DNA from: Flavobacteriaceae bacterium
GTDB lineage: Bacteria > Bacteroidota > Bacteroidia > Flavobacteriales > Flavobacteriaceae
Direction: 5' to 3'
Assembly (NCBI GenBank): GCA_965224465.1
Contig: OZ245049.1
Span: 1,020,001-1,052,000 of the forward strand
DNA length: 32,000 bases
Numbering within the stretch: position 1 is the first letter of the stretch; each line of letters begins with the position of its first letter. Positions 1 through 32,000 of the stretch are shown here, piece by piece. Made by a program: the position numbers and the translations under genes. The notes below the pieces were generated by a model. That model worked only from the letters and a program-made list of their open reading frames with translations. It had not been told where the DNA came from and ran no database searches.

Positions 1-118
1 CTAAGAATAGTAGCGGATTTCAAGGTACGAACCTTTCAATTTATCACTAAACTTTATTCAAAGATACTCACTTTTAATTTAGCAAAAAAACCGCTATTAT
101 TTTTATACATTGTTAGTC
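1..118. repeat. Short inter-cassette element S0 (attC-like imperfect inverted repeat), cut by the window edge
   Basis: Arms 1-16 (ctaagaatagtagcgg) and 91-106 (ccgctattatttttat) are complementary apart from two G:T positions. There is an internal hairpin at 22-35 (aaggt-acga-acctt). The architecture matches element S1 at 4851-5050. GTTAG at 112-116 overlaps the RT stop codon. Confidence 0.5.
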
Positions 119-1999
119 ATTCGCCTTATTTTTATTCCGTTCTAATACTTGATAATAGTAACTAAAAGGTTTGTCATAAAATATGATTTGTTTTTTTCTT
201 TCTATGTCGTCTTCATCATCATCTTCCTTTTCTTTTTCAAGATTTTTGACAGACTTTAACAAGTCGTAATATAATTTACTACGATTCCTATCTAACTGTT
301 TAATTTGTAATATTGAATCTTTATTTAGACTTAATTCCTTAAAACCATTTTTCCAACACATATCTGTTGAAACTTCTTCAAAATTGTTTAACCCAATTCT
401 TCCAACTGACATTCCAATTAATCTATTTATTGCAGATTCAATAACATATCCTTTGAATTTTCTTTGTCCAAGTTCGATTGCTTTTTCAATTTCATTTACT
501 ATCTTTTTCTGCTTTTTAAGTTCTTTTTCTAATGAATTTTTTCTAACACGAATGTTTCCTTTATGATGAATTTCATATCCAACAAAACTAATCCAAGGAA
601 AGCCATTATTATGGATTGAATCCCATTTATATGCTCCTTTTGATTTAGTGTGCCAAAATGGTTTAATTGTAAATTCGGTTTTACTTATCTTCTCTGTTAA
701 TTCATATACAAACTTATGTGGAACTAATTTCAACTCTTTTAAACAGTTTTTGTAAATGTTTTTTGCTTTTTCACATATTTTTTTATCCTTATGTATTATT
801 AGCATATCATCACAAAATCGAATATAAAAGACTTCTGTTTTTAACAATTCTTTATCAGCCTCATTTAGTACAATGTTTGCAATTAATCCCGATAAAGCAC
901 CACCTTGTGGCACTCCAATTCTTTCTTCCTCAATGTTTGAATAGTATTTTAATTCTATTAATCGATTCTTAATCCAACCAAACTCGCCATTTGGTATTTT
1001 ATAACTATCCCAATATTTAGTATTATTTGATAATGGAATATTTATATTAAAAGCATAACAGTTTAAATATTCATTAAAAATATGTTTCACAATTTTGAAA
1101 TCAAAATCTGGATTATCTTCTTTTGATTTATCTATTAAATTGTTAAATAGTTTTTTTACGATTTTATGATTAACTGAATCGTAAAATTTTTCCATATCAC
1201 ATTCAACAACAAACAATGGTTCATAGTTGTTTTTCTTTTGTAATTCAATAACGTTTTTTATACAATCGTGATGTGAAATCGTAGATGTTCCTTCCTTATT
1301 TTTTTTTGAACGAAAAGCGTATGAAGAATCTTGAAAATATCCATCAAATAAATTAGTTAGAAATTTATTTGATATACTTAAAATAATTCTTTCTTTCAAT
1401 GAAAACATTGAAATAGGGCGACATTTATTAGTTTCAGTTTTAGAAATTAATTCCTCCTTTAGTTTTGGGAAAACAAGAGGCCTTTTTATATTAAAATCAT
1501 CATTTTCAATTGCTGATTGAATATTTTTTACAAACTTATCAAGTTCTATAAGCCAATTTACTTTAGGGTCTTTTTTTCGATAAAGTTTTATTGTTTTTAA
1601 TATTGAATAAAAATTTTTATCATTTGAAGTTAATTTTTCAGTTCCATCTCTATTCATTCTTGATTTGCAACCAAGTTTTACCCATTTTTTTCGTGGTGGA
1701 AGAATTTTACTTAATTGATTGTTTAACTCAAATTGATATTTTGAAAATTCATTTTCATCAACTATTTTTTGTTCTTTGAGATGGTAATTATATTTATCAG
1801 AATCAGTTAAAAGATGAATTAGGTGTTTTTTATTTCGAGTTTTAGCAATTTTAACACGTAATTTACAAATGTGAGTTACAATTGCTCTTTCTGTAAAATA
1901 TGTAGAAAATTCTTTCATAATATAAAATAAGAAAAAGGGTTCCTGTAAAGTGCTTACGCACATATTGACAAAGATACTGACATATAAATGTCGAGCCAT
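113..1999 (-). CDS. Reverse transcriptase (RNA-directed DNA polymerase), family not assignable by eye (group-II-like, retron or UG/Abi type)
   Basis: 628-aa ORF with the RT motif series: FVVECDMEKFYDSVNH (motif 3), GVPQGGALSGLIANIVLNEAD (motif 4), YIRFCDDMLII (YxDD-type catalytic motif) and ISFVGYEI (motif 7). It has a long N-terminal extension and an acidic C-terminal tail. An alternative start at 1918 (MKEFSTYF) is possible. Confidence 0.85.
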   Translation of the reverse strand: MARHLYVSIFVNMCVSTLQEPFFLFYIMKEFSTYFTERAIVTHICKLRVKIAKTRNKKHLIHLLTDSDKYNYHLKEQKIVDENEFSKYQFELNNQLSKILPPRKKWVKLGCKSRMNRDGTEKLTSNDKNFYSILKTIKLYRKKDPKVNWLIELDKFVKNIQSAIENDDFNIKRPLVFPKLKEELISKTETNKCRPISMFSLKERIILSISNKFLTNLFDGYFQDSSYAFRSKKNKEGTSTISHHDCIKNVIELQKKNNYEPLFVVECDMEKFYDSVNHKIVKKLFNNLIDKSKEDNPDFDFKIVKHIFNEYLNCYAFNINIPLSNNTKYWDSYKIPNGEFGWIKNRLIELKYYSNIEEERIGVPQGGALSGLIANIVLNEADKELLKTEVFYIRFCDDMLIIHKDKKICEKAKNIYKNCLKELKLVPHKFVYELTEKISKTEFTIKPFWHTKSKGAYKWDSIHNNGFPWISFVGYEIHHKGNIRVRKNSLEKELKKQKKIVNEIEKAIELGQRKFKGYVIESAINRLIGMSVGRIGLNNFEEVSTDMCWKNGFKELSLNKDSILQIKQLDRNRSKLYYDLLKSVKNLEKEKEDDDEDDIERKKQIIFYDKPFSYYYQVLERNKNKAND

Positions 2000-2061
2000 T
2001 TTTTTTAAGTCCTCTGGTAAATGACTAAAAAATACCGTTGAAGAGGATGATACTTACGAGA

Positions 2062-3090
2062 TTAACCCGCCTCAGAACCCTTTTTCTTCTGTTGTTTAGT
2101 TAAATATCCTTTTTCGTTTGCTAAATGTATTATTGAATTAAATTTTATTGAACCATTTCTTGATTCATAACAGTTTTCTAAAAAATTAGCACAATTAGTT
2201 TCATCATACTTCTCTTTATCGATTGCACTAAATCGTTTAAAATAGTTCAATCCAATATCATAGGTGAATGAATTAGAAATAGACATTGCAACCTTGTACC
2301 AATTTTCATACGAAGTTGTTATAGATGAATTTTTACGTTCTAAAAACTTAATTATTGCACCTATTGTTTTTCTATCACTTTGATTGTTCCTATTTAGTGG
2401 GTTAAGTAGCGAATCTTTGCTACTAACACTTTTTACTTTTATTGTTTTTTCTTTTTTTTCAGTATTCAGTACTAATAGGTCAGATTCTGAAATTTCAAAT
2501 GATTGATAATTTTCTTTTAAAATCAATTCATTATCATAAGAAAAAAAACACAAACGTGTTGTATCGCTTCCACTTTTGTCTAATTCAATATCATAATTAC
2601 TCTTAAAATAGTCAGAAAGTTTTTTGAAAGCACTTCTGTGTGCTAAATCAAGATTCTCATTATTTAGTTCAAATTTATATTGAATAGAAATCAACCCTTT
2701 TATTCCTTTATTAGATGGCGATTTCCAAAAAGTAAAAATTAAAGGGTCTTTATCTAAAAAGCACCAAACTTTTTTTAATTCCTCATTTTCAAGTTTGTCA
2801 ATGTCAATTACAATAATTGAATTATATTTTTTTAATTGTTCTTTTCTTCTTTTGTTTTCGAATGTTGCACAAAATGTTATTGCTGGTAATTTTACTTTTT
2901 GTTTGTCGTATTCGGCTTTATTTCCGTTTTTAAGATGAGTTCTTAAATTCTCAATTTTTGATTTATATATATCAGATTTTATTAGTCTTAAAGATTCTTG
3001 AATTGTAATCTCTTTCGATAATGTTGCCCAAGTGTTTTCTTGATACGATACGTTATATTTTAATATTTTTTTTATTGAATTCAAGAGCAT
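2062..3090 (-). CDS. AEP-superfamily primase-like protein (BT4734/VirE_N-like N-terminus plus PriCT-like C-terminus)
   Basis: 342-aa ORF lying 62 nt upstream of the RT on the same strand. It has an IIVIDIDKL acidic DxD-type motif preceded by LPAITFCATF, as in BT4734-like primase N-domains. The C-terminal WYKVAMSISNSF...GLNYFKRFS...YDETNCANFLENCY resembles PriCT. Recognised by motif only. Confidence 0.5.
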   Translation of the reverse strand: MLLNSIKKILKYNVSYQENTWATLSKEITIQESLRLIKSDIYKSKIENLRTHLKNGNKAEYDKQKVKLPAITFCATFENKRRKEQLKKYNSIIVIDIDKLENEELKKVWCFLDKDPLIFTFWKSPSNKGIKGLISIQYKFELNNENLDLAHRSAFKKLSDYFKSNYDIELDKSGSDTTRLCFFSYDNELILKENYQSFEISESDLLVLNTEKKEKTIKVKSVSSKDSLLNPLNRNNQSDRKTIGAIIKFLERKNSSITTSYENWYKVAMSISNSFTYDIGLNYFKRFSAIDKEKYDETNCANFLENCYESRNGSIKFNSIIHLANEKGYLTKQQKKKGSEAG

Positions 3091-3120
3091 TTTTTTTAGA
3101 GTATCGTTTTTGGGTGATGG

Positions 3121-3812
3121 CTAACACCTCTATATCCACAATAGCAACCCTAAAGTTGACGTTATTTCCGCAATACCTACAAGCACTACAGAGGCTGTTA
3201 AATTTATAGTTTAAAGGTAGTTAATAATTTAAATCACCAGTATATAACTGGCGTATTTATTAACAAAAATTTACTGTAAAGTGTTACATGCATACTTTGT
3301 AGTATTTGCAGTACTTGTAGGGGTTTAATTGGTGCTAATTCCTTAGGGAACGGTGTGTTTTTTAGCTGTATGATTTATTTTAACAGTATTATCACTTCTA
3401 AAAACAGGAATACTGGGTGTATTTTACGCTTAAAAAGTCTTCGTATTCAAACAATCGTTTTAACCGTTTAAAACGGTTATTTTAAGGACAAGAATAAAAA
3501 TTAAGTCTTCTTTTTAAAAAAAATATTGCCGTCAGGTACTAATAACAGAATAAAAAAACAAACATAGCCACGTAAAGGGAAACGCATGCCAAAACACTAC
3601 TGACCAACACTTATCCGTATCAAAAAAACAGTAAAAACATATTCCACAAAAGAGCGTGAGAGCAAATAACCTAAAAACAGGTGGTATCTATTAAGGTCTT
3701 TGTCTATAGCCTCTTAATTAATTGCACGTAATCCCGACAGAAACAGGTTTTGAACCGGTGTAGTCAACAGGATGTTCATGCTGGGCGCTACGCACCGCAC
3801 GAACACTTAGTT
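3121..3812. repeat. Inter-cassette module A (variant: conserved L part 3121-3171, unique insert 3172-3535, conserved R part 3536-3812)
   Basis: The ends align with modules B-E: ctaacacc..gttgacgttatttccg on the left, and gtactaata...cacgaacacttagtt on the right. The middle has no counterpart in the other copies. Confidence 0.85.
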
Positions 3813-3824
3813 ATTGCCAAAACG

Positions 3825-4844
3825 TTACTTATTTTGTTTAACACCTTTAACATATTCTATTCGTTTAATCACAGTTCCGTTTGCATTATATTCTTTCCAA
3901 ATCCCCTCTTTTTTCATTTTGTTTTTTTCTCCCGAATAATATAGTTTACCTGTGTTATCGTAATATTTAAAATAGTAACTATCTCTACTCTCATTGTAAT
4001 TAACAACTTCTTGCAATGTTCCGTTAGTTCTAAAAAGGGTATATTTTGTACGTTTTTCATTTTTAATAAAGAATTCAAGTTTAGACATTGATTTAGTCTC
4101 GGAGAAGTAGTGTTTCCACTGATTAGCCATTTCTCCATTTAAATATTCTCCTGTTTTTTTAATATTCCCATTGGAAAAATAACTTACCCATATTCCATTT
4201 TTCTCATTATTCAAATAAACACCAGCACTTGATAGCTTTCCATTTTCATGATAATACGCACATTTTCCATGTTTTCTACCTTTCGAATACTTAATTTTCA
4301 TTTGCAGTGTGCCATCAGAATATTCAAATATCCATACTCCTTCACGATAATTCTCTTTATTTATTCCTTTATAAAAAAAAGAACCGCTTTGATGATAACT
4401 TATATTGACCCCGTGACAAACTCCAGATTTAAAATTTTCAACACCTCTAATCTCGCCATTTTCTCTAAAATCCTTCCATTCTCCGTGTTTTTTTCCTTTT
4501 TTGTAGTTCCCTATAGAACTTAAGTAATTTCCAAAATAATATATTTTCCATTCTCCATCTTTTAGATCATTAGCATAGTTCCCTTCACTTTCTTTTTTCC
4601 CTGTATTTCGTTTATAATAAATCCAATGACCCTTCCTTCTTCCATTGGAGTAATTCCCTTCTTTAATTTTATTCCCAGTATCTTGGTTAAAATAAACCCA
4701 ATGACCTTCTTTATTCCCATTGGAATAAACACCCTTATTTTCAATTATTTCGGACACTTCAATTGATTCAATTTCTTCTTGGGAAAAGGAATTAATTGAA
4801 AACAAGAAAATAATAATATTTGTAATTAAGTTAATTTTTTTCAT
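3825..4844 (-). CDS. Secreted MORN-repeat-variant (YwqK-like) protein
   Basis: N-terminal signal peptide MKKINLITNIIIFLFSINSFSQ, followed by repeated G.W..YY.NG......G.Y.NG...G.W units typical of the MORN variant / YwqK antitoxin-like family. Confidence 0.7.
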   Translation of the reverse strand: MKKINLITNIIIFLFSINSFSQEEIESIEVSEIIENKGVYSNGNKEGHWVYFNQDTGNKIKEGNYSNGRRKGHWIYYKRNTGKKESEGNYANDLKDGEWKIYYFGNYLSSIGNYKKGKKHGEWKDFRENGEIRGVENFKSGVCHGVNISYHQSGSFFYKGINKENYREGVWIFEYSDGTLQMKIKYSKGRKHGKCAYYHENGKLSSAGVYLNNEKNGIWVSYFSNGNIKKTGEYLNGEMANQWKHYFSETKSMSKLEFFIKNEKRTKYTLFRTNGTLQEVVNYNESRDSYYFKYYDNTGKLYYSGEKNKMKKEGIWKEYNANGTVIKRIEYVKGVKQNK

Positions 4845-4850
4845 AATGTT

Positions 4851-5050
4851 GCCAACGTTTGGCTAAGCGCAGTGCGAATTAGGAAGTACGGACTTTCAAG
4901 TTTGCAATTAGCTAAATCTTTTTATTTTGTTTTATCTTTTTTTCCTAAAACCAAATCAAAGGGTTTACCTTCGATGAGACTTCGTGTTGAAGGTCTTTGT
5001 TAAAAATACTGAATTTTTAATTAAGCATCAAACCCGCATTGCGTTTAGTT
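4851..5050. repeat. Short inter-cassette element S1 (attC-like imperfect inverted repeat)
   Basis: Arms 4863-4876 (ctaagcgcagtgcg) and 5035-5048 (cgcattgcgtttag) match at 12 of 14 positions, and both mismatches are G:T on the plus strand. Internal hairpin at 4884-4895 (aagt-acgg-actt). A small perfect hairpin gccaa-cgt-ttggc sits at 4851-4863. The element fills the whole gap between ORFs 5069..5779 and 3825..4844. Confidence 0.6.
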
Positions 5051-5068
5051 GCTGTCGTAGCCAGTGCT

Positions 5069-5779
5069 TTATTTTTCATAGTAATAAGTACGTGTCAAAT
5101 TGTAACTAACTATTCTATTATTTTCTTTTCCCCATTTCGCAAAGTCAGAATGACTCGATTTTTTCCATTCGACATAGTTTTCTACAATTTCCAAATCTTC
5201 ATTCAACACTTTCGTCCAATGTTCTTTTCGATTGGTGTCAATCAATTTGGAAATTTGTTCCTTAATTTTTTTAGCAAGTTTTAAATCGTCTGTCGCATTT
5301 CCAATGTATTCTTCTGGTAGGTGATGAATAGAGTAATAAATATTGAAAGTCCACCAGTTTAAAATTGTTTCTCTTGCTAAATCATCTTTAGGATTTAATT
5401 CAATTGACTTAAATAGGTGTTCTTCGCTTCTGTAATATTTTCCGAACCAAAGAAACGGTCGATTGTCAATTATCTCAATCTCACACCAATTTTCTAAAGT
5501 CGGTTTTATCAATCTATCACTAAGTGGTTGAGGAAATGGTCCATAACCTGCTTCTTGAATATTCTCGAATAAAGGAAAAAGAAATTTAACAAACTCAATT
5601 TTTTGGTCAATTGTCCATTCCTGAGTTGATTTTATAAATTTGTCAAGCTTTTTAAACGCTTGTTTTCTCAGACCTTTCTCTCTATCAAAACAGTAGTCGG
5701 CATAGTATTTCCACTCGGAATTTACCGATGCTGCATTTGCAATAGTCATTAGAGCGATATTTTGGTCTTTAGTAATCAT
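5069..5779 (-). CDS. Hypothetical protein (cassette cargo; possibly immunity-protein-like)
   Basis: 236-aa ORF that fills the cassette between module B and element S1. I recognise no motif in it. Confidence 0.6.
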   Translation of the reverse strand: MITKDQNIALMTIANAASVNSEWKYYADYCFDREKGLRKQAFKKLDKFIKSTQEWTIDQKIEFVKFLFPLFENIQEAGYGPFPQPLSDRLIKPTLENWCEIEIIDNRPFLWFGKYYRSEEHLFKSIELNPKDDLARETILNWWTFNIYYSIHHLPEEYIGNATDDLKLAKKIKEQISKLIDTNRKEHWTKVLNEDLEIVENYVEWKKSSHSDFAKWGKENNRIVSYNLTRTYYYEK

Positions 5780-5796
5780 TTTTTACGCATTGGATA

Positions 5797-6429
5797 CTTC
5801 CCCACGTATATCATCAATAAACTTCTAAAACTTGACGTTATTTCCGTTATGTCTATAATAGTTTCGGGGTATGTGTTGTTTTATTGTTAAAAGTATTCAA
5901 ATTTTTTAAATTTTCAAGCGTTCCACGATTTTTTAATTGTTAATTTCGATGGTCTTGGTGTAAATCTCTGTGATTTTTGTAGAAACAGATCCTAAGCACA
6001 ATTACAATCCAAAATACCCAATATAAATAGTTTAATTCACGTTCTAACGTTGTTAAAAAACAGAACAACTGTAAGATAGAAAAACTCAAAACCGTCTATC
6101 TATTTAGCGGAAGAGGCTCACACCTACTTATTGGTTACAACAACCAATAAAGCATGTACTAATAAGCAAAAAAAATAAACGTAGCCACGTAATGGGAAAC
6201 GCATTCTTAAACCCTGCTGACCAATACTTATCCGTATCTAAAAACGGCGCAAACCAATTCCTACAAAAGAGCGTGAGAGAAAATGATCTAAAAATAGGTG
6301 GTATCTATTAAGGTCTTTGTCGATAGCCTCTTAATTAATTACACGTAATCCCAACAGAAACAGGTTTTGAACTGGTGTAGTCAACAGGATGTTCATGCTG
6401 GGCGCTACGCACCGCACGAACACTTAGTT
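5797..6429. repeat. Inter-cassette module B (~630 bp)
   Basis: Near-identical by eye to 7387-8014, 8911-9540 and 11107-11753. Components: L part with CGTTAT-ttc-CGTTAT (5836-5850), truncated MITE head (about 5998-6066), palindrome 6128-6150, R part 6156-6429 with hairpin 6389-6423. Confidence 0.9.
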
Positions 6430-6454
6430 GTTGTGTGCTGGCTTTTTCTCACTT

Positions 6455-6919
6455 TTATTCATTAAAATAGTTTTCTGGCCATAAATAATCCGGCAAATGG
6501 TTTTTTATCATTTCAACCGCACTATCATACCCTCTTGCTTCTAATTCTCTGACAAAAAATGGCCAAGGTGGAATATTACTATTATAAGAATTTGATGAAG
6601 AGGTTGACATTCCTCCACCTTGTGAAGTAGATAATCCACCATATTGTGAAGTAGAAAGTCCACCATACTGTGAAGTAGATAATCCACCGTATTGTGAAGT
6701 CGAAAGCCCTCCATATTGTGAAGTTGACATTCCTCCATATTGAGAGGTTGACATTCCTCCATATTGTGATGTTGAAAGACCCCCATATTGAGATGTGGAC
6801 ATTCCTCCGTATTGGGAAGTTGACATTCCTCCATATTGCGAAGTAGATAATCCACCTCTTTGGCTTGTACTTAAATTTCTAGGCCAAGTTCTTAAATTTT
6901 TTATTATTGGTCTGCTCAT
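6455..6919 (-). CDS. Low-complexity STSQYGG-repeat protein with a unique C-terminal domain
   Basis: 154-aa ORF with 11 tandem octapeptides [LM]STSQ[YRG]GG, then a non-repetitive C-terminus PPWPFFVRELEARGYDSAVEMIKNHLPDYLWPENYFNE. It lies 12 nt downstream of ORF 6931..7353 in the same cassette. Confidence 0.65.
   Translation of the reverse strand: MSRPIIKNLRTWPRNLSTSQRGGLSTSQYGGMSTSQYGGMSTSQYGGLSTSQYGGMSTSQYGGMSTSQYGGLSTSQYGGLSTSQYGGLSTSQYGGLSTSQGGGMSTSSSNSYNSNIPPWPFFVRELEARGYDSAVEMIKNHLPDYLWPENYFNE
6599..6874 (-). repeat. 24-bp tandem coding repeat (about 11.5 units) inside ORF 6455..6919
   Basis: Period-24 units such as gaagtagataatccaccatattgt, gaagtcgaaagccctccatattgt and gatgtggacattcctccgtattgg differ mainly at codon third positions. 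Confidence 0.9.
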
Positions 6920-6930
6920 AATTATAGTAT

Positions 6931-7353
6931 TTATTCGTAGTTCAGTTTTGTGTTTTCGGTAATATGCAAAATATCAGGTTGGTCGCATTTTACAGCACCT
7001 CTTTTCAACATTCTTTCATAAAATCCATCTGTTAAATCAACTAAAAACACATCAAATTTAAAGTCTAATGATGACAAATAAATAATTGAAATCATATTTT
7101 CCCCAATATTGTAATGTTTTAAATGAAATGGAATGAAGATGTTGGATATATAAATTTGTTCGTTATTTTCATTAATTCCAATTCGTATGAACATTATATT
7201 TTCTCCGTCTGGTTTGTTTTCAATTCCATTTATTTGAATAGTAGAATCATAAAAACTTGATGAAAAACTATAATCAGGATTCAACTTTTGATTTAAGTAT
7301 TTTTCAAGATTATTTATAATAATAATAATAATATCTTCTTTTTTTTCCTCCAT
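6931..7353 (-). CDS. Hypothetical protein (first gene of a two-gene cassette)
   Basis: 140-aa ORF immediately downstream of module C on the cargo strand. No recognisable motif. Confidence 0.55.
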   Translation of the reverse strand: MEEKKEDIIIIIINNLEKYLNQKLNPDYSFSSSFYDSTIQINGIENKPDGENIMFIRIGINENNEQIYISNIFIPFHLKHYNIGENMISIIYLSSLDFKFDVFLVDLTDGFYERMLKRGAVKCDQPDILHITENTKLNYE

Positions 7354-7386
7354 AGTTTAATGTCAGTTCATTTTTTCCGCTTGCAC

Positions 7387-8014
7387 ATAACACCCATATA
7401 TCCTCAATAAACTTCCAAAACTTGACGTTATTTCCGTTATGTCTATAATAGTTATGTGTTGTTTTATTGTTAAAAGTATTCAAATTTTTTAAATTTTCAA
7501 GCGGTACACGATTTATTTATTGTTAATTTCTATGGTCTTGGTGTAAATCTCTGTGGTTTTTGGAGAAACAGATCCTAAGCACAATTACAATCCAAAATAC
7601 CCAATATAAATAGTTTAATTCACGTTCTAACGTTGTTAAAAAACAGAACAACTGTAAGATAGAAAAACTCAAAACCGTCTATCTATTTAGCGGAAGAGAC
7701 TCACACCTACTTATTGGTTGCAACGAATAAAAGCATGTACTAATAACCGAACAAAAAAAAATAAACGTAGCCACGTAATGGGAAACGCATTCTTAAACCC
7801 TGCTGACCAATACTTATCCGTATCTAAAAACAGTAAAAACATATCCCACAAAAGAGCGTGAGAGAAAATGACCTAAAAATAGGTGGTACCTATTAAGGTC
7901 TTTGTCGATAGCCTCTTAATAAACTTCGCGCAATCCCCATAGTATCATCTTTTGAGCCGGTATAGTCAACACTATGTTCATGCTGGGTGCTACGCACCGC
8001 ACGAACACTTAGTT
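7387..8014. repeat. Inter-cassette module C (~630 bp)
   Basis: Aligns with modules B, D and E. It carries the C/E-type variant block in the R part and lacks the tcggggt heptamer present in the other copies. Hairpin at 7974-8008. Confidence 0.9.
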
Positions 8015-8026
8015 ATTGGCAGTAGT

Positions 8027-8803
8027 TTAGTTTATTGTAAAGCTTTCGTCTCCAAATTCAAATATTGTTTTAATTCCATTCTTCATAAGTTCTCTAGCTA
8101 AATCAAACGATTGTTTGATAGCCTTAGGTTTAAAGGAAAAATAGACTTCTGCACTTCCATAGAAAACAGTTTTTAAAGCAATTAATCCATCTTTGTCAGG
8201 CTTCATAAATTGGTAAGTAAAAACCTCTCTGTTTTCTCCTTTTATTATTTGATTAAGCGCTTTTTCACTATTAAACATTTTCTTTATTATTTTTACCATT
8301 GACACGAAATCCTTGTCCTCATACTCAAGAAAATCCATTATAACTGCAATATCTCCTTCGAAAGTGTTCTTGAATTCATAGTAATATAATCCATAGGCAA
8401 TATGTTCAAAACAGTCTATTAAACGGTCAAAGTTAGGTTGACCAATTGACGCAATTTTGGTTTTGTTATTACTAGATTTAATAGTTTTAAATTCATGATT
8501 TCTTAGTACTTGATCACTAATAAAAGTTTCGCTTTTCCTTTTTAAAGCTCGAGGAATTTTTGTCGTGTGAAGCATCTGTCCGACGAAGTTATTGTTAATT
8601 AGTCCTGCCAAGGAGAACATCAAAAATTCGTCGTCCGATGATTTTTTAGAATTATGTAAATCACAAGATGGGACTTTTATTAACCCTTTTCTAAAATCTA
8701 TACCTTTGATATCTTTTTTCTCAGGAAATAGACATCTTGGGGGAACGTGTTCTTTTGAAACTGCAAGATTGTCACAGGCATAGCATTTAGATTTTTCTTT
8801 CAT
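8027..8803 (-). CDS. Hypothetical protein with an N-terminal HNH-like zinc-finger nuclease motif
   Basis: The N-terminus reads CYACDN-x7-EHVPPRCLF...VPSCDLHNSKKS, a CxxC...H...CxxHN arrangement as in HNH/His-Me finger nucleases. The remaining ~190 aa are unrecognised. Confidence 0.4.
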   Translation of the reverse strand: MKEKSKCYACDNLAVSKEHVPPRCLFPEKKDIKGIDFRKGLIKVPSCDLHNSKKSSDDEFLMFSLAGLINNNFVGQMLHTTKIPRALKRKSETFISDQVLRNHEFKTIKSSNNKTKIASIGQPNFDRLIDCFEHIAYGLYYYEFKNTFEGDIAVIMDFLEYEDKDFVSMVKIIKKMFNSEKALNQIIKGENREVFTYQFMKPDKDGLIALKTVFYGSAEVYFSFKPKAIKQSFDLARELMKNGIKTIFEFGDESFTIN

Positions 8804-8910
8804 CTTTTTTATTGTATTTCGACTAACGTAGATTTTGTTTTTAAAACATCTTCAAAATTCCGTCTGTTAACTCGTGGAGCTAATCAAATTCTGATACGGG
8901 TAATTACTGC

Positions 8911-9540
8911 CAACACCCGTATATCATCAATAATCTCCTAAAACTTGACGTTATTTCCGTTATGTCTATAATAATTTTGGGGTATGTGTTGTTTTATTGT
9001 TAAAAGTATTCAAATTTTTTAAATTTTCAAGCGTTCCACGATTTTTTTATTGTTAATTTCGATGGTCTTGGTGTAAATCTCTGTGATTTTTGTAGAAACA
9101 GATCATAAGCACAATTACAATCCAAAATACCCAATATAAATAGTTTAATTCACGTTCTAACGTTGTTAAAAACAGACCGATTGTTAAATAGGGAAACTCA
9201 AAACAGCCTATCTGTTTAGCGGAAGAGAACCTCCTGCCTATTGGTTGCAACCAATAAAAGCATGTACTAACTAACCGAACAAAAAAATAAACGTAACCAC
9301 GTAATGGGAAACGCATTCTTAAACCCTGCTCACCAATACTTATCCGTATCTAAAAACGGTGCAAACCAATTCCTACAAAAGAGCGTGAGAGCAAACAACC
9401 TAAAAACAGGTGGTATCTATTAAGGTCTTTGTCGATAGCCTCTTAATTAATTACACGCATCCCCATAGTAACAGATTTTGAACCAGTATAGTCAACACTG
9501 TGTTCATGCTGGGCGCTGCGCACCTCACGAACACTTAGTT
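8911..9540. repeat. Inter-cassette module D (~630 bp)
   Basis: Aligns with modules B, C and E. Perfect palindrome tattggttgcaaccaata at 9239-9256. Hairpin at 9500-9534 with changes in the loop, the bulge and the closing pair. Confidence 0.9.
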
Positions 9541-9551
9541 GTTACCACCAA

Positions 9552-11090
9552 TTATTCTTTTTTGAATACTGCTAAATGTTCAAGCATAGATACATTACTA
9601 CCTTTCTTTTTAATTGTTTCAAATATTTTTATTCCACTTGGCAAAGGTTTAAAAAACTCACTTCGATTTGCTTTCAGGCATTTTATAAGTGGAGATTTAA
9701 ATTTTTTCGGAAACGTAATTGTAAAAAGTTCATTGGATTTAATGAAATAAATTAACCAGATTAAGTCATATTGATTGTCTTCAATATTCTTCATTTTCTC
9801 ATTGAATATATTCTCAATTGCATTTTCAATTTTAGTCATTACTGACTTGTTTTTAGAATATTTGTCAACTATTTTTTCAATTATGGCAAGAATTTGAGGG
9901 AATGATTTATATCTGCGTTCTTTCAATAAGAGTAAAAGACTTATTGCTTTCATCAAATTCTTTTCATTAAAATCTAACTTCAAGTTGAAAGTGTTTGAAG
10001 AAAGTTCACTTAAAAATCGGTCAACAACACCAGTTCCTTTATGTTGCTTATCTACTTTTAAAGTTCCTCTCAATGATTTTTCAAATCTATTATAAGAGAT
10101 TTTGTTCTTATAGCGTAATGAAAATTGTTGGTAATCAGCAGTCCACTCTCTGAATAAACCTTCAGGTAATTCACTTACTATTGACTTGTCATCATTTAGT
10201 GACAAATTGAAGTCTTTTAATTTCTTTTGAAGTATTCGTATTATTTTATTTGCGTCTTCTTTTGATTGACAAAGAATTCTATAATCATCTTTAAATCGAA
10301 CTGCTAAAAAATCAATATTTAGTTTATCTATCTCTTTTGAACTTTCTGTATCAACTGCTGTTAAAATTATTTCTGCAATTAAATCCGAAATTGCAGGACC
10401 AATAGGAATTCCATTAGTACAACCATCATTTGCGTATTGTATTAATTTATCCAGTTTTAACCCTAAAAATTTATCGTATGCACTTCTATTTCCACTTGTT
10501 CTAATAACTTTTTTTGTGTGAATTGCCCAAGCAATACTATGCGTGTAAATAGAGGGGTAAAAGTTCTTTATGTCTGTTTTCAGAATGAATTTGTAATTAA
10601 ATGCTTCTGCTACTAAATCATTTTCAGCCATTTCCAAAAACTCATAAATCATTCTTCCTGCTCTTAAATGACCTAATTCTCCTTCATTTTTTTTTGTAAC
10701 TGGAATAGGAAAACTGTAACAATAAATTTTATTTTTTGAGTTAAATAAATGGTCTATTATTAAATCCCATTCGTTCATTAAGTACCAAACTATATCGTGA
10801 TATATTTTTGGTTCAATAATACCAAATGTCCTATCTGTTAACTGTGTCTTAGGAAATGAGACATTTATTAATTCACTTTTTACAACTTCAAATTTCGGAT
10901 TTACTCCCGTAGTATCAACTTCAATGTATGGAGTTGGATTTAAGTCAAATTTTGAGACATTAAATGTTGGAGGAACGATATATTGCTCTGGAAAATAGCC
11001 TTCCTCTAATAACCATTTTGCAACTTTTTCAGTAGGAACACCTTTTAAAAGTTTTTTTGTTTCAAAGAAATGTTTTCTGGGTAGTTGCAT
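9552..11090 (-). CDS. Reverse transcriptase, stand-alone, UG/Abi-like (defence-type) candidate
   Basis: 512-aa ORF with LKTDIKNFYPSIYTHSI (motif 3), NGIPIGPAISDLIAEIIL (motif 4) and AVRFKDDYRILC (xxDD catalytic motif), followed by a ~200-aa helical C-terminal extension. It is not similar to the RT at 113..1999. Confidence 0.8.
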   Translation of the reverse strand: MQLPRKHFFETKKLLKGVPTEKVAKWLLEEGYFPEQYIVPPTFNVSKFDLNPTPYIEVDTTGVNPKFEVVKSELINVSFPKTQLTDRTFGIIEPKIYHDIVWYLMNEWDLIIDHLFNSKNKIYCYSFPIPVTKKNEGELGHLRAGRMIYEFLEMAENDLVAEAFNYKFILKTDIKNFYPSIYTHSIAWAIHTKKVIRTSGNRSAYDKFLGLKLDKLIQYANDGCTNGIPIGPAISDLIAEIILTAVDTESSKEIDKLNIDFLAVRFKDDYRILCQSKEDANKIIRILQKKLKDFNLSLNDDKSIVSELPEGLFREWTADYQQFSLRYKNKISYNRFEKSLRGTLKVDKQHKGTGVVDRFLSELSSNTFNLKLDFNEKNLMKAISLLLLLKERRYKSFPQILAIIEKIVDKYSKNKSVMTKIENAIENIFNEKMKNIEDNQYDLIWLIYFIKSNELFTITFPKKFKSPLIKCLKANRSEFFKPLPSGIKIFETIKKKGSNVSMLEHLAVFKKE

Positions 11091-11106
11091 ATTTTTTCTA
11101 ATTAGT

Positions 11107-11753
11107 GATAACGTTACTGACTATGTATACTCCATATATCATCAATAAACTCCTAAAACTTGGCGTTATTTCCTTTATGTCTATAATAGTTTCGGGGTTT
11201 GTGTTTTTTTATTGTTAAAAGTATTCAAATTTTTTAAATTTTCAAGCGTTCCACGATTTTTTTATTGTTAATTTCGATGGTCTTGGTGTAAATCTCTGTG
11301 ATTTTTGTAGAAACAGATCCTAAGCACAATTACAATCCAAAATACCCAATATAAATAGTTTAATTCACGTTCTAACGTTGTTAAAAAACAGAACGACTGT
11401 AAGACAGGAAAACTCAAAACTGTTTATCTGTTTAGCGGAAGAGGACCTCCTGCCTATTGGTTACAACCAATAAAAGCATGTACTAATAACCGAACAAAAA
11501 AAACGTAGCCACGTAATGGGAAACGCATTCTTAAACCCTGCTGACCAATACTTATCCGTATCTAAAAACGGCACAAACCAATTCCTACGAAAGAGCGTGA
11601 GAGCAAATGACCTAAAAACAGGTAGTATTTATTAAGTTCTTTGTCTATAGCCTCTTAATTAATTACACGCAATCCCCATAGTATCATCTTTTGAGCCGGT
11701 ATAGTCAACACTATGTTCATGCTGGGCGCTACGCACCGCACGAACACTTAGTT
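11107..11753. repeat. Inter-cassette module E (~630 bp)
   Basis: Aligns with modules B-D. The conserved core starts about 11128, and gataac at 11107-11112 is a possible junction. Hairpin at 11713-11747. Confidence 0.9.
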
Positions 11754-11765
11754 ATTGGCAACTGG

Positions 11766-12338
11766 CTATTTTTCACAATTTCTAATTATTGATTTCATCT
11801 TTTTCTCTAACATTTTCCATTCGTTAGAATCCCAATCTTTTAATTTTAAATTATCAAAATATTTTTCTACAGCAGTTTTTAAATCATCTCTAAAATGATT
11901 AGCATCAATAATTTTTTCAGCACGATATAGTTTCCTTTTTTTATCTCTTCTGATTTTCCAACCTCCAGATGTTTCTCCTTGGTGTAAAATACCACATCTA
12001 ATATTTTTATAAAACTCAGTTGGAGTATCATTTCCAGTAAATTCTGAAAACTCAGAAACTCTATTGAAAAATTTGCAAAAAGTATCTGACCCATTTGGAG
12101 TTTTATTCCAGCCACGATAAAAGGATTCAAAAGTTTCAATTAGCAGACAACAATTCGCTAAAATATTAAACCCACTTTTATTTTCTTTTTGTTCTCCTGG
12201 TAAAATATACCTTTGAATTAATCTTCGTTTAATTGATTCGGCTATCTCAACTTTATCAGACTCATTTCTGCTATCAATATTTTTCAGATAGTTACTGATT
12301 CTATATTCTGGGTTTTGGGCTAAAATTAAATCATTCAT
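11766..12338 (-). CDS. Hypothetical protein with an Rx4H (HEPN-like) motif
   Basis: 190-aa ORF, the first cassette of the array. It contains NIRCGILHQGE, which fits the minimal HEPN Rx4-6H pattern. This is weak evidence on its own. Confidence 0.5.
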   Translation of the reverse strand: MNDLILAQNPEYRISNYLKNIDSRNESDKVEIAESIKRRLIQRYILPGEQKENKSGFNILANCCLLIETFESFYRGWNKTPNGSDTFCKFFNRVSEFSEFTGNDTPTEFYKNIRCGILHQGETSGGWKIRRDKKRKLYRAEKIIDANHFRDDLKTAVEKYFDNLKLKDWDSNEWKMLEKKMKSIIRNCEK

Positions 12339-12373
12339 TTTATAGAATAGGTTTTTTTGAATCGTGCTTGCTA

Positions 12374-12705
12374 CTAACCCCCATATATCATCAATAAACT
12401 TCCAAAACTTGACGTTATTTCCGTTATGTGGCTATAATAGTTTCGGGGTATATGTTATTTTATTGTTAAAAGTATTCAAAATTTTTAAATTCTCAAGCGG
12501 TCCAACGATTTTTTTATTGTTAATTTCGAAGGTCTTGATGTAAATCTCTGTGGTTTTTGGATAAGCATGGTCTAAAAGAGATAAATAGTTGTGTTTTACA
12601 TTCTAACGTAGTTAAAAAACAGAACGATAACAAAAACTATCCATCAATTTTTTACCTAGCTATAATTCCATTTCTAAACCATCACTTGGAAATGTATTTA
12701 GTATT
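12374..12705. repeat. Truncated module F (L part and middle only) running into a full-length MITE-like copy
   Basis: 12374-12560 aligns with the L and middle parts of modules B-E. The sequence then continues through the complete MITE tail tttctaaaccatcacttggaaatgtatttagtatt (12671-12705) instead of the R part. Confidence 0.8.
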
Positions 12706-12807
12706 GGTACATGCTAGGCAATTTCCAACATCAGTTCCTCAAAAAAACCTACATAGTTAAACAAGTCACAAAAAACGCCCAAGCACCTCCGTTATAAAAA
12801 TATACCT

Positions 12808-12815
12808 TACATTTG
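12808..12815 (+). promoter_or_regulatory. Candidate Bacteroidota -7 box (TAnnTTTG)
   Basis: TACATTTG ends 7 nt upstream of the ATG at 12822, which would imply a leaderless or very short-leader transcript. Confidence 0.35.
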
Positions 12816-12821
12816 TAGCGC

Positions 12822-13310
12822 ATGAAAATTAATAAAATAGCCATATCGCTTTTATTACTCTTTACCTATACTTTTGGGTTTGCACATAGTGTTATTCCAC
12901 ACTTAGAAGGAGGGCATACTAATTTGCATTCTTCAAACAATAAAATTACAATCCAAAGTCATGTACATCATCAGCATACTCCTGATGAAATAAAAGACAG
13001 CAATCACGAGCATTTATCGCATAATAACCACTTTGACACCAATATAACCGACTATGTATTGTGCGTGTTAAAAACGATGGAACACAAGGATGCCAATTGC
13101 AATGTACAGCAATACATTCCTTTTAAACGCTCTGACAAAAACCTTGGAAATTTAAACAAAACGGCTCTTACAGCCTTATTACATATTATTTTTACAGGTA
13201 TTGAACTGCCTATAAAAAGCATCACTCAGTACTCTAATAATGTACTACTATTCAAGACACCACCTTTATTAAATTCTCCAAACAGAGGCCCTCCTACTGC
13301 AACTTGTTAA
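12822..13310 (+). CDS. His-rich secreted small protein (possible metal-binding accessory of the efflux operon)
   Basis: Signal-peptide-like N-terminus MKINKIAISLLLLFTYTFGFA, then many His residues (HSVIPHLEGGH, HVHHQHTPDE, NHEHLSHNNH). It lies directly upstream of the czcA-like gene. Confidence 0.55.
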   Translation: MKINKIAISLLLLFTYTFGFAHSVIPHLEGGHTNLHSSNNKITIQSHVHHQHTPDEIKDSNHEHLSHNNHFDTNITDYVLCVLKTMEHKDANCNVQQYIPFKRSDKNLGNLNKTALTALLHIIFTGIELPIKSITQYSNNVLLFKTPPLLNSPNRGPPTATC

Positions 13311-13408
13311 TATATAAAAACATCTTTATTGATGTAACAATTATTGTTTGTAAAAAATGATCTTCATTTATTTACAGACTATTCTTTCATTTATCAAGTT
13401 AAAAAAAT

Positions 13409-16400
13409 ATGATTAATAAAATAATCTCATTTTCAATACACAACAAGCTTATCATTGGAATTATGATGATTGCTTGGATTGGAGTCGGTATTTTCTCCAT
13501 GAATCAAGTCCCGGTAGATGCCGTTCCAGACATCACCAATAATCAAGTACAAGTAATTACTACCTCTCCTAACTTAGGCACCGAGGACATTGAGCAATTT
13601 GTTACCTACCCTGTAGAATTGGCGATGGCTAATTTACCTGGGGTTACAGAAATTCGTTCTATTTCCCGTTTTGGATTGTCTGTTGTTACGATCGTTTTTG
13701 AAGACGATATGGGCACCTATTTACCCAGACAATTAGTCTCAGAAAAACTAGGAGTCGTAAAAGACCAAATTCCCGAAAAATTCGGAGCTCCTTTTATGGG
13801 ACCTATCAGTACAGGTCTGGGGGAAATATACCAATACACCCTAGATGTAGCACCCGAATTCTCTGAAAAATACACAGATACCGACTTACGAACTTACCAA
13901 GACTGGATTGTAAAACGTCAAATGGCCATGTTAAAAGGCGTGGTAGAAGTAAATAGTTTTGGAGGACGTGTAAAACAATACGAAGTTGCTCTAGACCCCA
14001 ACCGTCTAAAAAGCATGAATGTGACCATTGCTGAAATTTTTACAGCTTTAGAAACAAACAACGAAAATACAGGAGGCGCATATATAGTAAAAAACCACAA
14101 GGCTAATTTTATTCGAGGAGAAGGCTTGGCACGTTCTATTGAAGACATCAATATGATTGTGGTAAAAACGCAAAATCAAGTTCCTATTCTCATAAAAGAT
14201 GTTGCTGAGGTTCGTATCGGAAATGCAGTACGTTTCGGTTCCTTTACAAAAAACGGAAAAGGAGATGCCGTTGGCGGAATGATATTAATGCTCAAGGGCG
14301 AAAATTCTAACGATGTAATTGCACGTGTTAAAGAACGTATTATCAGTATAGAAAAATCATTACCAGAGGGGATCACTATCAAACCATTTATAGACCGTGC
14401 AGATCTAATTGCCAGAACCACCAGTACTGTTCGTAATAATTTACTGGAAGGTGGATTGATTGTGATTTTTGTATTGGTATTATTTTTAGGAAACTTTAGA
14501 GGAGGATTAATCGTAGCATCTACCATCCCTCTCTCCCTCCTATTTGCCTATATAATGATGAATATATTTGGCGTTTGGTCTAATTTAATGAGTCTTGGAG
14601 CTATTGATTTTGGGATTATAGTAGACGGTGCCGTAATTATTGTAGAAAGTATTGTCTTTTACACGGTGATGCATGTACAAAACACAAAAAAGAAAGTCTT
14701 GTCTCAAGATGATTTAGATGCTATTTCTTATAAATCTTCTAGTAAGATGATGAATGCAGCATTTTTCGGACAATTAATCATCCTTATTGTTTTCCTTCCT
14801 ATTCTTACCCTCCAAGGTGTAGAAGGGAAGATGTTTACCCCCATGGCTATGACCTTTAGTTTTGCGGTTATTGGAGCTATGATTTTATGTTTGACCTATG
14901 TTCCCATGGTTGCAGCTTTATTTATGAGTAAAAAACCATCTGAAAAAAAATTATGGGGAGATAAATTCATCATTTGGTTGAGTAAAAAATACCAGCCACT
15001 ATTAATTGCTGCCTTGAACAAAAAGAAACTAATCCTAGGGATATCTGTTGGACTGTTGATCGCAGCATCCATCACTTTTTCATCGATGGGAGGAGAATTT
15101 ATTCCTAAATTAGACGAAGGAGATATTGCCATGCAAGCCTTATTAAAACCAGGAAGTTCCTTAGAAGAAACAGAAAAAGTATCCACATTAATAGAAAGCA
15201 TCATTTTAAAAAACTTCCCAGAAGTTACAGAGGTTTGCTCTAGAATTGGAGTCGCCGAATTACCTACAGACCCAATGCCAATGGACATTGCAGATATGTT
15301 TGTGATGTTAAAACCAATGGACCAGTGGGTATCTGCAAGTAGCAAACCAGCATTGATAGAGAAAATAAAAGAGAAACTAGCTGTAATACCAGGAGTTAAC
15401 TACGAATTCTCGCAACCCTTAGAACTTCGTTTTAATGAATTGATGACGGGAGTACGACAAGATGTAGCCATCAAATTATTTGGAGAAGACTTAGATATAT
15501 TGGCAACTTATGCGGAGAAAATGGCTCAAATTATTGGCAAAGTAGAAGGCGTTGCAGACATGAAAGTGGAGGCCACAAAGGGACTTCCTCAAATGACAGT
15601 AAAATACGAACGCCAAAAACTAGCGCAATACGGATTGAATGTTCAATATTTGAATACCATTATTAGAACAGCTTTTAGTGGTGAAACAGCTGGACTTATT
15701 TTTGAAGGAGAAAAACGTTTTGACTTGGTGGTCCGATTAAAAAAGGAACACAAACAAAGCATGAACGATTTAAAAAACATGTATGTAGATTTACCCAATG
15801 GAAATCAAATCCCAATTAAGGAAGTAGCACAGATAAGTTATGAATCTGGCCCCATGCAAATTTCTAGAGAAGGCACCAACAGAAGAACGTATGTAGGTAT
15901 TAATGTAAGAGGAAGAGATGTAGAATCGGTAGTAAATGAAATTCAAACAGCATTGGATGCTAAATTAGATTTACCTCCGGGATATTACATTAAATACGGT
16001 GGGACTTTCGAAAATTTAGAACGCGCTAAATCAAGATTAGTCATTGTAGTTCCAATCGCTTTGATCCTTATTTTTGTATTGTTGTTTTTCGCCTTAAAAT
16101 CCTTCAGTCAATCCATTATGATTTATGCTGCCATTCCTTTATCGGCTATTGGTGGAGTTTTTGCACTGTGGATGCGAGACATGCCTTTTAGCATCTCGGC
16201 AGGAATTGGATTTATTGTACTCTTTGGAGTAGCCGTTCTCAATGGTTTGGTACTTATTACGAGTATGAACGATTTAAAACAAGAAGGATTGGGCTTAAGA
16301 GAACGTATTATAAAAGGGACAAAAGAGCGTATTAGACCCATATTCTTAACCGCTTCTACAGACATTCTAGGTTTTTTACCCATGGCGATTTCTAGCTCTG

Positions 16401-17830
16401 CTGGTGCCGAAGTACAACGTCCATTAGCAACGGTAGTTATTGGAGGAATGCTAACAGCATCTATACTAACATTAATTATTATTCCTATTTTATACAGTAT
16501 TGTAGAAGAACGATCCGAACGCAAATTAGCAACTAAAAACAAAAACGCTATCGGAGGTACTAATTTAGCCACAATACTCAGTGTATCCATGCTTGTTGGA
16601 CTCTTTTTTATGGGAACAACTACCACCTATGCACAAAGTTCTGTAAAAATATACACGCTAGATGCTGCGATTTCCTATGGATTAAAACACAATGGAAACA
16701 TACTATCTGCCAATTTAGAGATTGATAAAAAAATGGCTTTAAAAGGAGCTTCCTTCAATTTAGAGAAAACGGAAATTGGAATAGAATATGGAAAATACAA
16801 CAGTTTTGAAACCGATATGGCCATCAATATATCACAACGATTTAAGATGCCTAAAGTCTATCAAAATCAAAAAAGACTCGCAAAAGGTCAAATAAAGGTG
16901 AGTGAACTAGGTAAAATAAGTACCGAGAACGATTTAATTGCAGCCATTGAAAGAACATGGTATGCCTTGGTGAATTTAAAAGCCCGACACGCTTTGTTAA
17001 GGTATCAAAAAGAAATATTTCTTCAATTTTCTAGAGCTACCGATATAAGGTATCAAACAGAAGCAGGAACGCTGTTGGAAAAAGTGACAGGGGAAGCTAA
17101 ATTATCTTCCGTTGAAGTAGAATTAACACAAAATGATGCGGATATTTTCATCTACAAAAAGCAATTACAACTCCTGCTAAACGACCCTTCTGAAGTGGAT
17201 GTTCCAGCCGATGCTATTGCAAAAAAAGAGTTAAAACTAAATGGAAACCTCGCATCGATTAAAAACAATCCAAACCTTCAATCAATCGTGTATCAAATAG
17301 CCATCAGCGAACAAAAATACAAGCTAGAAAAATCAAACTTGTTGCCTGAGTTTTCTATTGGATATTTGAACCAATCGCAGGTAGGAACTCACACCAAAAA
17401 CGGTGTAGACAAATTTTATGATAACAGCCAACGATTTTCGGGAGTAATGGCAAGCATATCCATTCCTCTTTGGGCAAAATCAAATATAGCACGCATCAAA
17501 GCAGCAAAAATTCAGGAACAAAAAGCACGCAACGATGCGGACTATTATGAAACTGTACTCAAGGCAAACTATGAACAAGCGCTACAAAATTATATAAAAC
17601 ATAAAAAATCATTGGAATATTATGAAACCAAAGCGATTCCTCAAGCTGATTTAATTCTTTCAAATGCTAAAAAAAGTTTCGAATACGAAGCCATTAATTA
17701 CGTAGAATACGTGCAAAGTTTAAGTATTGGAATTCGTATTAAAAGTAATTACTTAAAACAATTATCTGATTATAACCAAGCCGTTATTGCATTGGAACAA
17801 TTAGTTGGAAACCCACATTACACAAAATAA
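13409..17830 (+). CDS. czcA: CzcA/CusA-family heavy-metal RND efflux permease fused to a TolC-like outer-membrane factor domain
   Basis: 1473-aa ORF. The first ~1040 aa are typical of CzcA (VDAVPDITNNQVQV, 12-TM RND layout, GAIDFGIIVDGAVI). An internal signal-like hydrophobic segment LATILSVSMLVGLFFMGTTTTYAQ follows. The last ~420 aa are OMF-like (LDAAISYGLKHN..., LLPEFSIGY). Confidence 0.85.
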   Translation: MINKIISFSIHNKLIIGIMMIAWIGVGIFSMNQVPVDAVPDITNNQVQVITTSPNLGTEDIEQFVTYPVELAMANLPGVTEIRSISRFGLSVVTIVFEDDMGTYLPRQLVSEKLGVVKDQIPEKFGAPFMGPISTGLGEIYQYTLDVAPEFSEKYTDTDLRTYQDWIVKRQMAMLKGVVEVNSFGGRVKQYEVALDPNRLKSMNVTIAEIFTALETNNENTGGAYIVKNHKANFIRGEGLARSIEDINMIVVKTQNQVPILIKDVAEVRIGNAVRFGSFTKNGKGDAVGGMILMLKGENSNDVIARVKERIISIEKSLPEGITIKPFIDRADLIARTTSTVRNNLLEGGLIVIFVLVLFLGNFRGGLIVASTIPLSLLFAYIMMNIFGVWSNLMSLGAIDFGIIVDGAVIIVESIVFYTVMHVQNTKKKVLSQDDLDAISYKSSSKMMNAAFFGQLIILIVFLPILTLQGVEGKMFTPMAMTFSFAVIGAMILCLTYVPMVAALFMSKKPSEKKLWGDKFIIWLSKKYQPLLIAALNKKKLILGISVGLLIAASITFSSMGGEFIPKLDEGDIAMQALLKPGSSLEETEKVSTLIESIILKNFPEVTEVCSRIGVAELPTDPMPMDIADMFVMLKPMDQWVSASSKPALIEKIKEKLAVIPGVNYEFSQPLELRFNELMTGVRQDVAIKLFGEDLDILATYAEKMAQIIGKVEGVADMKVEATKGLPQMTVKYERQKLAQYGLNVQYLNTIIRTAFSGETAGLIFEGEKRFDLVVRLKKEHKQSMNDLKNMYVDLPNGNQIPIKEVAQISYESGPMQISREGTNRRTYVGINVRGRDVESVVNEIQTALDAKLDLPPGYYIKYGGTFENLERAKSRLVIVVPIALILIFVLLFFALKSFSQSIMIYAAIPLSAIGGVFALWMRDMPFSISAGIGFIVLFGVAVLNGLVLITSMNDLKQEGLGLRERIIKGTKERIRPIFLTASTDILGFLPMAISSSAGAEVQRPLATVVIGGMLTASILTLIIIPILYSIVEERSERKLATKNKNAIGGTNLATILSVSMLVGLFFMGTTTTYAQSSVKIYTLDAAISYGLKHNGNILSANLEIDKKMALKGASFNLEKTEIGIEYGKYNSFETDMAINISQRFKMPKVYQNQKRLAKGQIKVSELGKISTENDLIAAIERTWYALVNLKARHALLRYQKEIFLQFSRATDIRYQTEAGTLLEKVTGEAKLSSVEVELTQNDADIFIYKKQLQLLLNDPSEVDVPADAIAKKELKLNGNLASIKNNPNLQSIVYQIAISEQKYKLEKSNLLPEFSIGYLNQSQVGTHTKNGVDKFYDNSQRFSGVMASISIPLWAKSNIARIKAAKIQEQKARNDADYYETVLKANYEQALQNYIKHKKSLEYYETKAIPQADLILSNAKKSFEYEAINYVEYVQSLSIGIRIKSNYLKQLSDYNQAVIALEQLVGNPHYTK

Positions 17831-17843
17831 AACATCAGAAATA

Positions 17844-19106
17844 ATGAATACAACATATTTAAAACAGCTATTTACAGCTATTTTCACAAGCTTTTTATTG
17901 ATTTCTTGTAACAACAGTACTAGCCAAAAAGCTTCCAAAGAAGAAACGCATGAAGACCATGATGAGGGGGAAGAAAAACCAAACCATGTAACCATTAATA
18001 CGCAACAAATAAAAGCCATTGATTTGAAATTAGGCAGCGTAGAAAAGCGAAACATGAGTATAGGTATCCCTGTGACAGGTACTTTAGAATTAGCTCCTCA
18101 GGACAGGGCAGACATCAGCCCATTAATGGGAGGAATTGTCAAATCTATTCGTGTGATAGAAGGAGACCATGTAAAAAAAGGGCAAGTTTTAGCAACCTTA
18201 CAACATCCCGATTTGATACAATTACAACAGGATTATATTACAGGTTTAAGCTCTTTGGCTTTGCTCAAAAAGAATTACGAACGTCAAAAAACTTTGTACG
18301 AAGAAAAAATAGGTTCAGGAAAAGCTTTTCAAGAAACCACCAACGAATACAAGAATAAAAAAACAGTCATACAGGCCTTAAAAATGAAACTAAACATGCT
18401 AGGGATCAGCGCCAATAGCGTTGCTAATGGAACCATTTATTCTGTACTTAGAATAACGGCACCATTTGCTGGAAGTATCAGTTTGGTAGAAACTAATATT
18501 GGTGCTTATGTGGCTCCTTTGAGCAAACTATTTGAAGTGGTAAACAACGATGAATTACACGCCGATTTTAGAGTCTATGAAAAAGACATTAACAAGGTAA
18601 AAGTAGGACAACAATTATTCTTTACCACAACCAGTGTTGACGGAGCAGAATTTGAAGGGAAAATTCATGCTATCAGCCCTGTTTTTGAAGAAAACCCTAG
18701 AGCTTTACACATACATGCAGACATACAAAACAGCAAGAAAAACTTAATACCTGGCATGTACATTCAAGGACGTATCATCGCAGAAAATATACTCACAAAC
18801 ACGGTTCCTAATGCAGCAATTGTTAGCGAAAACGAAAAATCTTATATTTTTGTAATAAAACAAGCAGAAGAGCATACGGAAAAACCATCAAGTACAGATG
18901 ATCATGACCATGACCATGATCATGATAGCCATTCTAAAAACGAAATAACCTTTGAAATGGTAGAAGTTATAGCAGGTCAAATAAATAAAAATTACACCGA
19001 AATAAGTTTTGTGACTCCATTTGAAAAAGAGGCTAAAATCGCAATTTCAGGTGCTTACTATTTATTGGCTGAAATGGGAAAAGGAGAAACAGAACACAGT
19101 CATTAA
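17844..19106 (+). CDS. czcB: Efflux RND periplasmic adaptor (CzcB/HlyD family) with His/Asp-rich segments
   Basis: Lipoprotein-like N-terminus (LLISC) and the biotinyl-lipoyl/beta-barrel adaptor pattern (GGIVKSIRVIEGDHVKKGQVLATL). His-rich HEDHDEGEE and DDHDHDHDHDSHS segments. I start it at the ATG at 17844 rather than the TTG at 17805, which overlaps czcA. Confidence 0.85.
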   Translation: MNTTYLKQLFTAIFTSFLLISCNNSTSQKASKEETHEDHDEGEEKPNHVTINTQQIKAIDLKLGSVEKRNMSIGIPVTGTLELAPQDRADISPLMGGIVKSIRVIEGDHVKKGQVLATLQHPDLIQLQQDYITGLSSLALLKKNYERQKTLYEEKIGSGKAFQETTNEYKNKKTVIQALKMKLNMLGISANSVANGTIYSVLRITAPFAGSISLVETNIGAYVAPLSKLFEVVNNDELHADFRVYEKDINKVKVGQQLFFTTTSVDGAEFEGKIHAISPVFEENPRALHIHADIQNSKKNLIPGMYIQGRIIAENILTNTVPNAAIVSENEKSYIFVIKQAEEHTEKPSSTDDHDHDHDHDSHSKNEITFEMVEVIAGQINKNYTEISFVTPFEKEAKIAISGAYYLLAEMGKGETEHSH

Positions 19107-19164
19107 AAAACACAAATACACTGTGCTATAAACGCTTATTTTTAAAATGATCAATGCACAAAAA

Positions 19165-19198
19165 CACCTCCAAATTTCATGAAATTGGAGGTGTTTTT
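19165..19198 (+). terminator. Rho-independent terminator
   Basis: cacctccaa-tttcatgaaa-ttggaggtg hairpin followed by ttttt, downstream of czcB. Confidence 0.75.
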
Positions 19199-19262
19199 AT
19201 GTAAACACAAAAATACGATCTACTTAGATTAAAAAATCATAGTTCCACCTTAGAATAATCCT

Positions 19263-19270
19263 TACTTTTG
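19263..19270 (+). promoter_or_regulatory. Candidate -7 box (TAnnTTTG)
   Basis: TACTTTTG lies 34 nt upstream of the ATG at 19304. Confidence 0.4.
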
Positions 19271-19303
19271 CCATTCATAATTACCTATTAAACATTCATC
19301 AAT

Positions 19304-20032
19304 ATGAAATTTTTAAGTCTAATTTTAAGTGTTGCTTTGCTAGTATCCTGTAACACACAAAAAAAACAAGAATACAAAGCTGTAGACAGTCCCAAAGCTG
19401 CGCATAAGAACATGCATAAAGTAATGGTAAAAGAAGTTTTACAAACCAGCAGTTATAGCTATTTTCTTGTAACCGAAACTAATCAAGATTTTTGGATTGC
19501 TACAAGTAAAGTTGACATAAAAGTAGGTGCTGAAATTTATTATGGTAAGGCTACTAAAATGGAAAATTTTAACTCCAAAGAATTAAACCGAGTTTTTGAT
19601 ACCTTATATCTGGTAGATGCCATTAGTGACAAACCAATTTCAAATAGCCCAGCTAAACAAATTACAGCTCCCTATAAAACAAAAAATACAGCCACTAAAG
19701 GAGCTGAGAAATTAAAGGAAGACATCAAGATTAGTCCTATTGATGGAGGAACTACAATTGCAGATTTATTTAAAAACAAAGTTGCATTGTCTGGAAAAAA
19801 GGTTTTGATTAAAGGAAAAGTAATCAAAGTAAATAAAAACATTCTAGACCGTAACTGGATACATATTCAAGATGGCACTCAGTTTGAAACAACTCATAGT
19901 CTTACTATCACGTCTAAAGAGACGGTACAAGTAGGTGACATTGTAACTTTTGAAGGTGTAGTTGCATTAGATAAAGAGTTTGGAGCTGGCTATTCTTACG
20001 ATCTTCTCCTAGAAAAAGCAGTGATAAAATAA
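19304..20032 (+). CDS. Hypothetical lipoprotein
   Basis: Lipobox-like MKFLSLILSVALLVSC. 242 aa. Function not recognised. Confidence 0.65.
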   Translation: MKFLSLILSVALLVSCNTQKKQEYKAVDSPKAAHKNMHKVMVKEVLQTSSYSYFLVTETNQDFWIATSKVDIKVGAEIYYGKATKMENFNSKELNRVFDTLYLVDAISDKPISNSPAKQITAPYKTKNTATKGAEKLKEDIKISPIDGGTTIADLFKNKVALSGKKVLIKGKVIKVNKNILDRNWIHIQDGTQFETTHSLTITSKETVQVGDIVTFEGVVALDKEFGAGYSYDLLLEKAVIK

Positions 20033-20057
20033 TCACTTTCCTTTTTACATATTATAG

Positions 20058-20088
20058 AACCTCTGACTTTTTTGTTGGAGGTTTTTTT
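20058..20088 (+). terminator. Rho-independent terminator
   Basis: aacctc...gaggtt hairpin followed by a T run, just after the stop at 20032. Confidence 0.6.
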
Positions 20089-20104
20089 ATGGTAATTTTT
20101 TGAA

Positions 20105-20259
20105 CTAATACAATCCAAAATGACAGATACAAATAGTTTATTTTACTTCTAGCGTTGTTAAAATATAGAACTATAGCAAGGCTATTCTTAGAATTACCGA
20201 CTGGTTAAAACAAAAAAATAATTTCAATTCTAAACCGACACTTGGAAATACATTTGGTA
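20105..20259 (+). mobile_element. MITE-like dispersed repeat, copy M2
   Basis: Head ctaatacaatccaaaatg...ataaatagttt and tail ttctaaaccgacacttggaaatacatttgg are shared with the copies at 24131, 26303, 27368 and 12560-12705, and with the fragment inside the cassette modules. Confidence 0.6.
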
Positions 20260-20500
20260 TTAACCCCTATACTGATGCGATTTACAAAAATAAATGAGCA
20301 TAAAAAGTAGCATTGATAGAAGTGCAACAATAAAGACCGCTATTCAAGGAATGGTCTTGCATTCTAATGCTCTTTAAAAAACAAGCATTTTCGAAGCTAT
20401 CAGGACACTAAACCCTTCACAAAATATCTATTGGTAAACACTTTTCGTTAAAAAAAACATAATTCTAAAATAAATATTCATTCGTTTTAGAAAATGATTG

Positions 20501-20508
20501 TACCTTTG
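20501..20508 (+). promoter_or_regulatory. Candidate -7 box (TAnnTTTG)
   Basis: TACCTTTG lies 18 nt upstream of the ATG at 20526. The inverted repeat ttctaaaa-N14-ttttagaa at 20463-20492 lies just upstream. Confidence 0.4.
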
Positions 20509-20525
20509 TCCAAAATATATCAAAC

Positions 20526-20927
20526 ATGATCAAAAACTTTTTCACTATACTCTTTCGAGTATTTATAGCCGTATTTTTAATTTTTGGAGGCGTACAACAT
20601 TTTATAAACATGGAGTTCTATCTCCCTTTTGTACCATCTATACTCCCCTATAAACCCTTTGTAATTTATGCCAGCGGACTGTTAGAAATTCTGATAGGTG
20701 TTTTCTTATTAATTCCAAAAACAAAACAGCTAGCATCTTGGGCATATTTAGTACTAATGTGTGTGTTTTTACCCATTCATATTTCAGATTTATTTACAGA
20801 AACCCCTGCTATGGGAACTCATTCTGCCGCTATAATAAGATTAGGAGTACAGTTTTTCCTAATTGCACTAGGAATATATTTTGTAAGATTTTCACAAACA
20901 ACTACAGCAGAAAAACATGAGAACTAA
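20526..20927 (+). CDS. DoxX-like small membrane protein
   Basis: 133 aa with four hydrophobic segments and an FGGVQHF-type N-terminal motif as in the DoxX-like family. It overlaps the TetR gene by 11 nt. Confidence 0.5.
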   Translation: MIKNFFTILFRVFIAVFLIFGGVQHFINMEFYLPFVPSILPYKPFVIYASGLLEILIGVFLLIPKTKQLASWAYLVLMCVFLPIHISDLFTETPAMGTHSAAIIRLGVQFFLIALGIYFVRFSQTTTAEKHEN

Positions 20928-21489
20928 AAGTGTAAAAAAGCGAGAAGCATTGTTACAAGCTACACTAAACTTAGTGAATAACAATGGATTCCATGCGGCT
21001 CCTATGTCTAAAATAGCAAAGCTAGCAGGAGTCTCTCCCGCCACTATTTACCTTTATTTTAAAGGCAAGCAAGATTTAATAAATCAACTGTATATCCATT
21101 CCAAAATAGCATTTACACAAGAAGCCTTTAAAAATTACGAAATAGCATTGCCTGTAAAAAAAGGGTTTCAATTGATCTGGTATAATATCGCAAATTTCAA
21201 ACTCAAACAAACCTGTTCGTCTTCCTTTTTAGCTCAATGTGAGACCACTCCTATGATCGATTCAAAAGTAAGAGAAGAGGTCTTGCAATATTTCAAACCA
21301 TTATTATTGCTTTGGAAGCGAGGTCAACAAGAAGGGATTATCAAACCAATATCCTCATATATTTTATATGCAAATGCAATTTACCCACTCACTTTTTTGC
21401 TTTCCGCTCATAAACGCGGCGATATTATATTGGATAAGGAACAGTTAGATGCAGCATTTAAAACAGCCTGGGATAGTATTAAACTTTAA
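20917..21489 (+). CDS. TetR/AcrR-family transcriptional regulator
   Basis: N-terminal helix-turn-helix region LLQATLNLVNNNGFHAAPMSKIAKLAGVSPATIYLYFKGKQDL. Confidence 0.85.
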   Translation: MRTKSVKKREALLQATLNLVNNNGFHAAPMSKIAKLAGVSPATIYLYFKGKQDLINQLYIHSKIAFTQEAFKNYEIALPVKKGFQLIWYNIANFKLKQTCSSSFLAQCETTPMIDSKVREEVLQYFKPLLLLWKRGQQEGIIKPISSYILYANAIYPLTFLLSAHKRGDIILDKEQLDAAFKTAWDSIKL

Positions 21490-21533
21490 TTTTTCTTGCC
21501 ATAACAGAATGAACGTTTATTAATAAATTGATT

Positions 21534-22196
21534 ATGAAAAAAACAGCCCTTATATTAGGAGCCACGGGACTCACAGGTTCCCTCCTTCTAAAAAAATTAA
21601 TTGCGGATGACCGGTATAAAAAAATAATACTCATTTCAAGGACTAAAATAGCTCCATTACATTCAAAAGTAGCGCAACATATAGGTGATTTATTAGATTT
21701 AACTCAATTTTCAGACTACTTTAAAGCCGATGAATTATACTGCTGTATTGGAACTACCAAAGAAAAAACCAAAGACAAAACCGTTTATAAAAACATCGAT
21801 TATGGAATTCCTTTTGCAGCCGCTAAACTATGCAAACAGTTTGGAATCCCTACATTTATAGTTGTGTCTGCTTTAGGTGCAGATAAAAACAGCCGTATTT
21901 TTTATAACAGAACCAAAGGAGAAATGGAAAAAGCTGTACTTAATACGAACTTAGACCACACCTATATCCTAAGACCTTCACTAATTGTTGGTCAACGACA
22001 AGAAGAAAGAATAGGAGAAAAAATATGGAAAAATATCCTGTCTTTATTCCAACCTCTCTTACAAGGAAGACTCAAAAAGTACCGAATGATATACGCAAAC
22101 ACTATTGCCAATGCCATGATAGTTCTTGCTAATACTACGCCTCAAAAAGTACGCATACTAGAATCAAATGCGATAAAAATAATTGCTTCAAAATAA
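21534..22196 (+). CDS. NAD(P)H-binding oxidoreductase (atypical SDR / NmrA-like)
   Basis: Rossmann motif ILGATGLTGSLLLKKL at the N-terminus. I prefer the ATG at 21534 over the TTG at 21528. Confidence 0.7.
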   Translation: MKKTALILGATGLTGSLLLKKLIADDRYKKIILISRTKIAPLHSKVAQHIGDLLDLTQFSDYFKADELYCCIGTTKEKTKDKTVYKNIDYGIPFAAAKLCKQFGIPTFIVVSALGADKNSRIFYNRTKGEMEKAVLNTNLDHTYILRPSLIVGQRQEERIGEKIWKNILSLFQPLLQGRLKKYRMIYANTIANAMIVLANTTPQKVRILESNAIKIIASK

Positions 22197-22215
22197 CAAT
22201 ATAGAAACCTTAATT

Positions 22216-22848
22216 ATGACATTAATAGAAAATTTAAACTGGCGGTATGCTGCCAAAGCAATGAACGGAGAAACCGTTTCAGAAGAAAAAATAAATAATA
22301 TTTTAGAAGCTGCTCGCTTGGCTCCTACCTCAAGTGGATTGCAACCTTTTGAAATTTTTGTTATTAAAAATCAAGAAATAAAAGAACAAATTAAACCTAT
22401 ATCTTGGAATCAATCTATGATAACAGATTGTTCTCATTTATTGGTGTTTGCAGCATGGGACACCTACACAGCAGATCGCATAAACAAGGTTTTTGACCAT
22501 ACCAATGAAGTCAGAGGCATAAAAAATGAAGGATGGGAAAACTACCGTCAAATGTTGCTCGGAATGTACCCTCAACGCGATGCAGAAACCAATTTTAACC
22601 ATGCAGCAAAGCAGGCTTATATTGCTTTTAGTGCCGCAATGATTGCAGCTGCTTATGAAAAAGTTGACTGTACTCCTATTGAAGGATTTGATCCAGAAAA
22701 ACTGGACGAGATCTTAGGCTTAAGAGCCAAAGGACTAAGAAGTACCGTAATGCTCCCCATTGGATATCGAGACAGTGAAAACGACTGGTTGGTGAACCTT
22801 ACTAAGGTACGAAAAAGCATGAATGAATTAACAACTGTAATAGACTAA
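22216..22848 (+). CDS. Nitroreductase-family NAD(P)H-dependent oxidoreductase
   Basis: RYAAKAM...ILEAARLAPTSSGLQPF and the C-terminal PIEGF motif are typical of this family. I prefer the ATG at 22216 over the TTG at 22183. Confidence 0.8.
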   Translation: MTLIENLNWRYAAKAMNGETVSEEKINNILEAARLAPTSSGLQPFEIFVIKNQEIKEQIKPISWNQSMITDCSHLLVFAAWDTYTADRINKVFDHTNEVRGIKNEGWENYRQMLLGMYPQRDAETNFNHAAKQAYIAFSAAMIAAAYEKVDCTPIEGFDPEKLDEILGLRAKGLRSTVMLPIGYRDSENDWLVNLTKVRKSMNELTTVID

Positions 22849-22850
22849 TA

Positions 22851-24011
22851 ATGAATAATTTTAACTTACAAAACCCTACCAAAATTCTATTTGGAAAAGG
22901 ACAAATAGCTGAATTAGCAAACGAAATCCCTGCAGATGCAAAAATCCTTTTGCTATATGGAGGTGGAAGTGTCAAAACTAATGGTATTTACGACCAAGTA
23001 ACCCAAGCACTAAACCACTTTAAGGTCATTGAATTTGGTGGTATTCCCTCCAACCCAGAGTATGCTGTATTAATGGAAGCTTTAAGCATCATTAAATCAG
23101 AAAAAATAACATTCCTATTAGCTGTAGGAGGTGGATCTGTAATAGATGGAACTAAATTTTTAGCATCTGCTGCCTTATTTGAAGGAGATAATCCTTGGGA
23201 TATTTTAACAAAAAATATACGAACAGAAAAAGGAATGCCTTTTGGAGCTGTCCTCACATTACCTGCTACAGGATCTGAAATGAATTCAGGAGCCGTAATT
23301 ACAAGAGCAGAAACAAAAGAAAAATATGCCATGGGAGGCCCAGGATTGTTCCCTTTGTTTTCGATTCTAGACCCAACAGTGATTACATCCATTCCTCAAA
23401 GACAATTGGCAAACGGACTTGCAGATGCCTTTGTACATGTACTTGAACAATATATCACCTACTCGGTAGAAGCCCATTTACAAGACAGGTTTGCAGAAAG
23501 TGTGTTGCAAACACTAATAGAAGTAGCTCCAAAAATATTAAAAGACCCTAGTGATTATAAAGCAGCTAGTAACTTTATGTGGTCTTGTACTATGGCTTTG
23601 AATGGCCTGCTTTCTCAAGGAGTTCCTTCTGACTGGGGAATCCACATGATTGGGCATGAACTCACTGCATTATTTGGAATAGATCACGCACGTACATTGG
23701 CAATAATAACCGAAAATCATTATTCTCATAACCTGGAAAGTAAGAAAGAAAAACTAGCACAATACGCCACACGCGTTTGGGACGTAACAGAAGGTACCAT
23801 GGAAGAAAGAGCAAAAGCTGGAATCCAAAAAACCACAGCCTTTTTTCATTCTTTAGGTATCGATACTAAATTATCTGATTATACTGCTGATTACGAAGGA
23901 ACTGCAGAAGAAATTTCAAAACGTTTTACGGACAGAGGTTGGGTTAAAATGGGAGAAAACGGAACGCTGACACCTACGGATGTAGCTAAAATTATTAAAA
24001 TGTCTTATTAG
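22851..24011 (+). CDS. Iron-containing (group III) alcohol dehydrogenase, YqhD-like
   Basis: AVGGGSVIDGTKF glycine motif, with His-rich metal-site regions (HVLEQY, GIHMIGHELTA). Confidence 0.85.
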   Translation: MNNFNLQNPTKILFGKGQIAELANEIPADAKILLLYGGGSVKTNGIYDQVTQALNHFKVIEFGGIPSNPEYAVLMEALSIIKSEKITFLLAVGGGSVIDGTKFLASAALFEGDNPWDILTKNIRTEKGMPFGAVLTLPATGSEMNSGAVITRAETKEKYAMGGPGLFPLFSILDPTVITSIPQRQLANGLADAFVHVLEQYITYSVEAHLQDRFAESVLQTLIEVAPKILKDPSDYKAASNFMWSCTMALNGLLSQGVPSDWGIHMIGHELTALFGIDHARTLAIITENHYSHNLESKKEKLAQYATRVWDVTEGTMEERAKAGIQKTTAFFHSLGIDTKLSDYTADYEGTAEEISKRFTDRGWVKMGENGTLTPTDVAKIIKMSY

Positions 24012-24130
24012 TATTTGTTAGATTGATATTTTTAAGATAGTATCCACTTGATTTTTTGATTTTACATAATAATATTGAATTATTTTTTACAAGGTCAACG
24101 TTAAAAATGGGTCGTATCATATTTTTAATG

Positions 24131-24287
24131 CCAATTACAATCCAAAAGGACCGATATAAATAGTTTATTTTACGTTCTAAAGTTCTTGAAAAACAAAATA
24201 ATAGATAAAAATATCCTTCCGTTTTTCGCCTAGCTAAAACAAAAAATAACTCTATTTCTAAACCATCACTAGGAAATGTATTTGGTA
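24131..24287 (+). mobile_element. MITE-like dispersed repeat, copy M3
   Basis: Head ccaattacaatccaaaagg and tail tttctaaaccatcactaggaaatgtatttgg. Same family as M2. Confidence 0.6.
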
Positions 24288-24365
24288 TTACGGCACTCTA
24301 TTTTTACGAATAGATTGTTAAAAAAAATAGAATGCGGTCATCATAAGATTAAATTGGTACTAGCA

Positions 24366-24406
24366 CGCACTGATGTTTATAAAAGAAACTCAGTGCGTTT
24401 TTTTTT
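24366..24406 (+). terminator. Rho-independent terminator
   Basis: cgcactga...tcagtgcg hairpin followed by nine T residues, between convergent genes. Confidence 0.7.
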
Positions 24407-24445
24407 ACAACAATGTATTGAATACGGCCTCTTAGAACAGCAATT

Positions 24446-25147
24446 TTAATACAATGAATCCACAAAAAAGAGTCCCCCTCCATCATACAAATTCTCCCTA
24501 CCTAAACACACATATTTCATCGTATTCTTTGAGATAAAATCCGCTAATAAAACACCATCAATATGACTTAATATATCTCCCATAAAAAACAAAGTGTCTC
24601 CTAATTTCCCTACTGTACCACCTAAAAAACCATAGGCATGGTCTACAATACTTATCTGACTAGGCTCAAAATAACAAACATCAAATTCAGTTTTCTTCAA
24701 ACATTTTACAATCCCTTGATCTGAGCTTATAAAACAATGATTATTGATATTAAACAAACTACAACGGACATAAGATTGTGGTAAAAACACAGGTTTTTTG
24801 TCTTTACAATGTGCCAAAATATGCGAATCGGTATATCCTTTTCTTAAAAAATAATGTTCTTTTAAAGCCAAGCAATTATAACGACTACTCGTTAACAAGC
24901 CTGTTCCTACAAAAGAATTACCAAATTCAAAGCAAATCTTATGATCCTGTAAAAAAGCGATCAGATCAACGGGCGTATTCGGAGCAACAATCAAGGTTTC
25001 TTTATCCTGAAACATAAAAACATCCGGATGTCCACTGATGGAATTATAAGTAAGTCCTTCGGATGAAAACTCAAAAACCTCTTTTACGTACCGTTTCAAA
25101 TTGTCCTTTATTTCCTGCGAAGCTCTTTTATCAATAATAGCAAACAT
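24446..25147 (-). CDS. Hypothetical protein, translationally coupled to the upstream radical-SAM gene
   Basis: 233-aa ORF whose start overlaps the radical-SAM stop region (25131-25147). No motif I can name with confidence. Confidence 0.6.
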   Translation of the reverse strand: MFAIIDKRASQEIKDNLKRYVKEVFEFSSEGLTYNSISGHPDVFMFQDKETLIVAPNTPVDLIAFLQDHKICFEFGNSFVGTGLLTSSRYNCLALKEHYFLRKGYTDSHILAHCKDKKPVFLPQSYVRCSLFNINNHCFISSDQGIVKCLKKTEFDVCYFEPSQISIVDHAYGFLGGTVGKLGDTLFFMGDILSHIDGVLLADFISKNTMKYVCLGRENLYDGGGLFFVDSLY

Positions 25148-26129
25148 CTAGCTCAAAATTTGAAAGTTTAGCCGCCGACTCGAAATGCAATTCTATTCCT
25201 TTATCTTTATAATAATTACGATTGCTCGCCTTAAAACCTATCGCATAATTCAATTGATTCTTAGCTACTGAAATCCTAGCTTTTTTCGTGTCATGCAGTT
25301 TTTCCGCTAATATATCAGCCCATAAAGAAGACAATACCATTTCCTTAAAAGATGGATGGATAGGCCCTGCAACAAGAGACTTTCCCAATTCTAATTCCTC
25401 CGATGGATGCAATCCAACACGTAAGATTTTAATAGGTGTCTCCATAAATATCTTATACACTTCTTTAGACCAGTGGACAGCTTCTTCTAAGGACAGCACC
25501 TTGTATTTCCCACTGTGATACATACGTTCTAAAACAGTATCTTGAATCACCAACGTTGGGTAAATCCTAGTAGAATTCGCACCTAAACGTACAATATCCC
25601 TCGCGGTTTGCAGGCTCAATTCCAAACTATCATAAGGCAAGCCCAACATCATTTGAAGACCGAGTTCAAAATTACGTTGGTTGATTAACTTGGCTGCTTT
25701 TTCTATCACATCAAACTTATGCCCTCTCCCCGATTTTAATAAAACTTTATTATTGGTACTCTGTGCACCTAATTCAATAGCCGTGACTCCGTATTGTTCT
25801 AAAATATCTAAAATCTCATTGTTAATATAATCTGGTTTTGTAGACAAACGAATTCCCTGTATTTGACCAGATAACACATAGGAATATGCAACTTTTAAAT
25901 AAGCGATCATCTCCTCCTTTGGAATGCCTGTAAAACTCCCTCCAAAAAAGGCAATATTAATTTCCCTTTCTACAGGAATGGTTTCCAAATAAGCATCAAT
26001 GGTTGCAGCTATTTCATCTGGTTTTGGAATGCTAAAGGTATTGCTTATTTTTTCTTGATTGCAAAATACGCATTGGTAAGGACAGGCCATCTCTGGAATA
26101 AATATGGGGATGTTGGTGTGTTTTTTCAT
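25131..26129 (-). CDS. Radical SAM protein (ELP3-like / HemN-like core)
   Basis: N-terminal CPYQCVFC, a CxxxCxxC 4Fe-4S/SAM cluster motif, followed by a TIM-barrel-like core with GGSFTG. Confidence 0.8.
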   Translation of the reverse strand: MKKHTNIPIFIPEMACPYQCVFCNQEKISNTFSIPKPDEIAATIDAYLETIPVEREINIAFFGGSFTGIPKEEMIAYLKVAYSYVLSGQIQGIRLSTKPDYINNEILDILEQYGVTAIELGAQSTNNKVLLKSGRGHKFDVIEKAAKLINQRNFELGLQMMLGLPYDSLELSLQTARDIVRLGANSTRIYPTLVIQDTVLERMYHSGKYKVLSLEEAVHWSKEVYKIFMETPIKILRVGLHPSEELELGKSLVAGPIHPSFKEMVLSSLWADILAEKLHDTKKARISVAKNQLNYAIGFKASNRNYYKDKGIELHFESAAKLSNFELDVCYY

Positions 26130-26157
26130 TTGGAAAAATAATACAAACTTAATCTCA

Positions 26158-26165
26158 CAAATTTA
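26158..26165 (-). promoter_or_regulatory. Candidate -7 box (TAnnTTTG) for the radical-SAM operon
   Basis: The minus strand reads TAAATTTG about 29 nt upstream of the ATG at 26129. Confidence 0.4.
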
Positions 26166-26302
26166 CAACTTCACAAGCTGTAAACATAAAAAAGGATAAA
26201 AAAATCAGCATTTATAAAAAAAAATATAGGGTAGTATATACCTTAAATACCATCAGACGAACATTTACTTAAAGGTATAAAAACGGGACCATAATTTCTA
26301 GG

Positions 26303-26428
26303 TTATAACAATTAAATTTCCAAGTGACGGTTTAGAAATGGAAGGATAGCCGTAGCTATCGTTCTATTATTTAACAACGATAAAACATAAAATAAATCAT
26401 TTATATCAGTCATTTTGGATTGTAATTG
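26303..26428 (-). mobile_element. MITE-like dispersed repeat, copy M4 (inverted orientation)
   Basis: The plus strand shows the tail complement aaatttccaagtgacggtttagaaatg and the head complement cattttggattgtaattg. Confidence 0.55.
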
Positions 26429-26811
26429 AATTGATCTCAATAGAAATAACTGAATCTGTTTTTTACACTCCCACAAAAAATATCGAAAAAAAATGGACAA
26501 ACCCTTTACATAATTGGTGCTTGACAATTCAACAATTATATATTAAATTTGAAGATCGAATAACGTTGGATTTACATAAAAACGGAAGCAATTCGTGACG
26601 CTAGCCGCTAGGGCTCATTTTAAAATAGTTCGATTTTTAAAGCAGCCTTATGAAGAGAAAATCGAACTATTTTAAAACGTAGAAAAAAATAAGCAGACAG
26701 AGTTTAAATTACACAACCTCCAGTATAACAATCTTTCAAAACAAAATCAGGACAAATCCAATACGTTTAATTGCTATCAGTTTACTTCTATCTAAGAACC
26801 ATTAAAACAAC

Positions 26812-26841
26812 AAAAAACCAGTCAAAACAATTGTTCGACTG
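26812..26841 (-). terminator. Rho-independent terminator of DUF805 paralog 1 (degenerate hairpin)
   Basis: cagtcaaaacaattgttcgactg, with an A run on the plus strand (a T run on the minus strand). Paralogous to 27329-27360. Confidence 0.5.
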
Positions 26842-26879
26842 ATTTTAAATAATACTTTATAGAAACACAAAGCTTTTAC

Positions 26880-27284
26880 TTACTCCATTCCTATTTGATC
26901 AATAGCGTCAAAATCACCTTCCTCTTTTGGGTTATTCCCATACTCGTTGCTCCTATAGTCACCTTCCGTAACATACAATACAAATAGCCATATCGCACCA
27001 ATTAATGGTATTAAAGAAATAAACAGAAACCATCCAGACTTACCTACATCATGCAACCTTCTTACTGTAACAGCAAGACTTGGTACAAAAGAAAAAACCA
27101 CATATAAAAAAATTAATCCGCCAAACATTTCTGTTCCGAATAAATTATTTAGCAATCCACTTACTATTAACACTCCAAAATATGCTAGAAAATTAAATAA
27201 GGCAAACATCCAATATTCTGTTCTTCTAGCTCTTCCTTCAAAATCTGCATATTGTTTTAATACTACTTTTAGATACCACTTCAT
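26880..27284 (-). CDS. DUF805 (YhaH/YhaI-like) inner-membrane protein, paralog 1
   Basis: GRARRTEYWMF and RRLHDVGKSGW signatures, with three or four TM segments. Confidence 0.8.
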   Translation of the reverse strand: MKWYLKVVLKQYADFEGRARRTEYWMFALFNFLAYFGVLIVSGLLNNLFGTEMFGGLIFLYVVFSFVPSLAVTVRRLHDVGKSGWFLFISLIPLIGAIWLFVLYVTEGDYRSNEYGNNPKEEGDFDAIDQIGME

Positions 27285-27328
27285 ACTTATACGTTGTTTT
27301 TAGTTAATTTTTATACGTGTAAATATAT

Positions 27329-27360
27329 AAAAAAACCAGTCAAAACAATTGTTTGACTGG
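27329..27360 (-). terminator. Rho-independent terminator of DUF805 paralog 2
   Basis: ccagtcaaaacaattgtttgactgg hairpin, with a T run on the minus strand (7 A at 27329-27335 on the plus strand). Confidence 0.7.
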
Positions 27361-27367
27361 TTTTAAA

Positions 27368-27438
27368 CCAAATACATTTCCAAGTAATAGTTTAGAAATG
27401 AATTTTTTCATATCGATAATTTTGGATTGTAACTGGTA
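27368..27438 (-). mobile_element. Short MITE-like copy M5 with a 5-bp TTAAA target-site duplication
   Basis: A 71-bp insertion flanked by ttaaa (27363-27367 and 27439-27443). The paralogous uninterrupted site at 26842-26856 reads gattttaaataatac. Confidence 0.7.
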
Positions 27439-27472
27439 TTAAATAATACTTTAGAGAAACACAAAGCTTTAC

Positions 27473-27841
27473 TTACTCGGTTCCTATTTGATCAATAGCA
27501 TCCATATTTCCAATTCCTTTTGGGTTATCTCCCCAATCATTTGCTCCATTTTCACTATCTGTAGCTAATAAAATAATGTTATAAATAGGAATTAAAATAA
27601 ACCATCCACTTTTACCTACATCATGCATACGTCTAATTGAAACCGCTATATTTGGTAACGCTACTGCTAAGGAATAAAACGTTCCTAACATTAATAACCC
27701 AGGTAATTCCGCGAAAAATGAAATCCCTTGAATAGACCAAGAAATAATAAGATTTATAAGGATAAACATCCAATATTCTGTTCTTCTTGCCCTTCCTTTA
27801 AAGTCTACATATTGTTTTAATACTTTTAGATACCACTTCAT
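27473..27841 (-). CDS. DUF805 inner-membrane protein, paralog 2
   Basis: GRARRTEYWMF and RRMHDVGKSGW signatures. The N- and C-termini are near-identical to paralog 1 and the middle has diverged. Confidence 0.8.
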   Translation of the reverse strand: MKWYLKVLKQYVDFKGRARRTEYWMFILINLIISWSIQGISFFAELPGLLMLGTFYSLAVALPNIAVSIRRMHDVGKSGWFILIPIYNIILLATDSENGANDWGDNPKGIGNMDAIDQIGTE

Positions 27842-27889
27842 ACTTATAAATTGTTTTTAGTTAGTTTTTATAAACGTAAATGTAACGCT

Positions 27890-29224
27890 TTAAAAGAAAC
27901 CACGTGACTTAAATTCTAAATATTTATTAATAGTTTCCCCTGTTAAGTTTTTAGGTTCCGTAAGTACGCATTGTATCCCGTATTTTTTGAGTTCTTGAAC
28001 AATTTGTTTCTTTTCGAACTTAAATTTTTCTGCTATAATGGTATCATACACTTGTTCAATATTCCTTGCCTTCCCTTGAATAACTTTGTTAAGTTCTGTA
28101 TTTTCAAAAAAGACCACTAAAAGCAAGTGATTTTTAGAGAGGGCACGTAAATAAGGTAATTGACGGTGCAGGGCATCCATGGTTTCGAAATTGGTATATA
28201 GAATTAATAAACTCCGATGTGTAATTTTACGTTTTACAATGGCGTACAGTCTACTAAAATCAGATTCAGAGAATGTTGTTTTAATATTGTACAAAGCTTC
28301 TGAAATCAAGCTCATTTGCGAATTTCTTTGTTCAGCAACAATTAAATCTTCCATTTCTGTTGCAAAAGTAAACATCCCTGCTTTATCTTGTTTTCTTAGG
28401 GCTATATTACTAATAGCCAATGTTGCATTGATGGCATAATCTAACAAGGTAAGCCCTTCAAAACTTTGTTGCATCGTACGCCCTTTATCGATAATAGAAT
28501 ATATAGGTTGGGATTTTTCCTCTACGTATTGATTGACCATTAACACATTGCTTTTAGCAGTGGCTTTCCAATTGATTGTCCTAATATCATCCCCTGGAAT
28601 ATACCCCTTAATCTGTTCAAACTCCAACGAATGTCCTATTCTTCTATTTTTCTTGGTCCCATACGATTTTAAGGAACTTGAAAAAGAACGGATGTTAAAC
28701 TTATTTAATTGTAAAAAAGAAGGGTAGCACTTTAACTCTTGAGGTTTTCCTAAACTATATTTACGCATTGCCAATTGCAAGGGAGACGACACATAAACAT
28801 TGGCATATCCAAAATCGTATACGCCTCTAAAATTAGGTGTTAAAACATAAGAAATTTTGGTAGGACTCTCTGGTTTTAACTCCAATTGAAAAGAAGTATC
28901 TCTACGCTGAAACTGAAAGGGAAGCTCCTCTAAAATGAGTACATGACATTTAAACGTATAGCTGTTTTCTAATTGAATATAAATAGTATTAGCATCACCG
29001 TTAGACAATCTTTCTGGCAATTCTCTTTCTAAGTGAATGCCTTGTTTCTTAGAATATACCAATAGAATATCTAACAACGTTAAGACTCCCAAAATAAATA
29101 ACAACACCTTGGAAATTTCAAATACTATTGGAATAAAAAACCCCAACACAAACAATACGGATAGCAGTGCTAGCGCATAAAACAATCTGGCATTTAGAAA
29201 CAAGGAGTCGTATAATTTTCTCAC
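27890..29224 (-). CDS. DUF58 domain protein (vWA-like, MoxR partner)
   Basis: Two N-terminal TM segments and the DUF58 signature region YIPGDDIRTINWKATAKSNVLMVNQY. GTG start. Directly downstream of the MoxR ATPase gene. Confidence 0.8.
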   Translation of the reverse strand: MRKLYDSLFLNARLFYALALLSVLFVLGFFIPIVFEISKVLLFILGVLTLLDILLVYSKKQGIHLERELPERLSNGDANTIYIQLENSYTFKCHVLILEELPFQFQRRDTSFQLELKPESPTKISYVLTPNFRGVYDFGYANVYVSSPLQLAMRKYSLGKPQELKCYPSFLQLNKFNIRSFSSSLKSYGTKKNRRIGHSLEFEQIKGYIPGDDIRTINWKATAKSNVLMVNQYVEEKSQPIYSIIDKGRTMQQSFEGLTLLDYAINATLAISNIALRKQDKAGMFTFATEMEDLIVAEQRNSQMSLISEALYNIKTTFSESDFSRLYAIVKRKITHRSLLILYTNFETMDALHRQLPYLRALSKNHLLLVVFFENTELNKVIQGKARNIEQVYDTIIAEKFKFEKKQIVQELKKYGIQCVLTEPKNLTGETINKYLEFKSRGFF

Positions 29225-29272
29225 TGGATTATTTTTTATCTTTTCAAAAGCATTATTTACTTAAGAATATTC

Positions 29273-30277
29273 TTATCTAGGAATCTCAACTGATTCGATA
29301 ATTTGTGTTATAATTTGTTTGCTTGTCATTCCTTCCATTTCACGCTCTGGTGTTACAATAACACGATGATCCAAAATAGGCAAGGTTACTTTTTTGACAT
29401 CCTCTGGCGTAACAAAATCACGTCCATTTATCGCAGCAAAAGCTTTGGATGCTTTTAAAATAGCAATACTCGCTCTAGGAGATGCTCCAAGGTATAAATT
29501 AGAATTACTTCGTGTATTTAACACAATACTAGTAATGTATTTCAAAAGATGTGTCTCTATCTGAATTTTAGATACTAGCTTTTTGTATTTCAAAATTTGG
29601 GCACCACTTATGACCACATCTATCTTTTCCATTTTGGTTTGTTCATCAAGCGCATGCTCTCTGGTAATAATTTCTAGTTCTTCCTCTGCTGTAGGATAAT
29701 CAACATTAATTTTAAATAAAAACCGATCCAACTGCGCCTCTGGCAAACGGTATGTTCCTTCTTGCTCTATTGGATTTTGTGTTGCTAGTACGATAAAAGG
29801 ATCATTCATTTTATAAGTAATACCATCCATGGTCACTTGCTGTTCTTCCATCACTTCAAACAATGCGGCTTGTGTTTTTGCAGGTGCTCTGTTAATTTCA
29901 TCTATAAGTACTACACTTGAAAACACGGGACCTTTTTTAAATTCAAACTCAGAAGATTGCATTGCATACACAGAAGTACCTAAAATATCTGAAGGCATTA
30001 GATCTGGTGTAAATTGAATTCTACTAAAAGGGATGTCAATAGTCTTAGAAAGTAATTTAGCTGTAATTGTTTTTGCAACCCCTGGCACACCTTCTATAAG
30101 AGCATGTCCGTTAGATAATAACGCTACAATAAGTAAATCAATCATCTCATGCTGCCCTACAATTACCTTGTGCAACTGTTCTTTTATCTTTAAAACACTT
30201 TCTTGTAATTCGGACAAATCAATTCTATTTTCAAATTCAACTTTATCCAACTCGTTCTTTTTATTTAACTCTTCCAT
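29273..30277 (-). CDS. moxR: MoxR-family AAA+ ATPase
   Basis: Walker A GVPGVAKT, Walker B VVLIDEINRA, and LATQNPIEQEGTYRLPEAQLDRF, typical of MoxR. Confidence 0.9.
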   Translation of the reverse strand: MEELNKKNELDKVEFENRIDLSELQESVLKIKEQLHKVIVGQHEMIDLLIVALLSNGHALIEGVPGVAKTITAKLLSKTIDIPFSRIQFTPDLMPSDILGTSVYAMQSSEFEFKKGPVFSSVVLIDEINRAPAKTQAALFEVMEEQQVTMDGITYKMNDPFIVLATQNPIEQEGTYRLPEAQLDRFLFKINVDYPTAEEELEIITREHALDEQTKMEKIDVVISGAQILKYKKLVSKIQIETHLLKYITSIVLNTRSNSNLYLGASPRASIAILKASKAFAAINGRDFVTPEDVKKVTLPILDHRVIVTPEREMEGMTSKQIITQIIESVEIPR

Positions 30278-30281
30278 ATTA

Positions 30282-31496
30282 CTATTGTTTCAAATATATT
30301 TCTATCATACTATTTAAGCGCATTAGTTCCTCGTTAGAACATTCACTTCTTCCTCTTAAGGCTCTTATTGTTTTTATTAAATACCGTGTACTACTTATTT
30401 CATTTCCAGACTTCAATGCCAATAGTTCTATAAATCGCTCATTCAAATTTGAGGTATCCAACAAAAACTGAGTTCGAATTGCCTCTAAAAAATAGGTAAT
30501 CTTTTTATCTACTAAATTTTTAGGATTGTTTTCTTTCAAATACAAGTTTGAAATAGTTTGTGTAAACGCTACTGTAGCATTCGTCACCTTCGGCAATATT
30601 GGGATAGGACGTTGTTTTCTTCTCGCATTAAAAAGCATAAATAACAAGAGGCTCCCCATTGCAAGGAACAAACTCCATTTTAATGATGAATGTGCTAAAA
30701 AATACTTAAAGACCGAATCCTTTTCAGGGCTATTATCAGGTTCCTGTGAAAGGCTACTTTTACGTATTTGGGGATCCCATAAAGTAGGAGCACTTGGCAA
30801 ATAAGAAAATACATTTTCTGTATACTTTACCGTGTTTTTTAACATGTAATAATTAGTAAAAGCAATTGGTTGACTGTGTAAGTACACAAGACCTTTACCA
30901 TAATAAATTTTAATATAATTAGCCTTTGACACCGTATTTATATCCTGAGTTCCTAAGACAATAGAACGCCCCGAATTGTACGCAGAAAAATACTGACCTG
31001 TTATATTTCGATCATATCCTAGCGCTGTTAAATCAAACGCTTTGTTCTCTAAGGTAAAACTTCCTGATAAAACTTTGAGTTCTTTATCAGAATACCATAA
31101 AGAGTCTCTTTCTTTAGTTTCAAACTCTAATTTTTCTTTCAAATATTCTGGAAAGGAATTCAATGCTATAAAAGCCGTATTCCCATCGGACACAAAACCA
31201 AGTAATTTATCTATCGCTTGGTCATCCAATTTAGGTGCCGCATCTTTAATGCATATATAATTAGAAAATTTTTCGTCTTCATAATTATCCAATAAATAAT
31301 CTTCGATATTTACTTTTAAATAATGGACCTCTTCATTGTCCAATAAAGATGACATCTCGTTAAAAATGATATATGTTCCAAAAGGACTTTTTTCACGTTC
31401 TCGATAATTCTCTTTCCAATTTGTATTTTTACATTGCACAAATAACGAGAGCATTACCATATAAAATGTATAATGTATGTAGTGTTTTCGTATCAA
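30282..31496 (-). CDS. DUF4350-like membrane-anchored protein of the MoxR operon
   Basis: Its position upstream of moxR, an N-terminal signal/lipobox-like MVMLSLFVQC and a late TM segment WSLFLAMGSLLLFMLF. The TTG start at 31496 is uncertain, and the ATG at 31460 is plausible. Confidence 0.5.
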   Translation of the reverse strand: MIRKHYIHYTFYMVMLSLFVQCKNTNWKENYREREKSPFGTYIIFNEMSSLLDNEEVHYLKVNIEDYLLDNYEDEKFSNYICIKDAAPKLDDQAIDKLLGFVSDGNTAFIALNSFPEYLKEKLEFETKERDSLWYSDKELKVLSGSFTLENKAFDLTALGYDRNITGQYFSAYNSGRSIVLGTQDINTVSKANYIKIYYGKGLVYLHSQPIAFTNYYMLKNTVKYTENVFSYLPSAPTLWDPQIRKSSLSQEPDNSPEKDSVFKYFLAHSSLKWSLFLAMGSLLLFMLFNARRKQRPIPILPKVTNATVAFTQTISNLYLKENNPKNLVDKKITYFLEAIRTQFLLDTSNLNERFIELLALKSGNEISSTRYLIKTIRALRGRSECSNEELMRLNSMIEIYLKQ

Positions 31497-31530
31497 TGAA
31501 TGGAGCTTATAAAGGATTTATAATTAGTGT

Positions 31531-31974
31531 CTATTTTTTAAACATCTGGGCATCTATAGAAAACTCCCCATACCAAACGTAATTATAGATATAGGAAAGG
31601 TAAGAAAAACGGGCACGTAACGACTTGTTTTTTAATTCATATATATATGCAGCATTCGTTTTTTCTATATGGTATTTTATCAATTCTTTGTCTGCTAATT
31701 TTTTTAATGTAGCTAAATAATGATAGCGCGTAGCCAATCTAAAATCCTTCAATGCAACAGCTCTTTTCAAAAGAGCATCAAAATCCGTTGCAGATATAAA
31801 CTCTTCTTCTTCTTCAAATGTTAAACCTGTCCCTTTAATTTTGGTGGTTTTGGAATATTTCCAAAATTTCAAATCTGAGCCCATCAGTACCCTCACAATT
31901 ATATAGACAACCAATAAGCCTAATAAATAAGGAAAAACGGACGTCATAAATAGGAGAAACTTAGTAAAAAACAA
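31531..31974 (-). CDS. DUF4129-like membrane protein
   Basis: N-terminal TM segment, then ATRYHYLATLKKLADKELIKYHIEKTNAAY, which matches the DUF4129 pattern commonly found upstream of DUF4350/MoxR/DUF58. The start is uncertain (TTG at 31974 or ATG at 31947). Confidence 0.5.
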   Translation of the reverse strand: MFFTKFLLFMTSVFPYLLGLLVVYIIVRVLMGSDLKFWKYSKTTKIKGTGLTFEEEEEFISATDFDALLKRAVALKDFRLATRYHYLATLKKLADKELIKYHIEKTNAAYIYELKNKSLRARFSYLSYIYNYVWYGEFSIDAQMFKK

Positions 31975-32000
31975 TGAATCTGAAACAGGCGCTGGTTCTT

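Follow-up and report, generated by a model that had tools for sequence, protein, structure and literature searches.

A probable tyrosine-recombinase-associated cassette array with composite spacer modules in a marine Flavobacteriaceae chromosome

Positions 1-12821 of the 32,000-nt stretch analysed here (the window), from a marine Flavobacteriaceae chromosome, very probably form part of a chromosomal tyrosine-recombinase-associated cassette array of the rAID-1 kind that follows integron-like rules. rAID-1 arrays are tyrosine-recombinase-associated cassette arrays of Bacteroidales. The array is a variant of the rAID/integron-like kind in which the spacers have grown into 630-bp composite modules, and its cargo consists of swappable cassettes that mostly carry anti-phage or immunity-type genes. 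Cassettes would be cut out as circles and then re-inserted, with the crossover presumably just 5' of TTR and the right half of the split recombination site carried along by the cassette, as happens in integrons (G|TT).

The region contains nine main ORFs, all on the minus strand, in seven cassettes; the strand and the seven cassettes of the original prediction stood, but its count of ten cargo ORFs did not. The spacers are five non-coding modules of ~630-690 nt (A-E), a trailerless head module F, and two short modules. Identity among modules B-E is 90-93% over ~630 nt; the predicted near-identical modules are real, and their positions are confirmed. Module A has only its first ~290 nt (86-89%) and last ~50 nt in common with the others and module F, which had been described as a truncated module at 12374-12705, its last ~250 nt (81%). 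Stop codons occur throughout all six frames in every module. The GC content is 34-35% in the modules and 33.8% in the rest of the window, and the cargo ORFs (mean 28.2%) are, as predicted, more AT-rich than the czc genes (36.2%). Conservation of the array location does not extend to the closest relative (CzcA 88% identical), where synteny begins at window position 12755.

All cassettes lie on the minus strand. Cassette 7 (113..3121) carries a VirE-PriCT2 primase-like gene (2062-3090), recognised by PADLOC as RT-associated VirE-PriCT2 (RTasVirE-PriCT2, E 4e-128), and RT_UG39 (113-1999; PADLOC E 5e-201), whose true start is probably at 1918; UG39 is specifically linked to VirE and PriCT-2 (PMC9226505). 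The 5' junction of this cassette is GTTA|GCCATCACC (~3125-3113) and its 3' end, GAATGACTAAC (~121-111), overlaps the stop codon. Cassette 6 (3825..4844) encodes a MORN_2-repeat protein (Pfam MORN_2, 2.6e-13) that has an N-terminal signal-like segment and is YwqK-like, of the immunity-protein type; its ends GCCAAACGTT / AACGTTTTGGC are mutually complementary. Cassette 5 (5069..5779, ends GTATCCAATGC / GCACTGGCTAC) encodes an orphan of 236 aa with no match in Pfam, PADLOC or NCBIfam, and cassette 4 (6455..7387, ends TGTTATGTGC / GCACACAACA) a 140-aa orphan (6931-7353) and a 154-aa ALTTAQ-repeat protein (6455-6919). Cassette 3 (8015..8910) holds a 258-aa orphan (8027-8803) between ends GTTGGCAGTAATT / AACTACTGCCAAT, which also border an unrelated gene adjoining a recombinase in Putridiphycobacter roseus. 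Cassette 2 (9541..11112, ends GTTATCACTAATTA / TAATTGGTGGTAAC) carries RT_UG14 (9552-11090, PADLOC 1e-216) and cassette 1 (11754..12374, ends GTTAGTAGCAA / TTGCCAATAAC) a 190-aa orphan (11766-12338). The two different RTs, the primase-like protein and the MORN/YwqK-like protein that had been read from the sequence were thus recovered by these searches, but the labels 'HNH-like' and 'Rx4H' found no support in profile searches, which left four of the nine cargo ORFs without a family.

The tandem arrangement of near-identical upstream sequences could suggest that a gene family has been duplicated in tandem and that its conserved upstream regions are plain 5' UTRs. This has a negligible chance of being right: the cargo ORFs are mutually unrelated, except that the two RTs match over a 70-aa stretch of the RT domain, and conservation breaks off abruptly 10-110 nt 5' of the start codons. 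Such a duplication, which the original prediction had named among the findings that would overturn it, is refuted by the cargo comparison.

Every cassette begins just after GTTR and ends at YAAC, and the 5-10 bases inside each box pair with the opposite end of the same cassette and not with those of its neighbours. For the seven window cassettes, with conserved parts excluded, only 3/5040 permutations reach the observed complementarity score. None of 100,000 permutations reached the own-cassette score for 23 cassettes from six arrays with mechanical flanks, and none of 200,000 did so for 16 curated junctions, at which the own mean was ~8.4 as against 4.65 +/- 1.29 for non-own pairs. The two flanks of one module scored no better than background. 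Certain end sequences recur on unrelated cassettes, so the complementarity is partly due to the small number of box variants in use. Complementarity of cassette ends is likewise the R'/R'' signature of integrons, and it is the footprint to be expected if cassettes are excised as circles and re-inserted 5' of TTR.

The same GTTR/YAAC cassette grammar is found in Bacteroidales rAID-1 arrays. In a genuine rAID-type array of Parabacteroides distasonis (NZ_OY725747) an integrase precedes orphan immunity genes of the Tdi1 and SMI1/KNR4 types; the cassette ends include TTACCGAT, TTACCAAC and TTAGTAATC, and the identity permutation alone (1/720) reaches the own-cassette score. The AAC/GTT junction motifs that had been taken as an integron- or rAID-like sign are therefore supported both by own-cassette complementarity and by this shared grammar. 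Further backing comes from Flavobacteriales arrays that adjoin a homologous tyrosine recombinase, and from a recurring cassette. The VirE-PriCT2 and RT_UG39 cassette recurs in two other arrays, L009 and L011, where its 5' junction is again the same (GTTAGCCATCATC). In L009 the cassette comes immediately after a co-oriented Xer/IntI-like tyrosine recombinase, its RT_UG39 is 85% identical to the window RT, and its junction GTTA|GCCATCATC matches that of cassette 7; further defence cassettes there encode AAA_15, RelA_SpoT and OLD-TOPRIM with UvrD. In Aquimarina rubra (L014) and Putridiphycobacter roseus (L015) a recombinase is followed by cassettes with GTTG...CAAC ends, and a Chryseobacterium plasmid (L017) holds another recombinase-linked relative.

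The recombinase of these relatives is an Xer/IntI-like protein of 370-385 aa encoded just upstream of the cassettes and co-oriented with them. It scores 228 bits with NF040815 (cut-off 220) and 202 with the integron-integrase model TIGR02249, under the cut-off of 265. A stretch of 67 aa in VchIntIA is represented by 24 aa in this protein, which means that the insertion specific to IntI is absent. The L009 enzyme and the P. distasonis rAID-type integrase share 48% identity over 275 aa (E 2e-80). By these comparisons, the array-associated recombinases belong to a family other than IntI.

The long modules have a common anatomy: a ~50-nt AAC...GTT hairpin (T), a ~190-nt trailer running to a T-run, a copy of an element dispersed genome-wide, a recombinase 3' remnant and an attI-like leader (L). 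On the cargo (minus) strand, from T start to L end, module B spans 6429-5797, with the hairpin at 6429-6380, the T-run at 6190-6168, the dispersed element at ~6066-5999, the remnant at 5998-5921, a -7-like box at 5905-5898 and L at 5847-5797. The corresponding positions in module C (8014-7388) are 8014-7965 for the hairpin, 7649-7582 for the dispersed element, 7581-7507 for the remnant, 7488-7481 for the box and 7437-7388 for L. In module D (9540-8911) the hairpin is at 9540-9491, the dispersed element extends to 9112, and the remnant, box and L lie at 9099-9025, 9018-9011 and 8960-8911. Module E (11753 to ~11109-11113) has its hairpin at 11753-11704, T-run at 11514-11493, dispersed element at 11394-11327, remnant at 11326-11240 and box at 11233-11226, followed by a degenerate L (~11175-11126) and 13 extra nt. 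Module A (3812-3122; hairpin 3812-3763, trailer up to a T-run at ~3552, L 3171-3122) has its own middle part and no remnant. In the array head, module F (~12705-12375), there is no trailer, and the dispersed element (~12700-12595), remnant (12581-12486), box (12484-12477) and attI-like L (12424-12375) are present.

The consensus fold at the T start is closed by AAC/GTT, and this hairpin is built like the compact spacer of rAID-1. The leader does not fold and, unlike a true attC site, the long modules show no head-to-tail complementarity beyond TAAC/GTTA. The repeat is thus composite and far longer than attC, as had been noticed, and the idea of one giant recombination site is rejected, the module being a composite of five distinct parts. 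With its remnant and attI-like leader, each long module thus combines a compact hairpin site with a decayed array-head copy.

No recombinase gene was found in the 32-kb window by tblastn, as the original prediction had it. Modules B-F nevertheless hold a decayed remnant of one, comprising its last ~30 codons and followed by the attI-like leader. The copy in module F is the best preserved: its frame continues to a TAG at ~12435, it is matched by 119/120 recombinase queries (tblastn E 3e-5), and it is the top window match of a profile HMM (13.4 bits, i-E 0.0024). When the six-frame window was searched with this C-terminal profile, modules B-F gave the five best matches, at a modest 8-13 bits, and the best decoy 1.5 bits. 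The leader resembles the sequence just past intact recombinase genes (ATAAYGGAAATA ... GTTR), and module F can be aligned to attI-like regions in L009 and L014. The five remnant copies are not mutually independent.

These remnants also bear on the possibility of a fossil array, which ordinary homologous recombination would have assembled and shuffled and in which no site-specific step operates today. Single-cassette units made up of recombinase 3' end, attI-like leader, cassette and trailer would then integrate Campbell-style via their homologous part, each integration duplicating the recombinase 3' segment, and RecA could then act on the 630-bp direct repeats, so that cassettes are excised, lost or exchanged, for instance following natural transformation. 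A remnant and leader before each of cassettes 1-5 are what single-crossover integration of a circle with only the gene's 3' part should produce. The trailers are mosaic among modules (A/B vs C/E in columns 34-100, A/C vs B/D/E in columns 200-215), which is evidence of homologous exchange or gene conversion. Another array with long T/L modules, NORP167, also begins without a recombinase, so neither head of this type has the gene, and one paper on chromosomal integrons reports cassette shuffling by homologous recombination between homogeneous attC sites (PMC12614218). This reading is plausible enough to be kept as a minority view, but it leaves unexplained the own-cassette complementarity at GTTR/YAAC and the identical 5' junction of the same cassette between different spacers elsewhere. 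End complementarity and a constant 5' junction imply that a site-specific step was needed, in the past at the very least. The two mechanisms are compatible with each other. On the preferred rAID-like reading the recombinase gene is gone from the window, with only its last ~30 codons left in F and in each of B-E, and present exchange might rely on a recombinase encoded elsewhere or on ordinary homologous recombination, with the 630-bp direct repeats as partners.

Alternatively, the module itself might be mobile, a non-autonomous element (MITE/REP/PATE-like, or targeting cassette sites) that spread into defence-island spacers. The 90-93% identity of B-E would fit recent spread. The middle region is partly a dispersed element, also present at 20.1, 24.1 and 26.4 kb, the module starts with a hairpin just past TAAC like the left ends of IS200/IS605 elements, and a Y1 transposase and REP-like repeats occupy the syntenic spot in the closest relative. 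However, no trailer or leader copy was found in window 12822-32000, and a leader pattern search of 185,579 species genomes gave one match only, in another array. All copies have a single orientation and a single position relative to genes, the 3' end has no hairpin or inverted repeat, complementarity joins the flanks of a gene and not those of a module, and leader and junction boxes are common to arrays with other spacers. Spread of this kind is very improbable.

It is also unlikely that the modules are regulatory or structured RNA only (3' UTR, promoter and 5' UTR), with the flank complementarity forming an RNA stem, for example for mRNA processing or stabilising. A near-consensus Bacteroidetes -7 box, AAAATTTG, does accompany the recombinase remnant and is conserved in B-F, where it precedes the L end by ~105 nt, the trailer ends in a T-run, and its candidate stems have several G-U pairs, possible on the cargo strand only. 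Yet a search of Rfam gave nothing at E <= 1, the folding energy is unremarkable (z -1.6 and -1.2), and just 4/53 predicted base pairs have a compensatory change in any sequence. Matched ends on unrelated genes, the recombinase link in relatives and the remnant would all be left unexplained.

The earlier statement that the modules lack a TAnnTTTG box holds for an exact box in the leader part, but not for the near-consensus one; related arrays have exact -7 boxes (TATATTTG, TATTTTTG) that precede the L end by ~75-110 nt. On the preferred cassette-array reading, the module anatomy suggests two probable jobs, with putative recombination boxes at the ends and transcription-unit signals inside; the interior, with its terminator-like T-run, promoter-like box and 5' leader, probably turns each cassette into a separate transcription unit.

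The two short stem elements that had been picked out (type-2 modules) are present but are not oddities, being the usual spacer type in this family of arrays. One (1..112, minus strand), downstream of RT_UG39, is cut by the window edge, so the array extends to the left of the window. It has a -7 box, TATCTTTG, at 66-59, is 83% identical to L001:4123-4226 and can be aligned to type-2 modules from L002, L004, L009 and L011. The complete one (4845..5068, minus strand) starts CAAC|TAAACGCAATGCGGG, ends CGCACTGCGCTTAGCCAAACGTTG and has homologues in L001, L002 and L004. It folds into a branched structure (ssDNA fold z -2.5) that its terminal inverted repeat closes through the stem CTAAGCGCAGTGCG/CGCATTGCGTTTAG.

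The array (1-12821) has nine substantial ORFs between 113 and 12338, every one of them on the minus strand, and conserved non-coding DNA splits them into seven groups. The original prediction had counted ten ORFs; its all-minus-strand orientation stands, and its description of one-directional cassettes separated by repeats is borne out. Profile searches identified the cargo as RT_UG39 with VirE-PriCT2, RT_UG14, a MORN_2 protein, an ALTTAQ-repeat protein and four orphans, and no profile confirmed the labels 'HNH-like' and 'Rx4H' used earlier. VirE-PriCT2 is a known partner of RT_UG39 (PMC9226505). The mean GC content of the cargo ORFs is 28.2%, compared with 34-35% for the modules and 33.8% for the rest of the window; the original prediction had noticed that the cargo is more AT-rich than the adjacent czc operon. 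The likely start codon of RT_UG39 is the ATG at 1918 (M28), which matches the start of its 599-600-aa homologues. The VirE-RT spacer holds an exact TATCTTTG -7 box (1976-1969) that is kept in the relatives L009, L011 and L013. Inside the ORF at 6455-6919, about 13 tandem 24-nt units (6576-6887) encode GG(L/M)STSQY (Pfam ALTTAQ_rpt).

The non-coding spacers, or modules, were read on the cargo (minus) strand. Modules A (3812-3122), B (6429-5797), C (8014-7388), D (9540-8911) and E (11753 to about 11109) each open with a trailer starting AACTAAGTGTTCGTG and close with a leader ending ...GATATATGGGTGTTA; module F (about 12705-12375), upstream of the first cassette, is without the trailer. Modules B-E are 90-93% identical across ~630 nt, and what the other two have in common with them is the first ~290 nt and last ~50 nt of module A and the last ~250 nt of module F. 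With 6-23 stop codons in every frame of every module, coding DNA is ruled out. Neither trailer nor leader recurs in the 19 kb of the window outside the array. The 'short stem elements' of the original prediction are present (1-112 and 4845-5068, minus strand), and they form a second, shorter module type whose ends pair as a closing inverted repeat. This type is common to three other contigs (L001, L002 and L004) and recurs beyond them in further arrays.

Among 185,579 species genomes, the sole module match was L001, the array contig of the Flavobacteriaceae MAG NORP167. The trailer is common to both (~230 nt, 83%) and the leader is identical to that of module F at 50 of 50 nt, while the middle is unrelated. 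A metagenome scan gave five short contigs with a 270-nt module ending in a window-type leader; the matches in two further contigs, L003 and L008, were discarded as chance matches within a phage gene. Module E (11091-11770) had no match in plasmid or phage collections, and the trailer and leader patterns had none in viral contigs.

Integron cassettes begin with bases that pair with the inverse core of the attC belonging to the same cassette, a consequence of the crossover splitting the recombination site. The same relation was seen here: every cassette opens just after GTTR (its first bases being denoted X) and closes at YAAC (preceded by X'), and in one and the same cassette the bases just inside the first box pair with those just inside the second, as in GTTGGCAGTAATT ... 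AACTACTGCCAA, GTTATCACTAATTA ... TAATTGGTGGTAAC and TGTTATGTGC ... GCACACAACA. For the window cassettes, with conserved parts excluded, 3 of 5040 permutations reached the observed score of own-end pairing; none of 100,000 did so for 23 cassettes of six arrays with mechanically cut flanks, and none of 200,000 for 16 curated junctions. The two flanks of one module did not pair with each other in permutation tests. An attempt to choose the strand by eye from G-T wobbles in the end pairings was uninformative, with mismatches on both sides.

The same grammar was found in a rAID-type array of Parabacteroides distasonis (NZ_OY725747), the spacers of which (56-143 nt) read X'+TAAC / AA-hairpin-AACC-ATTA / X. 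In a mechanical test with a 40-nt window, five of its six cassettes had perfect matched ends of 8-9 nt, and the identity permutation alone (1/720) attained its own score; the sixth cassette has an 11-nt matched end outside the test window, which was spotted by eye. Complementarity begins at TTA and the base before it is unmatched, which would place the crossover as in integrons.

As the original prediction had stated, no recombinase is in view: tblastn found no intact recombinase gene within the window. Among homologues of the window RT_UG39 on contigs of more than 20 kb, the closest (85% identical) lies in the 459-kb contig L009. A gene for a 381-aa tyrosine recombinase directly precedes the VirE-PriCT2 and RT_UG39 cassette of this contig and shares its orientation. 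The 5' junction there is ...AACGTTA/GCCATCATC, compared with ...GGTGTTA/GCCATCACC in the window (the slash marks the junction). Seven more co-oriented gene products follow downstream, including AAA_15, RelA_SpoT and OLD-TOPRIM with UvrD, several of them in matched-end cassettes. A third copy of the cassette, in L011, is flanked by short modules. More than 7000 homologues of the recombinase were found at E < 1e-30 and, among the best 120, the named ones are almost all from Flavobacteriales. Aquimarina rubra (L014) and Putridiphycobacter roseus (L015) have the recombinase followed by GTTG ... CAAC cassettes, their contigs ending soon afterwards, and a Chryseobacterium plasmid (L017) likewise has the recombinase and then cassettes. 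Intact, co-oriented recombinase genes stand upstream of the arrays in L009, L014, L015 and L017.

By NCBIfam the recombinase is classed as a 'site-specific tyrosine recombinase/integron integrase', and it falls short of the integron-integrase model TIGR02249 (202 bits against a cut-off of 265). The IntI insertion is missing from it, 24 aa standing in the place of 67 in VchIntIA. The P. distasonis replicon came to light in a tblastn search of plasmid records; downstream of its homologous integrase, and in the same orientation, are Tdi1 and SMI1/KNR4 orphan immunity genes. [quoted passage not shown] Matched ends, the grammar in common with P. distasonis and the recombinase-linked relatives all uphold the integron/rAID-like reading, and the window array is, as judged from these sequence features, a rAID-like, integron-like cassette array.

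In three of the three Flavobacteriales array heads examined, a divergent gene immediately before the recombinase encodes a conserved small Cys-rich protein (114-125 aa; N-terminal CxxC...CSxxC; no Pfam match): L009 7155-7520, L014 9493-9870 and L015 9471-9815, all on the minus strand and 57% and 38% identical between loci. This protein may be an accessory factor. A remnant of its gene in the modules was considered and dismissed as unconvincing, the matches (E ~1) being in modules B and C only.

The first 50 nt of the window trailer read AAC-TAAG-TGTTCGTGC-GGTGC-GTA-GCGCC-CA-GCATGAACA-TAGT-GTT, in the layout of the P. distasonis spacer, and their consensus fold is a hairpin closed by AAC/GTT. 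The hairpin is present at the 5' end of the module only. Since the ~630-nt module as a whole has no head-to-tail pairing, it is ruled out that the long module is one giant attC. A reading in which the GTTG behind the hairpin serves as another crossover site, turning the remainder into an ORF-less cassette, was rejected: the own-end complementarity that it predicts is not above chance in any of the six modules. A MITE, a REP or an element derived from IS200-IS605 would have dispersed copies, inverted repeats or hairpins at both termini, and flanks joining into an empty site; here the copies are in arrays only, the hairpin is at the 5' end only, and the complementarity joins the flanks of genes and not those of modules. 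Structured RNAs, such as those of retrons, were discounted as well: at the gathering score or E <= 1 the modules had no match in Rfam, including the retron/DRT ncRNAs, their folding energy is unremarkable, and they also precede genes other than RTs.

Recombinase queries matched modules B-F on the cargo strand in tblastn; the remnant in module F reads LLDHAYPKTTEIYIKTFEINNKKIVGPLE where the intact protein has LLGHSSSKTTEIYAQVATNNLQSIKNPLD. A profile built from the C-terminal 75 residues of 120 homologues was run on the six-frame translated window together with a reversed decoy. Its five best matches fall at homologous positions in modules F, C, E, B and D (13.4-8.1 bits), and the decoy reached 1.5 bits at most. 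No remnant was detected in module A by tblastn or by the six-frame profile search, nor in the NORP167 or metagenome modules by the profile HMM, a weak tblastn hint in the relative L006 being unconfirmed. The remnant frame of module F closes ~10 nt before ATAACGGAAATAACG, and intact recombinase genes stop just before ATAATGGAAATA... or TGGGAATAAAC..., the sequence then continuing to GTTR. As both end just before leader-like sequence, the leader would correspond to an attI-like region of the array head. The long module is therefore read, on sequence grounds, as a compact hairpin site joined to a decayed copy of the array head.

The remnant of modules B-F holds a conserved -7 box close to the consensus, AAAATTTG; relatives have an exact TAnnTTTG in its place. 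The earlier statement that the modules have no TAnnTTTG box thus holds for the exact box but not for this near-consensus one. On the plus strand, opposite to the cargo, near-perfect E. coli-type promoter consensus sequences (TTGACG, 16-18 nt, TATAAT) were noted at 5832-5859, 7422-7449, 8945-8972 and 12409-12438. They point back into the module; the first hexamer is part of the conserved leader, and what follows it precedes the leader by a short distance. Bacteroidota housekeeping sigma factors use another consensus. Upstream of the recombinase remnant, modules B-F also contain a copy (e.g. 11394-11327) of a dispersed intergenic element of ~90-130 nt, made up of a variable hairpin and then GTTCTnTTTTTTAACAACGTTAGAACGTAAAATAAACTATTTATAT..TTTTGGATTGTAATTG. 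Its three free-standing sites in the window are 20109-20171 (-), 24132-24198 (-) and 26359-26428 (+), at each of which its 3' end faces the 3' end of the neighbouring gene, and a related copy is present at the syntenic site in NORP167 (contig L016, 9250-9438).

NORP167 is the closest relative by CzcA identity (88%), and its synteny with the window begins at 12755. At the equivalent of the sequence to the left of this point it has a Y1 transposase and REP-like repeats and no array: on L016 (NVRM01000029, 1038-1900) a Y1_Tnp (IS200/RAYT-like) gene is followed by tandem REP-like repeats (GTTATTGGTATGTCACCACGCTGTG). The array of NORP167 itself adjoins a metallophosphoesterase gene, so the position of the array is not conserved.

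[quoted passage not shown] The window has nine co-directional, AT-rich ORFs (mean 28.2%) and conserved intergenic motifs, with the junction grammar X'+YAAC ... RTTR+X and the own-cassette complementarity of the P. distasonis array, where it reads X'+TAAC / site / RTTR+X; its MORN_2/YwqK-like gene also fits immunity-type cargo. A recombinase identity of >50% was found by the authors of the rAID-1 work to be restricted to rAID-1 (Ross et al., bioRxiv 10.1101/471110; 10.1101/2025.05.03.651265), and the 48% of the upstream, co-oriented recombinase in the window's relatives is just below this. Whereas rAID-1 arrays belong to Bacteroidales and carry short orphan immunity genes directed at T6SS or other toxins, the window array has a marine Flavobacteriaceae host and mostly candidate anti-phage cargo (RT_UG14, RT_UG39 with VirE-PriCT2), in genes of up to 600 codons. 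Its spacers measure 224 and 630-690 nt, against 56-143 nt there, and contain promoter-like boxes and recombinase-gene remnants, and of the recombinase at the array head only 3' remnants are seen, in head module F and in modules B-E. The array differs from rAID-1 in its host group, its cargo and its far larger, fossil-containing spacers with putative promoters; the grammar and a homologous recombinase family are held in common.

The attC sites of integrons are imperfect palindromes of 57-141 bp with boxes R''-L''...L'-R', and most integron cassettes are promoterless and expressed from one Pc at the head. Sedentary integrons such as the Vibrio superintegron with its VCR repeats resemble the array in being one-directional, with array-specific homogeneous repeats between unrelated genes, AAC/GTT boxes, a hairpin-type site, and a cassette 5' end that pairs with the beginning of the site downstream of the same cassette. 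They also carry defence genes as cargo (10.1101/2024.07.02.601686), as does the window array. In other respects the array departs from integrons. The associated recombinase has no IntI-specific catalytic-domain insertion, and its gene points the same way as the cassettes, where that of integrons is divergent; the complementary boxes measure 9-14 nt, against 7 in integrons; and the spacers are 4-10 times the length of attC, are not palindromic overall and appear to hold putative promoters of their own instead of a single Pc.

The matched cassette ends would be explained by an integron-like crossover just 5' of TTR, made by a recombinase without the IntI insertion. A copy of the head before each cassette could have arisen by repeated single-crossover integration of circles containing recombinase 3' end, leader, cassette and trailer, or by tandem duplication of the array head followed by exchange of cassettes at the boxes. 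The trailers are mosaic among modules, so homologous exchange does occur. In the orphan-module arrays of Rhs/CDI polymorphic toxins, a displaced unit retains a fragment of the conserved upstream gene. The recombinase 3' end retained before cassettes 1-5 is a fragment of this kind and, by analogy, suggests that the window array grew at its head, displacing older units. It differs in coming from a recombinase gene and not a toxin gene, and the cassette boundaries are of the site-specific type.

It is conceivable, although we would sooner expect it to need revision than to hold in full, that Bacteroidota carry a second, IntI-independent class of integron-type capture, with a Xer-like recombinase and the same split-site (R/TTR) logic. 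rAID-1 would then be only its gut branch, while in marine Flavobacteriia the system would keep anti-phage genes in stock. The array seen here would represent a derived state, in which each cassette has its own decayed head (recombinase 3' end, promoter and attI-like site) and is self-expressing, and in which homologous recombination alone, without the recombinase, can reshuffle the array.

In the paper collection searched, no title or abstract among those returned describes integron-like or orphan-immunity recombinase arrays in Flavobacteriia, and canonical integrons are reported to be rare in Bacteroidetes (PMC9024848). How rAID arrays are built has been stated to be unresolved (10.1101/2025.05.03.651265); the matched ends in the rAID-type array and in its Flavobacteriales relatives offer a concrete mechanism, an integron-like crossover 5' of TTR, for which the recombinase would act without a domain thought essential for integron function. 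This kind of array is extended past gut Bacteroidales and toxin immunity to marine Flavobacteriaceae and candidate anti-phage reverse transcriptases, and the RT_UG39 and VirE-PriCT2 pair, whose defence role was previously inconclusive, gains a context. The 630-bp modules with their recombinase remnants would be a record of array growth and decay, and they also account for the breaks of short-read assemblies at such loci.

Two further observations were made on related arrays. The cassette array of the Chryseobacterium plasmid (NZ_CP041688) contains an IS110-family transposase (13263-14264) and a group II intron reverse transcriptase (15729-17045), which recall the targeting of integron attC sites by IS1111-attC elements and group IIC-attC introns. 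A 16.8-kb contig (L010, Logan SRR31655989) has a one-directional defence array around VirE-PriCT2 and RT_UG39, without long modules, whose other cargo comprises a DEAD/UvrD helicase, an OGG-family protein, a Type ISP/MmeI-like enzyme and AbiEi/AbiEii.

Follow-up and report, generated by a model that had tools for sequence, protein, structure and literature searches.

The pair of genes at positions 113-3090 of the window (the whole stretch of 32,000 nucleotides that was analysed, from a Flavobacteriaceae bacterium) is almost certainly a UG39 locus, i.e. a class 2 UG/Abi (DRT-type) reverse transcriptase (RT) with its characteristic primase-polymerase (PrimPol) partner. Between the two genes we detected a conserved structured RNA of 152 nt, the candidate UG39 ncRNA, and we are confident that it is a real functional element. 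It seems reasonably likely that RT, ncRNA template and PrimPol together form a three-part DRT-like system, and the same degree of likelihood is given to its predicted anti-phage function.

The RT, its PrimPol partner and the shared unit

Both open reading frames are located on the minus strand, at 3090..2062 (342 aa) and 1999..113 (628 aa), 62 nt apart, as the first-pass annotation had described them. The frames stood; the gene start of the RT did not. We observed that the first 27 codons of the 628-aa frame were without conservation and that its ATG falls within the conserved RNA element. The N-termini of homologues read MKEF and match M28 at window position 1918, and in the closest relatives a stop codon is found one codon 5' of this MKEF start. 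The RT most likely initiates at M28, and because of this start it is 601 aa long (113..1918, minus strand; the mechanical frame extends up to 1999) and its spacer to PrimPol is 143 nt, not 62 nt.

The RT was matched by the PADLOC model RT_UG39 with E 5.5e-201 over model positions 2-540 of 541, and the next models were UG17 (1.7e-26), Drt9 (9.7e-24) and Drt2 (1.1e-20). RVT_1 (E 1.3e-20) was the sole Pfam domain, and no other known domain was fused to it, which is a class 2 trait. The FCDD catalytic box (nt 817-806), noticed already in the first-pass annotation, was invariant in the 17-sequence family alignment. When the RT was compared with folds in the PDB, five complexes of a DRT9 RT with its ncRNA ranked first (E about 1e-12 over about 570 aligned columns), followed by DRT2; the N- and C-terminal regions of the RT aligned with DRT9 in this comparison. 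Other assignments were rejected. The Drt9 (UG28) model matched only partially (residues 154-419, E 9.7e-24), which is a relation at the superfamily level. A group II intron RT or maturase with a ribozyme, named by the first-pass annotation as the reading that would count against its own, was not what we found: TIGR04416 gave 102 bits (cut-off 300), the cassette holds no ribozyme, and Rfam returned no match in window positions 1-4200 even at E 1. The group II intron downstream of the cassette is distinct from it and encodes a 420-aa RT of its own. For a retron, retron_St85_RT gave 40.9 bits (cut-off 235), no retron model was among the best 25 of 34 PADLOC families, and no retron RNA family was found at the locus with Rfam.

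The upstream gene (2062..3090, minus strand) encodes an AEP primase-polymerase of 342 aa. Its N-terminal domain was recognised by Pfam as BT4734-like_N (E 5.4e-27, 95 bits, cut-off 22.4) and its C-terminal domain as PriCT_2 (E 1.1e-6, 29.3 bits, cut-off 22), so the earlier call of a primase-like BT4734/VirE protein with a DxD motif and a PriCT-like C-terminus passed the Pfam thresholds. Further, the PADLOC model RTasVirE-PriCT2 covered the protein over its full length (E 4.5e-128). The DxD motif (D96 and D98; nt 2805-2797) was invariant in 60 homologues, and H151, D171, D176 and R179 likewise. With catalytic residues intact in RT and PrimPol, both enzymes look active as far as can be judged from their sequences. 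The AF2 model of PrimPol had a pLDDT of 87; a PDB search with this model gave no significant match, and the weak top fold matches were all AEP PrimPols. Its PHROG matches were phage primases. CAPP are AEP PrimPols of CRISPR adaptation loci, for which conversion of single-stranded to double-stranded DNA was proposed. NCBIfam PrimPol_Db was the best named PrimPol match beyond RTasVirE-PriCT2 (E 3.6e-18), but at 65.9 bits against a cut-off of 200 and with no cas genes or CRISPR array nearby we rejected a CRISPR-associated PrimPol.

UG39 (formerly 'UG28b') and its association with VirE/PriCT-2 protein cluster 64 were named by Mestre et al. (2022, NAR 50:6084; PMC9226505), who set UG39 apart from UG28 and presented it as the class 2 group with a specific primase-polymerase partner encoded by a gene of its own. 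Both family and pairing, which our HMM and PADLOC searches recovered here, are therefore already catalogued; the main text of that paper contains neither a functional test nor an ncRNA for UG39 and calls its defence prediction "inconclusive". The present locus does not differ from the family as defined there, and its host is also a member of Bacteroidota. The additions made here to that main text are the RNA element, an S-Y motif near the C-terminus of the RT and, for distant clades, partners other than PrimPol. In our literature search we found no experimental study of any UG39 system and no description of the ~150-base UG39 RNA.

PrimPol, RNA and RT constitute a shared unit of 3.04 kb (89..3125, minus strand) with nucleotide-level homology to relatives in other genera. 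Identity in blastn was 86%, 87% and 80% (loci L010, L038 and L012, respectively), and the match ended at 3125 and 89. We did not observe array repeats between the PrimPol and RT genes, nor a recognisable effector in the cassette. The 734 nt upstream of PrimPol (3091-3824) are a genome-wide repeat, which precedes at least 12 unrelated genes and whose distal part has dozens more copies in the genome (78 blastn matches in total). When window positions 1-4200 were compared by blastn with the loci of relatives, no homology beyond the module was detected, so the leader repeat has no homologue there; these loci lie in unrelated neighbourhoods. The view of the pair as a single cassette was thus borne out, and, judging by the nucleotide homology, PrimPol, RNA and RT are transferred horizontally as one unit. 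For an ncRNA the first-pass annotation had pointed to the upstream leader, which turned out to be a generic repeat; the RNA lies between the genes instead.

The pairing of PrimPol and RT was present in about 60 of 73 related loci, mostly with PrimPol as the gene just before the RT on its strand and in 3 loci with PrimPol divergent, which agrees with the proposal of an RT-plus-primase module of defence type that may need a nearby ncRNA. Of the 60 same-strand loci, 59 had 63-227 nt between the mechanical PrimPol stop and the RT start, and the apparent overlap in L079 results from a PrimPol frame read beyond its homologous end. In distant UG39 clades PrimPol is replaced by S1/CSD-TOTE, SSB or DprA. 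Since these replacements bind single-stranded nucleic acid, the UG39 product is probably single-stranded DNA.

Few genomes of the phylum contained the module (4 of 401, about 1%), a patchy distribution. A UG14 RT cassette is present in the same array, and this RT was the sole PADLOC match among the ten neighbouring ORFs scanned, in which Pfam detected no Cas family. In other genomes the nearest neighbours included AriA, AbiLi, type IIG and type I R-M, MADS, GajA and PtuA in a PADLOC tally made without a matched control, as well as AbiEi/AbiEii and HsdM/HsdS with Pfam. The 271 flanking ORFs around the relatives fell into 227 clusters.

The structured RNA between the genes

The RNA extends over 1932..2083 (minus strand). 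About 20 nt at its 5' end are also the last part of the PrimPol ORF, and its 3' end is 14 nt before the RT start codon. It contains six helices, all of which were recovered in the single-sequence MFE fold of the window copy (z -3.58). On the plain MAFFT alignment 86.8% of cells were paired, compared with 39-51% when the partners were slid, and 21 of 32 pairs were compensatory; none of 500 shuffles reached these values. RNAalifold, run on the unfitted alignment, predicted P1, P2 and P3 (18 of 26 pairs compensatory) and suggested that P1 is perhaps ~5 bp longer outward. Further, the covariance model R1 matched a single site in each of 57 of the 73 related loci, always with its end 10-25 nt upstream of the RT start codon, and gave one match in the 5.2-Mb genome of the host. 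These sites include the divergent-PrimPol loci L070 and L072, with weak E-values (0.14 and 0.018, respectively). The RNA stays with the RT even where PrimPol is divergent or replaced. The Rfam search returned no match for the element.

The entire element is closed by P1, in which the 5' strand AGGGUUCU (2074..2081) pairs with the 3' strand AGGAACCCU (1936..1944), with 94% of cells paired; a U-rich tail and then the RT start codon follow. P1 occurs in wholesale compensatory versions, e.g. GGGGUCGG/CCGACCCC and GGUUAGUUCC/GGAACUAACC. Inside it, the P2 hairpin (GCGGG/UCUCGU; 2056..2070) was 91-93% paired, 5 of its 7 pairs were changed on both sides, and its loop holds the PrimPol stop codon (2064-2062). 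The conserved single strand AAGUAUCA (2055-2048) lies 5' of P3, which together with the inner P3b (GGUA/UACC) and a variable loop occupies 2010..2047; P3 (UCCUC/GAGGA) was 94-98% paired and compensatory in 5 of 5 pairs. P5 (GACAU UUAU AUGUC; 1979..1992) was the weakest helix, with 62% paired in MAFFT and 78% in the model-fitted alignment, and a compensatory version (AUACA/UGUAU) was present in L024. P4 (GUGC GUAA GCAC; 1950..1961), mostly with a GNRA tetraloop, was 80-91% paired with 3-4 of 4 pairs compensatory. All these features are on the minus strand.

Between P5 and P4 we found the longest nearly invariant unpaired stretch, AGUAUCUUUGUCAAUAU (1962..1978, minus strand). Its CAGUAU is kept in most clades, including distant Pedobacter, in some with one-base variants. 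The UG39 RNA probably serves as the template of the RT, and this stretch would most likely be the part that is copied. P5 would then be the putative template-boundary hairpin, yet it is the helix with the lowest pairing. In the main clade a direct repeat UGUCA-N7-UGUCA follows P5; it is not kept in several clades, UGCCA standing in place of UGUCA in L013, L016, L021 and L027. Two-base A-A' matches in the RNA were as expected by chance. We observed neither a DRT9-like poly-U tract (conserved runs of U in the unpaired core were limited to UCUUUG, or UAUUUUC in the Pedobacter clade) nor a Neo-like endless reading frame in concatemers of the RNA.

Relation to known systems and the proposed mechanism

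DRT9 (UG28; PDB 9nlx, 9nlv, 9ioa, 9vma, 9vku), the former sister group of UG39, is the closest solved structure; it consists of an RT and an upstream ncRNA and performs protein-primed poly-dA synthesis from tyrosines that sit in the C-terminal tail (PMC12483538). Both have a structured ncRNA directly 5' of the RT and conserved tyrosines in a C-terminal tail that is flexible, and neither has a separate toxin. In contrast to DRT9, UG39 is without the universally conserved poly-U, adds the PrimPol gene and has an RT about 100 aa longer. The tail in question carries the motif PFSYYYQ (aa 584-590; 149..169, minus strand), with Y587 (nt 160-158) as the candidate priming tyrosine. The acidic stretch reported earlier is indeed present near the C-terminus, not as the tail itself but as a variable linker that precedes this conserved motif. 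The 17 aligned members all have the S-Y core of the P-[FY]-S-Y motif. Among 23 more RT tails, which reach down to 26% identity, 22 have it too, and the sole exception (L082) is an RT truncated just past the active site. In the structure model the tail had low confidence (pLDDT below 50). By its resemblance to the priming tyrosines of DRT9, Y587 may have the same role.

DRT10 (UG17) combines an RT and an ncRNA with a SLATT protein and produces telomerase-like tandem-repeat DNA from an A-B-A' template located after a stem-loop (PMC12632851). Its RT is likewise of class 2, with UG17 as the second-best PADLOC model for the UG39 RT, and the unpaired stretch 3' of P5 contains an imperfect direct repeat (UGUCAgUAU ... 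UGUCAaUAU). This repeat, however, is mismatched in several clades, and the partner of UG39 is a PrimPol and not a SLATT membrane protein. DRT2 (UG2), the second-best structural relative (9c0i), consists of an RT and an ncRNA and works through rolling-circle cDNA, second-strand synthesis and a de novo gene, neo. It is similar to UG39 in its class 2 RT and in an upstream ncRNA that a long-range stem closes. DRT2 requires second-strand synthesis, and PrimPol would be a natural dedicated enzyme for such a step. The UG39 RNA differs in that its concatemers hold no endless frame and its sequence is strongly conserved, unlike those of the divergent DRT2 ncRNAs.

By analogy with DRT2, DRT9 and DRT10, we propose that the RT would bind the 152-nt RNA as scaffold and template and would begin DNA synthesis at a tyrosine of its own flexible C-terminal tail, PFSYYYQ. 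It would then copy part of the RNA, a short stretch without pairing (most likely 1978-1962), probably repeatedly, into single-stranded DNA, on which PrimPol would prime and extend a second strand, or which it would process otherwise. During phage infection the DNA product, with no separate toxin, may stop the phage or the cell. Taken with all its steps, this mechanism is tentative and rather less likely than not.

Alternative explanations and meaning of the finding

The RNA could instead be a cis-acting leader of the RT mRNA, which acts on RT translation, on transcript stability or on coupling to PrimPol translation and is neither a trans-acting ncRNA nor a template. The RT would in that case do without any RNA template, as class 1 Abi RTs do, or would act on other RNAs. 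An end 14 nt before the RT start and a 5' part overlapping the PrimPol stop are a layout typical of translational coupling or occlusion, and a template is not identifiable from the RNA sequence. However, the characterised class 2 UG RTs (DRT2, DRT9, DRT10) all have a structured template ncRNA immediately upstream, and it is to the RT-ncRNA complexes of DRT9 and DRT2 that the fold of our RT is nearest. With its six helices and its unpaired motifs, which hardly vary, the 150-nt element exceeds what a simple translational operator needs, and the RNA accompanies the RT also where PrimPol is divergent or replaced. We consider the leader explanation unlikely and prefer the ncRNA template.

Two other explanations concern the module as a whole. 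Single copy in the host genome, no homology at the loci of relatives outside the module and their unrelated contexts speak against a replication or mobility module (a retroelement, a plasmid or phage replication primase set, or a spreader of the array repeats or cassettes), and the suggestion of the first-pass annotation that the pair copies and moves the array modules was not upheld: the leader stands before at least 12 unrelated genes, with dozens more copies of its distal part, yet there is only one RT-PrimPol in the genome. The module is also without a helicase, a Rep protein or terminal repeats, and its RT is of the UG/Abi lineage, not that of group II introns or retrons. Mobile elements often carry AEP PrimPols with PriCT-2 in their replication modules, the PHROG matches are to phage primases, the cassette lies within an array rich in repeated leader elements, and L010 has a tyrosine recombinase directly upstream; on balance we regard this explanation as very improbable. 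A role in host DNA metabolism (damage tolerance, repair synthesis) and not in phage defence has a precedent in the E. coli PrimPol-RT fusion PPRT, for which a dual role is reported and which contributes to the oxidative DNA-damage response (PMC12439943), and it would suit the inconclusive defence prediction in Mestre et al. (PMC9226505). PPRT, however, is a fusion from a different RT lineage, and occurrence in about 1% of the genomes of the phylum, horizontal movement as a unit, and variable neighbourhoods rich in defence genes, with another UG/Abi RT (UG14) in the same array, make such a role quite improbable.

In the reading that goes furthest, UG39 would be a self-contained tripartite immune module that turns RNA into double-stranded DNA, in which a tyrosine-primed RT copies the ncRNA repeatedly, PrimPol complements the copy and the repetitive double-stranded DNA is the effector. 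We consider it a possibility on the doubtful side. If it is true, UG39 would be the first DRT to bring a second-strand enzyme of its own, and distant clades would fill the PrimPol slot with other single-strand binders (S1/CSD-TOTE, SSB, DprA). If nothing unusual emerges, the locus would simply add to the defence cassettes already catalogued, within a cassette array of Bacteroidota. Each of the characterised class 2 UG RTs has revealed an uncommon route from a small RNA to DNA, namely a de novo gene in DRT2, poly-dA in DRT9, telomerase-like repeats in DRT10 and poly(GT/AC) by the class 2 RT of DRT3. With the RNA element, the candidate tyrosine, the corrected start and the unit 89-3125, a division of first- and second-strand synthesis between two enzymes becomes testable in UG39.

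Gene pair and family assignment

We observed that the module is AT-rich, with a G+C content of 24-27% at the gene pair versus 30-38% deeper in the window. Both genes lie on the reverse strand. The upstream one (3090..2062) encodes a 342-aa AEP primase-polymerase (PrimPol) matching Pfam BT4734-like_N (E 5.4e-27) and PriCT_2 (E 1.1e-6). Mechanical ORF calling placed the reverse transcriptase (RT; RVT_1, E 1.3e-20) at 1999..113, with 628 aa and a gap of 62 nt between the two ORFs. Both proteins passed the Pfam thresholds, and the observation of an RT paired with a primase-like protein made in the first-pass annotation was confirmed.

The RT was identified by PADLOC as RT_UG39 (E 5.5e-201, model positions 2-540 of 541), with UG17 (1.7e-26), Drt9 (9.7e-24) and Drt2 (1.1e-20) as runner-up models. 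PrimPol matched RTasVirE-PriCT2 over its full length (E 4.5e-128). Its best named relative, the CRISPR-associated PrimPol type B of NCBIfam, was sub-threshold (65.9 bits vs a cut-off of 200), and the PDB gave neither a sequence match nor a significant fold match for it. We also considered that the RT might be a group II intron maturase or a retron RT. Both readings were rejected, as the NCBIfam scores were far under the cut-offs and matching RNA families were missing; the Drt2 and Drt3a models of NCBIfam likewise scored far under their cut-offs. UG39 is a class 2 UG/Abi group split off UG28 and formerly called 'UG28b', and its defence prediction was graded "inconclusive" (Mestre et al. 2022, PMC9226505). 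Given that definition and the two PADLOC models, the RT-PrimPol pairing is already present in the literature and in PADLOC. A full-text literature search found no paper after Mestre et al. 2022 naming UG39 or reporting UG39 experiments.

In the 628-aa ORF, the PADLOC match begins only at residue 31. More than 700 homologues of the RT are known, and a conserved MKEF... opens more than 100 that measure 590-620 aa; the closest relatives have a stop codon one codon before the MKEF methionine. The open stretch upstream of the RT start had a median of 8 codons in 52 loci. Based on the MKEF homologues and the upstream stop codons, we placed the RT start at window 1918. This gives an RT of 601 aa (113..1918) and a spacer of 143 nt to the PrimPol stop, so the ORF described earlier is present and its length of 628 aa and 62-nt gap had to be corrected.

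A pattern search with one genome per species yielded 73 loci encoding relatives (L-numbers). At 29% RT identity or more, nearly every locus had a PrimPol homologue immediately ahead of the RT in the same orientation; in three (L070, L072, L081) the homologue was divergent. Among the 60 loci with both genes on one strand, 59 have 63-227 nt between the mechanical PrimPol stop and the RT start; L079 departs from this only because its PrimPol frame was read on beyond its homologous end. Residues D96 and D98 (DxD), S124-P-S126, G129, K131, H151, D171, D176 and R179 were kept in 60 PrimPol homologues, and R-F-C-D-D-M was kept in the RT family alignment. Judging from these residues, both enzymes look catalytically intact.

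A structured RNA in the spacer

We observed that the spacers are conserved among the loci and that their differences are of the compensatory kind. With 28 loci aligned by plain MAFFT, RNAalifold predicted three helices, namely P1, the P2 hairpin and P3, with 18 of 26 pairs changed on both sides. P1 is a long-range closing helix, with its 5' strand in the last PrimPol codons and its 3' strand just before the RT start. Its compensatory variants include GGGGUCGG/CCGACCCC in L029 and L047, GGUUAGUUCC/GGAACUAACC in L041 and UCAGUAGC/GCAACUGA in L048. P3b, P5 and the GNRA-capped hairpin P4 were added by inspection. In the plain MAFFT alignment the six-helix structure had 86.8% of cells paired, compared with 39-51% after partners had been shifted by 1-3 columns. 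Compensatory changes occurred in 21 of 32 pairs, and the observed pairing values were reached by none of 500 shuffles. A model-fitted alignment, which leans towards the structure, gave 90.5% and 26 of 32, respectively. The minimum free energy fold of the window RNA alone contained all six helices (-39.2 kcal/mol, z -3.58).

A covariance model built from the plain MAFFT alignment matched 57 loci exactly once each, many of them absent from its training set, and every match ended 10-25 nt ahead of the RT start codon. L070 and L072, which carry a divergent PrimPol, were among them with weak matches. In the window's own 5.2-Mb genome the single match was window 2083..1932 (-). No Rfam family matched the RNA at gathering score or at E <=1. 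In UG39 loci beyond the reach of the covariance model, a long complementary pair just ahead of the RT start codon was seen by eye to open and close the spacer (GGGAGGAGGAUGGG...CCCAUCCUCCUCCC in L082). The Pedobacter/Sphingobacterium clade carries a shortened form of the RNA, about 130 nt long and apparently without P3 and P4. A candidate pseudoknot joining the loop of P3b to the linker ahead of P5 had 7-8 bp in L016, L032, L046, L020, L021 and L028 and none in other clades; against shuffles its median p was 0.55, with p <0.1 in 7 of 28.

The upstream leader was also considered as a possible ncRNA. This leader, which occupies the 734 nt before the PrimPol gene (3091-3824), is repeated across the genome, with a total of 78 blastn matches. 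About 10 copies of the non-coding, roughly 700-nt leader are full-length, at 78-97% identity; copies of the leader include genome 1209823-1210219, 1216927-1217336, 1229415-1229840 and 1657873-1658292. Its distal 285 nt have dozens of further copies, including window 6153-6433, 7734-8021, 9261-9547 and 11477-11761. At least 12 unrelated genes have its proximal 410 nt ahead of them, ending 10-50 nt short of their start codons, and the relatives' loci gave no blastn homology to the leader. Therefore we ruled it out as the ncRNA of the system; since the proximal part precedes so many unrelated genes, it is the generic leader of the array and lies outside the RT system.

Candidate priming motif and template, and partner proteins

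When an AlphaFold2 model of the RT (pLDDT 78) was compared with the PDB, five cryo-EM structures of DRT9 RT-ncRNA complexes ranked first (E ~1e-12, ~570 columns) and DRT2 came next. In DRT9, DNA synthesis is primed from two tyrosines in the C-terminal tail (PMC12483538). Near their C-terminus, UG39 RTs have a conserved P-[FY]-S-Y, a candidate priming motif, behind a linker that varies and is often acidic; in the window RT the motif reads PFSYYYQ (aa 584-590). The S-Y core persists down to 26% identity in all RTs examined but one, which is truncated.

UG39 differs from DRT9 in having no poly-U tract common to all members, and in contrast to DRT2 its RNA concatemers have no endless reading frame. 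Neo-like coding, as in DRT2, was rejected: when the segment between the two AGUAUC boxes was concatenated, most unit lengths were not divisible by three, and no frame stayed open consistently. A DRT10-like A-B-A' arrangement (UGUCA...UGUCA) after P5 is suggestive in the main clade but is not kept throughout; in several clades the second box is UGCCA or shortened, and two-base matches are uninformative. With none of these three features general, any template assignment is hypothetical, and we put forward the unpaired, nearly invariant AGUAUCUUUGUCAAUAU (1978-1962) as the leading candidate. We propose, by inference from the related systems, that the RT would copy the ncRNA in a protein-primed reaction and that PrimPol would then make the second strand.

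Distant loci showed partner swapping. RTs without PrimPol that still matched UG39 at E 1e-83 to 1e-173 had other genes in the upstream same-strand slot: a TPR + DUF7017 + S1CSD-TOTE-2 protein (L075 1116-3830, L077 1864-3783, L082 1493-3841), an SSB (L076 3071-3637) or a DprA-like protein (L080 127-954). A stem-closed spacer was still visible by eye ahead of these RTs. The TOTE, SSB and DprA-like partners all bind single-stranded nucleic acid, which is consistent with a ssDNA product being handed over to the partner protein; we regard this as a lead.

Mobility and genomic setting

In blastn, nucleotide homology with the closest relatives was restricted to window 3125..89, at 86% for Flavicella, 87% for a contig binned as Oleispira and 80% for an uncultured Kordia. 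Therefore PrimPol, the RNA and the RT move as one 3.04-kb unit. In the Flavicella MAG (L010), the closest relative, a tyrosine recombinase (Phage_integrase, E 1e-40; 1604-2749) lies immediately upstream of PrimPol. Typical Bacteroidota-type UG39 modules were also seen on contigs binned as Oleispira (L038), Burkholderiales (L045) and Bifidobacteriaceae (L039) MAGs, which reflects either mis-binning or recent inter-phylum transfer.

Several other elements surround the module. Just beyond the start of the window, some 165 nt downstream of the stop codon of the UG39 RT, lies a group II intron with a 420-aa RT and Rfam hits to D1-D4 and domain V (L009 10035-11948, genome ~1018035-1019948). At least 14 more RT matches of this kind occur in the genome, several clustered at 527-558 kb. 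Window 2-108 (~105 nt after the RT stop) resembles genome 1222845-1222950 (73%) and 3076654-3076738 (75%), and may be the cassette-end element named S0 in the first-pass annotation. Other cassettes on the reverse strand encode ALTTAQ-repeat (6455-6919, E 3.5e-16) and MORN_2-repeat (3825-4844, E 2.6e-13) proteins. Four further cassette proteins had no Pfam or PADLOC match.

In other genomes the flanks were variable, with 271 ORFs falling into 227 clusters. Nearest-neighbour matches, in a raw tally of 150 neighbours without a matched control, included AriA, AbiLi, PDC-M38A, type IIG and type I R-M, MADS, GajA and PtuA. Certain clades adjoin AbiEi/AbiEii and others lie inside a type I R-M operon. 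In ten loci of the Pedobacter/Sphingobacterium clade (L050, L051, L053, L055-L059, L063, L066), AbiEi-like (358 aa) and AbiEii-like (260 aa) genes occur directly upstream of PrimPol-RNA-RT on the same strand (~1000-2800). The array itself holds a second UG/Abi RT, at 9552-11090 (-), matching RT_UG14 over its full length (E 1.4e-216). This class 1 RT, a single-gene cassette, is related to Drt6, Drt4 and AbiP2 and unrelated to the UG39 RT. When 401 genomes of the phylum were sampled, 4 carried UG39.

The module had at first been read as a candidate defence or retroelement module or, more speculatively, as the machinery that copies and moves the modules of the array. The context and mobility data do not fit array propagation. 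The defence reading is supported, as far as sequence can do so, by the UG39 identity, the defence-type neighbours and the patchy distribution. In summary, the RNA component, the candidate priming motif and the unit boundaries are additions to the known UG39 pairing. Together with the UG14 RT, the homology limits, the variable and defence-type neighbours and the patchy distribution suggest that the UG39 module fits an accessory, horizontally moving defence module.

Follow-up and report, generated by a model that had tools for sequence, protein, structure and literature searches.

Two short elements of a Flavobacteriaceae genome, S0 and S1, are probably, at about three chances in four, recombination sites of the attC type that close mobile cassettes at their 3' ends in an integron-like array. 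The window, which is the whole 32,000-nt stretch of DNA that was analysed, includes this cassette array as an AT-rich region from position 1 to approximately 12,700, where ten ORFs in seven cassettes were all located on the minus strand and separated by repeated junctions (Table 1). The original prediction had considered the two elements to be attC-like and to delimit cassettes, and this was supported by covariation, breakpoints and polarity, strongly for S0, which was matched by an independent covariance model, and less so for S1. The system is a cassette array of the integron type in Bacteroidota, with a class of sites that departs from canonical attC in its details.

Two kinds of junction occurred between the cassettes, the short elements S0 and S1 and a repeat of approximately 650 nt. 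The reverse transcriptase RT_UG39 and the neighboring VirE-PriCT2 gene form one known defence (DRT) gene pair according to PADLOC. From position 12,822 on the window features ordinary genes on both strands (His-rich protein, CzcA-OEP fusion, HlyD, TetR, MoxR and others), beginning beyond the array end with an unrelated His-rich ORF and then a CzcA-type efflux operon identified with Pfam. The 236-aa protein encoded next to S1 had more than 100 homologues, mainly in Bacteroidota and many on very short contigs, and a genome scan with an alignment of these homologues provided 46 loci for comparison. In other genomes the 236-aa ORF was accompanied by a site of the family described below immediately beyond its stop codon.

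Table 1. Features located in the 32,000-nt window, with positions counted from its first nucleotide and boxes and flanks given with their own positions.
Feature	Position	Strand	Evidence and details
S0, attC-like site	1-118	+	R1 match, DNA fold, sequence; downstream (ORF sense) of RT_UG39 cassette
S0 layout	5' arm 2-16; loop 17-90; 3' arm 91-105; spacer 106-111; distal box 112-118	+	distal box GTTAGTC
Reverse transcriptase RT_UG39	113-1918 or 113-1999	-	PADLOC E 4.6e-201
S2	1929-2088		perfect 14-bp stem 1929-1942 / 2075-2088; between primase-like gene and RT; DNA fold z -3.14
BT4734/PriCT primase-like protein, RT-associated VirE-PriCT2	2062-3090	-	PADLOC E 4.5e-128; Pfam
Two-gene cassette RT_UG39 + VirE-PriCT2 (both RT-system genes as one cassette)	113-3124	-	inverted boxes TTAGTCATTC (113-122) with TGATGGCTAA (3115-3124)
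MORN-repeat protein cassette ORF	3825-4844	-	Pfam MORN_2; flanks TTGCCAAAAC (3814-3823), GTTGCCAAC (4848-4856)
S1, divergent attC-like site	4850-5060	+	DNA fold, symmetric scan score 24; downstream (ORF sense) of 236-aa cassette
S1 layout, proximal half	AAC box 4850-4856; spacer 4857-4862; 5' arm 4863-4876; loop 4877-5034	+	box TGCCAAC, spacer GTTTGG
S1 layout, distal half	3' arm 5035-5048; spacer 5049-5053; distal box 5054-5060	+	decayed distal box GTCGTAG
236-aa cassette ORF	5069-5779	-	homologue search, loci, cassette-level identity
ALTTAQ-repeat protein + 140-aa ORF	6455-7353	-	
Inverted boxes	6431-6439 with 7383-7391		GTTGTGTGC with GCACATAAC
258-aa ORF	8027-8803	-	
Inverted boxes	8015-8024 with 8905-8914		ATTGGCAGTA with TACTGCCAAC
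Second reverse transcriptase RT_UG14	9552-11090	-	PADLOC E 1.4e-216
Inverted boxes	9541-9555 with 11100-11112		GTTACCACCAATTAT with AATTAGTGATAAC
190-aa ORF	11766-12338	-	
L-type junction repeat, five full or hybrid copies	3125-3813; 5800-6433; 7391-8015; 8914-9543; 11112-11754		repeat search, alignment A1
Array end	12372-12630		left ~260 nt of L repeat only; TACTAAC box 12372-12378; attI-like position; alignment A1

S0 is positioned at the edge of the window so that its 5' AAC box and spacer fall outside, and the stop codon of the reverse transcriptase gene (113-115) lies inside its distal box. The arm sequences were located exactly where the original prediction had placed them in both elements. 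C1 and T106 at the outer ends of the S0 arms were unpaired. The S0 stem (2-16 with 91-105) consisted of 13 Watson-Crick pairs together with G5·T102 and G10·T97. Closed by this stem, the plus strand of S0 folded as DNA at -10.6 kcal/mol (z -2.86, with 2 of 200 shuffles as good), and the fold of the minus strand was weaker (z -1.90). A covariance model, R1, was built from an alignment (A3) of 18 sites from Kaistella, Allomuricauda, two Algoriphagus species, a Saprospiraceae MAG, another MAG and a metagenome contig, with none of them taken from the window. A cmsearch with R1 matched positions 1-107 of the window on the plus strand (43.1 bits, E 3.6e-8) across model positions 17-122, the alignment starting at position 17 because the window begins inside the site. 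As S0 was matched by a model built without any site from the window, it is therefore a member of an independently defined family. The complete S0 would be about 125-130 nt long, and it is an intact member of the site family.

Members of this family were found in Kaistella, Allomuricauda, Algoriphagus, Saprospiraceae and Marinigracilibium and were approximately 128 nt in length, with a typical range of 126-134 nt and several others of 150-196 nt. In the orientation opposite to the ORFs, the family architecture opened with a yyyTAAC box and a GkTTyk spacer, continued with a stem of about 20 bp and a loop, and closed with the 3' arm, 1-6 nt and a GTTRyrs box. Many sites of this length and architecture were recovered from the loci of the 236-aa homologues by the strand-symmetric stem scan described below for S1. 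The consensus had a 2x2 internal loop and, on the AAC (R') side, a bulge of 4 nt. RNAalifold predicted 23 pairs for the 18 sites of A3, of which 14 had compensatory changes. When R1 was applied across the loci, 34 sites in nine loci were identified, and these were aligned to the model (alignment A4), a fit that somewhat inflates the numbers that follow. Standard pairs occupied 95.6% of the A4 cells compared to 68.7% in shuffles, and 18 of the 23 pairs had changed on both sides (shuffle mean 14.2). The covariation score of 0.648 was not reached by any of 500 shuffles, which scored 0.164, and sliding the partners gave 0.08-0.14. The proposal that structure is conserved in these elements while sequence varies was therefore borne out by the covariation of the 34 sites. 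AAC was present in 33 and GTT in all 34 of them. One of the sites (L005 1807-1996, from a metagenome) is a short element with an 18-bp stem whose three non-Watson-Crick pairs were all G·T on one strand; by eye, two of these were in the register of S0 and S1 and five other positions featured compensatory changes.

Two positionally conserved G·T wobbles, at the 5th and 10th positions of the stem, had been proposed from S0 and S1 alone. The 10th position held across the family, as a G·U was found at columns 28-230 in 33 of 34 sites; the R1 alignment places this column on G10 of S0, and the register of S1 fits by eye. The 5th position did not, with G·U at the corresponding column 21 in only four of the 34 sites. 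A second G·U that was common in the family paired the base after AAC with the base before GTT (AACG/TGTT, 31 of 34 sites). The small hairpins with an ACGR loop that had been regarded as a shared feature were present in both elements (22-35, aaggt-acga-acctt, and 4884-4895, aagt-acgg-actt). Their conservation was rejected, as RNAalifold did not predict such a hairpin in the family and by eye it was lost in the closest homologue of S1 (locus L003). The extra G:C pair of the S0 hairpin, taken earlier as a compensatory change, is an insertion.

S1 is approximately 210 nt long with a loop of 158 nt, and its stem joins ctaagcgcagtgcg (4863-4876) to cgcattgcgtttag (5035-5048) in 12 Watson-Crick pairs plus G4867·T5044 and G4872·T5039. 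That G·T pairs are the only internal mismatches was correct within the stems of both elements but not beyond them, since two A·C mismatches were located on the plus strand above the 14-bp stem of S1. The plus strand of S1 folded as DNA at -26.7 kcal/mol when closed by the stem (z -2.93, with none of 200 shuffles as good) and the minus strand fold was weaker (z -2.12). In a strand-symmetric scan for stems preceded by an AAC box and followed by a GTT box, S1 was the only site scoring at least 20 in positions 1-13000. Sites scoring at least 24 arose 0.1 times per dinucleotide shuffle of 13 kb, so that on its own merits S1 stands approximately 10-fold, and only moderately, above chance.

Neither R1 nor R2, a model of the arms only, reported S1 at E<=10. 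R2 failed to detect S0 as well, a failure that probably reflects the long insertions which the loops of real sites represent. It is conceivable, if rather unlikely, that S1 is a chance palindrome in an AT-rich spacer or a dead remnant and that only S0 is a real site. The shuffle expectation and the silence of both models agree with such an origin, as do two of its boxes, since the distal box is GTC instead of GTT and AAC has been lost from the box that precedes the S1 cassette (GCATTGGATACTTC compared to GCATTGGCTACAAC). The lower stem was also degraded, by eye, in the L003 homologue. Chance would not explain the position of S1, however, which directly follows the 236-aa gene past the flank GTAGCCAGTGC, and past the conserved flank TAGCCAGTG sits exactly where four other genomes carry a family site. 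The homologous flank in these four genomes, GTTATAGCCAGTG, is the start of the family site, and in Winogradskyella the flank reads GTTGTAGCCAGTGC. Read against the consensus of the model, S1 also retained the AAC box, the GTTTGG spacer, the 6-nt distance from stem to distal box, and U-A, A-U and the invariant G·U at family-conserved columns, and a relative with 82% identity was found in another array. Three bases are missing at the base of S1, on the 5' side. Judged by these sequence features, S1 is probably an atypical, decayed member of the family that has lost its recombination proficiency, and the most fitting reading is of a site in decay whose cassette is on the way to fixation.

All 34 sites found with R1 were on the strand opposite the local ORFs, in agreement with the orientation originally noted for S0 and S1. 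In 28 of 36 sites this type of strand, the plus strand in the window, gave the more stable fold of the two, with a mean advantage of 2.2 kcal/mol. Long, conserved and covarying stems directly after stop codons would also be expected of cis-acting RNA structures such as 3'-UTR stabilisers, terminators or antisense RNA genes, and in a plus strand RNA the G·T pairs would be G·U. That the elements are such RNAs and not recombination sites is nevertheless unlikely. On the mRNA strand the conserved positions become A·C mismatches and the fold is weaker, the ORF strand has no T-run after the stem, and no Rfam family was matched. An RNA would likewise leave unexplained the inverted AAC and GTT boxes and the transfer of an ORF together with its site, cut exactly at GTT.

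Complementary boxes across an ORF, with a crossover that separates G from TT, are the signature of integron cassettes. The ORFs of the Bacteroidota arrays were bracketed by inverted GTTnnnnnn and nnnnnnAAC boxes, and the six nucleotides after the GTT of one site were complementary to the six before the next AAC across the ORF at a mean of 4.9 of 6 positions, perfectly so in 11 of 20 adjacent pairs. Controls gave 2.67 of 6 for the two ends of the same site and 2.64 of 6 for non-adjacent sites. Similar inverted boxes were located in the window (Table 1), including those around the two RT-system genes, where the reverse complement of TGATGGCTAA is TTAGCCATCA.

A comparison of the Kaistella (L016) and Allomuricauda (L017) loci revealed 98.9% identity over exactly 9970-10853 and no similarity outside. 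The shared segment starts at the GTT of the upstream site, includes the 236-aa ORF and the downstream site and ends at the next GTT, and this cassette sharing, the most direct evidence obtained, spans two bacterial families. As the identity is bounded at GTT triplets, the mobile unit is therefore, like that of integrons, an ORF together with its following site, and the inverted boxes together with this bounded unit identify integron-type cassettes. Breakpoints had been expected to fall in the CTAA/TTAG ends of the elements; they do coincide with the elements, but the boundary is formed by the GTT and AAC boxes a few bases outside those ends.

Imperfect inverted repeats of 100-200 nt that are intergenic and have related copies in many genomes also bring to mind selfish palindromic repeats of the REP or MITE type, which would insert themselves between genes and to which the array would be incidental. 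This is highly improbable, as the unit that moved between genomes was the ORF plus site rather than the site alone and the orientation relative to the ORFs was invariant (34 of 34). In addition, R1 had no match better than E 0.3 outside the cassette array of the 32-kb window, and by eye target-site duplications were not found, the flanks being inverted across the ORF instead.

The cassette reading of the short sites is accompanied by a second junction type, as most junctions of the array were formed by the repeat of approximately 650 nt, present in four full copies, one hybrid copy and one left half at the array end, and not by hairpin sites. The boxes that frame the repeat, AAC and GTT/ATT, are those of the short sites. 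Its end adjoining the stop of the preceding ORF reads AGTCAAC-ACTAT-GTTCATGC...GCACGAAC-ACTTA-GTTATTG, a small hairpin with AAC-like and GTT boxes, and the same end motifs were recognized by eye in Marinigracilibium (CAATAACTAAG...GTTGAC...CCGG...TACTATGG.GATT). The other end carries short direct repeats and occurs alone as the first junction of the array, in the position of an attI; this arrangement of a repeat half as first junction was also seen in a metagenome locus (L002). The middle includes part of a repeat of approximately 170 nt that is dispersed elsewhere in the window. A 22-mer from the 650-nt repeat identified nine metagenome contigs, all with the same layout and ORF orientation, and the exact pattern of the right module had no matches in 185,579 genomes and nine in metagenomes. 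Among the metagenome variants the outer 100 nt or so on each side were conserved, the middle varied between copies and the total length was 350 to 650 nt. As a hypothesis only, the repeat might represent a short attC-like hairpin fused to an attI-like module. It was rejected as a giant hairpin site since in a duplex test its ends did not consistently pair better than shuffles (z 0 to -2.7), as a group II intron or OMEGA (HEARO) RNA since Rfam gave no match at the gathering score or at E<=5, and as a tRNA-linked island repeat since ARAGORN found no tRNA or tmRNA.

A further stem, S2, is positioned within the RT_UG39 region and was matched by neither R1 nor R2. It was considered as a third cassette site and rejected, as it has no AAC box, lies inside the known two-gene DRT pair, and the box complementarity works only when RT_UG39 and the primase gene are taken as one cassette. 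S2 probably does not mark a cassette junction and represents a candidate RT-associated non-coding RNA.

The Bacteroidota sites resemble attC sites in several respects. Their end boxes fit the integron pattern RYYYAAC...GTTRRRY, with the distal box decayed in S1; they are imperfect palindromes whose structure is conserved and whose sequence is variable; and the cassette is an ORF with a 3' site, flanked by inverted boxes and bounded between G and TT. In attC the bottom strand is the one that folds and recombines, and the position of the conserved G·T pairs and the better fold of the strand opposite the ORFs would be consistent with a similar preference. The bottom strands of attC(aadA1) and attC(dfrA1) likewise have a G after AAC and a T before GTT, as 31 of the 34 Bacteroidota sites do. 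When R1 was searched against a class 1 integron (L061), the best match over 1.9 kb was the bottom strand of attC(aadA1) at 9.1 bits and E 0.17 (in 3.8 kb), compared to 3.1 bits for the top strand, with the AAC box, spacer and GTT box aligned in register; the aadA1 attC sequence used was 100% identical to plasmid records. This match is too weak for a claim of membership, and its polarity agrees. As to length, attC sites measure about 57-141 nt, the family typically 126-134 nt, and S1 roughly 210 nt. There were also differences. Extrahelical bases define the choice of strand in attC, whereas the Bacteroidota sites have no extrahelical G (L box) or T (spacer) on the R''-L'' arm, and by eye the stems of S0 and S1 show no bulged base. 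Unlike in canonical attC, one G·T pair is invariant in the Bacteroidota sites, the AAC side is bulged by 4 nt, and the stem is longer, at about 23 bp in all.

No recombinase of any kind, integron integrase included, was found among the ORFs of the window. IntI was not found in approximately 0.8 Mb of neighbourhoods, with nothing above the IntI cut-offs near related arrays. When all ORFs of 150 aa or more in the window and 60 loci were searched with IntI1 (phmmer), only two generic tyrosine recombinases were matched, weakly and both in L017, where TIGR02249 gave a score of 47.6 compared to a cut-off of 265. Both were far below the IntI cut-offs, and the Allomuricauda recombinase that adjoins a protein matching only Pfam DUF4138 was rejected as the enzyme of the array. 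With no integrase in the window or the examined neighbourhoods, the array is therefore comparable to CALIN, clusters of attC sites that lack an integrase, which it resembles in having no adjacent integrase (PMC4889954, PMC9024848) and from which it differs in that hairpin sites share the array with the 650-nt non-hairpin junction repeats. Complete integrons are reported to be almost unknown in the phylum, with a single one found by IntegronFinder in Bacteroidota (PMC9024848).

[quoted passage not shown] Both occur in the same phylum with co-directional short genes of low G+C and repetitive intergenic sequences, and such arrays often break assemblies. A Dysgonomonas locus had a layout like that of rAID-1, in which a gene array that includes a homologue of the 236-aa protein is immediately preceded by a tyrosine recombinase of 440 aa in the same direction; hairpin sites were not seen in this Dysgonomonas array. 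The definition of rAID-1 rests on a 5' XerD-like recombinase (>44% identity to BF9343_RS08045), whereas the window has none and the 5' end of its array (12339-12830) has no recombinase before the His-rich ORF and efflux operon. Tracing the array enzyme through the Dysgonomonas recombinase was rejected, as its family has 1,871 members and also takes in ordinary integrative-element integrases, among them a relative with 49% identity. To our knowledge, no recombination site or mechanism has been described for the rAID arrays of gut Bacteroidales.

Sedentary chromosomal integrons with defence cassettes provided a further comparison, being similar in near-identical repeated junctions and in defence-type reverse transcriptases, here RT_UG39 with VirE-PriCT2 and RT_UG14, and the MORN and ALTTAQ repeat proteins also resemble chromosomal integron cargo (10.1101/2024.07.02.601686). 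Those integrons belong to Vibrio and relatives and have IntIA, an attI site and repeats of approximately 125 nt (10.1101/2024.07.02.601686), whereas the homogeneous repeat of the window is 650 nt and has no adjacent integrase.

We propose that the plus strand of the window would correspond to the attC bottom strand, with an AAC box, a 6-nt GkTTyk spacer, an imperfect stem of about 15-20 bp with the fixed G·T, a variable loop and a GTT box. As a single strand it would fold into a hairpin in vivo, and a tyrosine recombinase presumably encoded elsewhere would bind the paired boxes and the stem. Strand exchange would then occur between AA and C, or between G and TT on the other strand, and units of an ORF with its site could thereby leave as circles and enter another site.

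Integrons are regarded as rare in Bacteroidota. It is tentatively suggested that the phylum may own an integron-like cassette system without a classical IntI, in which hairpin sites of approximately 128 nt with an invariant G·T and an AAC-side bulge would occur phylum-wide, an unlinked tyrosine recombinase, possibly of the rAID type, would act on them, defence and immunity cassettes would be exchanged between orders, and a second junction type of 650 nt, combining a small hairpin module with an attI-like direct-repeat module, would serve most of the cassettes seen here. The family of structured sites, with its clear cassette boundaries and its transfer of cassettes between bacterial families, provides a searchable model for such arrays and a concrete substrate toward identifying the recombinase, and it shows that cassettes are a means by which defence reverse transcriptases and immunity-type genes move in Bacteroidota.

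Most cassette junctions in the window consist of a near-identical repeat of about 650 nt. The AAC and GTT/ATT boxes that bound the short attC-like sites also bound this repeat, but it lacks a closing stem. In metagenome variants of this repeat, conservation is limited to the outer ~100 nt. Its right-end motifs seem by eye to recur in a Marinigracilibium locus (5490-5580 of L025), and BLAST returned no similarity.

Each 650-nt repeat also holds part of a dispersed intergenic repeat of about 170 nt (for example 5999-6100), which contains an AAC-box-like motif (TTCTAACGTTGTT) and lies mostly in sense orientation upstream of genes. The DUF6873 and radical SAM genes (24446-26129) lie between two inverted copies of the ~170-nt repeat.

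Junction repeats, dispersed repeats and reverse transcriptase cargo of the window
Feature	Position	Strand	Remark
~650-nt junction repeat	3125-3813, 5800-6433, 7391-8015, 8914-9543, 11112-11754		copies
~650-nt junction repeat	12372-12630		left half only
~170-nt repeat	12560-12710, 20105-20266, 24124-24291	+	copies
~170-nt repeat	26302-26428, 27359-27443	-	copies
RT_UG14	9552-11090	-	cassette-borne
RT_UG39 and primase-like partner	113-3090	-	cassette-borne

Two defence-type reverse transcriptase systems were found among the cassette cargo. Within the RT_UG39 and VirE-PriCT2 pair, directly upstream of the RT_UG39 gene, a perfect 14-bp stem (1929-2088, arms AAGAAAAAGGGTTC and GAACCCTTTTTCTT) encloses about 130 nt, and this element is perhaps not a cassette site but the non-coding RNA of the RT_UG39 defence system.

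Other genes of the window included an ORF at 6455-6919 with at least nine tandem 24-nt units (6576-6887) coding for ALTTAQ repeats, and a 1473-aa ORF (13409-17830) in which an AcrB/CzcA-type transporter is joined with the domain of an outer-membrane efflux protein (OEP) and which is preceded by a 162-aa His-rich ORF (12822-13310). A tandem pair of DUF805 genes is located at 26880-27284 and 27473-27841 (-). The duplication covers both the genes and their upstream regions, with identities of 76-88% (repeat families D14, D16 and D17).

In Kaistella (L016), the start of the cassette array adjoins what appears to be the 3' end of a putative tmRNA gene (GGAGGGATTCGAACCCTCGTCC, reverse strand; region of about 6190-6560). 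Genes for tmRNA are a classical integration hot spot. An 818-nt contig of Winogradskyella undariae consists of one 236-aa cassette, stops exactly at its GGCTACAAC box and has a coverage of 213 according to the record title, which suggests that the repeated sites of such arrays cause short-read assemblies to fragment. The Kaistella locus and one from Allomuricauda (L017) share an 884-nt cassette that comprises the 236-aa ORF and the site belonging to it, at 9970-10853 in both. The two copies are 98.9% identical, which implies that a single cassette has been transferred recently between bacterial families.
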